Assembly (NCBI GenBank): GCA_963664875.1
Contig: OY761611.1
Span: 1,280,001-1,344,000 of the forward strand
DNA from: Candidatus Kapaibacterium sp.
GTDB lineage: Bacteria > Bacteroidota > Ignavibacteria > Kapaibacteriales > UBA2268
DNA: 64,000 nucleotides
Direction: 5' to 3'
Part shown: positions 1 through 64,000 of the stretch, piece by piece
How the letters are laid out: each line of letters opens with the position of its first letter
Position numbering within the stretch: the first letter of the stretch is position 1
Translations under genes and position numbers: made by a program
Notes under the pieces: model-generated
What the model was told of the DNA's origin: nothing
Databases searched by the model: none
Seen by the model: only the letters and a program-made list of their open reading frames with translations

Positions 1-392
1 TCGTTGAGCTCCAGATCTGAAGCTTGAACGTATAAATCTTTGATAAGCAAATTTTTGAAGTTGAACACTCTAAACTTTATAGTCTTTTCAGAGAGCGAAT
101 TTTCGAGTCTCACAAAAAAATCTTTCTTTTCCAAAGCTATAGAATCATTGAGAGTAGCTATAAAATCGCCTCTAAAAAGCGTATCGAGTTTTTTTTCGGA
201 AGTTTTGGAATCTATACGATAAGCAGGTATATCTTTTGCAACCATGATTCTTGGAGCTGTTTCAAAAGAGTTTTCGTCTGTTACGGAGCTAATAGTTCTG
301 TAAAAAGAAAAACTCATAATGCCAAACAGCATTGCTGCAAGCAGACTGATAAAAATACGAAAGCCGTTATATTTGACAGTTTCTTGATTCAT
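1..392 (-). CDS. Partial membrane-anchored protein (N-terminus only; runs off window), possibly PDZ-like periplasmic region
   Basis: Hand translation from ATG at 392 is open to position 1: MNQETVKYNGFRIFISLLAAMLFGIMSFSFYRT...DTLFRGDFIATLNDS; N-terminal hydrophobic helix. Not in ORF track because truncated. Confidence 0.6.
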   Translation of the reverse strand, partial: MNQETVKYNGFRIFISLLAAMLFGIMSFSFYRTISSVTDENSFETAPRIMVAKDIPAYRIDSKTSEKKLDTLFRGDFIATLNDSIALEKKDFFVRLENSLSEKTIKFRVFNFKNLLIKDLYVQASDLELN

Positions 393-484
393 GGATATAT
401 TTTATTGTGATGTAATAAAGTAAAAACGTATTTTATAATGCAAATGTTACGAATATTTCCGAAAATAACTAATAATAATACACT

Positions 485-1195
485 ATGGACTTAAAAAAGC
501 TCATTGAAGAGCTACAATCTCATGCGAACCCAAAAAATGTAGAAGGTATGGCTCGATTCGGTATTGATTCGAAAGATGCACTTGGAATTCCTTCGCAAAT
601 TATCAAAAACATTGCTAAAGAAATAGGGACTAATCACACTTTAGCTCAGCAAGCATGGGACTGCGGTATTCACGAAGCAAAGTGGTTAGCGCCTCTTATC
701 GCAGACAAAAAACAAATAAATGATGAACTATTGGAAAAATGGGTACATGAGCTTAACTCTTGGGATATATGCGACAATCTCATGACTAAATACGTGCGAT
801 TTGCGCCCAATGCTCTCGAACTTATTGATAGGTGGCAGCAGTCTGACAAAGAGTTTGTGCGTAGAGCCGGTTTTGCTCTGATTGCCTTTGTGGTAGTACA
901 CTATAAGAAAAACCCAGATGATGATTTTCTTCACTTTTTTGATTTTATTTTCGACAAAGCTCAAGATGAAAGGAATATGGTCAAAAAAGCTGTAAACTGG
1001 GCATTAAGAAGTTTAGGCAAACGATCGCTATTCCTGCGGGAAAAAGCTCTGCAATGCTCTCAAGACCTGCTAAGTCATTACAAATTCAACAGAGCTGCAC
1101 GATGGATAGCCCATGATGCAATACGCGAACTTAATGATGCAAAAATAATAGCCAGGCTCGAACAGAAAGAGAACAAAAAAGCAACATTATCATAG
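485..1195 (+). CDS. DNA alkylation repair protein (AlkD-like HEAT-repeat glycosylase family)
   Basis: GMARFGI, SWDICD, EFVRRAGF, DERNMVKKAVNWALR motifs typical of the family. Confidence 0.85.
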   Translation: MDLKKLIEELQSHANPKNVEGMARFGIDSKDALGIPSQIIKNIAKEIGTNHTLAQQAWDCGIHEAKWLAPLIADKKQINDELLEKWVHELNSWDICDNLMTKYVRFAPNALELIDRWQQSDKEFVRRAGFALIAFVVVHYKKNPDDDFLHFFDFIFDKAQDERNMVKKAVNWALRSLGKRSLFLREKALQCSQDLLSHYKFNRAARWIAHDAIRELNDAKIIARLEQKENKKATLS

Positions 1196-1242
1196 TAAAG
1201 CCGTATATTTAAGTATATCTTACTTTATAGCAATATAAAAAA

Positions 1243-1701
1243 ATGGTAGATCGCCCCATACATAAAGCAGCAGTTATTTTGCTTACTCTAAGCTTGATGT
1301 TTTCTTCTGTTGGCATTAACTTATATACGCACGTATGCCACACCAAAGGAATCACCGAGGTATCTGTAGTGCCTTCCGGCAATTTAGAAATTTGCTCGGA
1401 ATGCTCGGCTAATGACCAAGAATGTGGAACTGATTTACGTGATTGTTGCTCATCACATGCAGAAAGCCAAACTCCATGTTGTGAACATAATTCGCTGTTT
1501 TTAAAGGCATCACATGAGTTTGTAACTTTAGAAAAAACTGTATTACAAGCTCCGATTGCCATCTTAGGTATAGTTTCACAGTCCGTTTTGCATAAATGCA
1601 TAAAGTATATTGATTTTTCTAAAACGACAACACATTACAGCGGCATTTCTCCCCCATTTCGAGATAGATTTCGTCATTTTATTTCTTCGTTGACTGAATA
1701 G
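1243..1701 (+). CDS. Cys/His-rich exported protein, HYC_CC_PP-like
   Basis: Signal-like N-terminus, THVC, paired CC clusters (DCCSSH, PCCEH), C-terminal SPP; directly upstream of a heavy-metal-binding protein. Confidence 0.65.
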   Translation: MVDRPIHKAAVILLTLSLMFSSVGINLYTHVCHTKGITEVSVVPSGNLEICSECSANDQECGTDLRDCCSSHAESQTPCCEHNSLFLKASHEFVTLEKTVLQAPIAILGIVSQSVLHKCIKYIDFSKTTTHYSGISPPFRDRFRHFISSLTE

Positions 1702-1767
1702 AATATAGTTTAGCTAAAATCTAAGTATTTCAATAACTAAATTCAAATCAATTCGAAGGAATAAAAA

Positions 1768-2130
1768 ATGACTTATCTAAATAAACTCAGCGTTGCATTG
1801 GTAGCAACAATTCTAATTCTCACATCAGCATTTGAACTATACGGGAAAGATGTGAAGAAAAGCGAGATACAAACTCCAACAGTCCAATGCGGAATGTGCA
1901 AAGAAAGAATCGAAAAAAGGCTCAATAAGCTCGAGGGTGTTATATCATCTGATGTGGATTACGAAAAAAAAGTGACTACTGTCGAATACGACACCGAACT
2001 TATTAGTTTAGATGACATAAGAGAAGAAATTTCGGACATAGGCTATGATGCTGACAAAGTAAAAAAAGACGAAAGAGCCTATAAGCGTCTGCATAACTGT
2101 TGCAAATTACCTGAAGATCAGAAAAAGTAG
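1768..2130 (+). CDS. Periplasmic heavy-metal-associated (HMA) domain protein
   Basis: Signal peptide, VQCGMCKERIE (CxxC), C-terminal AYKRLHNCC. Confidence 0.85.
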   Translation: MTYLNKLSVALVATILILTSAFELYGKDVKKSEIQTPTVQCGMCKERIEKRLNKLEGVISSDVDYEKKVTTVEYDTELISLDDIREEISDIGYDADKVKKDERAYKRLHNCCKLPEDQKK

Positions 2131-2155
2131 TTTGCTTTTGAGTTTCATATATGTT

Positions 2156-2192
2156 AGAGGCTGTATCATAAAAAATACAGCCTCTTTTTTTT
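2156..2192 (+). terminator. Intrinsic terminator after HMA gene
   Basis: agaggctgtat...atacagcctct followed by T-run. Confidence 0.8.
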
Positions 2193-2273
2193 GCATTTAC
2201 TTTTGTGTAGTCTGAAAAGTGGTTTTAATAATTATTGACCGGATAAAAACGTAATAAACAGGTCTATATACGC

Positions 2274-2312
2274 AAAAAGGAGTTTACTAATATTAAAGTA
2301 AACTCCTTTTTT
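2274..2312 (-). terminator. Intrinsic terminator after the tRNA pair
   Basis: aaaaaggagtttact...agtaaactccttttt inverted repeat with A/T tails. Confidence 0.75.
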
Positions 2313-2313
2313 G

Positions 2314-2396
2314 CGGAGGATGAGGGACTCGAACCCCCATGGGCGTAAACCCGGCGGTTTTCAAGACCGCTGCAATACCAATTATGCGAATCCTCC
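2314..2396 (-). tRNA. tRNA-Ser(UGA), copy 1
   Basis: Reverse complement folds as a cloverleaf: GGAGGAT/ATCCTCC acceptor, GCGGT-CT-TGA-AA-ACCGC anticodon arm, long variable arm, TTCGAGT T-loop, discriminator G, CCA not encoded. Confidence 0.95.
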
Positions 2397-2447
2397 AAAT
2401 TGGTTTTGCTTCTGTAAGCGATTCAGAATTTTAATATTTTTTTTGAG

Positions 2448-2530
2448 CGGAGGATGAGGGACTCGAACCCCCATGGGCGTAAACCCGGCGGTTTTCAAGA
2501 CCGCTGCAATACCAATTATGCGAATCCTCC
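2448..2530 (-). tRNA. tRNA-Ser(UGA), copy 2 (identical to copy 1)
   Basis: Same 83-nt sequence as 2314..2396. Confidence 0.95.
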
Positions 2531-2665
2531 GAACCGCTCAAAAGAACGAGTACAAATATATAGTTTCTTTCGTTTTTTGCAAAATTTTTTTTTTATTTTT
2601 TTCTGTTTTGATTGTCTCTTTTTATTCGATATTTTTATAACACATTTTAGTAAAAAGGGCTTGCG

Positions 2666-3448
2666 ATGAATATAAGAATCGAAAAAAAAATTGCTTTTAT
2701 ATGTGGTGCTTCCGATGGGCTTGGTTTGGCTATAGCACAACGTCTTGCTGAGATGGGTGCAAGCTGTATACTTGCTGCAAGAAGCGAAGAAAAACTTAAC
2801 AAAATCACTCAGGAACTCGAGCAGGAATTTCCTAACAATCATAGATGTATTGTTATGGATTTTCAGGATTACGGCAGTGCTAATAAAATACTTCTGCAAA
2901 ATGGCATAGAGAAAGCAGACATTATAATCAATAATGCAGGTGGCCCTCCTCCGGGTTTAGTTCAGAATGCATCAAGTGTAGATTTTCTACTGGCTTTCGA
3001 ACGGCATTTATTTTTTTCTCAAAATCTTGTCTCATATTTTATACCTTATATGAAAAGACAAAAATGGGGACGCATCATCAACGTCATCTCTGTGGGTGCT
3101 AAACAGCCAATTGCCAACCTTGGTGTTTCTAATACTTTACGTGGAGCCATGGCATCGTGGGCTAAAACACTTGCTAATGAACTGGGAGAATTTGGTATAA
3201 CTGTGAATAATTTATTGCCGGGTCATACCAAAACCAAACGATTAGAAAGTTTGATAGCAACAAACAGTAGCAAACAAGGCATTGCATACGAAGAATTAGA
3301 AAATAAAATGATTGCCGACATACCGGCAGGTAGGTTTGGGGAGCCTTGGGAGTTTGCCGCAGCAGCAGGATTTTTGTCATCGGACTTTGCATCATTTATA
3401 AACGGAGTAAATATTCCGATTGATGGAGGCTTTTTAAAATCACTGTAA
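2666..3448 (+). CDS. SDR family oxidoreductase (3-oxoacyl-ACP reductase-like)
   Basis: GASDGLG Rossmann motif, NNAGGPP, IPAGRFG, IDGG C-terminus. Confidence 0.85.
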   Translation: MNIRIEKKIAFICGASDGLGLAIAQRLAEMGASCILAARSEEKLNKITQELEQEFPNNHRCIVMDFQDYGSANKILLQNGIEKADIIINNAGGPPPGLVQNASSVDFLLAFERHLFFSQNLVSYFIPYMKRQKWGRIINVISVGAKQPIANLGVSNTLRGAMASWAKTLANELGEFGITVNNLLPGHTKTKRLESLIATNSSKQGIAYEELENKMIADIPAGRFGEPWEFAAAAGFLSSDFASFINGVNIPIDGGFLKSL

Positions 3449-3826
3449 TTTTATTCAGTAGATTTTAGGTTCTTGTGTTCTATGCAAATTTGACTAAGAA
3501 ATATAAATCTTTGCAAACATTGAACTAATGGGCTTAACAGTCTTTTATGATTCTGAATAATACTCATTCTATCTACATATTTTAATTGGCAATTTTTTTC
3601 CAATTAAACCTACTTAAGGTTTTTTTTATCAAATTTTTTTTTTTTGCTTGCTATTTATAAGAAAGTCTTTTACATTTGCAGTTAAGAGGAAAAAAAGCAG
3701 CATAAGGCGGGAGTAAATCTGCACGGATTGCCCCACCAAAAACAAAGAAAAAATCGTACCAAATTAGACACATGAAGGCATCTTTTTGTCTTCGGATTTT
3801 TGCAATCCTTTTTTCATTGGGGGAAA

Positions 3827-4630
3827 ATGAAAAATAGGCTACAAAATATTGCAGAGTCATACGTGCACTTTTTTCAATCTAAAGGCAGACTGAACCTATT
3901 CAGTCTTTTAGCATTGATTTTGTGCATCACATTGCTCGTTATTTATGCTCGTGAGTGGCAGGCTGACCAAGTAATCGAAAAAATCGAGTTTGTCGGCAAC
4001 GCTTCTTTGAGTACTGAATATTTATATACTGTTTTGCCGGATAGCATTATCGGCAAAAAGGTCTCCCCTGTACTACTGAACAAAGTATCATCTTCGATAG
4101 ACAAAGTATCCGCTGTCAAACAGTGCGATATTAGTATGAGTGGTTCATCTACTTTGGTAATTTATATTAGCGAAGCTCAGCCGGCGGCTGCAAGATTAAA
4201 CGCCAAAGGGAATATAGAATACATTGGCGACAATGGGAAGATACTCAAAACACCTGAATCTTTTTACACTGATGTCCCTTTGATTTCCGGTTTCAATTTT
4301 AACGCAATTAATGATACTTCAAGAAAAGCACAAGAATATTACAGAGTCAATTTGATTACTAAAGCTATTGATGTCTTAGAGAAATTAAAATCCTACAAAG
4401 ATGGATATTATTACCAAATATTAGATGAAATCAAATACAACAGCTCTGATAAATCTTACGAAATATTTTTGACTAATGACAGAATCAAAATAATAATAGA
4501 ACCGCTTTATGGAATTGATGCACAACTCGAAAAATTAGATTTCTTTTGGCTGAACCGTTTGCTAAGCAATACAGTTCAGGTAAATGAGTATATCGATTTG
4601 CGTTGGAATGACCGCATCATCTATAGTTAG
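3827..4630 (+). CDS. ftsQ: Cell division protein FtsQ/DivIB (divergent)
   Basis: Single TM helix, POTRA-like IEFVGN, C-terminal YIDLRWNDRII, immediately upstream of ftsA; start set at ATG 3827 (ORF track TTG 3800). Confidence 0.8.
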   Translation: MKNRLQNIAESYVHFFQSKGRLNLFSLLALILCITLLVIYAREWQADQVIEKIEFVGNASLSTEYLYTVLPDSIIGKKVSPVLLNKVSSSIDKVSAVKQCDISMSGSSTLVIYISEAQPAAARLNAKGNIEYIGDNGKILKTPESFYTDVPLISGFNFNAINDTSRKAQEYYRVNLITKAIDVLEKLKSYKDGYYYQILDEIKYNSSDKSYEIFLTNDRIKIIIEPLYGIDAQLEKLDFFWLNRLLSNTVQVNEYIDLRWNDRIIYS

Positions 4631-4670
4631 ATAATTTGAATAAGTAAATAAAATAAACGGACTTTGTCTC

Positions 4671-6005
4671 ATGAGTGAAGAAAGAGTAGTTATAGACAAC
4701 GAAACCAACCCTAAGATTACGGTTGGTATCGACATCGGCACTACAAAAATTTGTTGTTTAATTGGCTCCCCCGCTCCTCAGGACGGCACTCTTAATATTT
4801 TGGGTGTAGGAGTAGCGGAAAGTGAAGGACTCAACAGAGGGGTAGTGGTCAACATTGACAAAACTGTAAAAGCAATCAGAAGCGTGATTGACCAGGCACA
4901 GCAACAAGCAGGTATAAAGATTACCGAAGCTGTTGTCGGCATTGCAGGCGATCATATTGAAGCTTTTCAAACAAGAGGTATAGTAGGGCTTTCTAATCAA
5001 AACCACGAAATCTCTCGTAGCGATGTAGAAAGACTTTTGGAAGACACCAAAAAAGTAAATATACCTTCGGAAAGAAAAATCATCCACGTTATCCCTCAGG
5101 ATTATATCATTGATGGTCAAGATGGCATCACTGATCCTGTTGGTATGAGTGGTGTCAGAATGGAAGCTAATGTCCATGTTGTAACCGGTCTTGTAACTGC
5201 TATTCAAAATATTTACAGATGCGTTGAGCGCTGTGGAGTCAAAGTTACGGATGTTGTCTTAGAACCAATAGCAAGTAGCACTGCTATTTTGAGTGAAGAA
5301 GAAAAAGAAGTAGGTGTCGCTCTGATTGATATCGGAGGTGGCACAACTGATGTAGCTATCTTTGAAGAAAACATCATCAGATATACTTCTGTTTTTGGCA
5401 TCGCAGGAAGACAGGTTACTGACGACGTTAGAAAAGGACTCGGTGTGATAGTAGCTCAGGCTGAACGTCTGAAAAGAGATAACGGTCACACATACCTGCC
5501 TTCTATCATGAAAGACGAAGTAATAATGATACCGGGTATTGGTGGCAGAGCTCCGATGGAAATCAACAAAAGCTATCTTTGCCAGATTATTCAGCCACGG
5601 ATGGAAGAAATATTTGAATTTGCTCTTGCTGAAATCCGCAAATCAGGATTTGAAAACAAGCTTGGTGCAGGCATTGTCCTTACTGGTGGCACTACTTTGC
5701 TAAGAGGCACAGAAGATTTGGCAAGAGAGATATTCAGAATGCCTGTAAAAATTGGAATGCCTTCGCACATGAATTTATCAGGTCTTGCTACCGAAATACA
5801 GTCGCCTGTTTACTCAACTTCTGTTGGTTTGGCTCTTTACGGTTTGCAGGATAATTATGGCAAAGGAGCAACATCCGATGTTCGTTTGAAAGATGTTCAA
5901 ACTAAAAAAGTCAGTGAAGAAGCACCTGAAGTAGAAGAAGCTATGCAAACAAAAGAAAAGCCTTCTATACTAAATAAAATTTCAAATTTCCTAAAAGAAC
6001 TATAG
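4671..6005 (+). CDS. ftsA: Cell division protein FtsA
   Basis: GIDIGTTKI, DIGGGTTD, GIVLTGG, C-terminal amphipathic helix ISNFLKEL. Confidence 0.97.
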   Translation: MSEERVVIDNETNPKITVGIDIGTTKICCLIGSPAPQDGTLNILGVGVAESEGLNRGVVVNIDKTVKAIRSVIDQAQQQAGIKITEAVVGIAGDHIEAFQTRGIVGLSNQNHEISRSDVERLLEDTKKVNIPSERKIIHVIPQDYIIDGQDGITDPVGMSGVRMEANVHVVTGLVTAIQNIYRCVERCGVKVTDVVLEPIASSTAILSEEEKEVGVALIDIGGGTTDVAIFEENIIRYTSVFGIAGRQVTDDVRKGLGVIVAQAERLKRDNGHTYLPSIMKDEVIMIPGIGGRAPMEINKSYLCQIIQPRMEEIFEFALAEIRKSGFENKLGAGIVLTGGTTLLRGTEDLAREIFRMPVKIGMPSHMNLSGLATEIQSPVYSTSVGLALYGLQDNYGKGATSDVRLKDVQTKKVSEEAPEVEEAMQTKEKPSILNKISNFLKEL

Positions 6006-6051
6006 AATATAAGAAATAAATAAGTTGTATAAAAAATTACAGGGTCCAGTG

Positions 6052-7326
6052 ATGCCAGCACAAATCATGATAGACGTACATACCCCTTCCACTGATGGTG
6101 CTCAGATTAAAGTTATCGGAGTAGGCGGCGGTGGCGGAAACGCAATTAACAATATGATTAGCAAAGGTCTTTCCGGTGTGGAATTTATTGCTGCTAATAC
6201 AGATAAACAAGCTTTAGATCACAATTTGGCACAAATCAAAATTCAGATTGGTGCTGACACTACTCGTGGTCTTGGTGCAGGTGCTAATCCTGAAATTGGT
6301 CAAAAATCTGTAGAAGAAAACGAAGACGAAATCAAAGCTGTGCTCAAAAACACAGATATGCTGTTTGTTACTGCCGGAATGGGTGGCGGTACAGGTACTG
6401 GTGGTGCTCCTACTATTGCAAAAATCGGTAGCGAAATGAATGCACTTGTAGTTGGTATTGTTACTACTCCTTTCATTTGGGAAGGCAAAAAACGCATGAA
6501 ACTGGCAGATGAAGGTATTAACTTATTGAGACAGTATGTTGACGCTTTGATAGTTATCCCTAACCAGCGTTTGTTAGAAATTATAGATAAAAACACAAGC
6601 TTCCAGGAAGCATTCCTTAAAGTTGACGAAGTGCTCTATAATGCTACAAAAGGTATATCTGATATTATTGGTTGCCACGGTACTGTTAACGTCGATTTCG
6701 CTGATGTTAAAACAGTAATGAAAGGTATGGGCGACGCTTTGATGGGAATCGGTAGAGCTACCGGACAAAACAGAGCAATCGAAGCTACTAATAATGCTCT
6801 TAATTCTCCATTACTTAATGGTATTTCCATTCATGGTGCAAAAGGTGTATTGGTTAATATCACCGGCGGTTCTAATCTTACTATGCACGAAATTGCAGAA
6901 GCTGTAAGCATAGTAGAAGAAGCTGCAGGCGAAGATGTAAATTTAATTCATGGTGTTGTTGAAAATCCGGATATGAAAGATGAGATAATGGTTACTGTTG
7001 TTGCTACAGGTTTTAATAAAGTTGAAGCCCCTGAAACTACTAATAACAATGGTACAAATCAAGCGAATAATCCTAATCAGACTCCACCGCAAAAACCGGC
7101 TTTTTTTACGCCGACAAGGCCGTCTTTCGGAATACCAAGGACTGACACAGTAGCTACTACTCAGCCTACTCTTACTCGAGTAACAGGCAGTCCGCGGGGA
7201 TATGACGAGCTTAAAAAATATGATGAACCTGCTTTCAAAAGAAAGCAAAGAGAAGTTCAATCGGATGAGCCAGCATCAACTAACTCAATGATGTCCACAA
7301 GTCCGTTTGCAAGAAAAAGATTCTAA
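6052..7326 (+). CDS. ftsZ: Cell division protein FtsZ
   Basis: VIGVGGGGGNA, GMGGGTGTG tubulin signature, NVDFADV, C-terminal DEPAF; start uncertain (6025-6067). Confidence 0.98.
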   Translation: MPAQIMIDVHTPSTDGAQIKVIGVGGGGGNAINNMISKGLSGVEFIAANTDKQALDHNLAQIKIQIGADTTRGLGAGANPEIGQKSVEENEDEIKAVLKNTDMLFVTAGMGGGTGTGGAPTIAKIGSEMNALVVGIVTTPFIWEGKKRMKLADEGINLLRQYVDALIVIPNQRLLEIIDKNTSFQEAFLKVDEVLYNATKGISDIIGCHGTVNVDFADVKTVMKGMGDALMGIGRATGQNRAIEATNNALNSPLLNGISIHGAKGVLVNITGGSNLTMHEIAEAVSIVEEAAGEDVNLIHGVVENPDMKDEIMVTVVATGFNKVEAPETTNNNGTNQANNPNQTPPQKPAFFTPTRPSFGIPRTDTVATTQPTLTRVTGSPRGYDELKKYDEPAFKRKQREVQSDEPASTNSMMSTSPFARKRF

Positions 7327-7360
7327 TGAATGATAATTCTTTATGAATGCCTAAACTGAA

Positions 7361-7392
7361 AAGACTGCCACGAAAGTGGCGGTCTTTTTTTT
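7361..7392 (+). terminator. Intrinsic terminator after ftsZ
   Basis: aagactgccac-gaaa-gtggcggtctt plus T-run. Confidence 0.85.
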
Positions 7393-7462
7393 CAATTTTT
7401 TTGTAAAGAATTTTGTGCAGAGGAATTTGTTATAAATGATAATTTTGATTTTCCTGAAGGGA

Positions 7463-8443
7463 TTAGAGATCGAAAGAATAGTTATATCCAAAATTGATGT
7501 TCCAATACCCTGACACATCATAAGAATATTCTTCATTCGCAATGGGTATTGCAGGTCCTATTTCCAAAATTACTCCATAAAGCTGTAGCTGTAACATAGC
7601 TCCTGTAAAGAAATAATCTTCTGTATAATAGTATTCTATAAAGTATATATCTCCTCTTGATATATAATGGCTTCTTTCAGTCTTTTTTTCAGCTTGATAA
7701 CCTAAACATATTCCTGCGTTTATGCTGAATAAATAATTTTCAGTTGTGTAAAGATTGAATAAGATACTACCCTGTAAGCCTAGCAATTCTCCCCCAGCAC
7801 CGCCAAGTAAAGCAAACTCCAAATCTTTAGTATGCAAACCAACAGCAAGATTAAACAAACCAGGAGTGCCGATTCTAAAGCCTAAATATCCAAAATTGCC
7901 TGAATATGTGTTTCGATAATAGTCGGGTAGCTGATTTGGATTTTGATACTGCTGATTAACCTGCATATCATATAGATAATTTTCTGGATGTTCCTGTTTC
8001 CTATCATTTTTATCTAATTGGAGATTTTGATTCCCGTCAATAATTTGGATTGTCTTTTTTGTGACTGGCCAAGATACTTCATCTTCCTCAAAATAAGTCA
8101 CTTTAGCGATTTGAGATTGCTCTATCTCTAAGACAACACCATCAGAAGCAGTGATCTTATAAGTCCCGTTTGTTCTGTCAACAATACTGCCAATGATTTC
8201 ATATCCATTTGTAGTTTCAATGCTGCACAACAAAGGAAGAGTTTTCTCAATAAGAGATTTATTGATTTCCACAGTCAGCCCGGAGTCAAATTCTTTAAGC
8301 TTGATAGTAGTTTCTGTTTCCGAAAGTTTTTCTCCGAAATAAACATCGCCAGATTTCATTACATACTTTTCGTCTGCATGTACAGATAGCGCAAAGAGCA
8401 TTTGAACAGCAAAAAATAGAATCAAAGTTTTAAGCATTTTCAT
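7463..8443 (-). CDS. Hypothetical exported protein, probable C-terminal beta-barrel
   Basis: Signal peptide ending VHA, two small repeated beta-rich N-terminal modules, alternating hydrophobic strands ending INFGYNYSFDL. Confidence 0.55.
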   Translation of the reverse strand: MKMLKTLILFFAVQMLFALSVHADEKYVMKSGDVYFGEKLSETETTIKLKEFDSGLTVEINKSLIEKTLPLLCSIETTNGYEIIGSIVDRTNGTYKITASDGVVLEIEQSQIAKVTYFEEDEVSWPVTKKTIQIIDGNQNLQLDKNDRKQEHPENYLYDMQVNQQYQNPNQLPDYYRNTYSGNFGYLGFRIGTPGLFNLAVGLHTKDLEFALLGGAGGELLGLQGSILFNLYTTENYLFSINAGICLGYQAEKKTERSHYISRGDIYFIEYYYTEDYFFTGAMLQLQLYGVILEIGPAIPIANEEYSYDVSGYWNINFGYNYSFDL

Positions 8444-8660
8444 ATTAAATCTTACAATAAATGAATGACGTAAATGGTAGAATCATACCGCAATGTGATT
8501 TATTTTTGATATGATAATTACTAAGCATATAATATACGAAAATTCCAAAATATGTAAAAAAGTATATTTCCAACTATCTTCTTCATTTAGTTTTTTTCTC
8601 TGTAACACTCTTAAGAAATCACGCAATGTTATTTCTCGGGAAAATATTTTTCATTTCTTT

Positions 8661-8686
8661 TGTACCCTTTTTATATTTTAGTATCT
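8661..8686 (+). promoter_or_regulatory. Candidate ECF-type (autoregulatory) promoter
   Basis: TGTACC-14 nt-GTATCT upstream of the sigma gene; a second TGTAAC lies at 8601. Resemblance to ECF -35/-10 elements only. Confidence 0.3.
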
Positions 8687-8727
8687 CTTCCTTATGTAAG
8701 ACGAAAACAAAAAACGGTAACGGGATT

Positions 8728-9213
8728 TTGGAACAAGACAGAAAATTTATGGGTTTGCTCGAACCTAACCTTGAGAAACTATGGAGGTTTATACTTTCAT
8801 TTATCAGGGATAAGGACGATGCTAAAGACATCATGAGCGACACCATGCTGGCTGCATACGAAAATTTCAGCAAATTAGAATCGCACGAGGCTTTTCTTAG
8901 CTGGCTTTTTACTATAGCCCGACGCTTAGTTTACAAAGCAGGTAAGAAAAGAGCAGAAATTTTCGGTTCCTCACATTTCGAATTAGATGACTTCAAATCC
9001 GGCAATCTGTCGCCGCAGGAAGTTAGCGAAATGAATGACCTATATTCGGCATTAGATAAATTGCCGTCAGAGCAGAAAGAAGCCATTGTTCTGACCTCAA
9101 TTTACGGCTTCTCTCTTGCCGAAGCAGCCGGGATACAAGGTACAACCCCCAACACCGTGAAAGTTAGAATCTATCGTGCAAAACAAAAACTAAAAGAACT
9201 TTTAGGATCTTAG
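8728..9213 (+). CDS. ECF RNA polymerase sigma-70 factor
   Basis: Region 2 (DAKDIMSDT, FLSWLFTIARR) and region 4 (ALDKLPSEQKEAIVL, TVKVRIYRAKQKL); probable TTG start 8728 (ORF track 8626). Confidence 0.93.
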   Translation: MEQDRKFMGLLEPNLEKLWRFILSFIRDKDDAKDIMSDTMLAAYENFSKLESHEAFLSWLFTIARRLVYKAGKKRAEIFGSSHFELDDFKSGNLSPQEVSEMNDLYSALDKLPSEQKEAIVLTSIYGFSLAEAAGIQGTTPNTVKVRIYRAKQKLKELLGS

Positions 9214-9214
9214 C

Positions 9215-11305
9215 ATGCAAGACTTAGAAAAATATCTCAACACAGCACGAAAAGCAGAACTTGATAATGTTCCTTTTGATAAGGAGAGCATTGACTCGAT
9301 GCTGCAAAAACACAGGGAAGCCGGCTCCCAAAACTTTTTCAAAAAGATAATATCAAAATACGGGAAGCTAAAAATGTATTCTATAATGACTTTTATAACA
9401 GCAACCATGCTGTTCCTTAGCTCTATGCTTTTAAATATTGATGGCGAAAACCCAACTGTTACAGCAAAAAATATTACTATAACTAACGGAAACGATACAA
9501 CTAACATCGAAAACTTCGCATCCACAGGCAAAAACGCAAAAGAAGTAGTGGAAGATTTGGTAAATGAAGTAGAAAAAGTTAAAACTGGTGAAGGTGGAGA
9601 TGATGGTGAATATATAGATGAAATCACTTTCAAAAATCAAGTTTTACAATCTGATACTATAATTGACAGAAGGATAGTAAGTAGGTTGTTAGATGAGTAC
9701 ATGGAGACTCATTCCTTCAAAGACACAACCATTACCTTCTATAGCACCTTAGGGATGAAAGACGAAAGTCTAATTAGATGGAAGGATTTGGAATTTGATG
9801 CTAAAACTTGGGAATTTAGTGCAAATATGAACTACTGCTTGCATATAAAATATGACAAAGATGCTCGTTCTTCTCTACGCAATACTAAAATTACCATTAC
9901 ACCTGAAGATTCAACGTTGATTAGAATCCATGGCGTACTTGAAAAAGAGCTATCTGATTTGGTAGATATACAATTCTTAAAATCACTTGGTTTTGTAGAT
10001 TTAGAAGTGTTTTATTCTTCTTTGTCTGAATATATTCAAAATATAGAATCAAAAACGAAAAATAAAAGTATACTTATGGAAGCTGTAAGTATGTTCGCTT
10101 ACTTGAATAGAAAGTTATTAAACAACCCATTTAAAGGCTATAAATTTAAAGATAGAGGTATAGTATTATCTAAAAATGACCTGCAAAATTTGGATATACA
10201 GATTTTGGAAGATCGTGTGCTTTTCCCATCTACTGAAATCTTTTGCGATGAAAAGCTTAAAACAGAATACTCAGAGATATATAGTGCACACTTTGGAGAT
10301 AGATTTACTCCTTTTGAAGATAGTAATAACAATATGGTAGTTTACAAGAATAGTGGCTATTCATGGAAATGGGTAGAAGGTACAGATACTAACTGGGAAA
10401 AAACTGTTCGTTATATCTATCATGGGTTTGAAAATGACAATGAAGATGATGAAATAAAAAAAGCAAGAATTGGAGGTTATATAGCAAAAGTATATAACAG
10501 TCCATTGGCTGAAAAAAGTATCGCAATTACTCCGGTAACTAATTCTATTGGCATCTCTGTTTCGCTACATCAAAAATATTTACATGATTCAAATCTGCAG
10601 GAACTTAAGGAATTATATAACTTAGGGACACAAAGAAGAATTACTTTTGATGCTCTGAACGATTATCTTGAAAAACCTATTTCTGAAAGAGACAGTAAAA
10701 AAGAAGAGGAATTAAAATTAGCAAGTACTACTGCTGAAATTTTAGCCGATAACGCTCTGCATACTCTACAATACTCAAAACTTATTCCTATAGAAATACC
10801 TGTGCCTTACGGGATACATACAGAGGAAGAGCTTGCAAATCGCGATTATTCAAGTATCACTTTGTGGTACTATCCGGATGCAAAATTCTTGGACGCACTA
10901 CCTGAAGACATTCGTAATCAGATTGTTCACGAGATGGATTTGATAGAATCTGTTATAGCAGGTGAATTGCCGGCAGACGAAGCCTGCAGCGCTCTTGGCG
11001 GAAAAGAATCACTACTTGGTCTTTGTAATCTGACTGAAATAGCTATTAAAGATTTTGTATCTGCTCCAAATCCAACAAGCGGCGATTGCAGAATAAGCTA
11101 TTCACTTTCAAAAGACAGATTTACAAAACTTATGCTTTTAGACAACTCAGGCAGATACGTAAGAGACATTAGTGATTGGACGAATCAGGCAGCAGGAAAC
11201 TATGATTTGAACATAAACATTAGCTCGCTTCAAAGCGGCAAATACATCATAGCGATCTTCACAAACAAAAACGAAAAAGTAAGTTTCAAGCTGATAAAGA
11301 AATAA
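9215..11305 (+). CDS. Putative anti-sigma-like membrane protein with C-terminal T9SS type A sorting domain
   Basis: ATG 1 nt after sigma stop; about 54-aa soluble N-terminus, one hydrophobic helix, large unknown domain, C-terminal APNPTSG...SSLQSGKYIIAI...KLIKK. Confidence 0.65.
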   Translation: MQDLEKYLNTARKAELDNVPFDKESIDSMLQKHREAGSQNFFKKIISKYGKLKMYSIMTFITATMLFLSSMLLNIDGENPTVTAKNITITNGNDTTNIENFASTGKNAKEVVEDLVNEVEKVKTGEGGDDGEYIDEITFKNQVLQSDTIIDRRIVSRLLDEYMETHSFKDTTITFYSTLGMKDESLIRWKDLEFDAKTWEFSANMNYCLHIKYDKDARSSLRNTKITITPEDSTLIRIHGVLEKELSDLVDIQFLKSLGFVDLEVFYSSLSEYIQNIESKTKNKSILMEAVSMFAYLNRKLLNNPFKGYKFKDRGIVLSKNDLQNLDIQILEDRVLFPSTEIFCDEKLKTEYSEIYSAHFGDRFTPFEDSNNNMVVYKNSGYSWKWVEGTDTNWEKTVRYIYHGFENDNEDDEIKKARIGGYIAKVYNSPLAEKSIAITPVTNSIGISVSLHQKYLHDSNLQELKELYNLGTQRRITFDALNDYLEKPISERDSKKEEELKLASTTAEILADNALHTLQYSKLIPIEIPVPYGIHTEEELANRDYSSITLWYYPDAKFLDALPEDIRNQIVHEMDLIESVIAGELPADEACSALGGKESLLGLCNLTEIAIKDFVSAPNPTSGDCRISYSLSKDRFTKLMLLDNSGRYVRDISDWTNQAAGNYDLNINISSLQSGKYIIAIFTNKNEKVSFKLIKK

Positions 11306-11330
11306 CACAATTTCAAAGTAAATTTTCCGG

Positions 11331-11367
11331 AAATGTAGAGGCGCAAAATATTACCGCCTCTGCATTT
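11331..11367. terminator. Palindrome between convergent genes (bidirectional terminator or GTAG-REP-like)
   Basis: aaatgtagaggcg-caaaatattac-cgcctctgcattt. Confidence 0.6.
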
Positions 11368-11409
11368 AATTTTTTGAGCGTAAATTGTCTTAAAAATAAG
11401 CCAATTTAT

Positions 11410-12009
11410 TTATCCTATAAATCCCTTATCATTGATTTTTTCAAGTAAATACTTTGCCTCTGCTTCATCTAAGCCTGAAGCAAATAGTATTGTTTTAAAT
11501 CCGTAATCGAATTTGAGAGAACCCGTAGTAGCCATACCCGGAAAACTGAAATTTGACAAATTTCCCAAAAACGGGAAACTTGATATAGAAGTATTTAATT
11601 GTATATTTTTGATTTCTTTAATATCGTAAGACTTATCAGGTGAAAATATTGAATATTTCTTTGCGATGCTCAGCTCTTCTCTGTTTATTTTGATAATTTC
11701 TTTACCTTTAAACATCCAAATCCAGCTTTTTAAAGCAAAAAAGCCTCCAAAAGTCCAGGCTACAAACCAGAAAGAAAGAAAAATATATTCAAAAGACAGT
11801 ACTCCAAAGCTATCTAATCCACCCACCGAAAAATGCAATACTGCACCCAAGAGCATAACTAAAACTGATAATTCTCCAAACAACCACATACATAACCAAA
11901 ATGACAGGAACAGAAAAACAAAAATATTCCTTTTGACAGGTATCTCTATTGTTAAATCTCTTAATGTTTCTTCTACTTTTGCACGACCTGCGTAAGGCGA
12001 CTCTTTCAT
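11410..12009 (-). CDS. Hypothetical membrane protein
   Basis: Two Trp-rich TM helices (FLSFWLCMWLFGE, FWFVAWTFGG), C-terminal FDYGFKTILFASGLDEAEA. Confidence 0.7.
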   Translation of the reverse strand: MKESPYAGRAKVEETLRDLTIEIPVKRNIFVFLFLSFWLCMWLFGELSVLVMLLGAVLHFSVGGLDSFGVLSFEYIFLSFWFVAWTFGGFFALKSWIWMFKGKEIIKINREELSIAKKYSIFSPDKSYDIKEIKNIQLNTSISSFPFLGNLSNFSFPGMATTGSLKFDYGFKTILFASGLDEAEAKYLLEKINDKGFIG

Positions 12010-12044
12010 ATCTTAGTCCTTATAATGATAATGTTAAATTCCAA

Positions 12045-15000
12045 CTACAGCTTCCCGTAGCCGTTCACACCTGCCTGAATCATCAGACCGGCTGCTCGCT
12101 CTGCCTGTAGAGTGAATGTTTCTATTCTGGCTTCGATAACCTGCGGGTAAACGTTCCCATCTGTTTCTATTGTAAGGAACGGGATATTCATATTCCCGTT
12201 AAATATTTCTGACATACGGTAGCTCGGGTTATGCGTTTGCATGATTTCTAATTTCTTAGCGACTGTCATTTCCGGTGCTGTTATAGCTTCGGAAAATCTT
12301 GTTGGCATACATCCAAAAGGTCCAATATTAATAACACCGCAGTATTTATCTAATGTTTCATGCAGTGCCACACCCAAAGTCAAGCCCGGCTCGCCTTTAT
12401 ACTCCAAAGGAAGAATGTGCTTGCTATGGTCAAGTAGAGGTGCTATCTCAGTTTTCATATACTGATAGTAACCCGATTTTTCGAGTATTTTCTTGACTTT
12501 TTTCTCAGCACCGCGCATAAAGTACTCACGTACAAATCTTTCAAATTTCTTTTTGATAGACTTGTCCGGCTCGAGCAAATTGATTTTCAGCAAATAATCT
12601 ACATAGAAAACCCACTCACTTATGTAAGCATCTTTTACTACAAAGCCCTTTTTAGCAAAGTGTTTATTGAGCCACTTATGAGAGAATCCGTCTCTTCGGA
12701 CATATATCTCCCCTACTAAAGCTACATATTTGGAGTGATGAATAGGTATTCGTGCAGCAACTTTTGCTTTAATATTTTTTGATAAAGTCTCTAATGAAGA
12801 GTAGAGAGAGCCTTTGTCTTTGACAAAGTTTGCTTTTACTTTTTCGTATTCTTCGTAAAATATCTCCAATCCTTTGTCAGGGTCAACTGCATTTGCCATA
12901 ATCGCAGAGCGAACATCATCAAGCACATCACTAACAATAATCGCCTGAATAGCAATTTTAGAGAAGTCACTACCAAAACCGGCAAAACCGTCTTCATTCA
13001 TCAGTGTTACCTGAGCAACATTTTCTAATTTTTTGCTACGAATGACATGGCGCATAAAAACAGGATACTGTCCTAAACGGCAATTCCCTGCACCCTGCAC
13101 ATTGAAGAATGCAACGTATTTCTCATCTCTGCGGTGATTTTCAAGCCAGTCAAGCATACCGCCAGCCATTAGCACTATCGGCAAACACTCTTTACCATTC
13201 GCTACAGAACGACCGTATTTCAGAACTTCCGGTGTAGCTTCCGGTAGAGCATGAGCATTATATCCTATAGCTCTGAAAGCAGCGGCTACCATCTCAGAAG
13301 CCAAATCACCCATCGATGGTATCAGAATAGCAACTTCAGGACTTTCCAATGGTATTTTTTTGCCGTCGCTCGCAATAAACCATGACTGCTTGTCATCGAG
13401 TATAACATCTGCAATTTGGAAATCATCTTTTTTATCTTCTATTTTTTGCTGCTGCATTTTGCGATAATTCGATATTACATCTAAGGCAGCATCTATTCTC
13501 GTATTTATGCCCGCATCTGCCGTGTGTCCGTCGAGTTCTAAGGTAAGTGAAGGTTTTGTACCCATCATCTCCCTAAACGTCGTTAAAAGCATTGAATCAG
13601 GGCCACAAGAGAAATTAGAAATATAAGTCGCAAATAGTTGAGGGTGTTCCTGAACTATTTTAGCTGCTTTTAAAATTTTCTTACCGCCTTCCCAATACAT
13701 ATTATCTTCAATCGGCAAATCGCGATAATCAAATAAATCAAAAGGAACTACATATACACCTTTAGAAGAAAATTTGCGAGGAATACCTTTGTTCGCAGTA
13801 TCAGTGAAAGCATTATAAGGTCTGCCAAGTATCACAATAGCAGTTCTTTCGGGGTCTTCTTCCAACATGGCTAGGAACTTACCACCAAGTTTGCGTTTTT
13901 CAGCTTGATATTCATATTGAATTTTTACTGCTTCTTCGAAAGCTTTGTCAATCCTGCTGCGGTCTGAAACACCCATTTTAAGGGCAGATTCTATAAATCT
14001 TTCCTTCTCTTTTTGCAATCCGTTAGCAAAGTTGAGATGCGGAGCTATTACCTTATCTAAATCAACTAAATCTTTGAAAGCCTGTTTAAGATAATATGTT
14101 TCTCCGGACAAAAACACACATGTACAATTAAAATCAAGCCTTTGGTATGTACCTTCTTCAACCTGCATCTCAAAAATCGACGGAATAAAATAATAATCAG
14201 GATTTAGATCAATCAACTCACGAAAATACCCCAATGATAACTGAGCAGGGAAGCAGAATGATGTAGCTTCTCTCTCCTGTCCCTCAGGATGAAGTTTCTC
14301 AGGGAGAACGACTTTAAAACCAAGCTTCGAAAAGAAATTAAAGTAAAGCGGATAAAGGCTATGAGTATGGAAACTTAAATTTATTCCTACAGTCGGAGCA
14401 TTGTCAGGTAGATTTACACTCTCGCAGAATGATTCATAAGTAAGCTCATTTCTTCTTTTAACATAGTCAAATTCTGTTATTTCTGAGCGCTCACCTGAGA
14501 GATTATAATACTTATCGCAAGCACCACCGAAAGGATATGTTTTCCCGTCAATTTCTATTCTTGCGATACTGCATTTTAAATCACATTTTTCTTTACCACC
14601 GGCACAAATAAAGTTCTCTTTATAGCTAACTTCTCGTTGAGACAGAGCCGACAGGTCAAACTCTTTCTTTGGCATAATCCCCAGTTCAATTCGCTCCGCT
14701 ATGCCCAGAGCCACACCAAAAGCCCCCATCAGTCCCGGGTCCGGTGGCACAATTATATCTGCACCTGTGAGAGCAGCCATTGCAACCGGAATCGCTTTAT
14801 TATAACATACACCGCCTTGCATAAATATCTTATTTCCGATATTTCTGTTGCCTTTTACTCTATTTACATAGTTCATGCAAATAGAATAAACCAATCCGGC
14901 AACTACGTCTTCCTTACTGATACCTTCCTGCATTGCTGTTTTAATGTCCGAACTGATAAAAGCAGCACACTGGTCGCTAAAGTTTGGAGGACGCTTAGCA

Positions 15001-16376
15001 GAAAAAGCGATGTCTTGTATCTCTTTTACATTTATCCTTAATGCCTCGTAGGCAGCTTCTTCTATAAATGAGCCTGTACCAGCAGAGCAGGCTTCATTCA
15101 TAGCATAATCAGCAGGAACCTGATTAACGATATAAGTATATTTTGCGTCCTGGCCGCCAATTTCAAAGATTGTATCTACATCTTTGTCAAAATGGACAGC
15201 AGCGTTGGCGTGAGCAATAATTTCATTTATAATACCATCAGTGCCGGCATGCAAGCCGGCAATATGTCTTCCCGAACCTGTAACACCAACTCCAATAATC
15301 TTTGCATCATTGCCAACTTCTTCTAAAATTGTTTTATAGCAGTCTCTTGCTGCACGAATAGGGTCACCGGATGTGTAAAGATATATAGAAGAGATAATTT
15401 CTAGATCTGTAGTGTCTATCAGAACAGCTTTAGTTGTAGTTGAGCCAACATCGAGCCCAAGAACATATTTTTTGGCGACATCATAAGTGCCACGCTTTGC
15501 ATCGCTGAAAGTAACTTTATCTTTGAAATTATCTAATGGCTTTAAAAAGTCGAAAGAGCTTTGAGCTTCGATAAATACTTCATCAGTTTCCTGAAGTGTA
15601 GATGTATCGTGCTCAGCAGCATAGATAGCAGCACCAAGAGCTTCTAAATATGGAGCTTCTTCAGGAATAAATAAATCAGAATATGATTTTTTTAGGTAGC
15701 TCATTACTGAAGCATTTTGGCTAATACCGCCGGCAATGAGAATAGATTCGCTATTGAGTTTCGCCATTAGTTCATCAGCTTTGTCAGCTATCATTTCACA
15801 TAGACCGGCTGCAACTTCGCCTTTAGGAATACCTTTGTTTAGGGCATGAGTGCAATCAGACTTACAAAAAACAGAACATCTGCCCGACACATGAAAAGGC
15901 TCTTTATCGCGACTAATTTGCATAGTCTCCTCGAGCGACAAATCCATTCTTTTGATTTGCTGCATAAAGAATTCGCCTGTTCCTGAGGCACATTGATTCT
16001 TAGTATGAACATTGGATATATGTCCTGTGGCATCGAGACTGTAAACCATAAAGGTTTCGCCACCGAGTGAGGCTACACCGTCGAACTTTTTATCTTTAAA
16101 ATAAAATTGTAAAGCTGATTCTGTTGCTTCCGGTTCCGAGATATTAGCAATATTCAAAATATTACGGAATTTTCTGCCTGTGGCAGCAATAGGATATTTT
16201 GATGAGTATTTCGAGTTTAATATATCTAAAAGTTTGTGTTTGGGGTCGCCATTATGAGCCATATTTTCTGCATCAATAACAGAATAACTATTATCTTCGT
16301 TTCTTTCAACTAAACAATATGATACGGATGAAGCACCGAGGCAAACACCAAAAGCTCTTGTCATAACACAAACCAT
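12045..16376 (-). CDS. 2-hydroxyacyl-CoA dehydratase activator-like fusion (two BadF/BadG/BcrA/BcrD ATPase domains plus DUF2229-type regions)
   Basis: CASGTG/CSVFC and GLDVGSTTTK, EIGGQDAK, NEACSAGTG, QCAAF; CFP, FSCGPD, GKECLP, GPFGCMP in the C-terminal half. Confidence 0.88.
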   Translation of the reverse strand: MVCVMTRAFGVCLGASSVSYCLVERNEDNSYSVIDAENMAHNGDPKHKLLDILNSKYSSKYPIAATGRKFRNILNIANISEPEATESALQFYFKDKKFDGVASLGGETFMVYSLDATGHISNVHTKNQCASGTGEFFMQQIKRMDLSLEETMQISRDKEPFHVSGRCSVFCKSDCTHALNKGIPKGEVAAGLCEMIADKADELMAKLNSESILIAGGISQNASVMSYLKKSYSDLFIPEEAPYLEALGAAIYAAEHDTSTLQETDEVFIEAQSSFDFLKPLDNFKDKVTFSDAKRGTYDVAKKYVLGLDVGSTTTKAVLIDTTDLEIISSIYLYTSGDPIRAARDCYKTILEEVGNDAKIIGVGVTGSGRHIAGLHAGTDGIINEIIAHANAAVHFDKDVDTIFEIGGQDAKYTYIVNQVPADYAMNEACSAGTGSFIEEAAYEALRINVKEIQDIAFSAKRPPNFSDQCAAFISSDIKTAMQEGISKEDVVAGLVYSICMNYVNRVKGNRNIGNKIFMQGGVCYNKAIPVAMAALTGADIIVPPDPGLMGAFGVALGIAERIELGIMPKKEFDLSALSQREVSYKENFICAGGKEKCDLKCSIARIEIDGKTYPFGGACDKYYNLSGERSEITEFDYVKRRNELTYESFCESVNLPDNAPTVGINLSFHTHSLYPLYFNFFSKLGFKVVLPEKLHPEGQEREATSFCFPAQLSLGYFRELIDLNPDYYFIPSIFEMQVEEGTYQRLDFNCTCVFLSGETYYLKQAFKDLVDLDKVIAPHLNFANGLQKEKERFIESALKMGVSDRSRIDKAFEEAVKIQYEYQAEKRKLGGKFLAMLEEDPERTAIVILGRPYNAFTDTANKGIPRKFSSKGVYVVPFDLFDYRDLPIEDNMYWEGGKKILKAAKIVQEHPQLFATYISNFSCGPDSMLLTTFREMMGTKPSLTLELDGHTADAGINTRIDAALDVISNYRKMQQQKIEDKKDDFQIADVILDDKQSWFIASDGKKIPLESPEVAILIPSMGDLASEMVAAAFRAIGYNAHALPEATPEVLKYGRSVANGKECLPIVLMAGGMLDWLENHRRDEKYVAFFNVQGAGNCRLGQYPVFMRHVIRSKKLENVAQVTLMNEDGFAGFGSDFSKIAIQAIIVSDVLDDVRSAIMANAVDPDKGLEIFYEEYEKVKANFVKDKGSLYSSLETLSKNIKAKVAARIPIHHSKYVALVGEIYVRRDGFSHKWLNKHFAKKGFVVKDAYISEWVFYVDYLLKINLLEPDKSIKKKFERFVREYFMRGAEKKVKKILEKSGYYQYMKTEIAPLLDHSKHILPLEYKGEPGLTLGVALHETLDKYCGVINIGPFGCMPTRFSEAITAPEMTVAKKLEIMQTHNPSYRMSEIFNGNMNIPFLTIETDGNVYPQVIEARIETFTLQAERAAGLMIQAGVNGYGKL

Positions 16377-16392
16377 CCAAGTTTAAAACAAA

Positions 16393-17244
16393 TTACCTAA
16401 CGGCTTCCCATTCCTTAGAAACCGATTTATTGAAGAGCATCACAGTGATTGAGTTCAAAGTCCAATAGAAAATAGTTTTAAGATAGCCGTATTTTCTAAA
16501 CCTGCGTGGTGATTCATATACCTGTATGTCATGTGCAAATTTGATTTTTGCAACTTTAGCAATACGTCTGTAAAGGTCGAAGTCCTCACCTGCTACTATA
16601 TCGTTGTTATATCCGTTGACTCTGTCAAATACTTCTTTTTTGATTACCTGACACTCTCCCCTGCCCATACCCATGCCAACTTTATTCAGCAAATCAACAT
16701 AAGTATTATGCAAAGTGTAAAATACTTTATCTTTAAAAAGGATTTCGTCAGGAAAACCGGTTACACTAATCGCAAGAGCGTCGGCTTTGGCATATTTGCC
16801 CTTACCTTGTCTCCATTCTTCTATCTTAGTAAAGAACTGCTCTGCATCAACAGGAATTGAGTCTCCGTTTATAAAAACCAAAGTATCAGTAGAAGCGACC
16901 TCAGCACCTCTGTTTCTTCCTTCGGCAATTGTCTGTCTTCTATCTTCAGTGTGAACTACCACTTTATCAGCATATTTTTCAGCTAATTTGACTGTGTTGT
17001 CAGTACTTCCGCCATCACTTACAATAATCTCGAAACCGAACTTTTTCCTCAATTCATCATTATAAAACTGAAGATTTTGCTCGATAAGCTTTTCCTCGTG
17101 ATACACAGGGATAACTAAGCTCATCTTAAAAGCTGTTTTTTTTGATATTTCAGCGAATTTGCCGGGTACTGTATTTGGAACAGTTATATCTCTATATTTT
17201 CCGGTTTCAAAAGTCAATTTTGCCTCTGTTTTCTCTTCATTCAA
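16393..17244 (-). CDS. Glycosyltransferase family 2
   Basis: SLVIPVYHEE, SDGGSTD, GRNRGA, GEDFDL, SPRRF. Confidence 0.88.
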   Translation of the reverse strand: MNEEKTEAKLTFETGKYRDITVPNTVPGKFAEISKKTAFKMSLVIPVYHEEKLIEQNLQFYNDELRKKFGFEIIVSDGGSTDNTVKLAEKYADKVVVHTEDRRQTIAEGRNRGAEVASTDTLVFINGDSIPVDAEQFFTKIEEWRQGKGKYAKADALAISVTGFPDEILFKDKVFYTLHNTYVDLLNKVGMGMGRGECQVIKKEVFDRVNGYNNDIVAGEDFDLYRRIAKVAKIKFAHDIQVYESPRRFRKYGYLKTIFYWTLNSITVMLFNKSVSKEWEAVR

Positions 17245-17280
17245 ACATGTAATTTACTAAAAAAAGAAATATCAATAAAG

Positions 17281-18324
17281 TTATAACTCAAAAGGATAGA
17301 ACAGGAAGTATTTTGTTCCGCTGTCTCCAAATGATATGGCAGGAGCCGGAAATTTTAAATAATTAGCACTTTGTCGTAACCAATTCCAAAATGAGCCCTT
17401 CGCATCTGGAATCAAATGTACCAGATTATAATCTAAAGCAATAATAAATCTTCTGTCTCCCCAAGCTTTGTCACTAACTTTCAATGATTTTTCAGGATCG
17501 TAAGGTTCGGTTGAACCCGGTGCATAAAGATTACGAGCCGCATAACCTATACTTAATTCTAACCATTTAGGCCAATAGGATTTCATGGCTTTAGGCAATA
17601 GATTATGCACATTTATTGATAGCCACATAGTGTGAGAGCTATAATTATCTATAAATTGATCATGAGGAACTCTATCGTTTTGACCGTGCCATTTGGGCGG
17701 CATATAGGAAAACTTAGGAGTAAAATTTTGCAGAAAAGGAGAATAGTACTGCCCTATAAAAAATGCAGCACCTGCAATATCACAATAAAAATCAGAAGGT
17801 GAAAATCCCCAATTAGCTCCGTACCCATCCAATATTTCAATGTATGTGTTATAAGCAAGCCCCATTACACCGCCCCAAATTGTGGCAGCCTCCCAGGATA
17901 GCCCTGCCTGGAGCAAGCCTTCGCTCATGAAATATCCCATATAGTAAGTCCCGAAAAAATGTCCTGCTTTATCAGCCCAAAGAGCATATTCCCCATCTTC
18001 CATAATTCTAAAACTTGTCTGTTCTGTCCATATAGTTTCCATTTGCCACTTGTGTTGCAAATAAAAAAAAGTACCATAAACAGCACCAAATCCTGCAAGG
18101 TTCCAAGGTTTTATATCAGTATAGCGTAACGGCAAATCACCAGTAACAGTATATCTGGGCATATTTGCATAGAAAAATTCTTCAGGTGTTATTTTTTTTG
18201 TAGAATCAGTAAAAGTTCCTAATTTTGGTTTGTTAATTTCAGTATCTTGAGTCCCATCAGAAGCATATATTTCTATTTGAATCAAAATTAAAATTAGAAG
18301 CAAGTATTTAAGTATTTTACGCAT
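17281..18324 (-). CDS. DUF2279/YfiM-like exported protein
   Basis: Signal peptide, DKAGHF, IEILDGY, WGFSPSD, DNYSSHTMWLS, WPKWLELSIGY. Confidence 0.75.
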   Translation of the reverse strand: MRKILKYLLLILILIQIEIYASDGTQDTEINKPKLGTFTDSTKKITPEEFFYANMPRYTVTGDLPLRYTDIKPWNLAGFGAVYGTFFYLQHKWQMETIWTEQTSFRIMEDGEYALWADKAGHFFGTYYMGYFMSEGLLQAGLSWEAATIWGGVMGLAYNTYIEILDGYGANWGFSPSDFYCDIAGAAFFIGQYYSPFLQNFTPKFSYMPPKWHGQNDRVPHDQFIDNYSSHTMWLSINVHNLLPKAMKSYWPKWLELSIGYAARNLYAPGSTEPYDPEKSLKVSDKAWGDRRFIIALDYNLVHLIPDAKGSFWNWLRQSANYLKFPAPAISFGDSGTKYFLFYPFEL

Positions 18325-18441
18325 TTTTATACTCGTTTTTTGGTATGATATTTGTTAAGTATTTAGATAAGTTCTTATTTTACATATAGTAGTGTTGGTA
18401 CAGGAAAAAGTTCATTTACTAATTTAACAAAAATATACGTC

Positions 18442-19542
18442 ATGAAAGCACAGGGAAACATAATAAAAAAATACAGAGAGCAGAAAGGTCTCAGTATTAA
18501 AGAAGTAAGCGAGAGAACCAAAATCAGACCTTACATAATTGAAGCATTAGAAGCAGGAAATTTTGCTATTATGTCTCCTATTTATGTGAAATCATTTTTG
18601 AAAACACTTGCTCAATTTTTGGAATTTAATCTTTCTGAGATAGAGCTTACGGTGCAATCATCGAACGAGCCCCAGACACAGCCTGCTATCGTAAAAGAAC
18701 CTATCAAAGAAGCTCCGAAAGAGGTAAAGCAGCCTGAGCAAACTGCAGCTGAAGAAGTAAAAATTATCACTCCGATAGAAGCAGAAAAAGAAAAATATAA
18801 GAAGAAGAAACCTGCAAAGCCGGCAAAAACTATATCTTTTGATGACGAAAACCCGGGAACACCTAATCATCCAAAACAATCTGCTGCAACTGACTATGCA
18901 GCAATGTTTAAAAAAGCAAACAAACCACAAATAAGTACTACGCAAATAATAAATTACTCTGCTGTAGCTGCAATATTTGTAGCTTTAGTACTGATTATTT
19001 ACTTTACTTTTTTTGATGAAGGTCCTCAATCTGAAGCAACCGCAATCATTCAGGATCAAATTGCCAGCGAAATTGACACTACCATAATAGGTGGCGAAGA
19101 CAAAGGCTTACTCAATTATTTTGAAGAACCTGACAGTCTTACTCTTGAAGCTGAAGCAATAGAGGACTGTTGGATGAGAATAGAAATGGATGGTGAAAGA
19201 ATGGAAGAGCTCACTATAAAAGCCGGACAAATTAAAACATGGAAAGCTTATGAGTTTTTCTCGATTAGCCAGGGCAATGTAGGCGGTGTCGTTTTCAAAC
19301 GCAACGGCAAACTGCTCGAACCATTCGGAAGTAGAAGCAGTGTCGTGCGAAACATAAAAATCACAAAATCTGCTGTGCTAAATGCCAACAAAGAGGCACA
19401 GGATTCTATTCGCCAGAGATACAAGCTGATTCGTAAAAATTCAAATACTTCAAACGTACCTAAAATGATTCAGCCTGCTACTATCAAAACAGTTGATCCC
19501 GCACAGCTTATTGATAAAAAAAATAAAGAGGGAAATCAATAA
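18442..19542 (+). CDS. RodZ-like protein (HTH, TM helix, DUF4115-like domain)
   Basis: REQKGLSIKEVSERTKIRPYIIEALEAG HTH, YVKSFLK, single TM, DCWMRIEMDG...GNVGGV. Confidence 0.8.
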   Translation: MKAQGNIIKKYREQKGLSIKEVSERTKIRPYIIEALEAGNFAIMSPIYVKSFLKTLAQFLEFNLSEIELTVQSSNEPQTQPAIVKEPIKEAPKEVKQPEQTAAEEVKIITPIEAEKEKYKKKKPAKPAKTISFDDENPGTPNHPKQSAATDYAAMFKKANKPQISTTQIINYSAVAAIFVALVLIIYFTFFDEGPQSEATAIIQDQIASEIDTTIIGGEDKGLLNYFEEPDSLTLEAEAIEDCWMRIEMDGERMEELTIKAGQIKTWKAYEFFSISQGNVGGVVFKRNGKLLEPFGSRSSVVRNIKITKSAVLNANKEAQDSIRQRYKLIRKNSNTSNVPKMIQPATIKTVDPAQLIDKKNKEGNQ

Positions 19543-19557
19543 AAGATTATATTTCGG

Positions 19558-20529
19558 CTATACCCCACTACTTATGATATCGTGTATTCGAATTACTCCG
19601 ACGCACTTTCCTTCGTCGGAGACAACCGGTAAAACGCTTATTTGGCTTTTTCTGTTTTCCATTAGAGAAAGAGCTTCTGCAAGATAGCTGTGTTCCTTTA
19701 CTTTCACAGGGGATTTAGTCATTATTTCTTCAATTGAGACACTGTCTAAATCTTTCACATTTTGAAATATCCTTCTAATGTCCCCATCGGTAACTAAACC
19801 AATCAAGAAATCATTTTTATCACAAACACAAACACAACCAAGGGATTTATTACTCATTTCCAAAATCAACGACCGCATATCTGCATCAGGGCTAATTTTT
19901 GGAGTTTTCTCTTTTGAGTGCATTACATCTTTAACTTGTAGTGTAATGTTTCGTCCGATTTGACCTGATGGATGTAACCTTGAAAAATCCTCCTGGGTTA
20001 CACCTCTAACCTTCATCACTGCTACTGCAAGTGCATCTCCAAGGGCTAATGCAACGGTAGTGCTTGTAGTTGGTGCCAAATTAAAAGGGCAGGCTTCTTT
20101 CTCAACTGTAGCATTGAGAGCAATGTCAGCAGCCCTTGCAAGGTAAGATTCCATATTGCCAACAATAGCAATAATTTTAGCTTTTCTCATTTTTAAATAT
20201 GGGATAAATCTGACAAGTTCTTCTGTGCCGCCTGATTTTGAAAGAAGAATAGCAACATCTCCCTCCTGGACTATGCCGATATCTCCATGCAAAGCATCTA
20301 CAGGGTGCAAAAATACAGATGAAACACCTATGGAAGAAAGAGTTGCAGAAATCTTATTGCCGATATTACCGGATTTACCTACACCTGTAACTACAATTTT
20401 ATGAGCATTTGCAACAAGACTTACAGCATTTGCAAATTGATCGTCTAAAAATGTTTTTACCTTTTCCATAGCCTGAATTTCTTCATCAAAAACTCTTTGG
20501 GCTTCCGCAAGTATTGTTGATTTATCCAT
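19558..20529 (-). CDS. kdsD: KpsF/GutQ arabinose-5-phosphate isomerase (SIS plus 2 CBS)
   Basis: TGVGKSG, HGDIG, EACPFNLAPTTSTT, HPSGQIG, TDGDIRR; ATG start 20529 (ORF track 20559). Confidence 0.93.
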   Translation of the reverse strand: MDKSTILAEAQRVFDEEIQAMEKVKTFLDDQFANAVSLVANAHKIVVTGVGKSGNIGNKISATLSSIGVSSVFLHPVDALHGDIGIVQEGDVAILLSKSGGTEELVRFIPYLKMRKAKIIAIVGNMESYLARAADIALNATVEKEACPFNLAPTTSTTVALALGDALAVAVMKVRGVTQEDFSRLHPSGQIGRNITLQVKDVMHSKEKTPKISPDADMRSLILEMSNKSLGCVCVCDKNDFLIGLVTDGDIRRIFQNVKDLDSVSIEEIMTKSPVKVKEHSYLAEALSLMENRKSQISVLPVVSDEGKCVGVIRIHDIISSGV

Positions 20530-20620
20530 CGATTTTGTCTTTTTAAATTGAATAATCACAAAAATAGCAAATAAGAAATTAACTACAAGGATGAGATTTT
20601 AGTATATTGACAATCACAAC

Positions 20621-20652
20621 AAAAAAGAGACGCTAAAAAATGCGCCTCTCTT
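20621..20652 (-). terminator. Probable terminator after HIT gene
   Basis: agagacgc...gcgcctct stem preceded by A-run. Confidence 0.55.
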
Positions 20653-20674
20653 GTAAATTAGATAGAAGACAAGA

Positions 20675-21019
20675 TCAACCGGGAGGCCAATTTAGAGGTC
20701 TTCCTCCGATTAGATGGACATGCAGATGAAATACAGTTTGACCTGCCCCTTCATTACAATTAACCACGAGACGATAACCGTCATCGGACAATCCCTCATT
20801 TTTTGCAATTTCTTTAGCTGCTAAAAATAGTTTACCGATAAGAACCGCATCTTCTTCAGTAACATCGTTGACAGTAGCTATTTGCTTTTTGGGGATAATT
20901 AAAATATGAGTCGGAGCCTGTGGACTAATATCTCTAAAAGCAAGCACTTCTTCATTTTCGAAGACTATATCAGCAGGCAAACTTTTGTCTATGATTTTCG
21001 AGAATATTGTATCTGCCAT
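20675..21019 (-). CDS. hinT: Histidine triad nucleotide-binding protein (HIT/HinT)
   Basis: [38 protein letters not shown]. Confidence 0.93.
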
Positions 21020-21101
21020 TTCAATCATCTCTCCTGACTATTTTAAAAAAAAGCCCCCCACTACTAAAAGCGGGGAGCTAATATATCAGTAATTGATATT
21101 A

Positions 21102-24100
21102 CTATCTAAGAACGTTTACTTTTGTAGAAACAACAGTTGCACCTGAAGTCATTCTCAAGATATAAGTACCTTGAGCAACAGGCATATTGTTGTTGTCATC
21201 AGCATTCCATTCAACTGAGTTCAAGCCGCGAGAAGCGCCATCAACACTGAATGTTTTAACAACGTTACCATAGATGTCAACGATATCGATATTTACATCA
21301 CCAGATTGTGGCAATACAAATTGGATAGTTGCAGAAGTTTCTACTTTGCTTGGCAAGCTTGTAATAGAAGCATCACCGAAGTCATAAGTAAGAACAACTA
21401 AGTTATCATTAGGACAGTTGTGAACGCCGTTGAAGTCAACGTTGCGTAATCTGTATTCGTAAGTAGTATTGAATACAACTTGTTCGTCAGCGTAGTTGTA
21501 CTGAGTAACAGAAGATTTGTTACCTTGACCTTCTACCCAACCGATTTGATGCCATTCGTCGCCCATTGCAGGGATTCTTCTTTCTACAAAGAAGCCACTA
21601 TTGTTTTCTTCCCATGCAGTTGACCAGTTAAGATCGATAGCACCTTTGCGAACCTGACCGTCGAAATCGCCTCTGTATTCTACAGGGATAAGATCGCAAT
21701 CTTCTTCGAAGTTACCAGGAGTTTCAGTTTTGTTACCGAAGAAAGGTCTTAGTAACGGAATCCAAGTACCACGAGTAAGAGTATGAGTATAACCATCAAC
21801 TGTAGAATTACCAAAGTGACCTGAGTGAGGATACATTGGGTTACCAAAAGTAGGCATACCTGCAAACCACTGATTAGTAGAAGCTACGTTTTCAGCTGCA
21901 AAGATGTTGTTGTTAATCAAGTTGTTGTTAGCATCGTATTTTCTCAATGATTTGTCAATCATTAAGTGAGTACCCCAACCACCAAGAGCAGCAGGCTGTT
22001 GATTGATAGTTACGAACGTAGAGCGCATACCCATTCTTTCTTTAGATGCAGCAAGTTCAAGACCTGTTTCACCCAACTGAGCGATAGCAATCCAGTAAGT
22101 ACCCGGAGGTAAAATCACAGGTTTGTCAAGTAGATAAGTACCGTATTCACCCCAGCCAGGTTGGTTAGGAGCTACCGGATTACCATTTTTGTCCAAATCA
22201 CGAATACCTCTTTGAGCAGGTAATAATGTACCGGCGATTTCGATGCTTGGTAAGTCATTGTTGTCAGTGTAAGCTAAGAATCTGATATGATCAGGAGCCA
22301 TGTTTTTTCTACCAAATGAAGCTTGATAACCTCTAAGAGTATCTTGGTTTCTAAGTACAAATTTCATCGCAATCTGACCTGAACCGTTACCGGCGTTAAC
22401 ACCTGCAGCAGCTTGATCCGGATCCCAACCTGATTGGTAAACGTTAGTACCGATACCACCAGTATTAGAAGCGTACAAGTTTAGACCTCTACCAGTAGAG
22501 TTAGTAAACTGGCTTGATTCAACGTCATTTTGAGCATTGTTTGATTCGTAAGCGAATACGTTACCAAATTTAAGATCTACATAAGTGAAAGTAGTATCGT
22601 TATTAGGTTTCAAATCGCCGTCTTCCATGATAGAGATAGCACGGATAGTGTATTGACCTTGACCTGTTTGTCTTGCATTCCAGCCTGGCATAGGTATTTC
22701 TGTAGCTACGCCAGATTCCATAGTAGCGATAGGGAATTTACGGCAGTAAACAGGAGTAACAGTAGGCCAGAAGTTTTCAGCTCTAAGATCTGTAATTCTA
22801 CCTTTGTAAATATCAACCTGAACTTCAAATGCTTTTGCAACAACAGAAGTGTTGTTAGACAATGAAACCCAAATTGGAATATTAGTAGCCTGAGAAGCAG
22901 GAGCTAATTCATAAGGCCATCTGATTTTAACAGCAGATACTTCGATATCTGTTTGTTCAGATGGGAATAGTAATGTTACGTTATCAACAAAGAAATCATC
23001 TTCGTCGTCATTGATATAAGGTAAACCTTTTTTATCATTTGTAGCTCTAACTTTGATTCTAAATCTAAAGTTTTTAGCACCTTCGTTTGGAGCATTGATA
23101 AATGTATCAGGGATAGCAACGAAGTATTTTTTGAATTCTTCGTCAAAACCTTCATCATATACTTCAGGTCTGAAACCATTAGGTTTCAAAGCACCGAAAT
23201 CAGGTTTAGAGAAAGAAGAGTCAGCATCTTGTTCCCAGAAACCAACCATATAACCACCGGCACCGTAAACAGTAAGAGCAGCCATATCAGTTACAGGAGC
23301 AACAGGCGCACCACCCCAAGCTCTGCGTGGGTGATTTCTCCATTTTTCATCAGGTATATTTGTAATAAATTTGATACCGTCAGGAGATGGTTGAGCTAAT
23401 TCAACAACGATTTCATCAGGAACAGCAGAAGCAGATCTTGTATTAGTGTACCAGCTCATCCAGTTCAAGTTTTGGAAAGCTAATGGTTCAGGACCGATAA
23501 GCTGACCATCACCAAAACCTCTCGGCCAATCTTTAGTAACAGGGTTAGCAACACGTGAAACTGACAAAGAAAGTACTGCATTGTATCTGTTTCTCATATC
23601 GATAGGGAATGATCTCAATTGGTCACCGCTCTTACCATCGCCATCAGCAGGGTGGTCAGCGCCGGAGAATTGAACTCTATTCATTTTGATACAAGGAGAT
23701 TCCAAGTTAATAGTATCACTTCTCAACCAATCAGCTTCCCATTGTGATCTAAATCTACCCAATGGTGGAAGTGGGTGGTGAGTAACTGATTCAGAAGGAA
23801 CAACTTCTGCGTCAATGTTTACCCATTTCAATACTGAAGGGATAGGACCACGGTCAGATACGTTAAATTGGTTAACGTTATCTTCAAATTGATCCAATCT
23901 GTTCATTACAAAAAGGTTGATGTTTGTTGTATCGTCAAACGGCCATTCATCGCCAAGAGTTTCACCAGTTTCAGGGTGAGAAGGATCAGCAATGATATAA
24001 GCGCGTAATCTACCAATGTTTGCAGGCTCGAATTCGTTTGGTTCAAATGGAGGGAAGAACACCTGTACGAAACCGTAAGGCGGAATACCATCATGACCTG

Positions 24101-25955
24101 AAGTTACGAAATCGATTGCTTCAGCTTCGTAGTTACCATTGTTGTTTTCTACATCTGAAAGTCTTACTTTCACATATTCCTGTCCATTACATGGAGTAGT
24201 TGTGATATCAGGAATTTCCAAACATTCTTTAGATACTGGCACGATTCTATTATAAATAGGTTGTGCTGTAATTTCGTTTACAATAACGAAACGAGTTCTA
24301 AATTCAATATCCTGAGCAACAAAGTTTACACCTGTAGGACCTTGAATTTGGTTAGAAGTATTTTGGATAAGACAAACAGGTTGAATTGCACCGATTCTTT
24401 CTTCACCAGCCAACAATTCGTAGTTTGCAGCGTTACCTGTCAAAATTCTTTCAGTAAAGTCAAGATTTGCATTTTCGTCAAGTTTTCTTGCCATGTACTG
24501 AATATCAATAACTCTAAGAGTATTTTGCCATTGTTTAAATCTTACTGCTAAGTTTGTACTTGGGAATGGAGTACCTGCAGGGTGTCCACCTAAGTGTTTA
24601 GCATAGTAGTGTGTGAATTGGATATATTCGCCACCCCAAGGATAGTAAGGATCAGTTTCTTCTACACCTGTAGGATAATTTACGTGGCGAGCAAACCCTC
24701 TAACACCTGCTAAAGTATTAAATCTGTAAACTAAAGCAGCGTCATAGCTATAGTAACCAAAAGACACAATACCGCTAAATTTCAAATAATTGAAAGTGAT
24801 AGAAGAATCCACACGATTCAAAATGACCTGAGCATTAGCAGAAATGTAATTGTTATCGCCAGGTCTTCCGTTAGTTGGAACTGTTGCCTGCTGACCCATA
24901 TCATTAACGACAGTACCTTTAAGGTTAGCATTTACATAGTAAATAACTAATTTACTGTTGTCGTTAAATCTTCTGTACCATACTTTACCCCAGTTATCCA
25001 CCATTTGAAGGTTAGGATTCCACTGAGACAAGTGCAAGTCACCCCAGAAAGGAGCAATAAGTGCAGATTTATGTTGTGTAGGAATAGCAGCTTCAATATT
25101 AGCAGGAGATGGATTTCTGATACCACCGTTGATAGTAGCTTCGCTACCACCGCAAACAGAGTATAGATAACCAAAATCATCAGCTAATGGGTCACCAGTA
25201 CCAGGACCATCCATAATACCGTCACCATCTTGATCAGCTTCAACCATGTTTCTTACACGAGAACCACCTGTAGCACCAAGGAACCAGTCCATAGACATAT
25301 TGTCATAAGCGCTTGTAGTTTGTGGCAATAATGTACGATTACCTTCCTGATCATAATAATATCTACGGTTAGTAAGTGCGATAACACCATTAGTAGATAC
25401 ATAGAATGAGTCATATCTAACACCGTTGAAATAGAACGGGAATCCCAAGCCCATTGGACCTGCAAATGCGTTATCTGTAGAGTCAGTCGCATTTACAACA
25501 CCATCTAACCAAAAGTTTTTAGTTGGTCCAGGATTAGCAGGGATAGCAGGGTTTCTAAAGAAAGCCAAACCTTTATCAGGATTTTGATCCCAATAAGTTT
25601 TTGGCAAAATTCTTGGACCAGCCATTAGTTTAGTCCAAAGGGTAGTAGATTGAGTTGTATCATAAAACTCAACAGTTGGTTTCCAATATGCAGTTCTTGC
25701 CGGATTTCCCGGGAACTCCATCGGATCGTTACTATCTACGAAGTAGTAACCTGTAGAAACAGCCGCATCCGTAACAGGATTTGCAGTTTCTTCAAAAGGC
25801 TCTGGAAAAGAAGTATTGTTGATGAACGGGTTAGGTTCAGCAAAAGTACTTTTTCTTAGGACATCGTCCTTTTTCTCCTCTTTTTTACCGTCAGCATAGC
25901 TGCCTGTAATTAAGAGACCGAAAGCCAGAGCGAGCAACAAAGTAAACCTTTTCAT
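21102..25955 (-). CDS. Large secreted surface protein (NIDO-like N-terminal region, Ig-like modules, FlgD-Ig/T9SS-type C-terminus)
   Basis: Signal peptide; GFPFYFNGVRYDSFYVSTNG and IAPFWGDL; IPVEY...WSTAWEENNSGFFVERR pre-CTD Ig domain; VEWNADDNNNMPVAQGTYILRM...KVNVLR. Confidence 0.75.
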   Translation of the reverse strand: MKRFTLLLALAFGLLITGSYADGKKEEKKDDVLRKSTFAEPNPFINNTSFPEPFEETANPVTDAAVSTGYYFVDSNDPMEFPGNPARTAYWKPTVEFYDTTQSTTLWTKLMAGPRILPKTYWDQNPDKGLAFFRNPAIPANPGPTKNFWLDGVVNATDSTDNAFAGPMGLGFPFYFNGVRYDSFYVSTNGVIALTNRRYYYDQEGNRTLLPQTTSAYDNMSMDWFLGATGGSRVRNMVEADQDGDGIMDGPGTGDPLADDFGYLYSVCGGSEATINGGIRNPSPANIEAAIPTQHKSALIAPFWGDLHLSQWNPNLQMVDNWGKVWYRRFNDNSKLVIYYVNANLKGTVVNDMGQQATVPTNGRPGDNNYISANAQVILNRVDSSITFNYLKFSGIVSFGYYSYDAALVYRFNTLAGVRGFARHVNYPTGVEETDPYYPWGGEYIQFTHYYAKHLGGHPAGTPFPSTNLAVRFKQWQNTLRVIDIQYMARKLDENANLDFTERILTGNAANYELLAGEERIGAIQPVCLIQNTSNQIQGPTGVNFVAQDIEFRTRFVIVNEITAQPIYNRIVPVSKECLEIPDITTTPCNGQEYVKVRLSDVENNNGNYEAEAIDFVTSGHDGIPPYGFVQVFFPPFEPNEFEPANIGRLRAYIIADPSHPETGETLGDEWPFDDTTNINLFVMNRLDQFEDNVNQFNVSDRGPIPSVLKWVNIDAEVVPSESVTHHPLPPLGRFRSQWEADWLRSDTINLESPCIKMNRVQFSGADHPADGDGKSGDQLRSFPIDMRNRYNAVLSLSVSRVANPVTKDWPRGFGDGQLIGPEPLAFQNLNWMSWYTNTRSASAVPDEIVVELAQPSPDGIKFITNIPDEKWRNHPRRAWGGAPVAPVTDMAALTVYGAGGYMVGFWEQDADSSFSKPDFGALKPNGFRPEVYDEGFDEEFKKYFVAIPDTFINAPNEGAKNFRFRIKVRATNDKKGLPYINDDEDDFFVDNVTLLFPSEQTDIEVSAVKIRWPYELAPASQATNIPIWVSLSNNTSVVAKAFEVQVDIYKGRITDLRAENFWPTVTPVYCRKFPIATMESGVATEIPMPGWNARQTGQGQYTIRAISIMEDGDLKPNNDTTFTYVDLKFGNVFAYESNNAQNDVESSQFTNSTGRGLNLYASNTGGIGTNVYQSGWDPDQAAAGVNAGNGSGQIAMKFVLRNQDTLRGYQASFGRKNMAPDHIRFLAYTDNNDLPSIEIAGTLLPAQRGIRDLDKNGNPVAPNQPGWGEYGTYLLDKPVILPPGTYWIAIAQLGETGLELAASKERMGMRSTFVTINQQPAALGGWGTHLMIDKSLRKYDANNNLINNNIFAAENVASTNQWFAGMPTFGNPMYPHSGHFGNSTVDGYTHTLTRGTWIPLLRPFFGNKTETPGNFEEDCDLIPVEYRGDFDGQVRKGAIDLNWSTAWEENNSGFFVERRIPAMGDEWHQIGWVEGQGNKSSVTQYNYADEQVVFNTTYEYRLRNVDFNGVHNCPNDNLVVLTYDFGDASITSLPSKVETSATIQFVLPQSGDVNIDIVDIYGNVVKTFSVDGASRGLNSVEWNADDNNNMPVAQGTYILRMTSGATVVSTKVNVLR

Positions 25956-26012
25956 TAGGCGCTCCTTGAAAATAATGAATGATAAATATTTATATCAACC
26001 TCTAACTTAATC

Positions 26013-27704
26013 TTAGCGTTTGAATCTCCAGCCTTTATCTTCGTATTCGAAGATCCAGCCTGCGATTTTTCCTTCGTCGATTGTTTTGAAGTTATCCCAG
26101 TAATCACGAGTATAAGTATATCTTGAGCCTGTTTCTGAAACAGGTACTGCATCTGCTTCGCTGATGATTCTGTCCATTCTTTCTTTCCAACCTACGAAGT
26201 TTTCTACTCTTAGATCGACCCAGCCTTCGAAGCACCATTGCTCAAGGTTTTCTTTAGTCAAATCTAATTCATCGACACCTCTGCGAACAGGGATTTTCAC
26301 TTCTGAACCACGCAAATAGTGTTTTCCGTCAGGCATTAGGATAACTAAGCCGATTGAAAGCATTTGCTGTCTCAATTTATCATCAGTTTTGATAATTTCA
26401 GTTGCTTTTGCAGAGAATTCTTCTGCAGTTACATTTGTGCAACCAGCCATAGAGCCTGCAATTTTTTTCATCAAAAATGCTTCGTATAACAATTTTGACA
26501 ATCTTGGAGGTCCAAGCAATTCGAATGCAACGCTATCTACGTTATATTCTTTTTCCATGTCTGCAATTTTATTTACAGCTACATTTTGCAACACACCGCC
26601 ACGGTAAGTTGGGCCTAAAGTAGTTGCATCTAAGCCTGCTATAACTTCGCGACCTGAGTTGCCACCTCTGATTTCATGAACTAAATATTCAGCGATTTCT
26701 TCAGGTGTAACGATTTCCATCTGACCTAAAGCAGAAATTGCCTGGAATTCGCCATGAGAGAATATACCGTTTTCGCCTGTGTCAATATACACAGATTTGA
26801 ACACATCGCCTGAATCAATTATATCAGATTTATCATCGAATACAAATTTACCTTCTGCAATTTTTGCACTTTCAGGTTTCATGTCAACTAATGGAATAGC
26901 TTGACCGCGTTTTTTGATTTCGCCATAAGCAATTTTTTTCCATGCAATAGTTGCAGCAGGTTTAATTTCTTTTACTAATGGTCCGTTTGGAGTTCTAGCC
27001 AAAAGGAAAAGAAGCAAAGTATGAGCACCGGCAACAGCTGTTTTAGACATCAATACTCTTGAAGGTCTTTCTTCGCTGTGTGTGTAAGGGATATTGAAGC
27101 CCATACCACCAGTGCCTGTAGTACCAACTTTGAAGTACATACCTGTGTTAGAATCCACAAGACCTTTATAAAGTATCTGTACGTGTCTGATTAGCTGAGG
27201 AATATAAGTACTTGCAATAACTTTTTCAATCCAAGCAGTATCTATGTTTCCGTTTTCGATGGATTTCATAGTATTTACTGCTGTGTTATAAATATCCATA
27301 TATGCAATCGCAGTGGCTGTATTGATACAGTCAATAACGATATCAGGTTTGGATTCTACAATTGTAGTATAAAGAGCTGATTCATCGCAAATTTTTTGAT
27401 CCAATTCGTCAAATACGTCACCGATATAGCCTTTTCTTCCGGTATCAGTATCCAATACGTCTCTAAAGTTCTGGTCTTTCCATTCCGTTCTTGTAAAAAC
27501 ATTACCCCATTTTGCTACAAACATTTCAGGATTGCAATTTGGGTACTCTTTTCTCAAAGTATTTACCGCATCTTCTGCTTCGTGTTTGAAGAGTGATGTT
27601 ATAATCAATTCTGCCGGCTCGAACTCCATAAGTTTACGGCAGATAGCTGATCCTACCAAGCCGAAGCCGCCTAAAATTAATACTTTTGAACCTTTGATTT
27701 GCAT
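26013..27704 (-). CDS. NAD(P)-binding Rossmann-fold protein of unknown function (long SDR-like)
   Basis: VLILGGFGLVG dinucleotide-binding motif; GTTGTGGMG and YTHSEERPS segment; ATG start 27704 (ORF track 27716). Confidence 0.65.
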   Translation of the reverse strand: MQIKGSKVLILGGFGLVGSAICRKLMEFEPAELIITSLFKHEAEDAVNTLRKEYPNCNPEMFVAKWGNVFTRTEWKDQNFRDVLDTDTGRKGYIGDVFDELDQKICDESALYTTIVESKPDIVIDCINTATAIAYMDIYNTAVNTMKSIENGNIDTAWIEKVIASTYIPQLIRHVQILYKGLVDSNTGMYFKVGTTGTGGMGFNIPYTHSEERPSRVLMSKTAVAGAHTLLLFLLARTPNGPLVKEIKPAATIAWKKIAYGEIKKRGQAIPLVDMKPESAKIAEGKFVFDDKSDIIDSGDVFKSVYIDTGENGIFSHGEFQAISALGQMEIVTPEEIAEYLVHEIRGGNSGREVIAGLDATTLGPTYRGGVLQNVAVNKIADMEKEYNVDSVAFELLGPPRLSKLLYEAFLMKKIAGSMAGCTNVTAEEFSAKATEIIKTDDKLRQQMLSIGLVILMPDGKHYLRGSEVKIPVRRGVDELDLTKENLEQWCFEGWVDLRVENFVGWKERMDRIISEADAVPVSETGSRYTYTRDYWDNFKTIDEGKIAGWIFEYEDKGWRFKR

Positions 27705-28070
27705 ATTATTAACCAAATTAATTTATAAAATCCAAAATCGATGTTATCTAATTGCGTAAAATAAAAAAATCGACAAGTATTGCCAAATGCTTTTACATCT
27801 TTTTTGCAAATAATTATTAACATTTTATTTGCTAAAGAGTTTTTTGCATTATTTATACACTTTATTTCCCTATAACATCGTCCCGAATTTTTCTTTAAAA
27901 AGCTGATTTAATCAATATTTGCAGCCCATTTGCAAATATTATAGTATCCCTCTTATTATCATTGACACATAAAAATAAAAAGGTCTCAAAAAATTTTTAA
28001 ATTCTTCAAAAAAAATTTATATCAGGAAAAACTATGCCAAATACGCCTATTAGGACGCATTTGGCTTGTT

Positions 28071-29072
28071 TTATAGTGTATTGCTTAAGTCTATGATTGT
28101 TTTATCTATTTGGTATGCTATTTCTTTTAGAGATAGGACTGACACATTTATTTTTGTTTTAATCAGTGATTTTGGCATTGATGGTGCAACTGCCTGCTCA
28201 GGATCCTGTGCAAAAAGTTTAGCTCCTGCATTATACATCTGCACCGCTCCTTCTGTGCCGTCTCTTCCAAGTCCGGTTAGTATGGCTCCAACGGAGTATT
28301 TTCCAAACACATCCACCATAGATTTGAACAGAGGATCAGCTGCTGGTCGAGCAAAGTTAACTTTCTCTCCTTGATAGACTTTCAGCTCCATTTTTTTCGT
28401 TACTTCCGTATGCATATCTCCGCGGGCAACATATAATCTGCCGGGAACTATCTTCATTTTATCTTCGGATAATACAACCTCGATATCCAAATCAGAATTC
28501 AATCTATCAACGAAAGAAGCAAACATCCATTCAGGTCCATGTTGTACTATAAAAAAAGCAGCTTTGGAATACTGAGAAATGCAACCCATCAATTCTTTGA
28601 CTGCCGGAGGTCCGCCTGTACTTGAGGCTATAGCAATCCCCGGGAACGGTGGTTTTACTTTTGAGGTAATAACCGGCACTTCATTCACGATTGCAGGTGC
28701 AGGCTGATTCTTTTTCTGCAATGCTTCATCGAGCCTTTTGAAAAGTACGTCAGGTTCTATGGGTTTGGTCAGAAAGTCATCAGCTCCGGAATCAAGGGCA
28801 TAGTTTCTTGCCACATCAGAATCGAGATGCGTAATCATGAGAATGATAGGGATTTTTCTCATTTTTTCTCTGATAGCAGTTATCAGCTCAATCCCGTCCA
28901 TTACCGGCATCATCCAATCTGTCAGCAAAAAGTCGTAATCTGTGATTATCAACTTTTGTAACGCCTCTTTGCCATTACTGCAAATATCCACAGCATAATT
29001 GTTACTTTTGAGTATATGTTGCAAAAGTAAAGCATTGGATTTTTCGTCTTCAACTATCAGTATTTTTTTCAT
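28071..29072 (-). CDS. cheB: Response regulator-CheB methylesterase
   Basis: REC (IVEDE, TDWMMP, FLTKP) plus methylesterase triad SSTGG, VQHGP, LTGLGRDG; RPAADPLF, PSMP. Confidence 0.85.
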   Translation of the reverse strand: MKKILIVEDEKSNALLLQHILKSNNYAVDICSNGKEALQKLIITDYDFLLTDWMMPVMDGIELITAIREKMRKIPIILMITHLDSDVARNYALDSGADDFLTKPIEPDVLFKRLDEALQKKNQPAPAIVNEVPVITSKVKPPFPGIAIASSTGGPPAVKELMGCISQYSKAAFFIVQHGPEWMFASFVDRLNSDLDIEVVLSEDKMKIVPGRLYVARGDMHTEVTKKMELKVYQGEKVNFARPAADPLFKSMVDVFGKYSVGAILTGLGRDGTEGAVQMYNAGAKLFAQDPEQAVAPSMPKSLIKTKINVSVLSLKEIAYQIDKTIIDLSNTL

Positions 29073-29133
29073 TGTACACTGTTCAATTATAAATCATTTT
29101 AAAACCCCTTTTCGCAAGTTAGGAAAAGCAGAT

Positions 29134-32100
29134 TTACCATTTGATATTTTTAAAATATTCTCTAAATCTATTAATCTCGTTTCTAAGTTTTGCTACGGTC
29201 TGCAAAGGATTGTCAAATACTTCGTTCTTACCCATTAATTCCAAATCAAGAGCAAGGCTTGCAGCTTCTTTTGCATCAAAATTGACAAGAGCTCCTTTTA
29301 ACTTATGTGCAGCATGATCCAATTTTTTGTAATTTGTAGCACTTACAGCTTCATCAATTTCCTGCATTAAAGCAGGTAACTCGTTAAAGAAACTCTCAAC
29401 CATTGTAATTATTATCTTGCTGTTCCCTTTTAACACATTAAGCAAATTTGAAAAATCTGCCGGAGGCATTTCTCTTGTGTTTTTTGATGCCTGTTTTAAT
29501 CTTATTTGATTTTCTATAGCAGCAAAAAGTAACCTGTCACTTACCGGCTTAGAAATATAGTCATCCATTCCTGCTTCGAGAAATCTTTCCCTATCACCTT
29601 TTAGAGCATGTGCAGTAAGGGCAATAATCGGGATAGCACTATTCTCGTCATCATTTCTGATTAGCTTCGTTGCTTCCATACCATCCATCTCCGGCATCTG
29701 AATATCCATTAGTATCAAATCGTAAATGCCTTTTCTAAACTCTTCTACTGCTTTGGCACCATTTTCAACAGCTTTTATGTTCCATCCATTTGATTCGCAG
29801 AGATCAGTGATTAGAATTTGATTGACCATATTATCTTCTGCAAGAAGAATGTTAAGTTTTTCCGGCATCACAAAATCATCAGTCTCAGGGACTGAAACAT
29901 CTCCGATGTATATCTTATCGTCTATCTCTTCGTAATTATCAAGTCCTAATGCTTTTTCGATGACATTTAGCAGTTGCGACTGTTTAACCGGTTTGATTAG
30001 ATAAGCATCCAGTACTTTTTTATCTTCTAAGCTCAACTCTTCAAATCCGTTTGAGGAACTTAAGAGAATAATTTTTGCGTCTGAAATTGCTTTTAATTTT
30101 TTCGCTAAAGTTACACCATCGAGGCCGGGCATCATATAATCCAAAATAAGAAGTTTAAATGGATTGCCTGCCTTGTGCTCATCGTGATAAAGATTGACAG
30201 CATGGAATGGATCAATAGACGTAAAGGTATTTAATCCATAAAAATCAAGCATATTTTCTAATATCAAAAGATTTGTACTATTGTCGTCAACAACTAAAGT
30301 TTTGAGATTTTTCAAATTTTCAGATTTTTTCTCAATGTTTTCTCTGTATCGTTTATTGTTGAGCATTTGTATTTCAAAAGGAAGACTGAAAGAGAACACA
30401 CTACCCATTCCCTCTTGACTTGACACAGTTATATATCCACCCATTTTTTCGACTAAATGTTTAGAAATAGCAAGCCCTAACCCCGTACCTCCGTATTGCC
30501 TTGTGGTAGAGGCATCTGCTTGTGCAAAGTCGTCAAATATGTGATGAAGATTTTCTTGTGCTATTCCTATTCCGGAATCTTCTATAACAAACTTTATTTG
30601 AATATGATTTTCATCTATCTGTGCTTCCCTTAAGACTTTGATTTTGACTTCACCGGAATGCGTAAATTTGATGGCATTGCTGATGATGTTTATCAACACC
30701 TGACGTAAACGAGTCGGATCTCCTATGAGATAAATAGGCAAATCAGGTTCGATGAAGCAGGTGAGTTCTATGGATTTTCTGTATGCTTTTAGTGCAAACA
30801 TATCTACGGATTTTTCGACTGTAGAAGTCAATTCAAAATCTAAGCTGTCAAGCAACAACTTACCGGATTCTATTTTGGACAAATCCAAAATATCATTTAT
30901 GATATTGAGCAGCGAATCGGCAGATGTTTTGACGAGGTTTAGATGAATTCTTTGCTCAGGAGTTAGTTCTGATTTTAAAACAAGATCTGTCATCCCAATA
31001 ATACCATTCATTGGAGTTCTTATTTCATGGCTCATATTAGCAAGGAATAAGCTTTTTGCTTTGTTGGCTGCTTCGGCTTCCTCTTTTGCCTTTTTCAGAA
31101 AGTCTTCCATATTTTTTCGTTCAATCTCGGCAGCAGCTCTGGTTGCAAATATTTCAAGAATAAAATCATTCCGTTTTTTTGGTTCCGGTTTTTCCTCATC
31201 CATTGCAAGAACAAAACCTTTTAGCTTAGTTCCGTTTTCATAAATCGGAATACCAAGGATATATTTGACATAAGAGTTACCTTTAGCCCGAGGTATAGCC
31301 ATAAAAGGACTATCCTGCTGATGGTAAAAAACTGAAGGAGCAAATTTTTCTTTGATATCTATTTCTATCTCAAAGCTTTCGTAAAACTGCCTGTCACCCC
31401 AATAAGCTAACACATGACCTGCATTCATATTATCGCTTACAAGGTAGATGCAGGTGTCGCTGACATCAAACACTTCCGCAAGGTAATACACAAAAGATGA
31501 AAAGAAATTGACACCGGTATTACGGGCAGTACCTTCAACTATAGTCTGCAGAGCTTGTTCTGCTCTTTTTCTTTCCGTAATATCTTCAATGATACCATCT
31601 ATATAGTCTAACTCACCGGATTCATTTTTAATTGGGCTACCTGTATCTCTGATAATAATTTTCTGATTTTTGTTATTAATAAGCTCATACTCTGTTACAA
31701 CTATTTCGTTGCTCCTTTTGAGTTCTTCAATATGCAAATCACGTATATGCGGATTGACGTATAAATCCTGAACATTAAGCTCTCCGAAATCAAAGTCAGG
31801 CTCTAAGCCCAATATATTTAATAATGCAGGATTAGCATAAAAGAGTTTCCCTTCGGGATTAGTTCGGTAAATACCCACAGGCAACTGTTTAGTCAAAGTT
31901 CTTATTCTCTCTTCTGAATCTTTGATTTTTTGCTCTGCTTCTATTCTCTCAGAAATATCTCTTATTATAGCATAGACATTACGCCTGTTTTCTATATATA
32001 AAACAGCGAGAGATACTTCTGTGGGAACAATTTTTCCTGTAAAAGTCTTATGCTCCCAAAGGAACCTGGAAGCACCGTGCTGAGCAGCTCCCTCAACCAT

Positions 32101-32970
32101 TCGAAGCATTTTCATGTAAGAAGAATCACCATCACTTTGGAACTCAGGCGATAACTCAGAAGGCTTTCTTCCGATGATTTGGCTTTTATCTATGGTATCA
32201 AAAAGTTTAAGAGCAGCATAGTTGCAATCTTTGATGTTGTAGCCATCTAAGAGTAACATAGGGTCTATCGAATTTTCGAAAAGGGAGCGGAACTTCAGCT
32301 CACTATTTCTTACATCGCGCTCAGCTGTAATCCTTTTGGTAATGTCCACAATTGCTACAATACATGAGACGACTTCGTGTTTTGCATTGAAGATGGGATA
32401 CCATTCGTAAACACCCTGAAAAGAAGTGCCATCTTTCTTTTTGAATTCGGTTTCGCCGCTATAATTTTCACCGAGGGATTTAATTTCTTTGATTATTGTA
32501 GTTATCCTTTCGAAGAACTCAATATCTACAATTTTTCTGAGAGAGTAACCTGTAACAATATCGGACTGGTAACCGAAGAGGTTTTCTGCCCCTTTGCTGA
32601 AATGCAAGATACTAAAGTCTTTTGTTTCAGTTTCCAAATGTAAAAACGCAAGATTTTCTATTACCTCGCTTATTTGATGAGCATCATCATTCGTAAGTTC
32701 AGGGTCTTTGTCGGAGTAAATATTTTTGACATCAAACGAGTTTGTGCATGTAACAATCAGTGATTGAGTATCAATATCCACGGATGTTCTGTTTATCTGG
32801 AAAAGCCCTGAAACAGTGCTGCTAAATCGTTTGTACTCTTTATTTGATATTTCAATTGTATTATCTCTGCTTTTTACAGAAATCCCAATCGGTAGATTAT
32901 CAACTATTTCTTTATATAGCTTTAGCTCATTTTCCAAGTCAATCAAATTCGATTTACTAACCGACATCAT
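29134..32970 (-). CDS. Cytoplasmic hybrid histidine kinase (3 PAS, GAF-like, HisKA, HATPase, 2 REC, Hpt)
   Basis: [54 protein letters not shown]; no TM helix. Confidence 0.93.
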
Positions 32971-33030
32971 AAATCTCCGAATATTATTAGTCTTTATGCA
33001 AATTTAAATCTTTGCTCGTAAAATGCAACA

Positions 33031-33068
33031 AAAAAAGCGTTGCAAAGTAATTCGCAACGCTTTTTTTT
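33031..33068. terminator. Intrinsic terminator after MCP gene
   Basis: aaaaaagcgttgc...gcaacgctttttttt. Confidence 0.8.
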
Positions 33069-33075
33069 GGATTTA

Positions 33076-36000
33076 TCAATTGCCATTCAGCAATTTTCTG
33101 CCATGTTCTTCATCGTCTCTATGATCCATGTGGTCATGTGTTATTTCATATTCAAAGTCATGAGAAGACACATTCCTGTGGATTTTGAATCTATTGATAG
33201 CAGAGATTAGTTTCTCTGTTTGTTTGCTCATTTTTTCAGAATAAATAGCAATTTCAGTTATCTGCTTAGCAGTAGAACCTGCCACAGTTGAAATAGATGC
33301 AATATTCTGAGCAATTTGTTCTGTAGTCGAAGATTGTTCTTCTGACGCAGCTGCAATTTGATTGATCATGGACATAACATCTTCCGAGCTTGAAACTATT
33401 GATTTCAATGCTTCACCGGCTTTATCAGCAAGTGCAATTCCACTATTTACTTCAGAGTTGCCCTGAACCATGATAGTAACAGCATTTCCTGTTTCATCCT
33501 GAATGCTTTGAATCATGTTGGCAATTTGTTTTGTTGCATCTGTGGTGCGTTCTGCAAGTTTTCTAACCTCATCAGCAACAACTGCAAATCCCCTACCCTG
33601 ATCTCCGGCTCTTGCAGCTTCTATAGCAGCATTTAGAGCAAGCAAGTTAGTCTGGTCTGCAATTTCATTGATTACAGAAATAATCTTTCCGATTTCTTTG
33701 CTAGATTCGCCAAGTTTTTTGATGTTATTCGCAGACTGAGTTACAACATCAGCAATGTCTTTCATTTTTTTAACGGTTTCAGACACTACAGTGCCGCCAT
33801 TTAGAGCTTCCTGACCGTATTTTTCAGCTATCTGTGCCGCTCTGTTAGATGCTTTGGCATTTTCTGCAACAGTTCTTGTCATTTCTTCGACAGCACCTGC
33901 TACTTCTTCAGTCTGCATACTTTGCTCTTGTGCACTTGAAGCAATATTAGCAGATTCACCATTTATTTGGTCAGAAGATGATGCCACTGCTTCTACTACA
34001 GAATGAACATCTTGAATAACGTTTTCTAAAGAATTTGCCAAGCTATTGATATTTTTAGCAAAGTCGTCAAACTCTCCGTTAAATCTCTTGTTGATTCTTG
34101 CTGTTAAATCACCGGAAGCAAGAATTGAAATGCAGTTTGCATATTCATTTAGCGGATTGATTATTGCGTCTAAGGTATTATTAACACCACCTACAACCAC
34201 CTGCCATGAGCCTTGGTAACGAGAAACATCTACTCTTTTATCTAATTCGCCCTGAACTGCAAAGTTTGTTTGTTGATGCACATCAGAAATCATTTTGTTG
34301 AGTATATCAGTCAAAATGTTGATGTTTTGAATCATACCAAAGTATTCGCCTTTAAAGTCACCATGTATAGTATCAAGTCTTTCGCCTCGACTTACATTGG
34401 CAATAAAATCTTTTGCTAAATTGAATGGCTCGACTATAGCATCCAGTGATTTATTGAAACCACCAAATATATTTATCCATTCGCCTTGCAAGCCTGTTGC
34501 ATCAGCTCGAACGTCCAATTTTCCATTTACAGTTGCTTCAGACTGCTCAGCCATTGTGATAACAAGTTTATAAAGTATTGTTCTAAGAGTATTGATATTG
34601 ATTTTTAATGTATTGTAAATACCTTTGTACTCTTTTGTTACCTCGTGCAATTCTTCACCGCGACTTGCTTTTGCTATGAAATCAATTGCAACTTCAAATG
34701 GTTCTGCCATGTTGTCTATCGCGAGATTCATTCCGTCGATAATAATTTTATAGTCTCCGTCTAACTTGTCAGAAGCAGCCCTATAGTCCAATTCTCCATT
34801 TTTGATAGATTCTGCAAGTGTATTTACTTCACTAATCAAAGTCATAAGATTGGCACGAACACCATTTATTGCATGAGTCAACGCAACCTGATCTCCCGGC
34901 AAATTCCTCATTTCTTTATTCAGATTGCCTTTGGCATAATCAAGCAATATCTCAACACCTTCAAAAATAGGATTAGAAACAGAATCCAATGTTTCATTGA
35001 TACCACTCATAAGATCAAGATAAATGCCGCTCATACCATTCACATCGCATCTTGCATTTACAAAACCCGAGTTTTGCTGCTTGATTGTTTCAAAAAGCGA
35101 ACTTTGCATAGCGTTCAAGGTATCTATACACATATTCAAATTGTTTTTGATTTCGTTGAAATCACCTTTCATGTCTTCTTCTATCTTTGGTGGTATATCG
35201 CCTTTGGATATTCTGTCGATATACTCTGCTGATAGATTTAAAGGACCTATCACTGCATCGAGCGATTTATTGAAGTTGCCGAATATGTTTAGCCATTCAC
35301 CTTCCAAGCCTTTCAAATCGGCTCTAACGTCAAGGCGACCATTAAGTGTTGCGTCGGATTGTTCCATCATAGTGAAGACAAGTTTATAAAGAACTTCTCT
35401 TAGACGGTTTATTCTGTTTTTCAGATTGCCGTATATGCCTTTATAATCTTTTGTTACCTCGTGCAACTCTTCGCCGCGACTTGCTTTTGTTATAAAATCT
35501 ATTGCTAATTCGAATGGTTCTACTACATTATCGAGTGTTTTATTCATGCCTGCTATTATTTTGCGGTAGTCACCATTGTGCATTGATTCGTCTGCACGCA
35601 ATTCGAGGTTGCCTTCTTCTGCTGCATGGTTTAAGGTATTTGCATCTGTGATTAGTTTATTGATGGAATCTATACACATATTCAAATTGTTTTTGATTTC
35701 GTTGAAATCGCCTTTCATGTCTTCTTCTATCTTCGGTGGTATATCGCCTTTGGATATTCTGTCGATATACTCTGCTGATAGATTTAAAGGACCTATCACT
35801 GCATCGAGTGATTTATTGAAGTTGCCGAATATGTTTAGCCATTCACCTTCCAAGCCTTTCAAATCAGCTCTAACGTCAAGGCGACCATTAAGTGTGGCGT
35901 CTGATTGTTCCATCATAGTGAAGACAAGTTTATAAAGAACTTCTCTTAGACGGTTTATTCTGTTTTTCAAATTGCCGTATATGCCTTTATAGTCTTTTGT

Positions 36001-37800
36001 TACCTCGAGTAATTCTTCGCCGCGGCTTGCTTTAGTAATAAAATCTATTGCTAATTCGAATGGTTCTACTACATTATCGAGAGTTTTATTCATACCTGCT
36101 ATTATTTTGCGGTAGTCACCATTGTGCATTGATTCGTCTGCACGTAATTCTAAGTTGCCTTCTTCTGCTGCATGGTTTAAGGTATTTGCATCTGTGATTA
36201 GTTTATTGATGGAATCTATACACATATTCAAATTGTTTTTGATTTCGTTGAAATCGCCTTTCATGTCTTCTTCTATCTTCGGTGGTATATCGCCTTTGGA
36301 TATTCTGTCGATATACTCTGCTGATAGATTTAATGGACCTATCACTGCATCGAGTGATTTATTGAAGTTGCCGAATATGTTCAGCCATTCACCTTCCAAG
36401 CCTTTCAAATCGGCTCTAACGTCAAGGCGACCATTAAGTGTGGCGTCGGATTGTTCCATCATAGTGAAGACAAGCTTATAAAGAACTTCTCTTAGACGGT
36501 TTATTCTGTTTTTCAGATTGCCGTATATACCTTTATAATCTTTTGTTACCTCGTGCAACTCTTCGCCGCGACTTGCCTTTGTTATAAAATCTATTGCTAA
36601 TTCGAATGGTTCTACTACATTATCGAGAGTTTTATTCATACCTGCTATTATTTTGCGGTAGTCACCATTGTGCATTGATTCGTCTGCACGCAATTCGAGG
36701 TTGCCTTCTTCTGCTGCATGGTTTAAGGTATTTGCATCTGTGATTAGAGCTGTTATTGCATCTATACATGTGTTGAGATTATTGATAATTTCAGCGAAAT
36801 CACCTCGGAACTCATCAGTAACTTTTGGTGGCAAATCACCTTTGCTAATGCGGTCAATATATTCTGCGGCAAGATTGAGAGGTCTCATGTATAAATCGAC
36901 ACTCTGATTTACGCCATCAATTATTTCAGCATAAGCCCCCTGCAACTTCTCTGAGCTTGCACGATAATCTAGTTTACCCATTTTAGAAGCTTGTACAATT
37001 GCCTGTACCTGCTGATTCATTTCTTCGAGAGTTGAAGATACTTTGACAAAAGCTCTTTGCACGTCAGCAAGTTCATCATTGCCTTTGATTTCTTTTTCGA
37101 TATTTAACTTACCTGAAGTAATGTCCTCTGCCATTGATTTGAGTTTCTTGAGAGGATTTACTACTGAAACTCGTCCGATAACGACAAGTGCAATGTTTAG
37201 CAGCACTATACTGCCGATAACAAAGATGAATAGCAAAGTGTGTAACTCTGCACGTTTAGTATTGTAAGTATCTAAATCATAGTCCGCAATTATAAACCAG
37301 TTCAAATCTTTATCGAAATGAGCCAATGCCATTTTTTCTTTCAGCGTATCGCCGATTGCAATCGAATAGCGGGCATAATCTTTATTGTCACTTTTCAGTT
37401 CATTAGCTATTTTGAGTAGTATGGCTGTACCTTCAGAATCTTTGTATTCTTCTACAGGTTTTCCGGAATATTCATTATTAGGTGAAGAAATAATCTTATT
37501 ATCTTTTATCACAAATATTCCATTTTTAGAATGGTATGATATTTCTGAGAGATAAATCAGTAGAGCATTTTGCTCATTTATTGCATCCTCTTCACTAACA
37601 AACTCTTTTGATTTTGTTTTTTCAATAATTGATATAGGTATTTCACTTATATCATGCAAAGATTCCTTTACGTCTTCAAGCAAGACGTTTTCTACGGTCG
37701 GCATCAAATAGTAATCAAGAGCAAAATACATTGCAATGGTTACTAAAATAAAAGGAAGGCTAATTTTTAGCGAAATCCCTGTTTTTTTAAACAGTCCCAT
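33076..37800 (-). CDS. Giant methyl-accepting chemotaxis protein (Cache-like sensor, poly-HAMP, MCP signalling domain)
   Basis: Two TM helices, long HAMP array, [38 protein letters not shown] hairpin tip, QEQ/EE methylation sites. Confidence 0.95.
35122..36759. repeat. Three near-identical 546-bp tandem repeats (182 aa each) inside the MCP
   Basis: Marker atctatacac at 35122, 35668, 36214 (and atctataca at 36760); scattered, mostly silent differences. Confidence 0.95.
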
Positions 37801-37967
37801 ACATATTACCTTAAAAATAGGAACAAATTATAGTTCAGATGACACAATACTACAACACAAAAGCGTTATAGAATTAATGCCTTATTGCAAACGAAAAAAT
37901 AATATAAAGGATTCGCTTTTAAAATTATTTTGATTACATGCTTGAGTAAAGCTAAAACTTTTGGAAT

Positions 37968-39080
37968 TTAGAATCTCTGATTTTTCCAGATTACATTTCG
38001 TTTTAATAGAGTAACAGGTATGAGGAGTTCGATAAGCATCACAAAAAGCAATGAGATGAGTATATAAGGCTTTAAATTGCTTTTCTTTTGAGAGTTTACA
38101 GATAAGTTTGTAACTATATAATCGCCATATAAGCGAGTAAACAGCACGGAGAAAATCCACATTAAGTTACCCGAATACAGAGAAATAAGGAGAGAAACCC
38201 ATATAGACAAAGATGTGAAAACAAAAATTGAAGCTTTTATTCCAAGAGCTTTGCCCCCTACAGCCCAACGGTGTTTTTGTTGCATATATTCCTTGAAAGT
38301 GTTGCAGCCATAAGTAGTTACTGAGGAATTTACAGAATTGAGATATACAATCTTACCGCCTGCTCTGTCAACAGCCTGCATCAAAGCGAGGTCTTCGGTT
38401 ACTGAGAAGTCAATATTTCTATAACCACCTAACTCTTTGAAAACAGAGCTCTTAATACTAAAATTATTACCGTATGCACCCAGTACTTTCTTATGACCTA
38501 CGCCTGCACTTGCCATAGTGTGCATATAAATCCATTCTACAGCCTGAATTTTATCAAAAAGCCTGTTACTTTCCACATGAGTGAATGCAGGTATTAAATC
38601 TACGCAATAAATGTCAAACGCATTCACAATTGTACGTATCCAATCTTTATGAACTTTACAATCAGCATCTGTAAGAAGCAGATATTCGCCTTTGGCTATA
38701 TCAGCAGCCTGCTGTATAGCTCCGGGCTTACCTTTGAGGTTAGCTTCTACATCTGTTTCAAGCCGGTGTAATATTTTTAGATTTGGGATTTCTAATGCGA
38801 GTCTATCCATAATAGCTCCTGTGCTATCCACAGAGCGATCATTCACCGCTATAATTTCGTATTTATCATTAGGATAGTTGCAATCTGCAGCAGCACGCAA
38901 AGCACGTTCTATGTTCTTTTCTTCGTCCTTGGCAGGTATAATAATAGAAACAAACGGAAGCTTATCTTCAGGTAAACTCAAATCGAGAGCAGAAAGATTT
39001 CTTTGGTTCAATGCTCCCGAATAGAAAACATAGACCCTAAAAAGATAAACAATTATTCCAAAAACTACTATATATATCAT
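37968..39080 (-). CDS. Glycosyltransferase family 2 (membrane, processive-type motifs)
   Basis: VSIIIPAKDEE, NDRSVD, LTDAD, TEDL, QKHRW; N- and C-terminal TM helices. Confidence 0.9.
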   Translation of the reverse strand: MIYIVVFGIIVYLFRVYVFYSGALNQRNLSALDLSLPEDKLPFVSIIIPAKDEEKNIERALRAAADCNYPNDKYEIIAVNDRSVDSTGAIMDRLALEIPNLKILHRLETDVEANLKGKPGAIQQAADIAKGEYLLLTDADCKVHKDWIRTIVNAFDIYCVDLIPAFTHVESNRLFDKIQAVEWIYMHTMASAGVGHKKVLGAYGNNFSIKSSVFKELGGYRNIDFSVTEDLALMQAVDRAGGKIVYLNSVNSSVTTYGCNTFKEYMQQKHRWAVGGKALGIKASIFVFTSLSIWVSLLISLYSGNLMWIFSVLFTRLYGDYIVTNLSVNSQKKSNLKPYILISLLFVMLIELLIPVTLLKRNVIWKNQRF

Positions 39081-39620
39081 AGATACTCTCTTTATTGCTC
39101 ACTTAGTCAAGTCTGCTAATATAATGCCAAATCTTGAATTTTAAATGCAGGAAATGTTGATTTTTCAGGAAGTACAAAAAAAAAGCGAACCACTTTAAAA
39201 AAAAAATGATTCGCTTAGTAGAGATTTGTCATATTGGGTTTATACTATTTTCTTAAAGACGAACCATCCACCAAATACTACAAAACCACCTGCGAGTATG
39301 ATTAATCCCCATTCAGGAAGTGTAGGTACTACACCAAAATGCACCTGTTCCGAATAAGCTGTCACTGTGCTATTAGTAGCATAAGCACGAACATAATAGC
39401 CCGGACCAATCTGCAAGTTAGTTGCATTTAGGGTATATTCGTCATTGCCACCGGCTGGTGCTGTTGCGATGCCGTCATAATCTGTGATAGTTGGATTTGG
39501 AGTAGTGCTCCAAACTATTCCTTTTGCTGTTATTGCTGTGCCGCCGTTATCATCCGGATTTGCAGTAAAGCTATATTCTGTGTCTGATATCTTGGTAGTT
39601 GTCGTGATCGAAACAGTTGA
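38901..39620. repeat. Direct repeat, copy A (GT2 5' end, intergenic region, 3' part of FG-GAP gene)
   Basis: Matches 41204..41921 at offset 2303; almost identical over 38901..39240, then more substitutions. Confidence 0.93.
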
Positions 39621-40922
39621 AGAGCAGAGAGGACAGAGAGAACCGAATAAGCCAGAAAAGTTTGTTACGGGAGTAAAGTAAGAAAAAACATGCAAATCTT
39701 TTATGCCATCGCCGTCAAAGTCAGCAAAATCAACTGATCCATATTGTGGATTCATTGATTTTCCTGGAATAGGTTGACCATTAATTTGATTTGTTGGACC
39801 TGAATCTACAGCTTTGACAGTAAAATTATTGCTCCCATCGTTAACAGCTTGGAAAAATTTAGCAAAATCCCAAAATAGTATATCATCGTCACCGTCAGCG
39901 TCAAAATCACCTACTCGGGTACCACTATATGCCCCCTGAACTCCTTGTCCTGCACTAATACTTACATTATTAGTGCTAAAGCTCCCTGACCCATTGTTGA
40001 AAAATTCAAATACACCTGTATTGTCTATTAATAATAAATCGGTATCTCCATCTGTATCTAAGTTTATTGCAAGTAAGACTGGTGCAGCCGTAACTGTAAA
40101 ATTCAGATCAGCATTATCAATTAAAATACTAAGTTGACTAAATGTACCTGAGCCATTATTAGTAAAAACTTGCAATGCCGCTTCAATATTTCCACCTGAA
40201 TCTGAATAAACAGAAACAAAGTCTAAATCATTATCACCGTCAATATCAAAAAGCTGAATAGAACCATAAGATAAATCTATAAATCCACCATCAACAGGAG
40301 CAGCATCATCTCCCAATAGTTCGACCTGAGTGATTGTGAAATTAGCACTACCATCATTTTCATATTTTTTTATATTATCAGCAGTCTCACTGTCAATTAT
40401 AAGAAAATCAATATCGCCATCCGTGTCAAGATCTCCCGCGGCGAATGCCTGCATTGCAACAGAAGCCCATTGGTATTTCCTAGTAAAGGAAGTGCCGTTC
40501 CCATCATTTATATACAGTTCCGTTTTGCTTGAAGGTGCAGAATAGTATTTCAATATCAAATCAGGCTTGCCGTCACTGTTGAAATCTTCAGAATATAATT
40601 TACTAATTCTAAAATTTCCAATCGTGCTAACGTTAGTAATTGAATTCTCTGTAAAAGATCCTGACCCATCGTTTATGTAAATGCGCGCTGTATAATCACC
40701 GACAGCTTCTCTTTGCCCCGTAACAAGAATATCAATGTCTCCATCACCATCAAAATCTTTCGCTACAGAAGCAGCATATTTCCACTGTGAAGTACCTATA
40801 TCATAAGGATTATTCCAGACAATTGCCTTTGCATTTCCAAAGCAAATAAATATCAAAGAAAGATAAAGCACTTGCTTCTTTAGAAAGCTATCAATGTAGT
40901 TGTATTTTGTAAACATTTTCAA
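39240..40922 (-). CDS. FG-GAP/VCBS repeat surface protein with IPTL-CTERM sorting signal (paralogue A)
   Basis: Signal peptide, repeated DFDGDGDxD Ca-binding blades, FN3-like YYVRAYATNS, tail VPTLPEWGLIIL + TM + KK. Confidence 0.85.
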   Translation of the reverse strand: MKMFTKYNYIDSFLKKQVLYLSLIFICFGNAKAIVWNNPYDIGTSQWKYAASVAKDFDGDGDIDILVTGQREAVGDYTARIYINDGSGSFTENSITNVSTIGNFRISKLYSEDFNSDGKPDLILKYYSAPSSKTELYINDGNGTSFTRKYQWASVAMQAFAAGDLDTDGDIDFLIIDSETADNIKKYENDGSANFTITQVELLGDDAAPVDGGFIDLSYGSIQLFDIDGDNDLDFVSVYSDSGGNIEAALQVFTNNGSGTFSQLSILIDNADLNFTVTAAPVLLAINLDTDGDTDLLLIDNTGVFEFFNNGSGSFSTNNVSISAGQGVQGAYSGTRVGDFDADGDDDILFWDFAKFFQAVNDGSNNFTVKAVDSGPTNQINGQPIPGKSMNPQYGSVDFADFDGDGIKDLHVFSYFTPVTNFSGLFGSLCPLCSSTVSITTTTKISDTEYSFTANPDDNGGTAITAKGIVWSTTPNPTITDYDGIATAPAGGNDEYTLNATNLQIGPGYYVRAYATNSTVTAYSEQVHFGVVPTLPEWGLIILAGGFVVFGGWFVFKKIV

Positions 40923-41038
40923 TTTCCAAATTTATTATTTGAGTATACATTGGACTACTATATAATCAATAAAACGATTTTTTCAAAGTAAAATTTAGGT
41001 TATTTTGCATTCTATTTTTTAACATTAAAAATACTTTG

Positions 41039-41383
41039 CTATGTGTTAATTTTTACAATTAAATAGTTTCCATCGTGCATATGACTACTAATTCTCCATC
41101 CATGGAAACAGTCAAAAAATAGAGCTTTAAGCTTATCAGAATTTCCAATTTTAAGTCTGTTGTTATAAAAAATCGGATAGTCACACTCTGCTACAGAGCG
41201 AACAGCACGTTCTATGTTCTTTTCTTCGTCCTTGGCAGGTATAATAATAGAAACAAACGGAAGCTTATCTTCAGGTAAACTCAAATCGAGAGCAGAAAGA
41301 TTTCTTTGGTTCAATGCTCCCGAATAGAAAACATAGACCCTAAAAAGATAAACAATTATTCCAAAAACTACTATATATATCAT
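41039..41383 (-). pseudogene. Chimeric remnant: GT2 N-terminus fused in frame to a diverged TetR C-terminal fragment
   Basis: First ~60 codons identical to the GT2 at 37968..39080, next ~10 diverged (VRSVAECDYP vs LRAAADCNYP); then ALFFDCFHGWRISSHMHDGNY resembling TetR ALFFDCFHGWQISYIMSDGNY. Confidence 0.85.
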
Positions 41384-41921
41384 AGATACTCTCTTTATTG
41401 CTCACTTAGTCAAGTCTGCTAATATAATGCCAAATCTTGAATTTTAAATGCAGGAAATGTTGATTTTTCAGGAAGTACAAAAAAAAAGCGAACCACTTTG
41501 AAAAAAAAATGATTCGCTTAGTAGAGATTTGTCAAATTGGGTTTATACTATTTTCTTAAATACAAACCAGCCACCAAATACTACAAAACCACCTGCGAGT
41601 ATGATTAATCCCCATTCAGGAAGTGTAGGTACTACACCAAAATGCACTTGTGCAGAGTAAGCTGTCCCTGTGCTATTAGTAGCATAAGCACGAACATAAT
41701 AGCCCGGACCAATCTGCAAGTTAGTTGCATTTAATGTATATTCGTCATTACCTCCGGCTGGTGCTGATGCTATACCATCATAATCTGTGATAGTAGGGTT
41801 GGGAGAAGTGCTCCAAACTATCCCTTTTGCTGTTATTGCAGTGCAGCCGTTATCATCCGGATCAGCCGTGAAGCTATATTCTGTATCTGATATCTTGGTA
41901 GTTGTCGTGATTGAAACTGTT
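41204..41921. repeat. Direct repeat, copy B
   Basis: Matches 38901..39620. Confidence 0.93.
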
Positions 41922-43174
41922 GCAGGACAGAGAGAACCATACAATCCTCCATAGTTTCCACCGGCAGTTGACTGATCTGTAAATACATGTAAATCCGGAG
42001 TACCATCACCGTCAAAATCTGCGAAAGTTACATCTCCATAATGAGGCCAAATTGCTTTACCAGCGATAGGTTGACCATTGATTTGTGCATAATTTGCTAC
42101 AGATGAAAATGAATAATTATTAGAACCATCATTTATTGCTTTATAAAAAGAGTTGTAGTGCCAGAATAATACGTCTATATCAGAGTCCCCATCGATGTCG
42201 TCTATTATAGAACTTGCGGAACCAAGACCTGAATACAGAGTGGTGTTTGTAGTGGAAAAGACACCGGTTCCATCGTTTGTAAAAGCGATAGTAAAATTAT
42301 GGCTTGTCAAGAAGAAATCGGTATCTGAATCAAGATCCAAATTTACAGGCATAATAAGTGGCCCGTATTCACACTTAAAGTTTGTATTATTATTATCGAT
42401 TGTAGTACTCTTGTGGGTAAACACTCCTGAACCATTATTTGTAAACACCTGTAGAGCTGCTTCAATATTTCCACCGGAATCTGTATATACAGAAACAAAG
42501 TCTAAATCATTATCTCCATCAATGTCAAAAAGCTTAATAGAACCATAATGTAAACCTATAAATCCACCATCAACCGGAGCGACATCATCAGCCAGTACTT
42601 CTACTTGAGTAGGAGTAAATGTACCCAATCCATTATTTACGTATTTTTTAATATCTTGTCCATTCCAATCGATTAGCACAAAATCAATATCCGAATCCCC
42701 ATCAATATCTCCTAAATCAATCGCAACAGCACCAAAAGCCCATTGATGTTGGCGTGTAAAGGAAGTACCATTACCATCATTCAAAAATACTTCTGTGGAA
42801 CCTGAATAAGATAGAACTAAATCCGGTTTGTTATCACCATTGAAATCAGCAGATACTAATTGGACAATTCTAGAGTTGATTGAACTTACGTTAGTAATTG
42901 TATTCTCTGTAAATGCCCCGGTACCGTCATTGACATAGATTCTTGCGGTATAATCTCCTGCTGCTAATCTCTTACCTGTAACAATGATGTCATTATCACC
43001 ATCATTATCAAAGTCCATTGCAACTGATTTTGCATAATACCATTGAGAAGTACCAATATCATAAGGGGTATTCCAGACATAAGCCTCGACGCTATTATAG
43101 CAGAAGATGACTAGTAACAAATAAAGCGTATGCTTCAAAAACATACGTTCAAAGAATTTGTTTTTTTCTCTCAT
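41543..43174 (-). CDS. FG-GAP/VCBS repeat surface protein with IPTL-CTERM sorting signal (paralogue B)
   Basis: Same architecture as 39240..40922, with near-identical last ~125 aa and a diverged propeller. Confidence 0.85.
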   Translation of the reverse strand: MREKNKFFERMFLKHTLYLLLVIFCYNSVEAYVWNTPYDIGTSQWYYAKSVAMDFDNDGDNDIIVTGKRLAAGDYTARIYVNDGTGAFTENTITNVSSINSRIVQLVSADFNGDNKPDLVLSYSGSTEVFLNDGNGTSFTRQHQWAFGAVAIDLGDIDGDSDIDFVLIDWNGQDIKKYVNNGLGTFTPTQVEVLADDVAPVDGGFIGLHYGSIKLFDIDGDNDLDFVSVYTDSGGNIEAALQVFTNNGSGVFTHKSTTIDNNNTNFKCEYGPLIMPVNLDLDSDTDFFLTSHNFTIAFTNDGTGVFSTTNTTLYSGLGSASSIIDDIDGDSDIDVLFWHYNSFYKAINDGSNNYSFSSVANYAQINGQPIAGKAIWPHYGDVTFADFDGDGTPDLHVFTDQSTAGGNYGGLYGSLCPATVSITTTTKISDTEYSFTADPDDNGCTAITAKGIVWSTSPNPTITDYDGIASAPAGGNDEYTLNATNLQIGPGYYVRAYATNSTGTAYSAQVHFGVVPTLPEWGLIILAGGFVVFGGWFVFKKIV

Positions 43175-43199
43175 GACAAATCTCCAAAATTTATAATTC

Positions 43200-43251
43200 G
43201 ACCGAACGTTTGGTCACTATATAATCAATAAAACGATTTTTTCAAAGTAAA
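43200..43251 (-). promoter_or_regulatory. Candidate sigma70-like promoter plus TetR-type operator upstream of paralogue B
   Basis: Minus strand TTGAAA...TATAGT within a 36-bp block identical to 40957..40992, abutting the near-palindrome GACCGAACGTTTGGTC (43200..43215). Confidence 0.55.
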
Positions 43252-43271
43252 TATTGGATTAAAGTCAAATT

Positions 43272-43847
43272 TTATTTTTTAAGCAGGGATATATAGAAGT
43301 CAAATTGAGTTTGTAGTGGATAGTTACCGTCGCTCATGATATAACTAATCTGCCAACCATGAAAGCAGTCAAAGAAGAGAGCAATATGTTGCTCAGGAGT
43401 TGTAATTGATAATCTATTTAAGTATAAATTTGAAATAAAGTGATAAATTTCCATGCCATGAGAAGCCATATACTCCCTGACAATTGAAGTATAACGATTA
43501 TCGATTGTAATTTGAGTTATCAGGCGCCAGTACTTAAAGTTATCTTTCAAAGATTTTTCAAATCCGTCTAAAAAAAATCTAAAATCATTCCATGGATTTT
43601 CCGATTCTTCAGGTGGAATAAATTCGAAGATAAGGGATGTTCCGTCCTTTAGAAGTGTTGACAGTATTTCTTCTTTACTTTCAAAATAATGATACAATGA
43701 GCCTTTTGCAAGTCCGGTTTCTTTGGCAATCATGCTAATCGTTGTAGATTTAAAACCATGTGTTGCAAATAGCTCTAAGGACGTTTCTAAAATATCAGTC
43801 CGAGACCTATCTCTTCTCTGCTCATTATATGTTTTTTTTTCCGCCAT
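43272..43847 (-). CDS. TetR/AcrR family transcriptional regulator
   Basis: LELFATHGFKSTTISMIAKETGLAKGSLYHYFESKEEI HTH. Confidence 0.93.
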   Translation of the reverse strand: MAEKKTYNEQRRDRSRTDILETSLELFATHGFKSTTISMIAKETGLAKGSLYHYFESKEEILSTLLKDGTSLIFEFIPPEESENPWNDFRFFLDGFEKSLKDNFKYWRLITQITIDNRYTSIVREYMASHGMEIYHFISNLYLNRLSITTPEQHIALFFDCFHGWQISYIMSDGNYPLQTQFDFYISLLKK

Positions 43848-43861
43848 ACATCATATAAAAT

Positions 43862-43892
43862 AAAAAAGTGGGTTGCAAAACACAACCCACCA
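43862..43892 (-). terminator. Terminator after methylmalonyl-CoA mutase operon
   Basis: aaaaaa-gtgggttg-caaaaca-caacccac. Confidence 0.75.
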
Positions 43893-43915
43893 AAGATAAG
43901 GAAATTTTATATATC

Positions 43916-46108
43916 TTATTCAGCTACTGCTTCAAATAATATGTTCATTAGTTTTTTAGCAGCATCAGGAATAACAGTACCAGGTCCAAAAATTTCGGCA
44001 CAACCTGCATTATAAAGATATTCGTAGTCTTGCTGAGGAATTACCCCACCTGCAATTACAATGATATCATCTCTACCGAGTTTTTTGAGTTCTTCGATGA
44101 GCTGAGGCACTAAAGTTTTGTGACCGGCAGCAAGCGAAGATACGCCTACGATGTGTACGTCGTTTTCTACTGCTTGCTTAGCCGACTCTTCCGGAGTTTG
44201 GAACAAAGGTCCCATATCTACGTCAAAGCCAAGGTCAGCGTAGGCAGTAGCAACTACTTTTGCACCGCGGTCGTGACCGTCTTGTCCCATTTTTGCAATC
44301 ATAATACGAGGACGGCGACCTTCCTGCTCTTCGAATTTGTCAGTCATAGCTCTTACTTCGTCGATAACAGACTGCTCAGCAAATTCGCTTGAGTACACAC
44401 CTGAAATCGAGCGAATTACAGCTTGATGTCTGCCTGTAATTTTTTCGATCGCATAAGATATTTCACCGAGAGAAGCACGAGCCTGAGCAGCTTTCACTGA
44501 AAGGTCAAGCAAGTTACCTTCGCCTGTTTCAGTTGTTTTAGTGATAGCTTCAAGCCAGTAGCGTACATCATCTTCATTACGATTAGCACGCAACTCTTCC
44601 AAACGTTTAATCTGAGATTGGCGAACAGAAGTATTGTCAATTTCAAGAATTTCGAGTGGATCTTCTTTATCAAGGCGATATTTATTGATACCGGTGATGA
44701 TTTCAGTGCCTGAATCAATTCTTGCCTGCTTACGAGCAGCAGCTTCTTCGATACGCATTTTAGGAATACCTGATTCGATAGCTTTTGCCATACCACCAAG
44801 TTCTTCGACTTCCTGAATGTGAGCCCATGCTTTTTTGATTAGCTCGTTTGTAAGAGCTTCTACATAGTAAGAGCCTCCCCAAGGATCGATAACTCGAGTG
44901 ATGCTTGTTTCTTCCTGCAAGTAAATCTGAGTATTACGAGCAATACGAGCAGAGAAATCTGTAGGTAAAGCGATAGCTTCGTCAAGTGCATTTGTGTGCA
45001 ATGACTGAGTGTGTCCCAATGCAGCACCCATAGCTTCGATACAAGTACGGGCAACGTTATTGAACGGATCCTGCTCAGTAAGAGACCAGCCTGAAGTCTG
45101 AGAGTGAGTACGCAATGCAAGAGATTTAGGGTTCTTAGGATTGAACTGATTAACGATTTTAGCCCAAAGAACGCGAGCTGCACGCATTTTTGCAATTTCC
45201 ATGAAGTAATTCATGCCTATTGCCCAGAAGAACGACAAACGAGGCGCAAACGCATCTACGTCGATTCCTGCAGCGATACCGGTTCTCAAATATTCCAAAC
45301 CGTCTGCCAAAGTATAACCCATTTCAAGGTCAGCAGTAGCACCTGCTTCCTGCATGTGGTAGCCGGAAATAGAGATACTGTTAAACTTAGGCATTTTCTG
45401 AGAAGTAAACTCAAAAATGTCAGCAATTATTTTCATAGAGATTTGTGGCGGGTAAATGTAAGTGTTACGCACCATATACTCTTTCAAAATATCATTTTGA
45501 ATAGTACCGGATAAATCTTCCAATTTGGCACCTTGCTCCAAAGCAGAGGAGATATAGAATGCCATGACAGGAAGCACTGCACCATTCATAGTCATAGATA
45601 CAGAAATTTTATCTAAAGGAATGCCATCAAATAAAACTTTAGTATCCATTATAGAATCGATTGCCACACCGGCTTTACCTACGTCACCCACTACTCGAGG
45701 GTGGTCAGAGTCATAGCCACGGTGAGTTGCCAAGTCAAAGGCAACTGAAAGACCTTTTTGACCTGCAGCAAGGTTACGGCGGTAAAATGCGTTAGACTCT
45801 TCGGCAGTAGAGAAACCTGCATACTGGCGAATTGTCCATGGCTGAGCGACATACATAGTCGGATACGGGCCACGCAAATTAGGTGCGATACCTGCAGTAA
45901 AAGGCAAGTGAGGCAATTCTTTAATATCATCTAAGGTATAAATAGGATTTATGTCGATCTGTTCCATAGATTTGGAAATCATCTCTTCATAATTCTTACC
46001 TGTTTCCTTTTCGAATTTTAGCTTCCAATCTTCCCTGCTAATTTCGGGAAAAGCTTGATCGAATTTTATATTAGAAAAATCAGGTGTTTTCATTTTATCA
46101 AACTCCAT
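43916..46108 (-). CDS. scpA: Methylmalonyl-CoA mutase, catalytic (large) subunit
   Basis: [31 protein letters not shown]12-binding GQDGHDRG. Confidence 0.96.
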
Positions 46109-46143
46109 TTCAAAAATTTTCTTTTACAAAAGTCTAACAGAAA

Positions 46144-48288
46144 TTACTTTCTGATACCGATTTGTTTCTGCAGGTTATAATTGATTTCATAAGCATTGGC
46201 TTTGACGTGAATAAATTCGTCAACTCCGGCAGCTTTGAAATTGTCAATATGGTCTGCAGGGTAACCAGCCACTACAACTTTAGCAGTAGGTTTAGCATCT
46301 TTAACAAGTTTTGTAAATTCAGGAACAAATTCAGGGTATTTGTCATCTGTCGAGCAGATCACCACAATTTCAGCTCCTGATTCCAAGAATGCTTTGCAAG
46401 CATCTTCGTTATTAGAAAAGCCTTTTGATTCGACTGCTTTGAAAGCAGCTACCTGGAAGAAGTCAAGAGAGAAATCACTTCTTGCTTTCCAGTCACGCAC
46501 GGCTCCAAAACTTGCAAGATAGACTTTCGGATAGTCGCCGTTAGCTTCTTTGTAATCTTCGGCAACTTGTCTGAGTTCTTCAAATTTAGCACCAGCTCTA
46601 TATTCTTTGATTGGTTCTACTTCTGTAGCTTCGCCTCTCATATCTTTGAAGATATTGAGTAGCTCGGAAGAGCTTGCACCAGCCTGAGCAGCATCGATAG
46701 CAATATCGAAGCATTTGCCTGCCTGAGCTTTAACTTCTTCGGTCAAATCTTTTAGTAAACCATAAACTCTTTCGCTGTCGCGGCTGTTGCAAAATTCGCC
46801 GAAAGCTTTCATTCTGTTGTCGAAAACTTCCTGACCATAAACTTTTGCAGTAGTTACAGGTTTTTCCTGAAGATTTGCATATTTATTAGTACCAAGCAAA
46901 GAATCTTTACGTAATTCGAGATTTTTGTTTCTTTTATTAGTAATATCGATGATTGCAGCTTGTATCTTGCCTTCTTTGAGAGATGCAACGATACCACCGT
47001 CTTTTTCAGTAGCTGCAAATAGTTCCCATGCTTTTTCAGTTACCTGATAAGTTAGTGTTTCTACATAATAAGAACCACCGGCAGGGTCAACTAATTCTTT
47101 GAAGTGAGTTTCATCAGCAAAAACGTTTTGTACGTTTCGTGTGATGCGTCGAGTAATGTCATTAGGGAGACCATACGCATCATCTACATAAGATAAGTGC
47201 ATGGAGTCGCAACCGCCAATTACAGCTGAGAACGCTTCTGATGTGATACGAAGCAAGTTTACATACGGGTCGTATTTTGTTTTGTTCACATTAGAAGATT
47301 TGGCATGCATAAAGATTTTTTGTGATTCTTCATTGCCGCCGAATTCTTTAACGATTTTCGCCCAAAGCATTCTCGCAGCTCTGAATTTTGCGATTTCCAT
47401 GAAGAAATTTTGACCTATACCAAATTTAAAACGGAAGCGAGGTGCAATATCATCAATTGACAAGCCCATTTCCATAAATCTGCGTATGTATTCCACTGCA
47501 GATGACATAGCGAAAGCAAGTTCCTGCACAGCAGTAGCACCACCATCAGCGAAAACTGCACCATTGATGGTGATAGATTTCATCTGAGGAGCGTTATCTT
47601 TCATCCAGCCGGTCAAGCGGCATGCTTCGAAGAAAAGTGCATCCAAAGAGCCACAAACTTTACCTGCGCCGGCAAGTTCACCGATAACGTCCATTTCGAT
47701 GCCGCCTTTTACAGATTTGATATCTATGCCGTTTTTGCGGCAGTATGCTGCAAACTGAGCAGTTACAGCAAGGGCTTGAGTTCCTGCATTGATAAATACA
47801 GGCACTTTTGTAAGGTCGATGCCATCAAAAGCTTTTTCCATGTCGTTGACAGTAGAAAGATACAAGCCTTGGTAAGCATCGCTACCGTTTTTGATAGCAT
47901 TTGCTGTGATTTTTGCAGAAGCTTTGTTGAGTTGGATATTTAATGCACTCTGACCGCGTTGAAGGTCACTTTTAGCTGCAGCGTTAAACTCTTCAGGAGT
48001 AGGATAAGGAATTTCCTGACTGATGAACCATGTACCTTTAGTATATCCTGCTGCAGAAGTACCTCTCAAGTAAGGATAAGCACCGGAGTACTGGTTATTC
48101 ATCAAAGGTAAACTATCACGATCTTCTTTGTTGTAAATTGGTTGAAGCGTGATGCCTTCGTAAGTTTCGGTGTACATTTTTTTGTCAAATGGAGCACCCT
48201 TGAGTGCTTTTTCTGCCTGAATTTTCCAATCTTCATAAGAAGGAATTGAAAATTCGCTGAAAAAGTCTTTAGTAATTTCAACTGACAT
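46144..48288 (-). CDS. mutA: Methylmalonyl-CoA mutase, small (non-catalytic) subunit
   Basis: FFMEIAKFRAARMLW, DPAGGSYYVE, VICSTDDKY; lacks the DxHxxG motif. Confidence 0.9.
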   Translation of the reverse strand: MSVEITKDFFSEFSIPSYEDWKIQAEKALKGAPFDKKMYTETYEGITLQPIYNKEDRDSLPLMNNQYSGAYPYLRGTSAAGYTKGTWFISQEIPYPTPEEFNAAAKSDLQRGQSALNIQLNKASAKITANAIKNGSDAYQGLYLSTVNDMEKAFDGIDLTKVPVFINAGTQALAVTAQFAAYCRKNGIDIKSVKGGIEMDVIGELAGAGKVCGSLDALFFEACRLTGWMKDNAPQMKSITINGAVFADGGATAVQELAFAMSSAVEYIRRFMEMGLSIDDIAPRFRFKFGIGQNFFMEIAKFRAARMLWAKIVKEFGGNEESQKIFMHAKSSNVNKTKYDPYVNLLRITSEAFSAVIGGCDSMHLSYVDDAYGLPNDITRRITRNVQNVFADETHFKELVDPAGGSYYVETLTYQVTEKAWELFAATEKDGGIVASLKEGKIQAAIIDITNKRNKNLELRKDSLLGTNKYANLQEKPVTTAKVYGQEVFDNRMKAFGEFCNSRDSERVYGLLKDLTEEVKAQAGKCFDIAIDAAQAGASSSELLNIFKDMRGEATEVEPIKEYRAGAKFEELRQVAEDYKEANGDYPKVYLASFGAVRDWKARSDFSLDFFQVAAFKAVESKGFSNNEDACKAFLESGAEIVVICSTDDKYPEFVPEFTKLVKDAKPTAKVVVAGYPADHIDNFKAAGVDEFIHVKANAYEINYNLQKQIGIRK

Positions 48289-48461
48289 AGCTATTCACTT
48301 GAAGTTTTTAATACAAACAAGGCACACAATCAAGTGTGCCTTACACGTCCTAATAATTTATCCAAATTAAAAAGAAAAACAAAAACCCAAAAAAGTTTTT
48401 TGCCTCTCTTAGTGCTATTTAATCAAAAACTTACGTAAATATCTATCAGTTTTATTATAGT

Positions 48462-49505
48462 TTAAATAATAAGCATTGCATCGCCATAAGCCAGGAATCT
48501 ATATTCGTCTTTCATTGCCTGCTTGTATGCTTTGAAGATAAGCTCTTTTTCGCCGAAAGCAGATGCTACAAGCAACGATGGTGATGCAGGCGGATGGAAA
48601 TTAGTCAAAAATCTTGTAACGATTTTGAAATCGTATTGCGGATAGATAAATTTATCTGTCCAGCCTCTGTTAGGTTTGACAGCACCTGTAGTAAGCACCG
48701 AAGCTTCGAGAGCTCGAACAACCGAAGTGCCGACAGCGTAGATATTTTTCTTATTTTTTAGCGATTTATTGATTGTTTCAGCAGCTTTCATTGATATTTC
48801 GAAATATTCGGAATACATTCTATGTTTAGTAAGGTCTTCTACTTCGATTTTTTCGAATACACCTTGTCCGATATTTAAAATTATCTTTGCGACTTTCACA
48901 CCTTTATCTTCGAGTGCTTTTATCATCTCTTCTGTAAAGTGCAAGCCTGCTGTAGGTGGAGCAATAGAAGCTAACTGATTAGGATTAGCAAAGACACACT
49001 GATAAGTTTCTTTGTCCTTTTCCTCAGGTTCGCGTTTGATATATTCGGGCAAAGGCATCTCCCCTATGCGTTCTATAACTTTGAAAAGATTGCCTTCGTA
49101 GCTGAAACGTACTGTTCTGCCACGGGAAGTAGTATTATCTATTACTTCGCAGTAGAACTTTCCATTATCAAAATAGATTTTATTGCCTATTCTGACTTTT
49201 CTTGCAGGTTCTACAAGGACATCCCAAATTCTTTCGTCGGCTTTCAATTCTCTCAAAAGCATAACTTCGATTTTGGCATTTGTCTTTTCTTTTTTACCAT
49301 AGAGTCTTGCCGGAAATACTTTCGTTTCGTTTAGAACAATACAGTCCCCTTTTTGGAAATAGTCAAGCAAGTCAGAAAACTGCTTGTTTTCCATTTCACC
49401 GGTTTCACGGTTCACCACCATCATTCTAGCAGCATCACGAGGCTCTGCAGGATATTTGGCAACGGCATTTTTAGGGAGTGTGTACTTAAATTCTGAAAGT
49501 TTCAT
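48462..49505 (-). CDS. queA: S-adenosylmethionine:tRNA ribosyltransferase-isomerase
   Basis: NETKVFPARL, MPLPEYIKR, APPTAGLHF, AVGTSVVRALE, TNFH, YGDAMLI. Confidence 0.95.
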   Translation of the reverse strand: MKLSEFKYTLPKNAVAKYPAEPRDAARMMVVNRETGEMENKQFSDLLDYFQKGDCIVLNETKVFPARLYGKKEKTNAKIEVMLLRELKADERIWDVLVEPARKVRIGNKIYFDNGKFYCEVIDNTTSRGRTVRFSYEGNLFKVIERIGEMPLPEYIKREPEEKDKETYQCVFANPNQLASIAPPTAGLHFTEEMIKALEDKGVKVAKIILNIGQGVFEKIEVEDLTKHRMYSEYFEISMKAAETINKSLKNKKNIYAVGTSVVRALEASVLTTGAVKPNRGWTDKFIYPQYDFKIVTRFLTNFHPPASPSLLVASAFGEKELIFKAYKQAMKDEYRFLAYGDAMLII

Positions 49506-49677
49506 TTACTCTGCCCTTTTGTATATATATTTTCGATATTTTTCTTATTCTTTTGGAAAGCCTACTGTGTGGTTTTGATCATTTTGCAGGGTATTCTTTT
49601 TTGATTGTAAAACACTGCAATGCTATAACTCAAAATATTTCAAAACCTCCGACTCCACAAATACTTTTTATAAAGCA

Positions 49678-49713
49678 TAACGAGTCCTCAAGTGAATTTA
49701 GAGAACTCGTTAG
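49678..49713 (-). terminator. Probable hairpin/terminator after htpG
   Basis: taacgagt...actcgtta inverted repeat. Confidence 0.5.
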
Positions 49714-49732
49714 CGTTCTTTATATTTGATTC

Positions 49733-51592
49733 TTATTTAGAAGTAGCTTTTTCCATGAACTCTGTCATTCTCTTTACGAAATCGCTTGGTTTTTGTATGT
49801 ACCCTTCTATCAGCAAAGCACCTTGATATAATTGTTCGACGCTTTCTCTGAGAATTTCGCTTTCTTTATTTTCTCCAAGCAATGTAGCTAAGTTTTTGAT
49901 AAGCCCATGCGAAGTATTAATTTCTAAAATTCGTTTAGAACCTTTGAATTGTTTATCGAGAAGCTGCATCATTTTTTCCATGTGAGCATCCATTCCTGCT
50001 TTGCCGACAACTAAAGTAACAGCAGAATCTACCAACCTTTGAGATTCGACCACATCCTCTACTTCATCGCCGAGCACTTCTTTGAAATACTCGATAATGG
50101 ATTTGGTTTGTGACTCATCTAATTTACTTTCGTCATTGTCATCTCTTTTAATTTCTGCTTTTTCTATTGATACTATCTGCTTGCCGTCATATTCGTTGAT
50201 ATACGGTATGGTAAATATATCAGCAGGATCAGTAAGCAAAAGCACTTCGATGTCATTTTTGCGGAAATATTCCAAATTAGGATTAGTTTCCAATGACTCG
50301 CGAGTGTTGCCTGAAATATAATATATTTTATTATCGTTGGCTTCGCCCATTCTTGCAACATAAGAGTTGAAAGAAGTAAGTTCGCCCGCTTCGGTTTTTG
50401 TAGTTTCAAATCTTAGAAGCTCGACTATTCTGTCTTTATTAGCAAAATCGGCATTTACTCCGGTTTTGAATAAGCTGCCAAAATTGTTATAAAATGTTTC
50501 ATATTTTTCTTTGTCTTTATCAGCCCATTCTTCCAATAGCCCCAGCACTTTGCCGGTTAAAATACTTTTTATTTTAGCCATGACAGGACTGTTTTGAGTA
50601 ACTTCTCGAGATACATTTAGAGGCAAATCCTCAGTATCGACTACACCTTTAAGGAATTCTAGATAATCAGGAAGCAGATTTTTTGCATCATCTTGTATAA
50701 ATACTTTGCTTGAATAAAGATGAATAGATTTGTCCTGAGATGCTCTGAAAACATCAGGAGGTGCTACTTTCGGAACAAAAAGCAATGCTTTGAAATTGAC
50801 GTTGCCTTCGATGTTCAAATGTAAATTGCCTAAAGGCTCCTGATAGTCATTAGATATGAATTTATAAAATTCGTTCAGCTCATCTTCGCTGATGTCGTCT
50901 TTTCGTTTATGCCACAAGGCAGTAACTTTGTTTACTTTCTCTTCGCCTACATACAAAGGGAAATCAACAAAATTAGAATATTTTTGCAAAATGTCTTTTA
51001 TTCTGTAATCGCTTGCAAAATCTTTGTATTCTTCTTTGAATTTGAAGCTTATTTTTGTGCCTCTTGACTCTTTGTCAGACTCCACTATTTCGAAAGTATC
51101 ATGCCCTTCGGAAATCCATTTATATGCCTTGGCACCCTGCTCTGCAAATCTGGTTTCTACAGTAACTTCATCAGTTACCATAAACAATGAATAGAAGCCG
51201 ACCCCAAACTGCCCAATCATATTAGCGTCTAAGCTCTGCTTGCTTTCTTTCATCTGTCTGATAAATTCCATTGTGCCTGAACTTGCGATAGTGCCAAGTC
51301 TGCCTGTCAAATCTTCTTTGGTCATGCCGATGCCGCTATCTTCAATTGTGAACTCTGAAGTATCGGGATTGACACTTATCCTGATAGTAAGCTCAGCATC
51401 CGAATCGACAATGTCAGGGTTTGTTAGTTTCATAAATCTGACTTTATTAAGAGCGTCAGAGGAGTTAGAAACAAGTTCCCTTAAAAATATTTCGGGATTT
51501 GTGTAAAGTGAATGGATAATCAACTGCAGCAATTGCTTCATCTCAGCCTTAAACTCGAACTTTTCTGCTGCCATACTCTTATTCTGTTCCAT
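49733..51592 (-). CDS. htpG: Molecular chaperone HtpG (Hsp90)
   Basis: EIFLRELVSNSSDA, DSGIGM, IGQFGVGFYS, DLPLNVSRE, ILEIN. Confidence 0.97.
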   Translation of the reverse strand: MEQNKSMAAEKFEFKAEMKQLLQLIIHSLYTNPEIFLRELVSNSSDALNKVRFMKLTNPDIVDSDAELTIRISVNPDTSEFTIEDSGIGMTKEDLTGRLGTIASSGTMEFIRQMKESKQSLDANMIGQFGVGFYSLFMVTDEVTVETRFAEQGAKAYKWISEGHDTFEIVESDKESRGTKISFKFKEEYKDFASDYRIKDILQKYSNFVDFPLYVGEEKVNKVTALWHKRKDDISEDELNEFYKFISNDYQEPLGNLHLNIEGNVNFKALLFVPKVAPPDVFRASQDKSIHLYSSKVFIQDDAKNLLPDYLEFLKGVVDTEDLPLNVSREVTQNSPVMAKIKSILTGKVLGLLEEWADKDKEKYETFYNNFGSLFKTGVNADFANKDRIVELLRFETTKTEAGELTSFNSYVARMGEANDNKIYYISGNTRESLETNPNLEYFRKNDIEVLLLTDPADIFTIPYINEYDGKQIVSIEKAEIKRDDNDESKLDESQTKSIIEYFKEVLGDEVEDVVESQRLVDSAVTLVVGKAGMDAHMEKMMQLLDKQFKGSKRILEINTSHGLIKNLATLLGENKESEILRESVEQLYQGALLIEGYIQKPSDFVKRMTEFMEKATSK

Positions 51593-51810
51593 CTCGCTAT
51601 TCCATCCTAAATGTTAAACAAAAACAAGAATTGCCAAAAAATCGACGAAAAAAAATTTCTGCTATTGAAAATTTATTATCTTACAATTTGAGAAAACATA
51701 TTTCGATTTTTATGATAGTATCTTTTTGCTAAATGCGTAATTCGTCAAAGGTACAAAGATAATAAATCGCTCTAATTGTTTGAATTAAAATATTTTATTT
51801 ATAAAGCCAA

Positions 51811-53343
51811 ATGATAGCTTTCCGTACGATTATAGCAGTATTCTGCACAATTTTTTTATTTCTGAATGCAAACGCTCAGGATACTATTCCTATTCAGGAT
51901 TCTGTGAGAAGCCTCCCCACTGTCAAGCTTTCCAAGACAGATGAGCTACGCAATGATATCAACGGACTATTAGAAAATCCCGACTTTGCTAATGCTTCTA
52001 TTGGTGTTTGCATCCAGTCTATTAAAACAGGTGAATATCTATATAAGTTCAATCATACTAAAAATTTTGTTCCTGCTTCTACATTGAAACTATTTACTAC
52101 CGGTGCAGGCTTGGAGTATTTGGGTAGTGATTTCCGATTTTACACGCGTTTGTTTTTGGACGGCTCTATTTCCGGTAATGGTGAATTTTCTGGTAACATA
52201 ATAATACAGGGTACAGGCGATCCGAGCTTATCGGCAGCTTACGATATCGATCCTCAGCTAATATTGGAGTCTTGGGCAGATGTGTTGGATTCCCTGAATA
52301 TTACTTCTATCAAGGGAAATATTCTTGGTGATGCCACATATCTTGATAATACCTACTACGCTCCTGGCTGGGCTTGGGATGATTTGCCAAGCGCTTACTC
52401 TGCTCAAATCAGTGCTCTTTCTTTTAATGATAATGTGATAGATATTACTGTAACACAAGGTGAATCCATTGGCTCGCCTGCTACTATTTCTGTTGCTCCT
52501 GACAATAATTATGTCAGAATTATAAATTACATCACTACGACTGACAACACCACACCCGAAGAAATGGTGGTAATCAAAGAGCCTGGCACTAACATAGTAG
52601 AGCTTTACGGAGCGGTCAATTATGATTCGGTTAGTACTCACACCCTTTCAAGAAGCGTAACGATAGACAATCCGGTATTATTTTTTTTGAATCAGTTTCA
52701 GTTAGCTTTAAAAACTAAGAATATAAGATTTCGGGGTGCCTTGCTGAGCAGTTTGGATTGGAATGACAAACTTGACTATTCATCAATGAAGCTGATTGCA
52801 GAGCATGCTTCACCTCCACTGAGTGAAATAATAAAAATTGTGAACAAAAACAGCTCCAATATCAGTGCTGAGTTGCTTTTGAAAATAGTTGGCAGAGAAT
52901 TTCGCGGGCTTGGAAGCACAAGTGCCGGAATAGATTGCGTGCATGATTTTTTAAAAAAGAAAAGCGTTTCGATAGCGAACAGCAGCATAGTAGATGGATC
53001 GGGACTTTCGCGGCTAAACCTTGTTTCGCCGAGATATTTGGTTAACTATTTGCTTGCAATGTACCGAAGCAAATATAAAGATATTTTTACGGCTTCGCTT
53101 GCAGAGCCAAACAAAGAAGGAACTTTAGCCAATCGTATGAAAATGTCGCTTGCAGAAAAGAAAGTGAAAGCAAAAACCGGTTCAATGAATCATATTTCGA
53201 ACATAGCAGGCTATGTCAGCACCCGGGACGGAGAGGAACTCGCTTTTGCAATAATGATAAACAACTACACAGTCCCACGCAGCTTAGCCGAAAACCTGCA
53301 AGATCTAATTTTGATGCGACTCGCCGGTTTTTCGAGGAAGTAA
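51811..53343 (+). CDS. dacB: D-Ala-D-Ala carboxypeptidase/endopeptidase PBP4 (peptidase S13)
   Basis: PASTLK (SxxK), SSN (SxN), DGSGLSR, AKTGS (KTG). Confidence 0.95.
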   Translation: MIAFRTIIAVFCTIFLFLNANAQDTIPIQDSVRSLPTVKLSKTDELRNDINGLLENPDFANASIGVCIQSIKTGEYLYKFNHTKNFVPASTLKLFTTGAGLEYLGSDFRFYTRLFLDGSISGNGEFSGNIIIQGTGDPSLSAAYDIDPQLILESWADVLDSLNITSIKGNILGDATYLDNTYYAPGWAWDDLPSAYSAQISALSFNDNVIDITVTQGESIGSPATISVAPDNNYVRIINYITTTDNTTPEEMVVIKEPGTNIVELYGAVNYDSVSTHTLSRSVTIDNPVLFFLNQFQLALKTKNIRFRGALLSSLDWNDKLDYSSMKLIAEHASPPLSEIIKIVNKNSSNISAELLLKIVGREFRGLGSTSAGIDCVHDFLKKKSVSIANSSIVDGSGLSRLNLVSPRYLVNYLLAMYRSKYKDIFTASLAEPNKEGTLANRMKMSLAEKKVKAKTGSMNHISNIAGYVSTRDGEELAFAIMINNYTVPRSLAENLQDLILMRLAGFSRK

Positions 53344-53470
53344 ATCTCATCACTGTTGGTTTATACAATTGGTGTTAGTTCGGCAGATTTGCTATGAGTA
53401 TAAGATATATAAATCTCGAAAAAATTTACTCCCATGGTAGTCTATGGTCTATTCCACCTAAAACCCAATT

Positions 53471-55798
53471 CTACCCAACAATGATTTTTTTGCTGATATT
53501 TCTATTTCCAATATATAGATTTAGATAATAAATCCCACTTGTAATGGTTTCGTCAATTTGTAAATCGATTTTAGTTGATGTCACTTTCAGGTTCTCCCAG
53601 CTGTTAACTACTATTCCCAAGTAGTTACACATTGTTATTCTATCCACTGTTTTTATCTTATCAGACAAATCAAGTGTTAATTTACCATTTGCCACAGGCA
53701 CAGGATAAACTCTGATATCTTTTGAAGTATCTTCGAAATAGTTATATTCAGAAACAGAAGTATATTTAGCAATATCATATATTAACAGAGCCGGAGTTAT
53801 TTCTTTCACTGCAAGATATTTATTGTCTGTGGACATATCCGCTACACATATGGAGCCATTGAAATCATCTTGATATGGTATATAATTTTGTAAATCCATT
53901 ATAATGTTATCACTTAGCTTCTCAAGTATTTTAATCTGTCGATTACTACTATTCAAGAGTAAATAATTATTATCTTTTGAAGATAAAACAGAATTATAAT
54001 AATTAGGACTAGGTGTTATAAGTTGATTATTCTGCTTGTCATTTATACTTACCTTATATATATAATCATCATCTGCATAATATAAATATTGATCCGTTAG
54101 ACTATAAGTAAAAGGTAACATATTTATAGACTTGCTCTTTCCACATGAACGTAACTTATATTCGACATCGTCTCCCAATTCATATATATCATAGTACCAT
54201 TCTGATTTGTATTTCATAACTAATAATAATTCTGTATCTGAAATCATTTCTACATAGTTGAATATTTTATTTACATGAAGCAAATGCTCAACATCGTTCT
54301 TAATAGTTATTATTCTGATTGTAGAATCAGAAGCGGCTATGACTAATTTCGTACAATCCTGATTCATTTTAGTATAAGTAATAGATGAGTTGTTTTTGGT
54401 ACTGAATGATTTATAAAGAGTTAAATCATCAGAATTGTATAAATTGACTTTATTTGTGTCTTCTATCACTACAATATACTTATCATCATTGCTAATACTA
54501 ATTTTATCATAAATATTATTGTACTCTAGTTTGTTCCAGTTAAGATAATTGCAAATAGAATCTTTGTCTGTATCATATACAATTATTTGGTTATAATCCC
54601 TATAATCGTCATTATTAGTAATACCAAGAAGAATTTTTTGTGCATTATGATTAAAATATTTTAGAACCTCTATCTCTCCATAAGGTAATGATAAACATCT
54701 GGTTGTTTTGTTTTCTAAATCATATTCTTTAGCAATTATCGGAGTTAAATAAGTCATCTTATTAGCTCCAGTAAAAAAATACTTGAGTGGATTGTAATCT
54801 TCTGTCATTGATAAATCTAGAGAGAATACTTCAGTGGATTGCAAAGTTCCGTCTGTCAGAGAAATGATTCTAATTTTATTATTATCTGTTAGATACATAA
54901 GTTTCTTTTTATCAACACTTATACTAACACTAGTCTCATAATTCATATCGAGTGTCCTGGCTAAAAGCTTCATACTAGATGCATCAAACAATCCTACACC
55001 AATATCTGTACTAAATTCACTTTTTAGAATATTAGAAATTAGAATTCCCTTGTCAAGGTATATTATTTCAGAACTTGTCATTGGAACCACATCATGTGGC
55101 AAGATTTTCTCTTTAAGCAAATGCCCATCGGAATTCCAAAAGCATACTTTGTCAATATATTCTTGCTCTTTGTATCCAGAATGCAAAGAAATAAAGCCAT
55201 TCGTAGTGTTATCAATAGAGTATATTATATCATTCGTATATTCTTTTTTCCACAGTAACTTACCAGTACTAAATGAGTGACAATATATTGTTTTTGAATC
55301 TCTGTCCATATTACTTATTCTAGAAATAGTAATATATTTATCCTGATCTAGAAATTTAATTTGTTTCACACCTTGTTTGAAATCTTCTAAAAGTAATGGG
55401 TCTAAGAAATACTTCCCCTCTAAATCCCATTTTAACAGATAATCATTGCAATTAGAATCCCAAGCAAATATGCATAAGTATTTATTATTCAAGCTAAAAA
55501 AGATTGCATCTATACTGAATTCCAAATCTTTATAATTTAAATCGTATAATAAATAGTCAAATTTATTTTCCTCTAAGTTGTAAATATAAACAGTAGAGTA
55601 TAAACCATTATTTTTAAAAGCAGAGCCTATAAAAGCATATTTGTAATCACTACTGACTCCATAATTATGCGTATAGTAATATTCATATACTCTTTTATCG
55701 GGCTCAAAAATTGGTTTTACAAGTTTCAACTCTTGTGAAAATGATAACAGTGGAAAAAACACTGCCATTAAGATAATATTTGATATTCTGCGAATCAT
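53471..55798 (-). CDS. Secreted WD40-like beta-propeller protein with T9SS type A sorting domain
   Basis: Signal peptide, repeated blades (FSLNNKYL, ISNDDKYI, MSTDNKYL), VYPVP...SGIYYL...KKIIVG; visibly more AT-rich than its flanks. Confidence 0.75.
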   Translation of the reverse strand: MIRRISNIILMAVFFPLLSFSQELKLVKPIFEPDKRVYEYYYTHNYGVSSDYKYAFIGSAFKNNGLYSTVYIYNLEENKFDYLLYDLNYKDLEFSIDAIFFSLNNKYLCIFAWDSNCNDYLLKWDLEGKYFLDPLLLEDFKQGVKQIKFLDQDKYITISRISNMDRDSKTIYCHSFSTGKLLWKKEYTNDIIYSIDNTTNGFISLHSGYKEQEYIDKVCFWNSDGHLLKEKILPHDVVPMTSSEIIYLDKGILISNILKSEFSTDIGVGLFDASSMKLLARTLDMNYETSVSISVDKKKLMYLTDNNKIRIISLTDGTLQSTEVFSLDLSMTEDYNPLKYFFTGANKMTYLTPIIAKEYDLENKTTRCLSLPYGEIEVLKYFNHNAQKILLGITNNDDYRDYNQIIVYDTDKDSICNYLNWNKLEYNNIYDKISISNDDKYIVVIEDTNKVNLYNSDDLTLYKSFSTKNNSSITYTKMNQDCTKLVIAASDSTIRIITIKNDVEHLLHVNKIFNYVEMISDTELLLVMKYKSEWYYDIYELGDDVEYKLRSCGKSKSINMLPFTYSLTDQYLYYADDDYIYKVSINDKQNNQLITPSPNYYNSVLSSKDNNYLLLNSSNRQIKILEKLSDNIIMDLQNYIPYQDDFNGSICVADMSTDNKYLAVKEITPALLIYDIAKYTSVSEYNYFEDTSKDIRVYPVPVANGKLTLDLSDKIKTVDRITMCNYLGIVVNSWENLKVTSTKIDLQIDETITSGIYYLNLYIGNRNISKKIIVG

Positions 55799-55909
55799 TT
55801 AATTATATCCAAAATGTATATACTTTGATATTTTATAGAGTTACTTTATGTACAATACAAATATACTAAAGATTTATACAATCAGGTTAGTTTCTTAATT
55901 TTAAGATAT

Positions 55910-56000
55910 CTCCCTTACTCAAACCCCCTCAACCGCATAATAGTTATGCTCCATCTCAATCTCTTTGAACTTCAAGCCCAGTTTTTTGAATACCACTTTT
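55910..56000 (-). repeat. Inverted copy of the 3' end of the CPBP gene (copy 1)
   Basis: Reverse complement matches 62317..62407 with 7 mismatches in 91 nt; encodes VVFKKLGLKFKEIEMEHNYYAVEGV*. Confidence 0.93.
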
Positions 56001-56179
56001 ACTGTGAGTGTGCCTCAGTTGCTTAAAAAAAATGCAAATTGTATCTCGCGATATATGAAATACCTAATTCAAAAGCCCGCTTTACTTTTTGCAACTTTAT
56101 TTTGTATAATTGTGAGACCTATTTCTTAATTTTGTGTCTCTTTCTTTATATGCTTTTAACAAAATTGATTCGGTGTTTT

Positions 56180-59100
56180 ATGAAATATCTTTTTACTTTT
56201 TTGTTTATGTTTTCTCTTACTCTTACCTACTCCTCTGAAATAGTTATTAATGAGGTGTCTTCCATCAATAGCAGTGCGTGGGTGGACGAAAATTACGAGG
56301 CACCGGACTGGATAGAGCTTAAGAATATCAGCTCGAAAGCTATTAACCTAAATGGATATCGTATCTCAGACAAAGATAACTTTTCTAAAGCTTGGGTACT
56401 GCCGGATACTTCGCTCCTTCCCGGAGAGCTGTTGGTAATTTCTGCTTCAGATGCCGCCACTAATTCATCAGGCAAATATGTTGTAGAAACGGATGGTATT
56501 GGCATTGTGCCGGGAAATGACGAAGATGGCTTTACTTATTATTATATGCCTGTTTCGGGGGACTTTGTTGCCGAGTTTGACTTTTCTTCTATGCGAAATG
56601 TCGGTACATTTGGAGCTGCCGGTATTACTTTCAAAGAAGAACTTACCGAAGAATCAAAATATTTTGGTGTTTACAATCTGAGAGAGGATAGGACTACCTA
56701 TGGCTTGATGAGAAGAACTCAGATAGAAAAGGGAACTGAAGTGGATTACTCTTATCATCATAGCGTCAATCCATGGGGTAGAGTCAGATTAGAACGTAAA
56801 GGCAACACTATTATCGGTTATGATATCGAAAACGGGTTTGAATGGAAAGAATTTGCAAGATTTGAAGCTAATTTCAATAATTCAGGTTACATAGGATTAG
56901 GCTTTTCTTCTGCGAAATACGACCGTGTAGGGAAATTTACATTCTCTTATTTGAAGATAAACGATGAAATGATAAATATTGAAAAGCTTAGTAAAATTGA
57001 TATCAACATCAACAAGCCTTCAAAAATGTATATATCCAATGAAATACATACCAATTTCAAACTATCAAGAAGCGGCGAGACTCTGACTTTATGGGATGTG
57101 GATGGCGAAATAGAGCATCAGCTCGTAGTGCCTGCTCAAAATGTCGATATATCTTACGTCAGAAATGAAAATGGAGAAATGTTACTGTCTTATCCTGCTA
57201 CTCCGGGTTTTGAGAATAATAATTTTTATTCCGGTAGATGCCAATTGCCAACGGCTTCTCCCGATGGTGGCTTTTTCGAGTCAATGGTCGCAGTAACTTT
57301 GGACAAAAACGACGGTGACGTTATTTACTACACTCTTGATGGTAGTGAGCCAACAGAAAATTCAAAAAAATATACCTTGCCTTTTGCAATTGAAAGGACT
57401 GCAGTGCTTAGAGCAAAGACCTTTTCTTCTAAGAATCTACCAAGCAAAACTTTAACTCGAACATTTTTTATTGGGTCTGAGTATTCGCTACCTTGCATAT
57501 CTATAGCAACTGATTCATTAAATTTATGGCACAAAGATACCGGTCTTTTTATAGATAAAAATATTTATTGGGAAAATGACAAACCCGGTCATTTTGAAAT
57601 TTGGTCTCCTGAAGGTAAGCTCGAGATGCATTCTGACGGCACAATGAGATTACACGGACAAAAGTCCAGAACATTTGCTCAGAAGTCTTTGCGGTTTCAT
57701 GCAAATGCAATATCTGACAGTACCGAATATACCCACCCTTTCTTCGGCAATGAGTCCTACGAAAGCTATGAAAAAATTCTATTTAGAAACGGTGGCACCG
57801 GCTGGTGGAGCGCTATACTAACCGACGGATTTGTTGCTACCATTCTAAAAGATATACCTTCTGTGATAGTTGGTAACTATAGAGCCGGAGTTTCATATCT
57901 GAATGGAAAATACTACGGTATTATGAATATACGAGAAAAAGTTGACGAGGACTTGATAGCTCAGAAATATGGAATATCTGCAGAATCCATCAATTTTGTC
58001 GAAGACGAATTTGGTGCCGGAAATGGAGTTGCAACCGACTTTTTTAATGACTACACAGCCATTATGAATATGGACATGACAGAAGAAAATGCCTTCAAAT
58101 TTGTTTCCGAAAACTTTGATCTCGATAATTTATATGACTATTTATCTTCTCAAATTTTTATTTGCAACATCGATTGGCCTTGGAAAAATGTAAAATACTG
58201 GTCAAGTAGCGAGCTTGACAGTAAATGGAGATTCATTCCTCACGACATGGATTATTCTTTTGGGTGCTCTGCTGCCTTTTGGGAATTTGACATTTTTACT
58301 TTGCTGGAAGAAGATAAGATGTTTCCCAATTTTTTCACTAAGCTATGGGAAAACACTCGCTTAAAAGAGGAGTTTATCAACCGACTTTGCGATTTGATGA
58401 ATTCAAAATTCTTAGAAGAAAATACGCGTCCCCTGCTGGATACATTTGCAAAACAAATAGAGCCTTACATCTCTTTACAGCAAACAACTTATTCTGAATC
58501 TGCAAAAGAATGGCATTACTCTATGGATAAAATGAGAGCATTTGCTGAGAGAAGAGCCTACAGATTGAAAGAACACATGACTGCATATTTTAACTGTGGT
58601 GATTCTGCATTGGTAAATGTAAGCGTAAACAACAATGCTGCCGGCTATGTCAGATTGAATTCCCTCATTATTAACTCTTTCCCATGGGATGGATTTTATT
58701 TTCAAGATGTTCCTATTACGATAGAAGCAGTAGCCAATCCGGGAAGTCGGTTTGTGCGGTGGAGCGACCCGCAATACGGTACAAACCCAAAAATTAGCTT
58801 CAAACCATCAGCGGTAAATAATCTTGTTGCCATTTTTGACGATGACTCCGAATCGTTTGATATAGTTATAAATGAGATAATGTATAAAGCCGCCGAGTCT
58901 GAAGATACAGGAGACTGGATTGAGCTTTACAATCCTTCGCCTGAAAGTAAAGACCTTTCGTTTTGGGTATTGAAAGATTCCTCTCCTGACAATGTTTTTA
59001 CATTCCCTCAGGGTACGGTCATTGAAGCGGAATCTTATTTGGTAATCACAAGGAAAGGTAAAGACTTTGAGAAATACCACCCGGATGTTGATTACATTGA

Positions 59101-59581
59101 TGAACTTGGTTTTGGATTGAGTGAAGAAGATGCTGTAAAATTGTATAATCACGCAGATGAATTGATTGATTCTGTTCAATACACCGCCAAAAATCCGTGG
59201 CCTTCAAGCTCGAACGGAACAGGCTTGTCAATAGAACTCAAAAATGCAAAATTAGACAACAGCTTAGGGCAGAACTGGTACGCCTCACTCATAGTCAGAG
59301 GAACTCCGGGAAAGAAAAATTCTGTTGATACTGCTGTACCTTCACCTGAAAAATTACAAATAGAAGTTTTTCCAAACCCAACGAGCTCATATTTATTTAT
59401 CAGAACTGACTACCAAGAATTTGAATATAAGATTGTAGATGCTCTCGGATCAGTCAAATCAGTTGGGAAAGCTAACTATACAGTTGCTTTATCTTGTCTT
59501 GACTTACCAAATGGCAGGTACTTAATTGAAATTTTAATGCAGGATAAAACAGAAACAATTCCGTTTCTAATTGTCAGATAA
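56180..59581 (+). CDS. CotH-kinase-like protein with lamin-tail domains, chitobiase/Fn3-like domain and T9SS sorting domain
   Basis: IVINEV...DWIEL (twice), IYYTLDGSEP, LNGKYYGIMNIRE, NIDWPWKN, WRFIPHDMD, VFPNP...NGRYLI; ATG start 56180 (ORF track 56039). Confidence 0.87.
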   Translation: MKYLFTFLFMFSLTLTYSSEIVINEVSSINSSAWVDENYEAPDWIELKNISSKAINLNGYRISDKDNFSKAWVLPDTSLLPGELLVISASDAATNSSGKYVVETDGIGIVPGNDEDGFTYYYMPVSGDFVAEFDFSSMRNVGTFGAAGITFKEELTEESKYFGVYNLREDRTTYGLMRRTQIEKGTEVDYSYHHSVNPWGRVRLERKGNTIIGYDIENGFEWKEFARFEANFNNSGYIGLGFSSAKYDRVGKFTFSYLKINDEMINIEKLSKIDININKPSKMYISNEIHTNFKLSRSGETLTLWDVDGEIEHQLVVPAQNVDISYVRNENGEMLLSYPATPGFENNNFYSGRCQLPTASPDGGFFESMVAVTLDKNDGDVIYYTLDGSEPTENSKKYTLPFAIERTAVLRAKTFSSKNLPSKTLTRTFFIGSEYSLPCISIATDSLNLWHKDTGLFIDKNIYWENDKPGHFEIWSPEGKLEMHSDGTMRLHGQKSRTFAQKSLRFHANAISDSTEYTHPFFGNESYESYEKILFRNGGTGWWSAILTDGFVATILKDIPSVIVGNYRAGVSYLNGKYYGIMNIREKVDEDLIAQKYGISAESINFVEDEFGAGNGVATDFFNDYTAIMNMDMTEENAFKFVSENFDLDNLYDYLSSQIFICNIDWPWKNVKYWSSSELDSKWRFIPHDMDYSFGCSAAFWEFDIFTLLEEDKMFPNFFTKLWENTRLKEEFINRLCDLMNSKFLEENTRPLLDTFAKQIEPYISLQQTTYSESAKEWHYSMDKMRAFAERRAYRLKEHMTAYFNCGDSALVNVSVNNNAAGYVRLNSLIINSFPWDGFYFQDVPITIEAVANPGSRFVRWSDPQYGTNPKISFKPSAVNNLVAIFDDDSESFDIVINEIMYKAAESEDTGDWIELYNPSPESKDLSFWVLKDSSPDNVFTFPQGTVIEAESYLVITRKGKDFEKYHPDVDYIDELGFGLSEEDAVKLYNHADELIDSVQYTAKNPWPSSSNGTGLSIELKNAKLDNSLGQNWYASLIVRGTPGKKNSVDTAVPSPEKLQIEVFPNPTSSYLFIRTDYQEFEYKIVDALGSVKSVGKANYTVALSCLDLPNGRYLIEILMQDKTETIPFLIVR

Positions 59582-59607
59582 AAACAAAGATATTTGATGC
59601 AGACCCA

Positions 59608-60867
59608 TTAATCCAAAGGGTCTGCATCTTCAAATTTATAGATAATGTCGTTCCTGCGTACTTTATCCGGCACCTTAATTGCAAAAATATTACCTTTTTC
59701 AGCTTTGGCAACTCCACCACTATCCAGATGAATCTCGCTTACAACTGTTTTGATTGTGCCGGTAGTCGGACCTATAATTATAACTTCATCTCCTATATTT
59801 AGCTCGCCTGCCTGCAATAAAAATTCAGCTACTCCCAAATTGCTGAAATAATTTGTGCATTTTCCGAGATGAGCTTTTTTCTTAGTTGCCTGCGAACCGT
59901 AGATTTTACTCCATTCACCCATCTTTCTGCCAAGATAGTAACCATCCCAAAAACCTCTGTTAAATACAGTTTTGAGCTGTTCTTCCTGCTGTTTTATAAA
60001 CTCCGGAGTATAGCTGCCCTCGAGAATTGCATTGAGAGCAGAATTGTAAGCTCTTGTTACTGTATCGACATATTCAGGAGATCTGCCTCTGCCTTCAATT
60101 TTGAGGACTCTTGCTCCTGACAAAAGAATCTTATCCAAAAATCCGATAGTGCATAAATCTTTTGGAGACATTATGTATTCATTGTCAATCTCAAGCTGGT
60201 AGCCGCTTTCCTGTTCGGTAACTGTATAAGCTTTGCGACAAGTCTGCAGGCATGCACCTCTGTTTGCAGAAGCGTTTTGCTCGTGCAGGCTTAAATAACA
60301 TTTCCCTGAAACAGCCATACACAAGGCACCATGCACAAACATTTCAATCTTTACCGGCTTGCCGGATGGCCCGCAGATATTCTCTTCTGCGATTGCTCGG
60401 GTAATTTCTCTAACCTGCTTCAGATTAAGTTCGCGAGCGAGCACAATCACGTCAGCAAAGTTTGCATAAAACTTTACAGCTTCGATGTTGCTCACATTGC
60501 ACTGAGTAGAAAGGTGTAGCTCTACGCCTGCTGCATGAGTAGCATTTATCACAGCCATGTCAGCTGCTATAATAGCCGAAATTCCGCTTTCTTTTGCCAT
60601 AGCAACTACATCTTTCACAGAAGCTACGTTTTTATCATAAATCACTGTATTTACAGTAAGATAAGACTTTACATTGTTGTCGTTGCAAATCTGAGCAATC
60701 TCTTTCAAATCAGTCAACGAGAAGTTGATGCTTGATTTTGCACGCATATTGAGATGCCCTGCACCAAAATAAACCGAGTCCGCCCCTGCATTAATAGCAG
60801 AATGCAGCGCAGCAAAGGAGCCGGCAGGTGCCATAATCTCTATATCTTTTCTATTTATATCCATCAA
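59608..60867 (-). CDS. Peptidase U32 family protein
   Basis: EIMAPAG, GADSVYFG, EMFVHGALCMAVSGKC, NRGACLQTCR, LKIEGR. Confidence 0.93.
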   Translation of the reverse strand: MMDINRKDIEIMAPAGSFAALHSAINAGADSVYFGAGHLNMRAKSSINFSLTDLKEIAQICNDNNVKSYLTVNTVIYDKNVASVKDVVAMAKESGISAIIAADMAVINATHAAGVELHLSTQCNVSNIEAVKFYANFADVIVLARELNLKQVREITRAIAEENICGPSGKPVKIEMFVHGALCMAVSGKCYLSLHEQNASANRGACLQTCRKAYTVTEQESGYQLEIDNEYIMSPKDLCTIGFLDKILLSGARVLKIEGRGRSPEYVDTVTRAYNSALNAILEGSYTPEFIKQQEEQLKTVFNRGFWDGYYLGRKMGEWSKIYGSQATKKKAHLGKCTNYFSNLGVAEFLLQAGELNIGDEVIIIGPTTGTIKTVVSEIHLDSGGVAKAEKGNIFAIKVPDKVRRNDIIYKFEDADPLD

Positions 60868-61081
60868 TATTTACCAAGTATATAAGATAAAATCTTACAA
60901 AAATAATGCTTTTATCCCTTATTTCCTAAGGAGTTGTGAGACTTGACGTGCAATTCTCGGAAATTATAGCTTTAAATATAAAATATTTTTATATATTACA
61001 ATGTATTAAATATGTACTATGATATAATAATTGAAATATTCAGTGTTATTATTGCAATAATATTAAATCTTCGAGGCTAAT

Positions 61082-62398
61082 ATGTCAAATTTCAAAGCTA
61101 TTCAAACAGAATTAATCGAATTTTATAAAGCACCGAAAGAAATTGATCAATCAGATGAAGGTTTCGGTACAAAACTAAACTTTTGGTTCAAGATACTTAC
61201 TATAGACTTTCTTTTCTCTTTTGTGATAACTGTTGTCATGTCAATTGTTTCTGAACTTGGGCTGTTTGACGCAGAAAATCATGAAGTAATGGAAATGATG
61301 AAAAGCATGACTCCTATAGGATTTATGTTTACAGCAGTAATATTGTTGCCATTTATTGAGGAAGTGATATTCCGTTTGCCGCTGAGATACAAATCGAATA
61401 TTATTCTCAGAGGAGTAGAGTGGTTTTCTGTCATCTTTGGTAAAAAGGTAAAAATAGAAGTGAGAAGTGCATTCGAGTCGATTTATGCAAAATACTTTAA
61501 GATACTTTTCTACACATTTGCTATATTCTTTGCACTATTGCATATTATGAATTACCAATTTTCATTGAGCGTGCTATTGCTTTTTCCACTGCTGATTTTG
61601 CCGCAGCTTTTGTTTGGAATGTTTGGTGGCTTTGTTCGATTGAAACTTGGATTTTTTTGGGGAGCCTGTCTGCATTTTGCTCATAATCTGATTTTTCTTT
61701 CCGTGCCTTTGATAATGATGATGAGTGACAAGGAAGGCATTTTCGAAAATGATGATTTCCAAACTTTTCATCATTCAACTGAGAATGTTAGCATACAAAT
61801 TGAAGAAACCGGTATTGGATTTTTCGGGAACAAACATGCCCAATTTTCAGCTGATTCACTTAGTTTCGAGGCCTACGGCATGAATGATATTATTAGTATG
61901 CTTTTGGATGTAAATCAAGAACTTATAAAGTTTGAGGGAGCCCCTTACTCGCAAAATCTTCGTTTGGACTGCAAAGCTAAAGTTCTGAAAGATTCTGTAG
62001 ATATAAACAAGGAATTACTTGCCCTACTTCAATCGCATTATCGTTTCAAAATCAGTCAGAAAACATCAGTGAAAAAAGGTCTGGAATTATATGTTGCGGA
62101 TACAGTCAAATTCACACAAAATACAAAAGCAGAAATCAACGATGATTACAGTACACATGCTTACACTTCTTTCAATAAAATAACTATGAGCAATGTAAAT
62201 ATTAAAGACCTTGCAGAATCTCTAAGCACAAACCTGAATCTACCGGTTAGCTTCAAAGGAAGGAGCAAGCGAAGAATAGACATCAGCTACAAGACCGGAA
62301 GCACTGATGAAATTAAAAAAGTGCTATTCGAAAAACTGGGCTTGAAGTTCAAAGAGATTGAATTGGAGCATAGCTATTATACAGTTGAGGGGGTTTGA
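61082..62398 (+). CDS. CPBP (CAAX/Abi) intramembrane glutamic protease fused to a DUF3738/TIGR03435-like domain
   Basis: PFIEEVIFR, FALLH, HFAHN motifs within TM helices; soluble C-terminus ending LFEKLGLKF. Confidence 0.8.
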   Translation: MSNFKAIQTELIEFYKAPKEIDQSDEGFGTKLNFWFKILTIDFLFSFVITVVMSIVSELGLFDAENHEVMEMMKSMTPIGFMFTAVILLPFIEEVIFRLPLRYKSNIILRGVEWFSVIFGKKVKIEVRSAFESIYAKYFKILFYTFAIFFALLHIMNYQFSLSVLLLFPLLILPQLLFGMFGGFVRLKLGFFWGACLHFAHNLIFLSVPLIMMMSDKEGIFENDDFQTFHHSTENVSIQIEETGIGFFGNKHAQFSADSLSFEAYGMNDIISMLLDVNQELIKFEGAPYSQNLRLDCKAKVLKDSVDINKELLALLQSHYRFKISQKTSVKKGLELYVADTVKFTQNTKAEINDDYSTHAYTSFNKITMSNVNIKDLAESLSTNLNLPVSFKGRSKRRIDISYKTGSTDEIKKVLFEKLGLKFKEIELEHSYYTVEGV

Positions 62399-62407
62399 GT
62401 AAGGGAG
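62317..62407 (+). repeat. 3' end of CPBP gene (repeat copy 2)
   Basis: Shared with 55910..56000 (inverted) and 63400..63474 (direct). Confidence 0.93.
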
Positions 62408-62474
62408 TAAGTTTTTTTAAAATATTAATTTTATTGTCTATAATCATAATCTCGCAACACAAAGGAAACACACT

Positions 62475-63344
62475 ATGCAACTTAACAATAACAATTACTT
62501 ATTTCATTATACAACACTTAATAATTTGGAAAAGATTTTGGAAAATGGACTACGATTTAATTCTATCTGCAAACAGGCAGACTATCATGAGGGAAAATAT
62601 AAGTTTGGGAATGTCACCCGAGGTTATTGGCATGATCCTAAAAAAGATGAAACAGAACAATTAAAGGAAAATTTTAGTATACCATTTGAACAGTTGCAAA
62701 TTATATCATTAATACAGAATGGTATTCCAAAAATAGAAATAGAGGAAGACGACTACGATAATACTTTATCAAATCATTTTGACGATTTGTCAGATTGTCA
62801 AAAGAATCACACAAGGAATATAAAAGACATTATTGATGATATAAACGAACAATTCATATTTGAAAGCAAAGGTTATTATAATAACTATATGTGGGAAAGA
62901 TATGGAGATAAACATAATGGAATCTGTTTAATTCTCGATAAAAAAAAGCTTTTTGATGAGATTCTCAAAAAATATGGATATTTTGCTAAGCACAATAAAG
63001 TAGAATATAAATCAAATGAGATATCAGAACACAACAATGCTACAAACAACGAAAATATTCATCTTTTTCAAAAAGACTTAACATATAGCCATGAAAACGA
63101 ATACCGTATTTTATTACGGAAACAACTAGATGAAAAAAATAGAGATTATATTGGAAAAAACGCCATAGAGGGTGTTATCGTAGGGATACAGCTTGAAAAT
63201 GAAATCAAAATGTATAACAACAGCATTATTAGTGGTAATAGTAAGATAGAGAAATACAATAATTTGAAAAATAAAATCAATTTTTACTGTCTTCAAAGAG
63301 ATAATCCTAGAGGGACTCTGGATCAAGATGTTTTTCCAATTTGA
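62475..63344 (+). CDS. DUF2971-like protein
   Basis: LFHYTT, MWERYGDKHNGICL, KDLTYSHENEYRI motifs; very AT-rich. Confidence 0.72.
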   Translation: MQLNNNNYLFHYTTLNNLEKILENGLRFNSICKQADYHEGKYKFGNVTRGYWHDPKKDETEQLKENFSIPFEQLQIISLIQNGIPKIEIEEDDYDNTLSNHFDDLSDCQKNHTRNIKDIIDDINEQFIFESKGYYNNYMWERYGDKHNGICLILDKKKLFDEILKKYGYFAKHNKVEYKSNEISEHNNATNNENIHLFQKDLTYSHENEYRILLRKQLDEKNRDYIGKNAIEGVIVGIQLENEIKMYNNSIISGNSKIEKYNNLKNKINFYCLQRDNPRGTLDQDVFPI

Positions 63345-63399
63345 AACAGAAAAAAAGATAAAAGAGTTTATATCCCTCCAACACAAAAATATATTGTCT

Positions 63400-63474
63400 A
63401 AAACTGGGCTTGAAGTTTAAAGAGATTGAACTGGAGCATAGCCATTATGCAGTTGAGGGAGTTTGAGTATGGGA
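63400..63474 (+). repeat. Direct copy of the CPBP gene 3' end (copy 3)
   Basis: aaaactgggcttgaagtttaaagagattgaactggagcatagccattatgcagttgagggagtttgagt; encodes KLGLKFKEIELEHSHYAVEGV*. Confidence 0.92.
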
Positions 63475-63573
63475 TAGATCCTAAAATTCGAGACTGTAAA
63501 CCAATCTCTGTCTGTACTATTTTTTATAGAAGAAAATTCTGGTTGTGATTGTTAAAAATCAACTTTAGTTCCG

Positions 63574-63601
63574 GCTGACTCTGAGCATACTGAGTCAGCC
63601 C
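63574..63601. terminator. Hairpin between convergent genes
   Basis: ggctgactc-tgagcatact-gagtcagcc. Confidence 0.55.
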
Positions 63602-63644
63602 AGTTAAAAAAAAACATCCACATTGATACTGATTTATTCACATT

Positions 63645-64000
63645 CTACTCCTTTATAAACTTAATTCTTTTGTTGTTTATTTGAATGTAATATACTCCCA
63701 TTTGATAATTAGATATATCAACAGACCCAGTGAATTCTCCTGATGTTAGTCTATTGCCCAATATGTCAAATATCTCATATTTTTGACTATTACAAATTCC
63801 TGCTATCGTAATAATCTCAGTTGCGGGGTTAGGATAAATAGTTATCTCGCTATTCTGTTCATCATTTTCTGTAACGGAGACTGCAACGCCTGCTCTGGAA
63901 GCGTAAGCAATACTTTTTGATTCAACATATCCTTCGAAAATTGCAAAAAGGAGTTGTTTCGCTTCTTTTATTGGCACATAATTATCGAAAACGATAGCGA
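63645..64000 (-). CDS. C-terminal part of a T9SS type A sorting-domain protein (start outside window)
   Basis: IYPNPATEII...DISNYQMGVYYIQI...KFIKE. Confidence 0.85.
   Translation of the reverse strand, partial: AIVFDNYVPIKEAKQLLFAIFEGYVESKSIAYASRAGVAVSVTENDEQNSEITIYPNPATEIITIAGICNSQKYEIFDILGNRLTSGEFTGSVDISNYQMGVYYIQINNKRIKFIKE

Follow-up and report, generated by a model that had tools for sequence, protein, structure and literature searches.

An ECF sigma factor gene conserved next to a gene for a T9SS-tagged membrane protein in Candidatus Kapaibacterium and its relatives: a candidate tethered anti-sigma factor

A gene encoding an ECF sigma factor is directly followed, in Candidatus Kapaibacterium sp., by a gene encoding a 696-aa membrane protein that ends in a T9SS type A C-terminal sorting domain (CTD). 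Analysis of the 64,000-nt window, the whole stretch of DNA under study (contig OY761611.1, positions 1,280,001 to 1,344,000), confirmed that this observation is real; the genome to which the window belongs is complete (3.83 Mb). The sigma gene (8749-9213, + strand) encodes 154 aa from ATG 8749, possibly 7 aa more from TTG 8728, and the gene for the 696-aa protein (9215-11305, + strand) opens one base after its end; the 1-nt gap between the sigma stop codon (TAG, 9211-9213) and the next ATG (9215-9217) is as first noted. The explanation that we favour, and to which we give an even chance of being right as a whole, is that the two genes encode an ECF sigma factor and a tethered, T9SS-tagged anti-sigma factor from which sigma would be released by proteolysis.

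The sigma ORF matched Sigma70_r2 (PF04542; 42.5 bits, cut-off 24), Sigma70_r4_2 (PF08281; 54.3 bits, cut-off 25.7) and TIGR02937 (75.0 bits, cut-off 42.9), and its family profile retrieved solved ECF sigma factors, with 5uxx_A as the top match (104.3 bits). As in ECF (group 4) factors, the product contains sigma-2 and sigma-4 domains only, within about 150-200 aa. Alignments of the upstream regions and of the sigma proteins indicated that the start codon is ATG in 5 ortholog copies; the window has ACG at this position, followed by a 2-nt insertion, and translation therefore likely begins at TTG 8728 or ATG 8749. The original prediction had placed the gene start at 8601. This position could not be retained, since the mechanical ORF opens at 8626 and crosses a conserved promoter-like element at 8661-8691 (+ strand).

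This element, TGTACCC-N17-CTCTTCC, lies 5' of the sigma gene, includes an ECF-style -35-like GTACC and is kept in all 6 ortholog upstream regions. It is followed by a conserved leader (8692-8748, + strand) that holds the ACG and the candidate start TTG 8728. A strict pattern (GTA[AC]CC-N16-18-CTCTTCC) had a single match in the 3.83-Mb genome, at this locus; a relaxed pattern added genome position 3126761 (- strand), 50 nt 5' of a gene for a 268-aa membrane protein. With a 38-nt weight matrix run across the genome, the site scored 45.2 and the next best 19.1. The element is a putative promoter of the sigma gene. A search for a regulon found none: the strict pattern places the conserved element at this one site of the genome, and it is absent 5' of SprA and PorV. 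For the motif proposed previously, TGTAMC-N14-GTATCT, the GTATCT half is not conserved among orthologs, and the 3 genome matches, none of them upstream of SprA or PorV, are not an enrichment over the roughly 1.4 expected from a composition estimate. Upstream of PorU, the search for this earlier motif returned only a GTAACCTTTT at -60.

The 696-aa protein starts with a charged cytoplasmic head of 53 residues (9215-9373, + strand), with predicted helices at residues 2-13, 23-35 and 42-49. The head is followed by the sole hydrophobic segment of the protein, residues 54-73 (9374-9433, + strand), an uncharged run of 20 residues modelled by AF2 as a helix at 52-72; the charged N-terminus and single helix read initially from the sequence are thus both present. 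Within codons 1-53, differences from the 5 orthologs numbered 2-5, 1-2 and 12-15 at codon positions 1, 2 and 3, respectively, as expected of a head that is translated and selected for. The original prediction had named a start at Met54 or Met58 as an outcome that would refute it. As far as sequence can show, such a start is ruled out because these codons vary mostly at third positions and because the hydrophobic segment has transmembrane length; the start is M1. Residues 1-75 are 79-100% identical among orthologs that share 42-49% identity overall (76-96% once the metagenome protein P0001 is counted), and the middle domains of the same orthologs are 26-35% identical. A head motif, L-[DE]-x-Y-[FL]-x-x-A-[KR]...P-L-x-S-x-x-E-[IL], is kept across family members of 15-25% overall identity, and 119 of 154 family proteins have an M start and a first hydrophobic stretch at residues 35-80, the remainder being mostly fragments.

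Several properties of the hydrophobic segment indicated a membrane anchor rather than a signal peptide, in agreement with the initial reading. Its median length in the family is 19 residues (at least 18 in 89/114 members), compared with 13 in ordinary CTD cargo of the same genome (at least 18 in 8/120). The K+R count averages 3.63 before the helix versus 1.51 after it and is higher before than after in 98 of 114 members. The positive-inside rule thus supports the N-in single-TM topology; two conserved cysteines of the family are confined to the outer part. No cleavable Sec signal peptide is found at the very N-terminus, the first hydrophobic segment beginning only at residue 54, and the family N-termini showed no consistent small-residue cleavage motif after the segment.

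The helix is followed by a variable linker, residues 74-150 (9434-9664, + strand). AF2 gave pLDDT values below 50 at residues 74-85, 99-108 and 118-147, and orthologs are 24-75% identical here, with indels; this stretch of roughly 75 aa is probably disordered. Beyond it, AF2 predicted a mixed alpha/beta domain (residues 151-505; 9665-10729, + strand) and the CTD sandwich. Residues 150-607 modelled alone reached a pLDDT of 85.8 and a pTM of 0.86. Apart from the CTD, Foldseek with the whole model returned matches at TM 0.1-0.2 only, and with residues 150-607 nothing at E<=1e-3. In a wide VIA search of the middle domain, the best match (Z 8.0) covered a 53-residue helical hairpin only; hairpins of the MexA/AcrA/EmrA type, a common arrangement, match model residues 309-367 at Z 6.8-7.9. 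The middle domain, periplasmic or external, is therefore modelled as confidently folded and its fold is unmatched; its parts have barely been probed, so we make no claim of a new fold. The description of a large unrecognised domain holds, residues 1-617 being without any Pfam or NCBIfam family. Tandem copies in one genome have 100% identical heads and 95-96% identical pre-CTD modules and CTDs, and their middle domains are 27% identical. The middle domain thus appears to be swapped like a cassette between near-identical ends, a mosaic consistent with a constant partner for each end and a sensor that varies in between.

The C-terminal part comprises a family-specific pre-CTD module (residues 506-617; 10730-11065, + strand; LIPV...LWYxPxxEFxxALPERYR...C...C) and the CTD (residues 618-696 plus stop; 11066-11305, + strand). 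Among 114 members, P525, W551, L562, P563, E573, C591 and C604 are near-invariant, as are the CTD motif residues. The assignment as a type A CTD proved genuine both by HMM (Por_Secre_tail PF18962, 32.0 bits, cut-off 27; TIGR04183, 32.3 bits, cut-off 23; both at residues 618-696) and by fold. The model matched 8qb1_A (Z 10.3, rmsd 2.1, 76 aligned), 6za2_B (Z 10.2, rmsd 2.2, 86 aligned) and 8glk_D (Z 9.6, rmsd 2.5, 75 aligned, 27% identity; Foldseek TM 0.70); solved CTDs matched by fold include the NucA CTD trapped in the translocon, and generic Ig-like folds score near the solved T9SS CTDs. The protein thus has the sequence and the beta-sandwich of a type A CTD, and its secretion and the removal of the CTD are predicted at most. 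In the same genome, 142 ORFs matched the C-terminal module HMM, and in 120 of them a hydrophobic stretch lies among residues 1-20. Each of the 3 matches above 100 bits has a head of roughly 50 aa and then a membrane helix, and these are exactly the sigma-linked ones.

The proteins are members of a family that lacks annotation and comprises at least 150 clusters at 50% identity. Within one class, 64 of 301 sampled genomes contain it, with up to 5 matches per genome. For the phylum-wide search a profile of the pre-CTD module was used, the full-family profile (3 candidates scored per genome) being swamped by ordinary CTD proteins. The expectation that the sigma pairing is conserved was borne out: of the 44 family genes examined, 43 are directly preceded by a related ECF sigma gene, far beyond chance. 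This arrangement was found, co-oriented, for 3/3 family genes of the same genome, for 5/5 ortholog pairs, all of which keep the 1-nt gap, for 19/20 loci from genomes of the same taxonomic order, and for 16/16 loci of three other families within the class, including one fusion. Most junctions overlap by 4-8 nt or are spaced by less than 30 nt. Among the sigma factors of the genome, the four that are most closely related each precede a protein bearing this head motif; one of these proteins has no CTD.

Divergent from the pair lies a gene for a 326-aa protein with a signal peptide and the look of an outer-membrane barrel (7463-8443, - strand). Between 1 and 3 copies of it occur upstream in every ortholog locus. 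Its Atlas look-alikes, at 0.94, are a DUF481-named cluster (175 shared features) and another cluster (170 shared features) in which 18% of members carry OMP_b-brl. As a general partner this protein was rejected, being missing from the 36 more distant family loci; it is at most a putative component of the system, conserved beside this ortholog group only.

A complex prediction of sigma with residues 1-56 gave a score of 0.44, against 0.00 for the best of 3 controls, a value in a band rated more often wrong than right in the absence of a strong prior. Among solved complexes, 116 of 157 passed the mark used, and among mismatched pairs 2 of 215 did so; passes at 0.60 or below comprised 18 of the 157 solved complexes and both of these mismatches. 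The runs agreed on at least 52% of contacts, with a partner pLDDT of at least 49. Searches of the head against Pfam and NCBIfam found no known anti-sigma family, and none of 28 family heads matched an anti-sigma domain (zf-HC2/ZAS, RskA, FecR_N, RsgI_N and the like) in Pfam at E<=1. Anti-sigma factors were also absent among the PDB matches of the head profile, a word-based search with residues 1-80 returned the same 6 proteins only, and FecR and DUF4974 had no match in the 696-aa protein at E<=0.1. The nearest named Atlas clusters (DUF4179, RsgI_M, zf-HC2 and DUF3600) lay at 0.80-0.82, which is chance level. The head contains no zinc motif, as 107 of 114 members have no cysteine there. Of the original proposal that the head is an anti-sigma domain, the gene position, the topology and the weak complex prediction speak in favour, and the link to a known anti-sigma family was not obtained; we regard the head as a tentative candidate for a sigma-binding domain.

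We propose the following model. The sigma and anti-sigma genes would be co-transcribed, and the anti-sigma factor would be a type II inner-membrane protein whose 53-residue head keeps sigma at the membrane. The single helix would serve as anchor, and the flexible linker of roughly 75 residues would extend the folded, exchangeable sensor domain across the periplasm, where the constant pre-CTD module and the type A CTD may be recognised by the outer-membrane part of the T9SS. The outer-membrane translocon SprA (786.3 bits), the shuttle PorV (256.8 bits) and the sortase PorU (864.7 bits) were all detected above cut-off in the genome. The tether would become exposed to proteolysis when the outer part is engaged or exported, or when the variable domain, once presented there, binds a ligand. 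An RseP-type protease would then cleave within the membrane (an RseP homologue scored 272 bits, above cut-off) and free sigma, which would act at least on its own promoter.

A more specific version, possible in our view though doubtful, is a type IX-coupled sigma switch in which the outer part is a true T9SS substrate, exported while the head holds sigma, in a lineage without a detectable GldKLMN motor. Transport might break the tether and free sigma, giving a secretion checkpoint for a diderm export system. Alternatively, the exported variable domain might stay tethered as a surface sensor, so that one polypeptide would span the envelope via the T9SS. In that case, the cassette-like middle domains would make up a set of surface receptors. 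Two further points speak against the proposed model as a whole. Known T9SS cargo passes through the periplasm as a free intermediate, and we know of no precedent for exporting a protein that is still anchored in the inner membrane. In addition, profile models found no match to GldL, GldM or GldN in the complete genome, and GldK reached 64 bits against a cut-off of 350. The GldL model scored above cut-off in 19 of 81 genomes of the phylum, but in none of the 19 sampled genomes that belong to the window's class, the present genome among them. Since the model works elsewhere in the phylum, either the export route is non-canonical or the motor is too divergent to be seen.

The CTD could instead serve for docking, not export. 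According to this explanation, which we judge rather unlikely, the CTD is not translocated and, as an Ig-like domain in the periplasm, binds PorV, SprA or a different CTD receptor, and the anti-sigma factor is protected or exposed depending on how busy the secretion route is, much as TonB-dependent transducers protect FecR-type anti-sigma factors. It draws on the same architecture, sidesteps the problem of exporting a tethered protein and fits the undetected GldKLMN, which makes motor-driven pulling less certain. Outer-membrane transducers are also reported to shield anti-sigma factors from proteolysis (PMC11637429). However, as in real cargo, every type A signal motif of the CTD is retained and strongly constrained, and a large, well-folded and cassette-variable domain makes more sense if it is exposed to the outside or to a variable ligand.

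The 696-aa protein could also be ordinary T9SS cargo with a long conserved N-terminal extension for targeting or slow membrane release, sigma merely driving its expression and the head having no anti-sigma function. Autotransporters, which have extended signal peptides, provide a model. The head yielded no known anti-sigma domain and the complex score is weak (0.44); the conserved element matched strongly at no site other than the promoter of this operon, so that the 696-aa protein itself could be the main output. We nevertheless consider this explanation improbable. Ordinary cargo would not account for a segment of transmembrane length (median 19 versus 13 in the 120 cargo proteins) with no consistent cleavage motif after it, nor for the linkage to sigma in 43/44 cases with overlapping or abutting stop and start codons. 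It also sits poorly with the four closest sigma factors all preceding head-motif proteins, including the one without a CTD, and with tandem copies that keep the head identical while the middle diverges to 27%. Finally, a chance juxtaposition or mis-annotation, with a true start at Met54 or Met58 and a meaningless pairing, is extremely improbable: nothing was found in its favour, and it conflicts with the third-position differences in codons 1-53, the head motif conserved among members 15-25% identical overall, the M start and hydrophobic stretch at 35-80 in 119/154 proteins and the pairing in 43/44 genes.

The proposed anti-sigma/sigma pair resembles several established systems. In cell-surface signalling of the FecI/FecR/FecA type and in the ECF/anti-sigma/SusC-like trios of Bacteroidota, a single-pass anti-sigma factor touches an outer-membrane machine with its periplasmic C-terminus and sigma is freed by regulated proteolysis; here, FecR/DUF4974 domains are missing and the presumed outer-membrane partner is the T9SS, not a TonB-dependent transducer. 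In cellulolytic Firmicutes, a genome likewise has several paralogous RsgI/SigI pairs of anti-sigma and sigma factor; each RsgI has a short anti-sigma region at its N-terminus, a single membrane helix and outer sensor modules that can be exchanged. However, RsgI belongs to monoderm cells and carries no secretion tag, and the 696-aa protein has no RsgI_N match; the RsgI4 sensor domain (7cg5_A) matched the CTD at Z 9.0 as one among many generic beta-sandwich matches. The FlgM/sigma-28 secretion checkpoint couples sigma activity to a working export machine, but FlgM is soluble and itself exported, whereas here the sigma-binding part would stay inside and only the outer part would be exportable.

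The pair has its closest published analogues in the Dma dual-membrane anti-sigma factors and in PorA signalling. Dma1 is an anti-sigma factor whose disordered periplasmic tether extends to the outer membrane. Dma factors combine N-terminal cytoplasmic ECF-sigma binding, one inner-membrane helix, a long disordered periplasmic stretch and an outer-membrane C-terminal part, with several paralogues per genome and a proposed proteolytic release; the Dma paper contains 0 occurrences of T9SS (PMC10927553). The likeness is one of architecture. A long disordered tether does follow the helix in the 696-aa protein, with stretches of pLDDT below 50 and a variable region with indels. In contrast, the Dma C-terminus is an eight-stranded outer-membrane beta-barrel, while here a folded domain of roughly 460 residues is joined to the type A CTD beta-sandwich; no Pfam barrel family (OMP_b-brl_2) matched the protein and AF2 shows an alpha/beta domain plus CTD sandwich. 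In Porphyromonas gingivalis, PorA, a PorV-binding CTD protein, acts upstream of the ECF sigma factor SigP through PorY/PorX, so that the state of the T9SS or of the cell surface feeds into transcription via a CTD-bearing protein (PMC7712824). PorA, however, has a cleaved signal peptide and is a free surface protein acting through two-component signalling, whereas here the CTD protein is predicted to be tethered in the inner membrane beside sigma. The original prediction knew of no described system with this architecture. Our literature search found no description among the papers listed either, but the statement needs the qualification that the conceptual neighbours Dma and PorA-PorXY-SigP have been published; neither involves an anti-sigma factor bearing a T9SS CTD. 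In the ECF classification of Casas-Pastor 2021 (PMC7826278), the part of the supplement searched contains no Por_Secre_tail, PF18962 or TIGR04183, though the remainder may hold a group description, and the main text has no T9SS or Por_Secre_tail term beyond one reference title.

The description of the Dma factors has made it a topical question how an inner-membrane regulator reads the outside of a diderm cell. The family presented here offers a clean, sequence-defined model in which both ends, the predicted sigma-binding one and the one with the secretion tag, are constant and the middle is exchangeable. Should the tag be in use, these proteins would be the first T9SS cargo to remain tethered in the inner membrane and would represent a new way to couple transcription to export. 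They would also provide a natural handle on what the CTD recognises in lineages without detectable GldKLMN.

The first gene of the pair encodes an ECF sigma factor, matched by the Sigma70_r2 (42.5 bits, cut-off 24), Sigma70_r4_2 (54.3 bits, cut-off 25.7) and TIGR02937 (75.0 bits, cut-off 42.9) models. Its TAG stop codon (9211-9213 of the window) lies 1 nt before the ATG of the next ORF (9215-11305), as originally noted. The product of this second ORF is 696 amino acids long, has a sole hydrophobic segment at residues 54-73 and a single database match, the T9SS type A C-terminal sorting domain (CTD) at residues 618-696. The CTD, likewise noted, was detected by both PF18962 (32.0 bits, cut-off 27) and TIGR04183 (32.3 bits, cut-off 23).

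The start of the sigma gene had been placed at 8601. This coordinate could not be retained, since the mechanical ORF (from 8626) passes through a conserved promoter-like element, TGTACCC-N17-CTCTTCC at 8661-8691, kept upstream of 6/6 ortholog sigma genes. Where these orthologs start with ATG, the window (8710-8751) has ACG and then a 2-nt insertion, so that the start is probably TTG 8728 or ATG 8749. The element occurs once in the source genome, the complete genome holding the window, and similar elements (TGTAACC or TGCAAC) were found upstream of two paralogous sigma genes; autoregulation of the sigma gene via this predicted promoter is plausible. No further targets of the element were found in the source genome, where the sole relaxed match (GTAACC-N17-GTCTTCC at 3126761, minus strand) lies 50 nt upstream of a gene for a 268-aa membrane protein. 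The motif originally proposed, TGTAMC-N14-GTATCT, showed no enrichment in this genome.

The divergent neighbour (7463-8443, minus strand) encodes a 326-aa signal-peptide protein; each ortholog pair has between one and three copies of it arranged in tandem upstream. In the Atlas, the protein had two look-alikes at 0.94, one a cluster named for DUF481 and the other a cluster in which 18% of members carry OMP_b-brl; a Lepto_7_Nterm match was below threshold (32.2 bits, cut-off 43). Three of the five members of this family in the source genome adjoin ECF sigma/anti-sigma operons divergently, at two loci: the one in the window and one at 3686939-3688890 of the genome (plus strand). The 326-aa protein may be a target or partner of the sigma pair. 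By eye only, two ORFs further upstream (4671-7326, plus strand) look like FtsA and FtsZ, and a 1443-aa ORF downstream (12045-16376, minus strand) resembles a fused BadF/BcrA/HgdC-type ATPase protein.

Comparison with five orthologs indicated that the N-terminal head of the 696-aa protein is translated and constrained, because differences in codons 1-53 fell mostly at third positions (2-5, 1-2 and 12-15 at codon positions 1, 2 and 3, respectively). A start at Met54 or Met58, which would have removed the long N-terminus originally described, was ruled out by this pattern. Among 114 full-length family members, the membrane helix started at a median residue of 53 (range 40-68), and the head lacked cysteine in 107. 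The 15 residues preceding the helix contained a mean of 3.63 K+R versus 1.51 after it, with more K+R before than after in 98/114 members. The uncharged hydrophobic run had a median length of 19 residues and reached at least 18 in 89/114 members, compared with a median of 13 in ordinary CTD proteins of the source genome, where only 8/120 reached at least 18. Judged by the length of this run, the hydrophobic segment is an anchor rather than a signal peptide.

The pairing with a sigma gene was conserved, in line with the original proposal. In the source genome, 142 ORFs matched an HMM of the C-terminal module; the three scoring above 100 bits all had a long head and a helix, and each directly followed an ECF sigma gene. 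A sigma gene was also directly upstream, with the 1-nt gap of the window pair, in 5/5 ortholog pairs, and directly upstream in 19/20 places taken from the best matches of the family-profile search with the source genome excluded. The single exception lacked its N-terminus and lay about 950 nt from a contig start. A further 16 loci, picked from at least 120 listed matches so that three other families of the class were represented, all had the sigma gene (16/16), giving a total of 43/44. One of these 16, at L093:2727-3788 (plus strand), is a 353-aa ORF joining a full sigma domain (13-178) directly to the family-specific module that precedes the CTD (pre-CTD) and the CTD itself (199-351). Both the head and the membrane helix are missing from this ORF, which may be a true fusion, the result of a deletion or an artefact of assembly. 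The four mutually most similar sigma factors of the source genome are each followed by a protein with the same head motif. After the fourth (722506-723141) comes a 388-aa protein (721347-722513, minus strand) with the head motif and a membrane helix and no CTD; the head domain therefore extends beyond the family that carries the CTD.

A family profile searched against 1.84 billion cluster representatives matched 833 proteins at E<=1e-3, of which 194 reached E<=1e-10, and a C-terminal module of about 170 residues (pre-CTD and CTD) was common to all of the best 150 matches. A methionine start with the first hydrophobic stretch at residues 35-80 was found in 119/154 family proteins, the other 35 being mostly fragments. 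C591 and C604, shortly before the CTD, are nearly invariant, as are the CTD motif residues P618, N619, P620, G646, G661, G675 and Y677. The family is large and without annotation; a Pfam scan of 20 members returned Por_Secre_tail alone. When a profile restricted to the pre-CTD module was used as the probe, 64/301 sampled genomes of the class contained it: matches came from the families of its own order (f1-f4) and from families f9 (17/21 genomes), f58 (7/23) and f59 (17/35), and none from the remaining families sampled. Across the phylum, the module was found in 14/401 sampled genomes, every one of the same order. The sigma-linked design of anchor plus CTD is somewhat wider than the pre-CTD family, because the sigma-linked proteins at three loci from other genomes (L072, L073 and L074) combine head, membrane helix and CTD in the absence of the pre-CTD motif.

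Among 5.8 billion proteins, six relatives of the 696-aa protein were found (42-92% identity), and the five ortholog pairs came from four genomic loci, one with a tandem duplicate. Residues 1-75 were 79-100% identical among the five genomic orthologs and the window protein (lowest identity 76% with the metagenome protein P0001 included); identity in the middle domain was 26-35% in most pairs and 55-92% among closer relatives. At L001:2562-8106 the entire sigma/anti-sigma pair is duplicated in tandem, and the two copies (P0003 and P0006) share 100% identity in head and helix, 95% in the pre-CTD, 96% in the CTD and 27% in the middle domain. The near-identical ends and divergent middles of this duplicate suggest either that the ends underwent gene conversion or that cassettes were exchanged. 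The relatives P0002 and P0004 had identical heads (100%) but middle domains of 27% identity, and at least three middle-domain types occur between constant ends.

The full-length AF2 model (pLDDT 81.1, pTM 0.72) placed helices at residues 2-13, 23-35 and 42-49 ahead of the membrane helix, which spans 52-72. Its confidence was low at 74-85, 99-108 and 118-147, whereas the body of the protein, residues 150 (approximately) to 696, was confidently modelled. The predicted CTD superimposed on the mirolase CTD (8qb1_A; Z 10.3, rmsd 2.1, 76 aligned), on PorU (6za2_B; Z 10.2, rmsd 2.2, 86 aligned) and on the NucA CTD in the translocon (8glk_D; Z 9.6, rmsd 2.5, 75 aligned; Foldseek TM-score 0.70), with comparable scores also from generic Ig-like folds. 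Residues 150-607 modelled alone (pLDDT 85.8, pTM 0.86) had no Foldseek match at E<=1e-3, and their best VIA match (Z 8.0) was on a helical hairpin.

Complex prediction lent weak support to the proposed binding of the head to the sigma factor. The sigma factor with residues 1-56 scored 0.44 (runs 0.50, 0.44 and 0.44; at least 52% contact agreement, partner pLDDT at least 49) and the best of three controls 0.00; the mark is passed by 116/157 solved complexes and 2/215 mismatched pairs, but passes at 0.60 or below comprise only 18/157 solved complexes and both passing mismatches. No known anti-sigma family was detectable in the head by Pfam, NCBIfam or PDB profile searches. The putative anti-sigma role is thus based on gene position, topology and conservation together with this weak score.

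Among published systems, the Dma family comes closest in design (PMC10927553): its head binds the sigma factor, a helix sits in the inner membrane, a disordered tether runs through the periplasm and the C-terminus forms a barrel in the outer membrane. The 696-aa protein has no such barrel and is therefore not a Dma member, although by analogy it may work like one. PorA-PorXY-SigP shows that the state of the T9SS or of the cell surface can be passed to an ECF sigma factor by a CTD protein (PMC7712824). The logic of the pair, though not its domains, recurs in systems of the FecR and RsgI types. Full-text literature searches, which covered the ECF classification supplement in part, turned up no published anti-sigma factor carrying a T9SS CTD.

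The source genome encodes SprA (786.3 bits), PorV (256.8 bits) and PorU (864.7 bits), all above cut-off, and an RseP-type protease (272 bits). GldL, GldM and GldN were not found in this complete genome by model search, and GldK scored 64 bits, far below its cut-off of 350. The GldL model was above cut-off in 19/81 genomes of the phylum and in 0/19 of the class in that sample (source genome included), with one sub-threshold hit. Either the export route of the lineage is non-canonical or its motor is too divergent to be seen, and the missing GldKLMN matches weigh against a simple picture in which the motor pulls the tether. Docking of the CTD without export is less likely than the main reading, if worth keeping in mind. 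That the protein is plain cargo with an odd N-terminus, a reading against which the long hydrophobic run speaks, we consider rather improbable. A chance pairing or a wrong start can be dismissed almost entirely, as the pairing holds in 43/44 genes and codons 1-53 show the third-position pattern of a constrained peptide.

Collectively, these data confirmed and extended the observation of an ECF sigma factor paired with a membrane protein bearing a T9SS CTD. The original interpretation was partly supported: start of the 696-aa protein, anchor, CTD and sigma linkage stood, the anti-sigma role was supported indirectly and the proposed promoter motif was not enriched. The mosaic pattern is as expected if each end contacts a conserved partner, the sigma factor in one case and a CTD receptor in the other, while what the middle senses is variable. 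The most likely reading, to which we give about an even chance, is that the protein acts as an anti-sigma factor anchored in the membrane, with a constant C-terminus that would be recognised by the outer-membrane machinery of the T9SS and a variable middle domain that would serve as the sensor.

Follow-up and report, generated by a model that had tools for sequence, protein, structure and literature searches.

Three copies of one gene end

The stretch analysed in this study (the window) comprises 64,000 nt of a Candidatus Kapaibacterium sp. contig. The 3' end of one of its genes, referred to here as the host gene, occurs three times, and the features around these copies are as follows.

53471..55798, minus strand: WD40 beta-propeller protein with a T9SS tail, 775 aa (Pfam scan; gene order)
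55897..56000, minus strand: copy 1, a decayed orphan gene end, still joined to the leader of the WD40 gene
56001..62316, no strand assigned: segment between the inverted copies, with a CotH-T9SS gene, a U32 peptidase gene and the host gene body (gene order; putatively inverted)
61082..62398, plus strand: host gene, 438 aa, intact, with a membrane N-terminal half and a DUF3738-like C-terminal part
62317..62407, plus strand: copy 2, the gene end that the host gene now uses, with 9 nt past the stop; 62332-62406 is the part common with copy 3
62332..63399, plus strand: inserted unit of 1,068 bp (one repeat plus 993 bp of new DNA), absent in the related strain X1
62475..63344, plus strand: cargo gene for a DUF2971 protein (PF11185), 289 aa, GC 0.28
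63400..63488, plus strand: copy 3, 75 nt of displaced gene end followed by 14 nt of old spacer
63490..63567, plus strand: IS256-family end remnant (starting at 63490 or 63495), 82-86% identical to IS256 element ends in the sister species G001-G004

The host gene had initially been labelled CPBP, and this label is likely; the one Pfam match behind it is a weak CAAX-protease (Rce1-like) hit with an E-value of 0.007, under the cut-off. Each of the four sister species (G001-G004) carries one orthologue with 64-71% identity, frameshifted in G003, and outside the genus weak matches were found in 2 of the 36 relatives searched. The gene-order evidence is therefore limited to these four species. A metagenome pattern scan with the shared gene-end motif gave 0 matches, and a metagenome scan with the four-species host-gene alignment gave 1 of 473 candidates, a 28% N-terminal paralogue that was set aside. 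Different genes stand behind the host gene in the sister species, in agreement with the variable gene content proposed for this slot.

Alignment and BLAST returned the three copies with the coordinates, orientations and translations of the initial annotation, and their peptide ends read as it gave them. Positions 55910-56000 and 62317-62407 are 92% complementary over 91 nt, and 62332-62406 and 63400-63474 are direct repeats with 92% identity over 75 nt. The claim of a 91-nt gene end in three copies holds for the copies themselves, but in copy 3 the match is limited to 75 of these 91 nt. Between copies 1 and 3 the alignment extends over 89 nt (55897-55985 and 63400-63488), including the extra bases past the stop that had been noticed as common to them. 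A BLAST search of the whole 3.83-Mb genome, in which the copies had E-values of 1e-25 to 1e-32, found no fourth copy of the gene end. A derived 1-nt insertion is common to copies 1, 2 and 3. The changes in the copies had been described as conservative, but copy 1 differs from copy 2 by five amino-acid-changing and two silent changes.

Misassembly had been named at the outset as a ground for rejecting the arrangement and was not seen. Contigs with zero differences span copy 3 and both junctions of copy 1, the left junction of copy 1 is the same in strains X1 and X2, and copy 1 lies with both flanks in one contig of a related strain. The right junction of copy 2 is weakly bridged by short-read contigs (11 nt), which speaks for an assembly artefact. 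However, the copies differ from one another at 6-7 bases, the other junctions are bridged and independent strains show the copy 1 junctions, and we consider an artefact extremely unlikely.

The DUF2971 unit and its empty site

The cargo matches PF11185 with 41 bits against a cut-off of 22, and its GC content is 0.28 versus 0.36 for the genome, confirming the description of a DUF2971-like, AT-rich gene. It also matches PADLOC PDC-S31 (E 4e-13) and is a candidate anti-phage gene of a putatively ADP-ribosyltransferase-like family. A search with the cargo as query found no homologue in any of the four sister species; the nearest other DUF2971 representatives match with an E-value of 4e-11 and about 30-40% identity, and a word-based homologue search recovered the cargo itself alone among 1,457 candidates. 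The insert has no terminal inverted repeat and contains the single DUF2971 ORF and no mobile-element gene.

Strain joints were taken from contigs of 7 of 23 runs. The anticipated empty site was found in strain X1, where a contig of 390 nt (depth 5.4, short side 73 nt) joins 62331 to 63400 and continues through the IS end, and where the sequence matching copy 3 is the end of the intact gene. An X4 contig passes from the repeat directly into the flank of copy 3, consistent with an empty site. The cargo has no cover in X1, X3 and X4 and a 36-nt scrap in X2, missing cover in X1-X4 being taken as absence only where a contig joins across. All joints but 62331-63400 were set aside, being short on one side or located in the conserved U32 gene. 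The empty site in a related strain supports the initial view of the DUF2971 gene as a variable single-gene insert that leaves the host gene whole.

Alternatively, the unit could be old, the product of a tandem duplication followed by replacement or decay, and recombination between the repeats could have removed it from the "empty" strain. Deletion between flanking repeats is described as common (parts of PMC2884548), and few strains were sampled. However, X1 is without all three changes private to copy 3, and the second gene-end copy and the cargo are absent from the sister species. There is also no remnant of a full-length paralogue upstream of copy 3, although descent from a decayed paralogue had been named as a possible refutation. 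We consider an old unit improbable.

The same arrangement in the genome and in sister species

A screen of 2,474 ORFs for orphan ends found a direct orphan end downstream in 13 and upstream in 8. After tandem-paralogue arrays (6 and 7 genes) were removed by eye, 7 downstream cases and 1 upstream case remained, and nrdJ was added from a scan for low-copy repeats. The resulting eight loci, partly picked by eye, show a gene-insert-orphan end arrangement with repeats of 48-155 bp. Among low-copy repeats of 35-220 nt, those spaced 300-3,000 bp comprise 25 direct and no inverted ones, while those more than 20 kb apart comprise 13 direct and 18 inverted ones. The screen for 5' ends is dominated by paralogue and Rhs arrays; the clear single-gene cases (GT2, aspartokinase and a 330-aa gene) were left out of the statistics. 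The members of the eight pairs differ at 21 of 119 silent sites and at 9 of 442 replacement sites, so that 21 of 30 changes are silent, and the P value against "duplicate, then orphan decays" is 1e-4 to 0.006. The pooled test without the T9SS-tail locus gives P = 0.006-0.06 (13 of 20).

At the same genes, the sister species carry orphans of their own that differ in length. Orphans were found at enolase in one of four relatives and at the hydrogenase-type gene in two of four, and none was found at acyl-CoA ligase (0/3, a count that leaves out G003, where the stretch examined missed the gene) or nrdJ (0/4). The "insert" at the enolase locus corresponds to the neighbourhood that G002 has without an orphan. 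The hydrogenase-type locus, insert included, shares 90% identity with G002 as against 83% for the next operon; DNA therefore moves between these lineages.

An arrangement of the same logic had been pointed out upstream in the window, where it takes the following form at 38.9-41.7 kb.

38872..39397, minus strand: intact side of the mirror case, a 526-bp repeat with the end of an FG-GAP gene, the spacer and the first 70 codons of a glycosyltransferase gene (repeat alignment)
41175..41700, minus strand: orphan side, a truncated 5' copy of the glycosyltransferase gene (5'-end screen)

Codons 61-70 of this orphan resemble the G002/G003 allele and not the intact gene. The glycosyltransferase region is single-copy in G004 and lacks FG-GAP/TetR in G001-G003. 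With eight loci from the genome-wide screen for duplicated gene ends, separate orphans in the sister species and this mirror case, the suggestion of a general gene-capture mechanism in the lineage holds.

Recombinases and the attachment-site reading of the gene end

The absence of integrases and transposases from the window had been claimed, and the analysis agrees in that the window contains no tyrosine integrase and no IS256 transposase, the scan against the full Pfam covering its 17 ORFs from 33 to 64 kb; however, the IS256 end remnant adjoins copy 3. The search for a distant recombinase found eight tyrosine recombinases in the genome, but the nearest, which starts 1.6 kb beyond the window, was rejected as the mover; it belongs to a 50-kb island with tmRNA att copies at both edges, a 22-bp att pair of its own.

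Elements that integrate into the 3' end of a gene and restore it are well known. The gene end was also described as att-like, and the three copies would be cassette junctions used by a trans-acting site-specific recombinase, for which the eight tyrosine recombinases, one of them about 2 kb from copy 3, could be sources. However, the left ends of the repeats are unequal (62317 versus 62332), the repeat length varies among the other loci, no 6- or 8-mer beyond A/T runs is shared by them, the nearby integrase belongs to the tmRNA island, and the WD40 gene is a resident neighbour. With no fixed crossover, no motif and no linked recombinase, the att reading is largely refuted, and we consider it very improbable. 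An integron cassette array was likewise rejected, because motif comparison shows that each locus repeats its own gene end with no shared junction motif. Insertion sequences of the IS1634/IS1549 type generate long target duplications of variable length, and such an element was rejected because the inserts have neither terminal inverted repeats (best score 6-7 in the terminal 60 nt of all eight inserts) nor a transposase (no transposase family among their ORFs of at least 94 aa).

Proposed origin of the insertion

Copies 2 and 3 probably stem from one-sided recombination, in which DNA of a related strain entered by way of the host gene and was joined back some 75 bp short of the point where the common sequence ends. 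Copy 1 is the former host gene-WD40 junction, which an earlier local inversion likely stranded. In the donor, the DUF2971 gene would have stood behind the host gene. The anchor would be RecA-type pairing within the host gene, and the far end would be joined illegitimately inside the paired stretch, with the incoming end completing the gene and the resident end pushed downstream. Only joins that keep a whole gene would survive, which would explain why orphan 3' ends lie downstream and orphan 5' ends upstream. Ordinary recombination between the direct repeats could afterwards remove the unit or spread it. This mode is a known form of integrase-free gene gain that likely runs on ordinary recombination. 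Against the proposed origin, one-sided recombination is reported to be several orders of magnitude rarer than the ordinary kind (parts of PMC5361080).

The paired copies differ mostly at silent sites, which favours one-sided recombination with related-strain DNA, and the "homology arm" of the initial annotation fits this bias. The donor signal at the copy 2/3 locus alone is ambiguous. X1 sides with copy 2 at three of the six copy 2/copy 3 differences and with copy 3 at the other three, and one derived base links copy 3 with X1 while another links copies 2 and 3. The divergence from X1-X4 is 6.4-7.5% in the last 500 bp of the host gene versus about 3.3% in CotH, which fits a donor tract, though it is patchy (4.5% over 60049-62103). 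The sister species, metagenome and homologue searches found no donor carrying the host gene and then the DUF2971 gene. Of competence genes, ComEC and DprA are present in the genome; however, they are also present in 10/14 and 11/14 control genomes, respectively, and their presence is therefore no proof of natural competence.

In a staggered-break capture, the break model underlying insertion with long target duplication, sister chromosomes would be cut at points some 75 bp from each other and foreign DNA would be ligated between the two breaks; this would leave two recipient-derived copies, identical at birth, with the same anatomy and variable lengths. In keeping with such a capture, two of the eight pairs show no difference in coding sequence, copies 2 and 3 have one derived base in common, and type I restriction genes occur at 3-13 kb outside the window. 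However, the pooled differences are too silent for orphan decay, the glycosyltransferase orphan holds another allele, and some "inserts" are native neighbours in sister species. We consider it unlikely. A small circle of gene end and downstream gene, cut from a donor chromosome and integrated by a single crossover in the 75-bp homology, would produce the same final structure with allele-like differences, and the unit of about 1 kb suits it. However, homologies of 48-75 bp at 92% are poor recombination substrates. The first difference lies 18 nt into the repeat, where X1 equals copy 3, which would confine the crossover to a very short stretch, and no circle-type joint was found among the contigs of the 7 runs, though contigs drop rare forms; a circle is thus somewhat harder to credit.

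Copy 1 and the putatively inverted segment

The WD40/T9SS identity of the gene next to copy 1 was confirmed, and copy 1 had been taken as the head of a second captured cassette. This does not hold, because the WD40-T9SS gene lies directly behind the intact host gene in two of the four sister species (43% identity in G002, 37% in G004), and alignment shows that the host gene-WD40 spacer in both is homologous to the spacer of copy 1. Judged by this gene order, copy 1 is the old host gene-WD40 junction, and it was most likely stranded by a local inversion. Flipping 56001..62316 restores the host gene-WD40 order of the sister species; the CotH side is shuffled in all four relatives, and the presumed pre-inversion order is visible at the host gene-WD40 side only (G002 and G004). 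The IS256 end sits where the copy 1/copy 3 match stops and is also present in strains X1 and X4.

Three histories may account for copy 1: an earlier insertion of the same kind followed by inversion, which we tentatively place first at somewhat under an even chance; an inversion with duplication of about 104 bp at the breakpoint, a little less likely; or an inversion driven by IS256 and later patched from a strain with the old order, possible but doubtful. Duplication of DNA associated with inversion was reportedly described in Helicobacter pylori by Furuta et al. in 2011 (cited in PMC4671568). As in that case, a short inverted copy borders a segment that is putatively oriented otherwise than in relatives; unlike it, the sizes here are about 104 bp and 6.3 kb, an IS256 end lies at one junction, and a two-step history fits equally. 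It is conceivable, although we rate it as unlikely, that one-sided recombination duplicating gene ends is the routine engine of gene gain and gene-order shuffling in the genus, and that sequence exchange between the inverted copies 1 and 2/3 is ongoing and turns the 6.3-kb CotH-U32-protease segment round, so that the gene read behind the protease gene would alternate between that of the secreted WD40 protein and the anti-phage gene. Two contig features hint at this, although each may be an assembly effect of the near-identical copies: in X3 a contig passes directly from the gene body to the WD40 leader, and in X4 the repeat looks like a single collapsed unit that has two exits.

Relation to known systems

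Insertion with long target duplication was reportedly described by Nobusato et al. in 2000. It is defined by direct repeats longer than 30 bp, an insert of less than 20 kb, an empty site in a relative and no mobile-element genes (Furuta, Abe and Kobayashi 2010, parts of PMC2853133), and its hosts are mostly naturally competent according to the same parts. The DUF2971 locus has a 75-bp repeat, a 993-bp insert and the X1 empty site; as for the uniqueness of the repeat, one third local copy (copy 1) is present and explained separately, with no others. By its anatomy, the DUF2971 insertion is an insertion with long target duplication that carries non-restriction cargo. The restriction-modification subtype, with R and M genes, was rejected, as the cargo is DUF2971; the insertion mode is the same. 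Shared with the cases in the parts of PMC2853133 used here are the repeat of variable length, the stop codon within the repeat that keeps the gene whole and the AT-rich cargo. Unlike those cases, there are eight or more loci in one genome, the same genes are reused in sister species, and the copies differ like alleles, which points to a donor and not to cutting alone. Since the pattern has been published, it is not novel, and the surprise is modest. Literature searches on donor-anchored target duplication and on the lineage returned nothing closer than the papers cited, although the supplements of PMC2853133 may hold non-RM or silent-site examples.

The locus exemplifies gene gain without integrase or transposase, with filled and empty sites and a candidate defence cargo. 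Homology-facilitated illegitimate recombination, reportedly described by de Vries and Wackernagel in 2002 and by Prudhomme et al. in 2002, is said mostly to delete, not duplicate, recipient DNA in the laboratory. Like this process and the Rhs/T6SS effector-immunity orphan modules, the present arrangement would combine one homologous anchor with one illegitimate join and a resident end displaced downstream. Unlike Rhs/T6SS arrays and the laboratory events, its anchors are ordinary genes (enolase, nrdJ, acyl-CoA ligase and the protease-like gene). The evidence for a donor anchor consists of the silent-site bias and the foreign allele of the GT2 locus, with the sites at the copy 2/3 locus split. 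The bias and this allele at 41.2 kb bear on how the long duplication arises, a question left open in the 2010 work, and make a donor-anchored route more likely than cutting by itself. Orphan gene ends may also serve as a cheap marker for recent accessory genes.

The cargo can be compared with Aristaios, a DUF2971 anti-phage gene of lactococcal plasmids (parts of PMC11381338). The match, known here from sequence, is at the family level; like Aristaios and PADLOC PDC-S31, the cargo is a single gene of the same Pfam family, with 289 aa compared to 316 aa for Aristaios in the parts of PMC11381338 concerned.

Three copies of the host gene end

The initial annotation had placed three copies of the 3' end of a protease-like gene in this region, and repeat comparison confirms all three positions. 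The features are as follows:

55910-56000 (-): copy 1
61082-62398 (+): host gene (CPBP gene)
62317-62407 (+): copy 2, at the end of the host gene
62332-63399: 1,068-bp unit (one 75-nt repeat and 993 bp of new DNA)
62475-63344 (+): DUF2971 gene, the cargo of the unit
63400-63474 (+): copy 3
63490 or 63495 to 63567: IS256 end remnant

Copy 1 is 92% complementary to copy 2 over 91 nt, the direct repeats of copies 2 and 3 (62332-62406 and 63400-63474) are 92% identical over 75 nt, and an 89-nt match between copies 1 and 3 reaches 55897 and 63488. A whole-genome search shows no fourth copy in the single-contig 3.83-Mb genome, and the gene end is single-copy in each of four sister species (G001-G004). 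Since a one-base insertion is common to the three copies and makes the protein one residue shorter than in the sister species, they arose within the present lineage. The host gene gives a weak CAAX-protease match, below the cut-off. Contigs from public runs span the copy junctions, the right side of copy 2 by just 11 nt. The family labels are also borne out: copy 2 heads a DUF2971-type gene (GC 0.28), and copy 1 heads a gene for a WD40 protein with a T9SS tail.

The DUF2971 unit and its empty site

A single contig of X1, a public run with a strain ~93-97% identical to the source genome here, joins 62331 directly to 63400 and continues through the downstream flank without the 1,068-bp unit, which is the empty site anticipated for an added cassette. 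The X1 host gene terminates with the sequence found at copy 3 in the source genome, and one contig of run X4 exits the repeat into the flank beyond copy 3. The DUF2971 cargo has no match in the four sister species and only distant relatives elsewhere, and it matches PADLOC PDC-S31. DUF2971 is described as ADP-ribosyltransferase-like, and one member, Aristaios, was tested as anti-phage (PMC11381338).

The slot behind the host gene is occupied in G001 by a 1,139-aa HD-CE/HATPase protein (L027:8877-12296) and in G003 by an AT-rich frame broken in three pieces (L029:9928-12116); the G003 host gene is also frameshifted. To the right of the IS remnant, the gene with a T9SS tail (63645-64000) likewise lies in a variable slot: X1, X3 and X4 carry different sequence from position 63660 onward.

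Structurally, the unit matches an insertion with long target duplication as outlined in Furuta et al. (2010, PMC2853133): the repeat is >30 bp and lies across a stop codon, the insert is <20 kb, an empty site exists, and mobile genes are absent. The sole difference from that outline is the cargo, which is DUF2971 and not restriction-modification. Orphan effector modules and homology-facilitated illegitimate recombination (PMC5361080) are also among the closest known cases, and copy 1 can be likened to duplication with inversion (PMC4671568). In three species, 10-18% of the small variable segments are described as flanked by repeats, most of these repeats being <30 bp. The observation is confirmed and its earlier interpretation is supported in part, while this kind of insertion is already known.

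Copy 1 and a probable local inversion

Copy 1 had been taken as the head of a captured WD40 cassette. However, in two sister species, G002 and G004, the intact host gene is directly followed by the WD40-T9SS orthologue and then dnaE, and the spacer behind copy 1 can be aligned with both their spacers as far as the start codon, so copy 1 and the WD40 gene represent an old gene junction. Because the orthologues in relatives have a GC of 0.29-0.30, the AT-richness of the WD40 gene is by itself no sign of recent arrival. Reversing 56001-62316 gives back the gene order of relatives, and a local inversion is the likely cause of copy 1, with three compatible orders of events. CotH and dacB have different neighbours in all 4 relatives, leaving the far inversion breakpoint without a reference order. 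Across 45000-64000, gene order differs almost gene by gene among the five species; dacB, CotH, U32 and dnaE have different neighbours, although proteins are 63-90% identical.

Copy 1 differs from copy 2 by 5 replacement (amino-acid-changing) and 2 silent changes, and this decayed look, together with its presence in both X1 and X2, indicates that copy 1 was in place before the DUF2971 gene was inserted. Copies 1 and 3 cease to match at the IS256 end remnant, which was identified by comparison with intact elements in relatives; no IS256 transposase is left in the source genome. One X3 contig passes from within the host gene to the leader of the WD40 gene, and X4 shows the repeat as a single 89-nt unit with two exits. 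Exchange of sequence between the inverted copies, or flipping of the segment between them, is an improbable reading of these contigs, and near-identical copies at low depth in a short-read graph can also give this picture. At 53540-54032, X1 aligns just to the C-terminal part of WD40-T9SS and the first 241 nt of its contig are unaligned; the gene may be a mosaic between strains, or the contig a paralogue.

Recurrence across the genome

Low-copy repeats (35-220 nt) spaced 300-3,000 bp apart comprise 25 direct and 0 inverted pairs, and those spaced >20 kb comprise 13 direct and 18 inverted. Among 2,474 mechanically called ORFs, a direct orphan end (a displaced partial copy) lies <=10 kb downstream of 13 genes and upstream of 8, and 7 downstream and 1 upstream remain after tandem-paralogue arrays (6 and 7 genes, respectively) were removed by eye. 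Adding nrdJ from the repeat survey gives eight loci, including enolase, acyl-CoA ligase and a hydrogenase-type subunit, with repeats of 48-155 bp, units of 0.6-3.0 kb, and GC of 0.29-0.36 in the units versus 0.35-0.44 in the host genes. Among the sister species, orphans occur at enolase in G004 (144 bp), at the hydrogenase-type gene in G003 (197 bp) and, through the event shared with the source genome, in G002, and at another gene in all four (60-197 bp); none is found at acyl-CoA ligase (0/3 sister species) or nrdJ (0/4). A mirror case lies within the window:

38.9-41.7 kb: 526-bp repeat, with an orphan 5' fragment of a glycosyltransferase gene and an additional FG-GAP gene left behind

This block is single-copy in G004 and absent from G001-G003. 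The pattern is general in the lineage, as had been proposed with this same segment in mind.

The screen's one counter-example (L075, G000:C1:3135193-3137376) is a 78-86% copy of a TonB-dependent receptor 3' end, 2.4 kb upstream. A second IS256 end remnant (L069, G000:C1:1451373-1451601) sits directly against an orphan copy of the 5' end of the aspartokinase gene (150 bp, 91%). Of the three longer IS256 remnants in the genome, two thus adjoin a gene-end duplication and one does not. Several arrays, at G000:C1:2076000-2092000, 3209000-3215000, 3442000-3456000 and 3789000-3803000, combine orphan Rhs-type core fragments with AT-rich genes downstream; judged by sequence motifs, they have the layout that is classic for orphan toxin-immunity modules.

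The gene end had also been suggested to act as an att-like site, and this does not hold: the starts of copies 1 and 3 differ by 15 nt, the eight loci have no junction word in common other than A/T runs and no terminal inverted repeats, and the nearby integrase (65575-66819) belongs to a 50-kb island that has the tmRNA gene at one end and a 22-bp duplicate of that gene's terminus at the other. This island (G000:C1:1345390-1396123, starting 1.4 kb past the window) is inserted at the tmRNA gene with these 22 bp as its att pair. Besides a tyrosine integrase, it contains RtcB and type I restriction-modification genes as well as ISAs1 copies and a CRISPR-Cas locus, the Cas and ISAs1 labels being drawn partly from ORF starts.

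Origin of the duplicated ends

Descent of both copies from one molecule should let the orphan gather replacement changes freely. The eight pairs differ at 21/119 silent and 9/442 replacement sites; against a generous null model, in which the gene copy retains silent changes only and the orphan retains all changes, the silent-site excess has P = 1e-4 to 0.006 depending on transition bias, and P = 0.006 to 0.06 without the T9SS-tail locus. At codons 61-70 of the glycosyltransferase orphan, the residues resemble G002 and G003, unlike the adjoining intact gene. What counts as the 'insert' at enolase is the ordinary gene neighbourhood in G002. For the hydrogenase-type locus, identity to three sister species is 90-93%, versus 83-85% for the next operon. 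Because of the silent-site bias, the glycosyltransferase allele and these two loci, two alleles seem to have met, with a donor anchored on one side. Such a one-sided route probably made the duplicated gene ends, through steps that are inferred. Against this route, informative bases at the CPBP locus are divided evenly, and one-sided events are described as rare in PMC5361080. Also against it, no donor sequence was found in metagenome pattern and alignment scans, and ComEC and DprA, though present in the genome, occur in 10/14 and 11/14 control genomes as well and so are no specific sign of competence.

Of the four ORFs inserted in the hydrogenase-type operon (L068:4586-11001; G000:C1:940585-947000), two encode NTF2-fold immunity proteins. 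Identity to G002 is 90% for the operon with its insert and 83% for the neighbouring operon, which suggests transfer between species.

Elsewhere in the region, 33076-37800 encodes a 1,574-aa chemoreceptor; it has 11 HAMP_2 stretches, and its gene contains near-identical internal repeats of 546 bp. A tandem pair of tRNA-Ser genes lies at 2307-2533, and tandem arrays of identical tRNA genes, such as five for Asp and five for Thr, are numerous in the genome.
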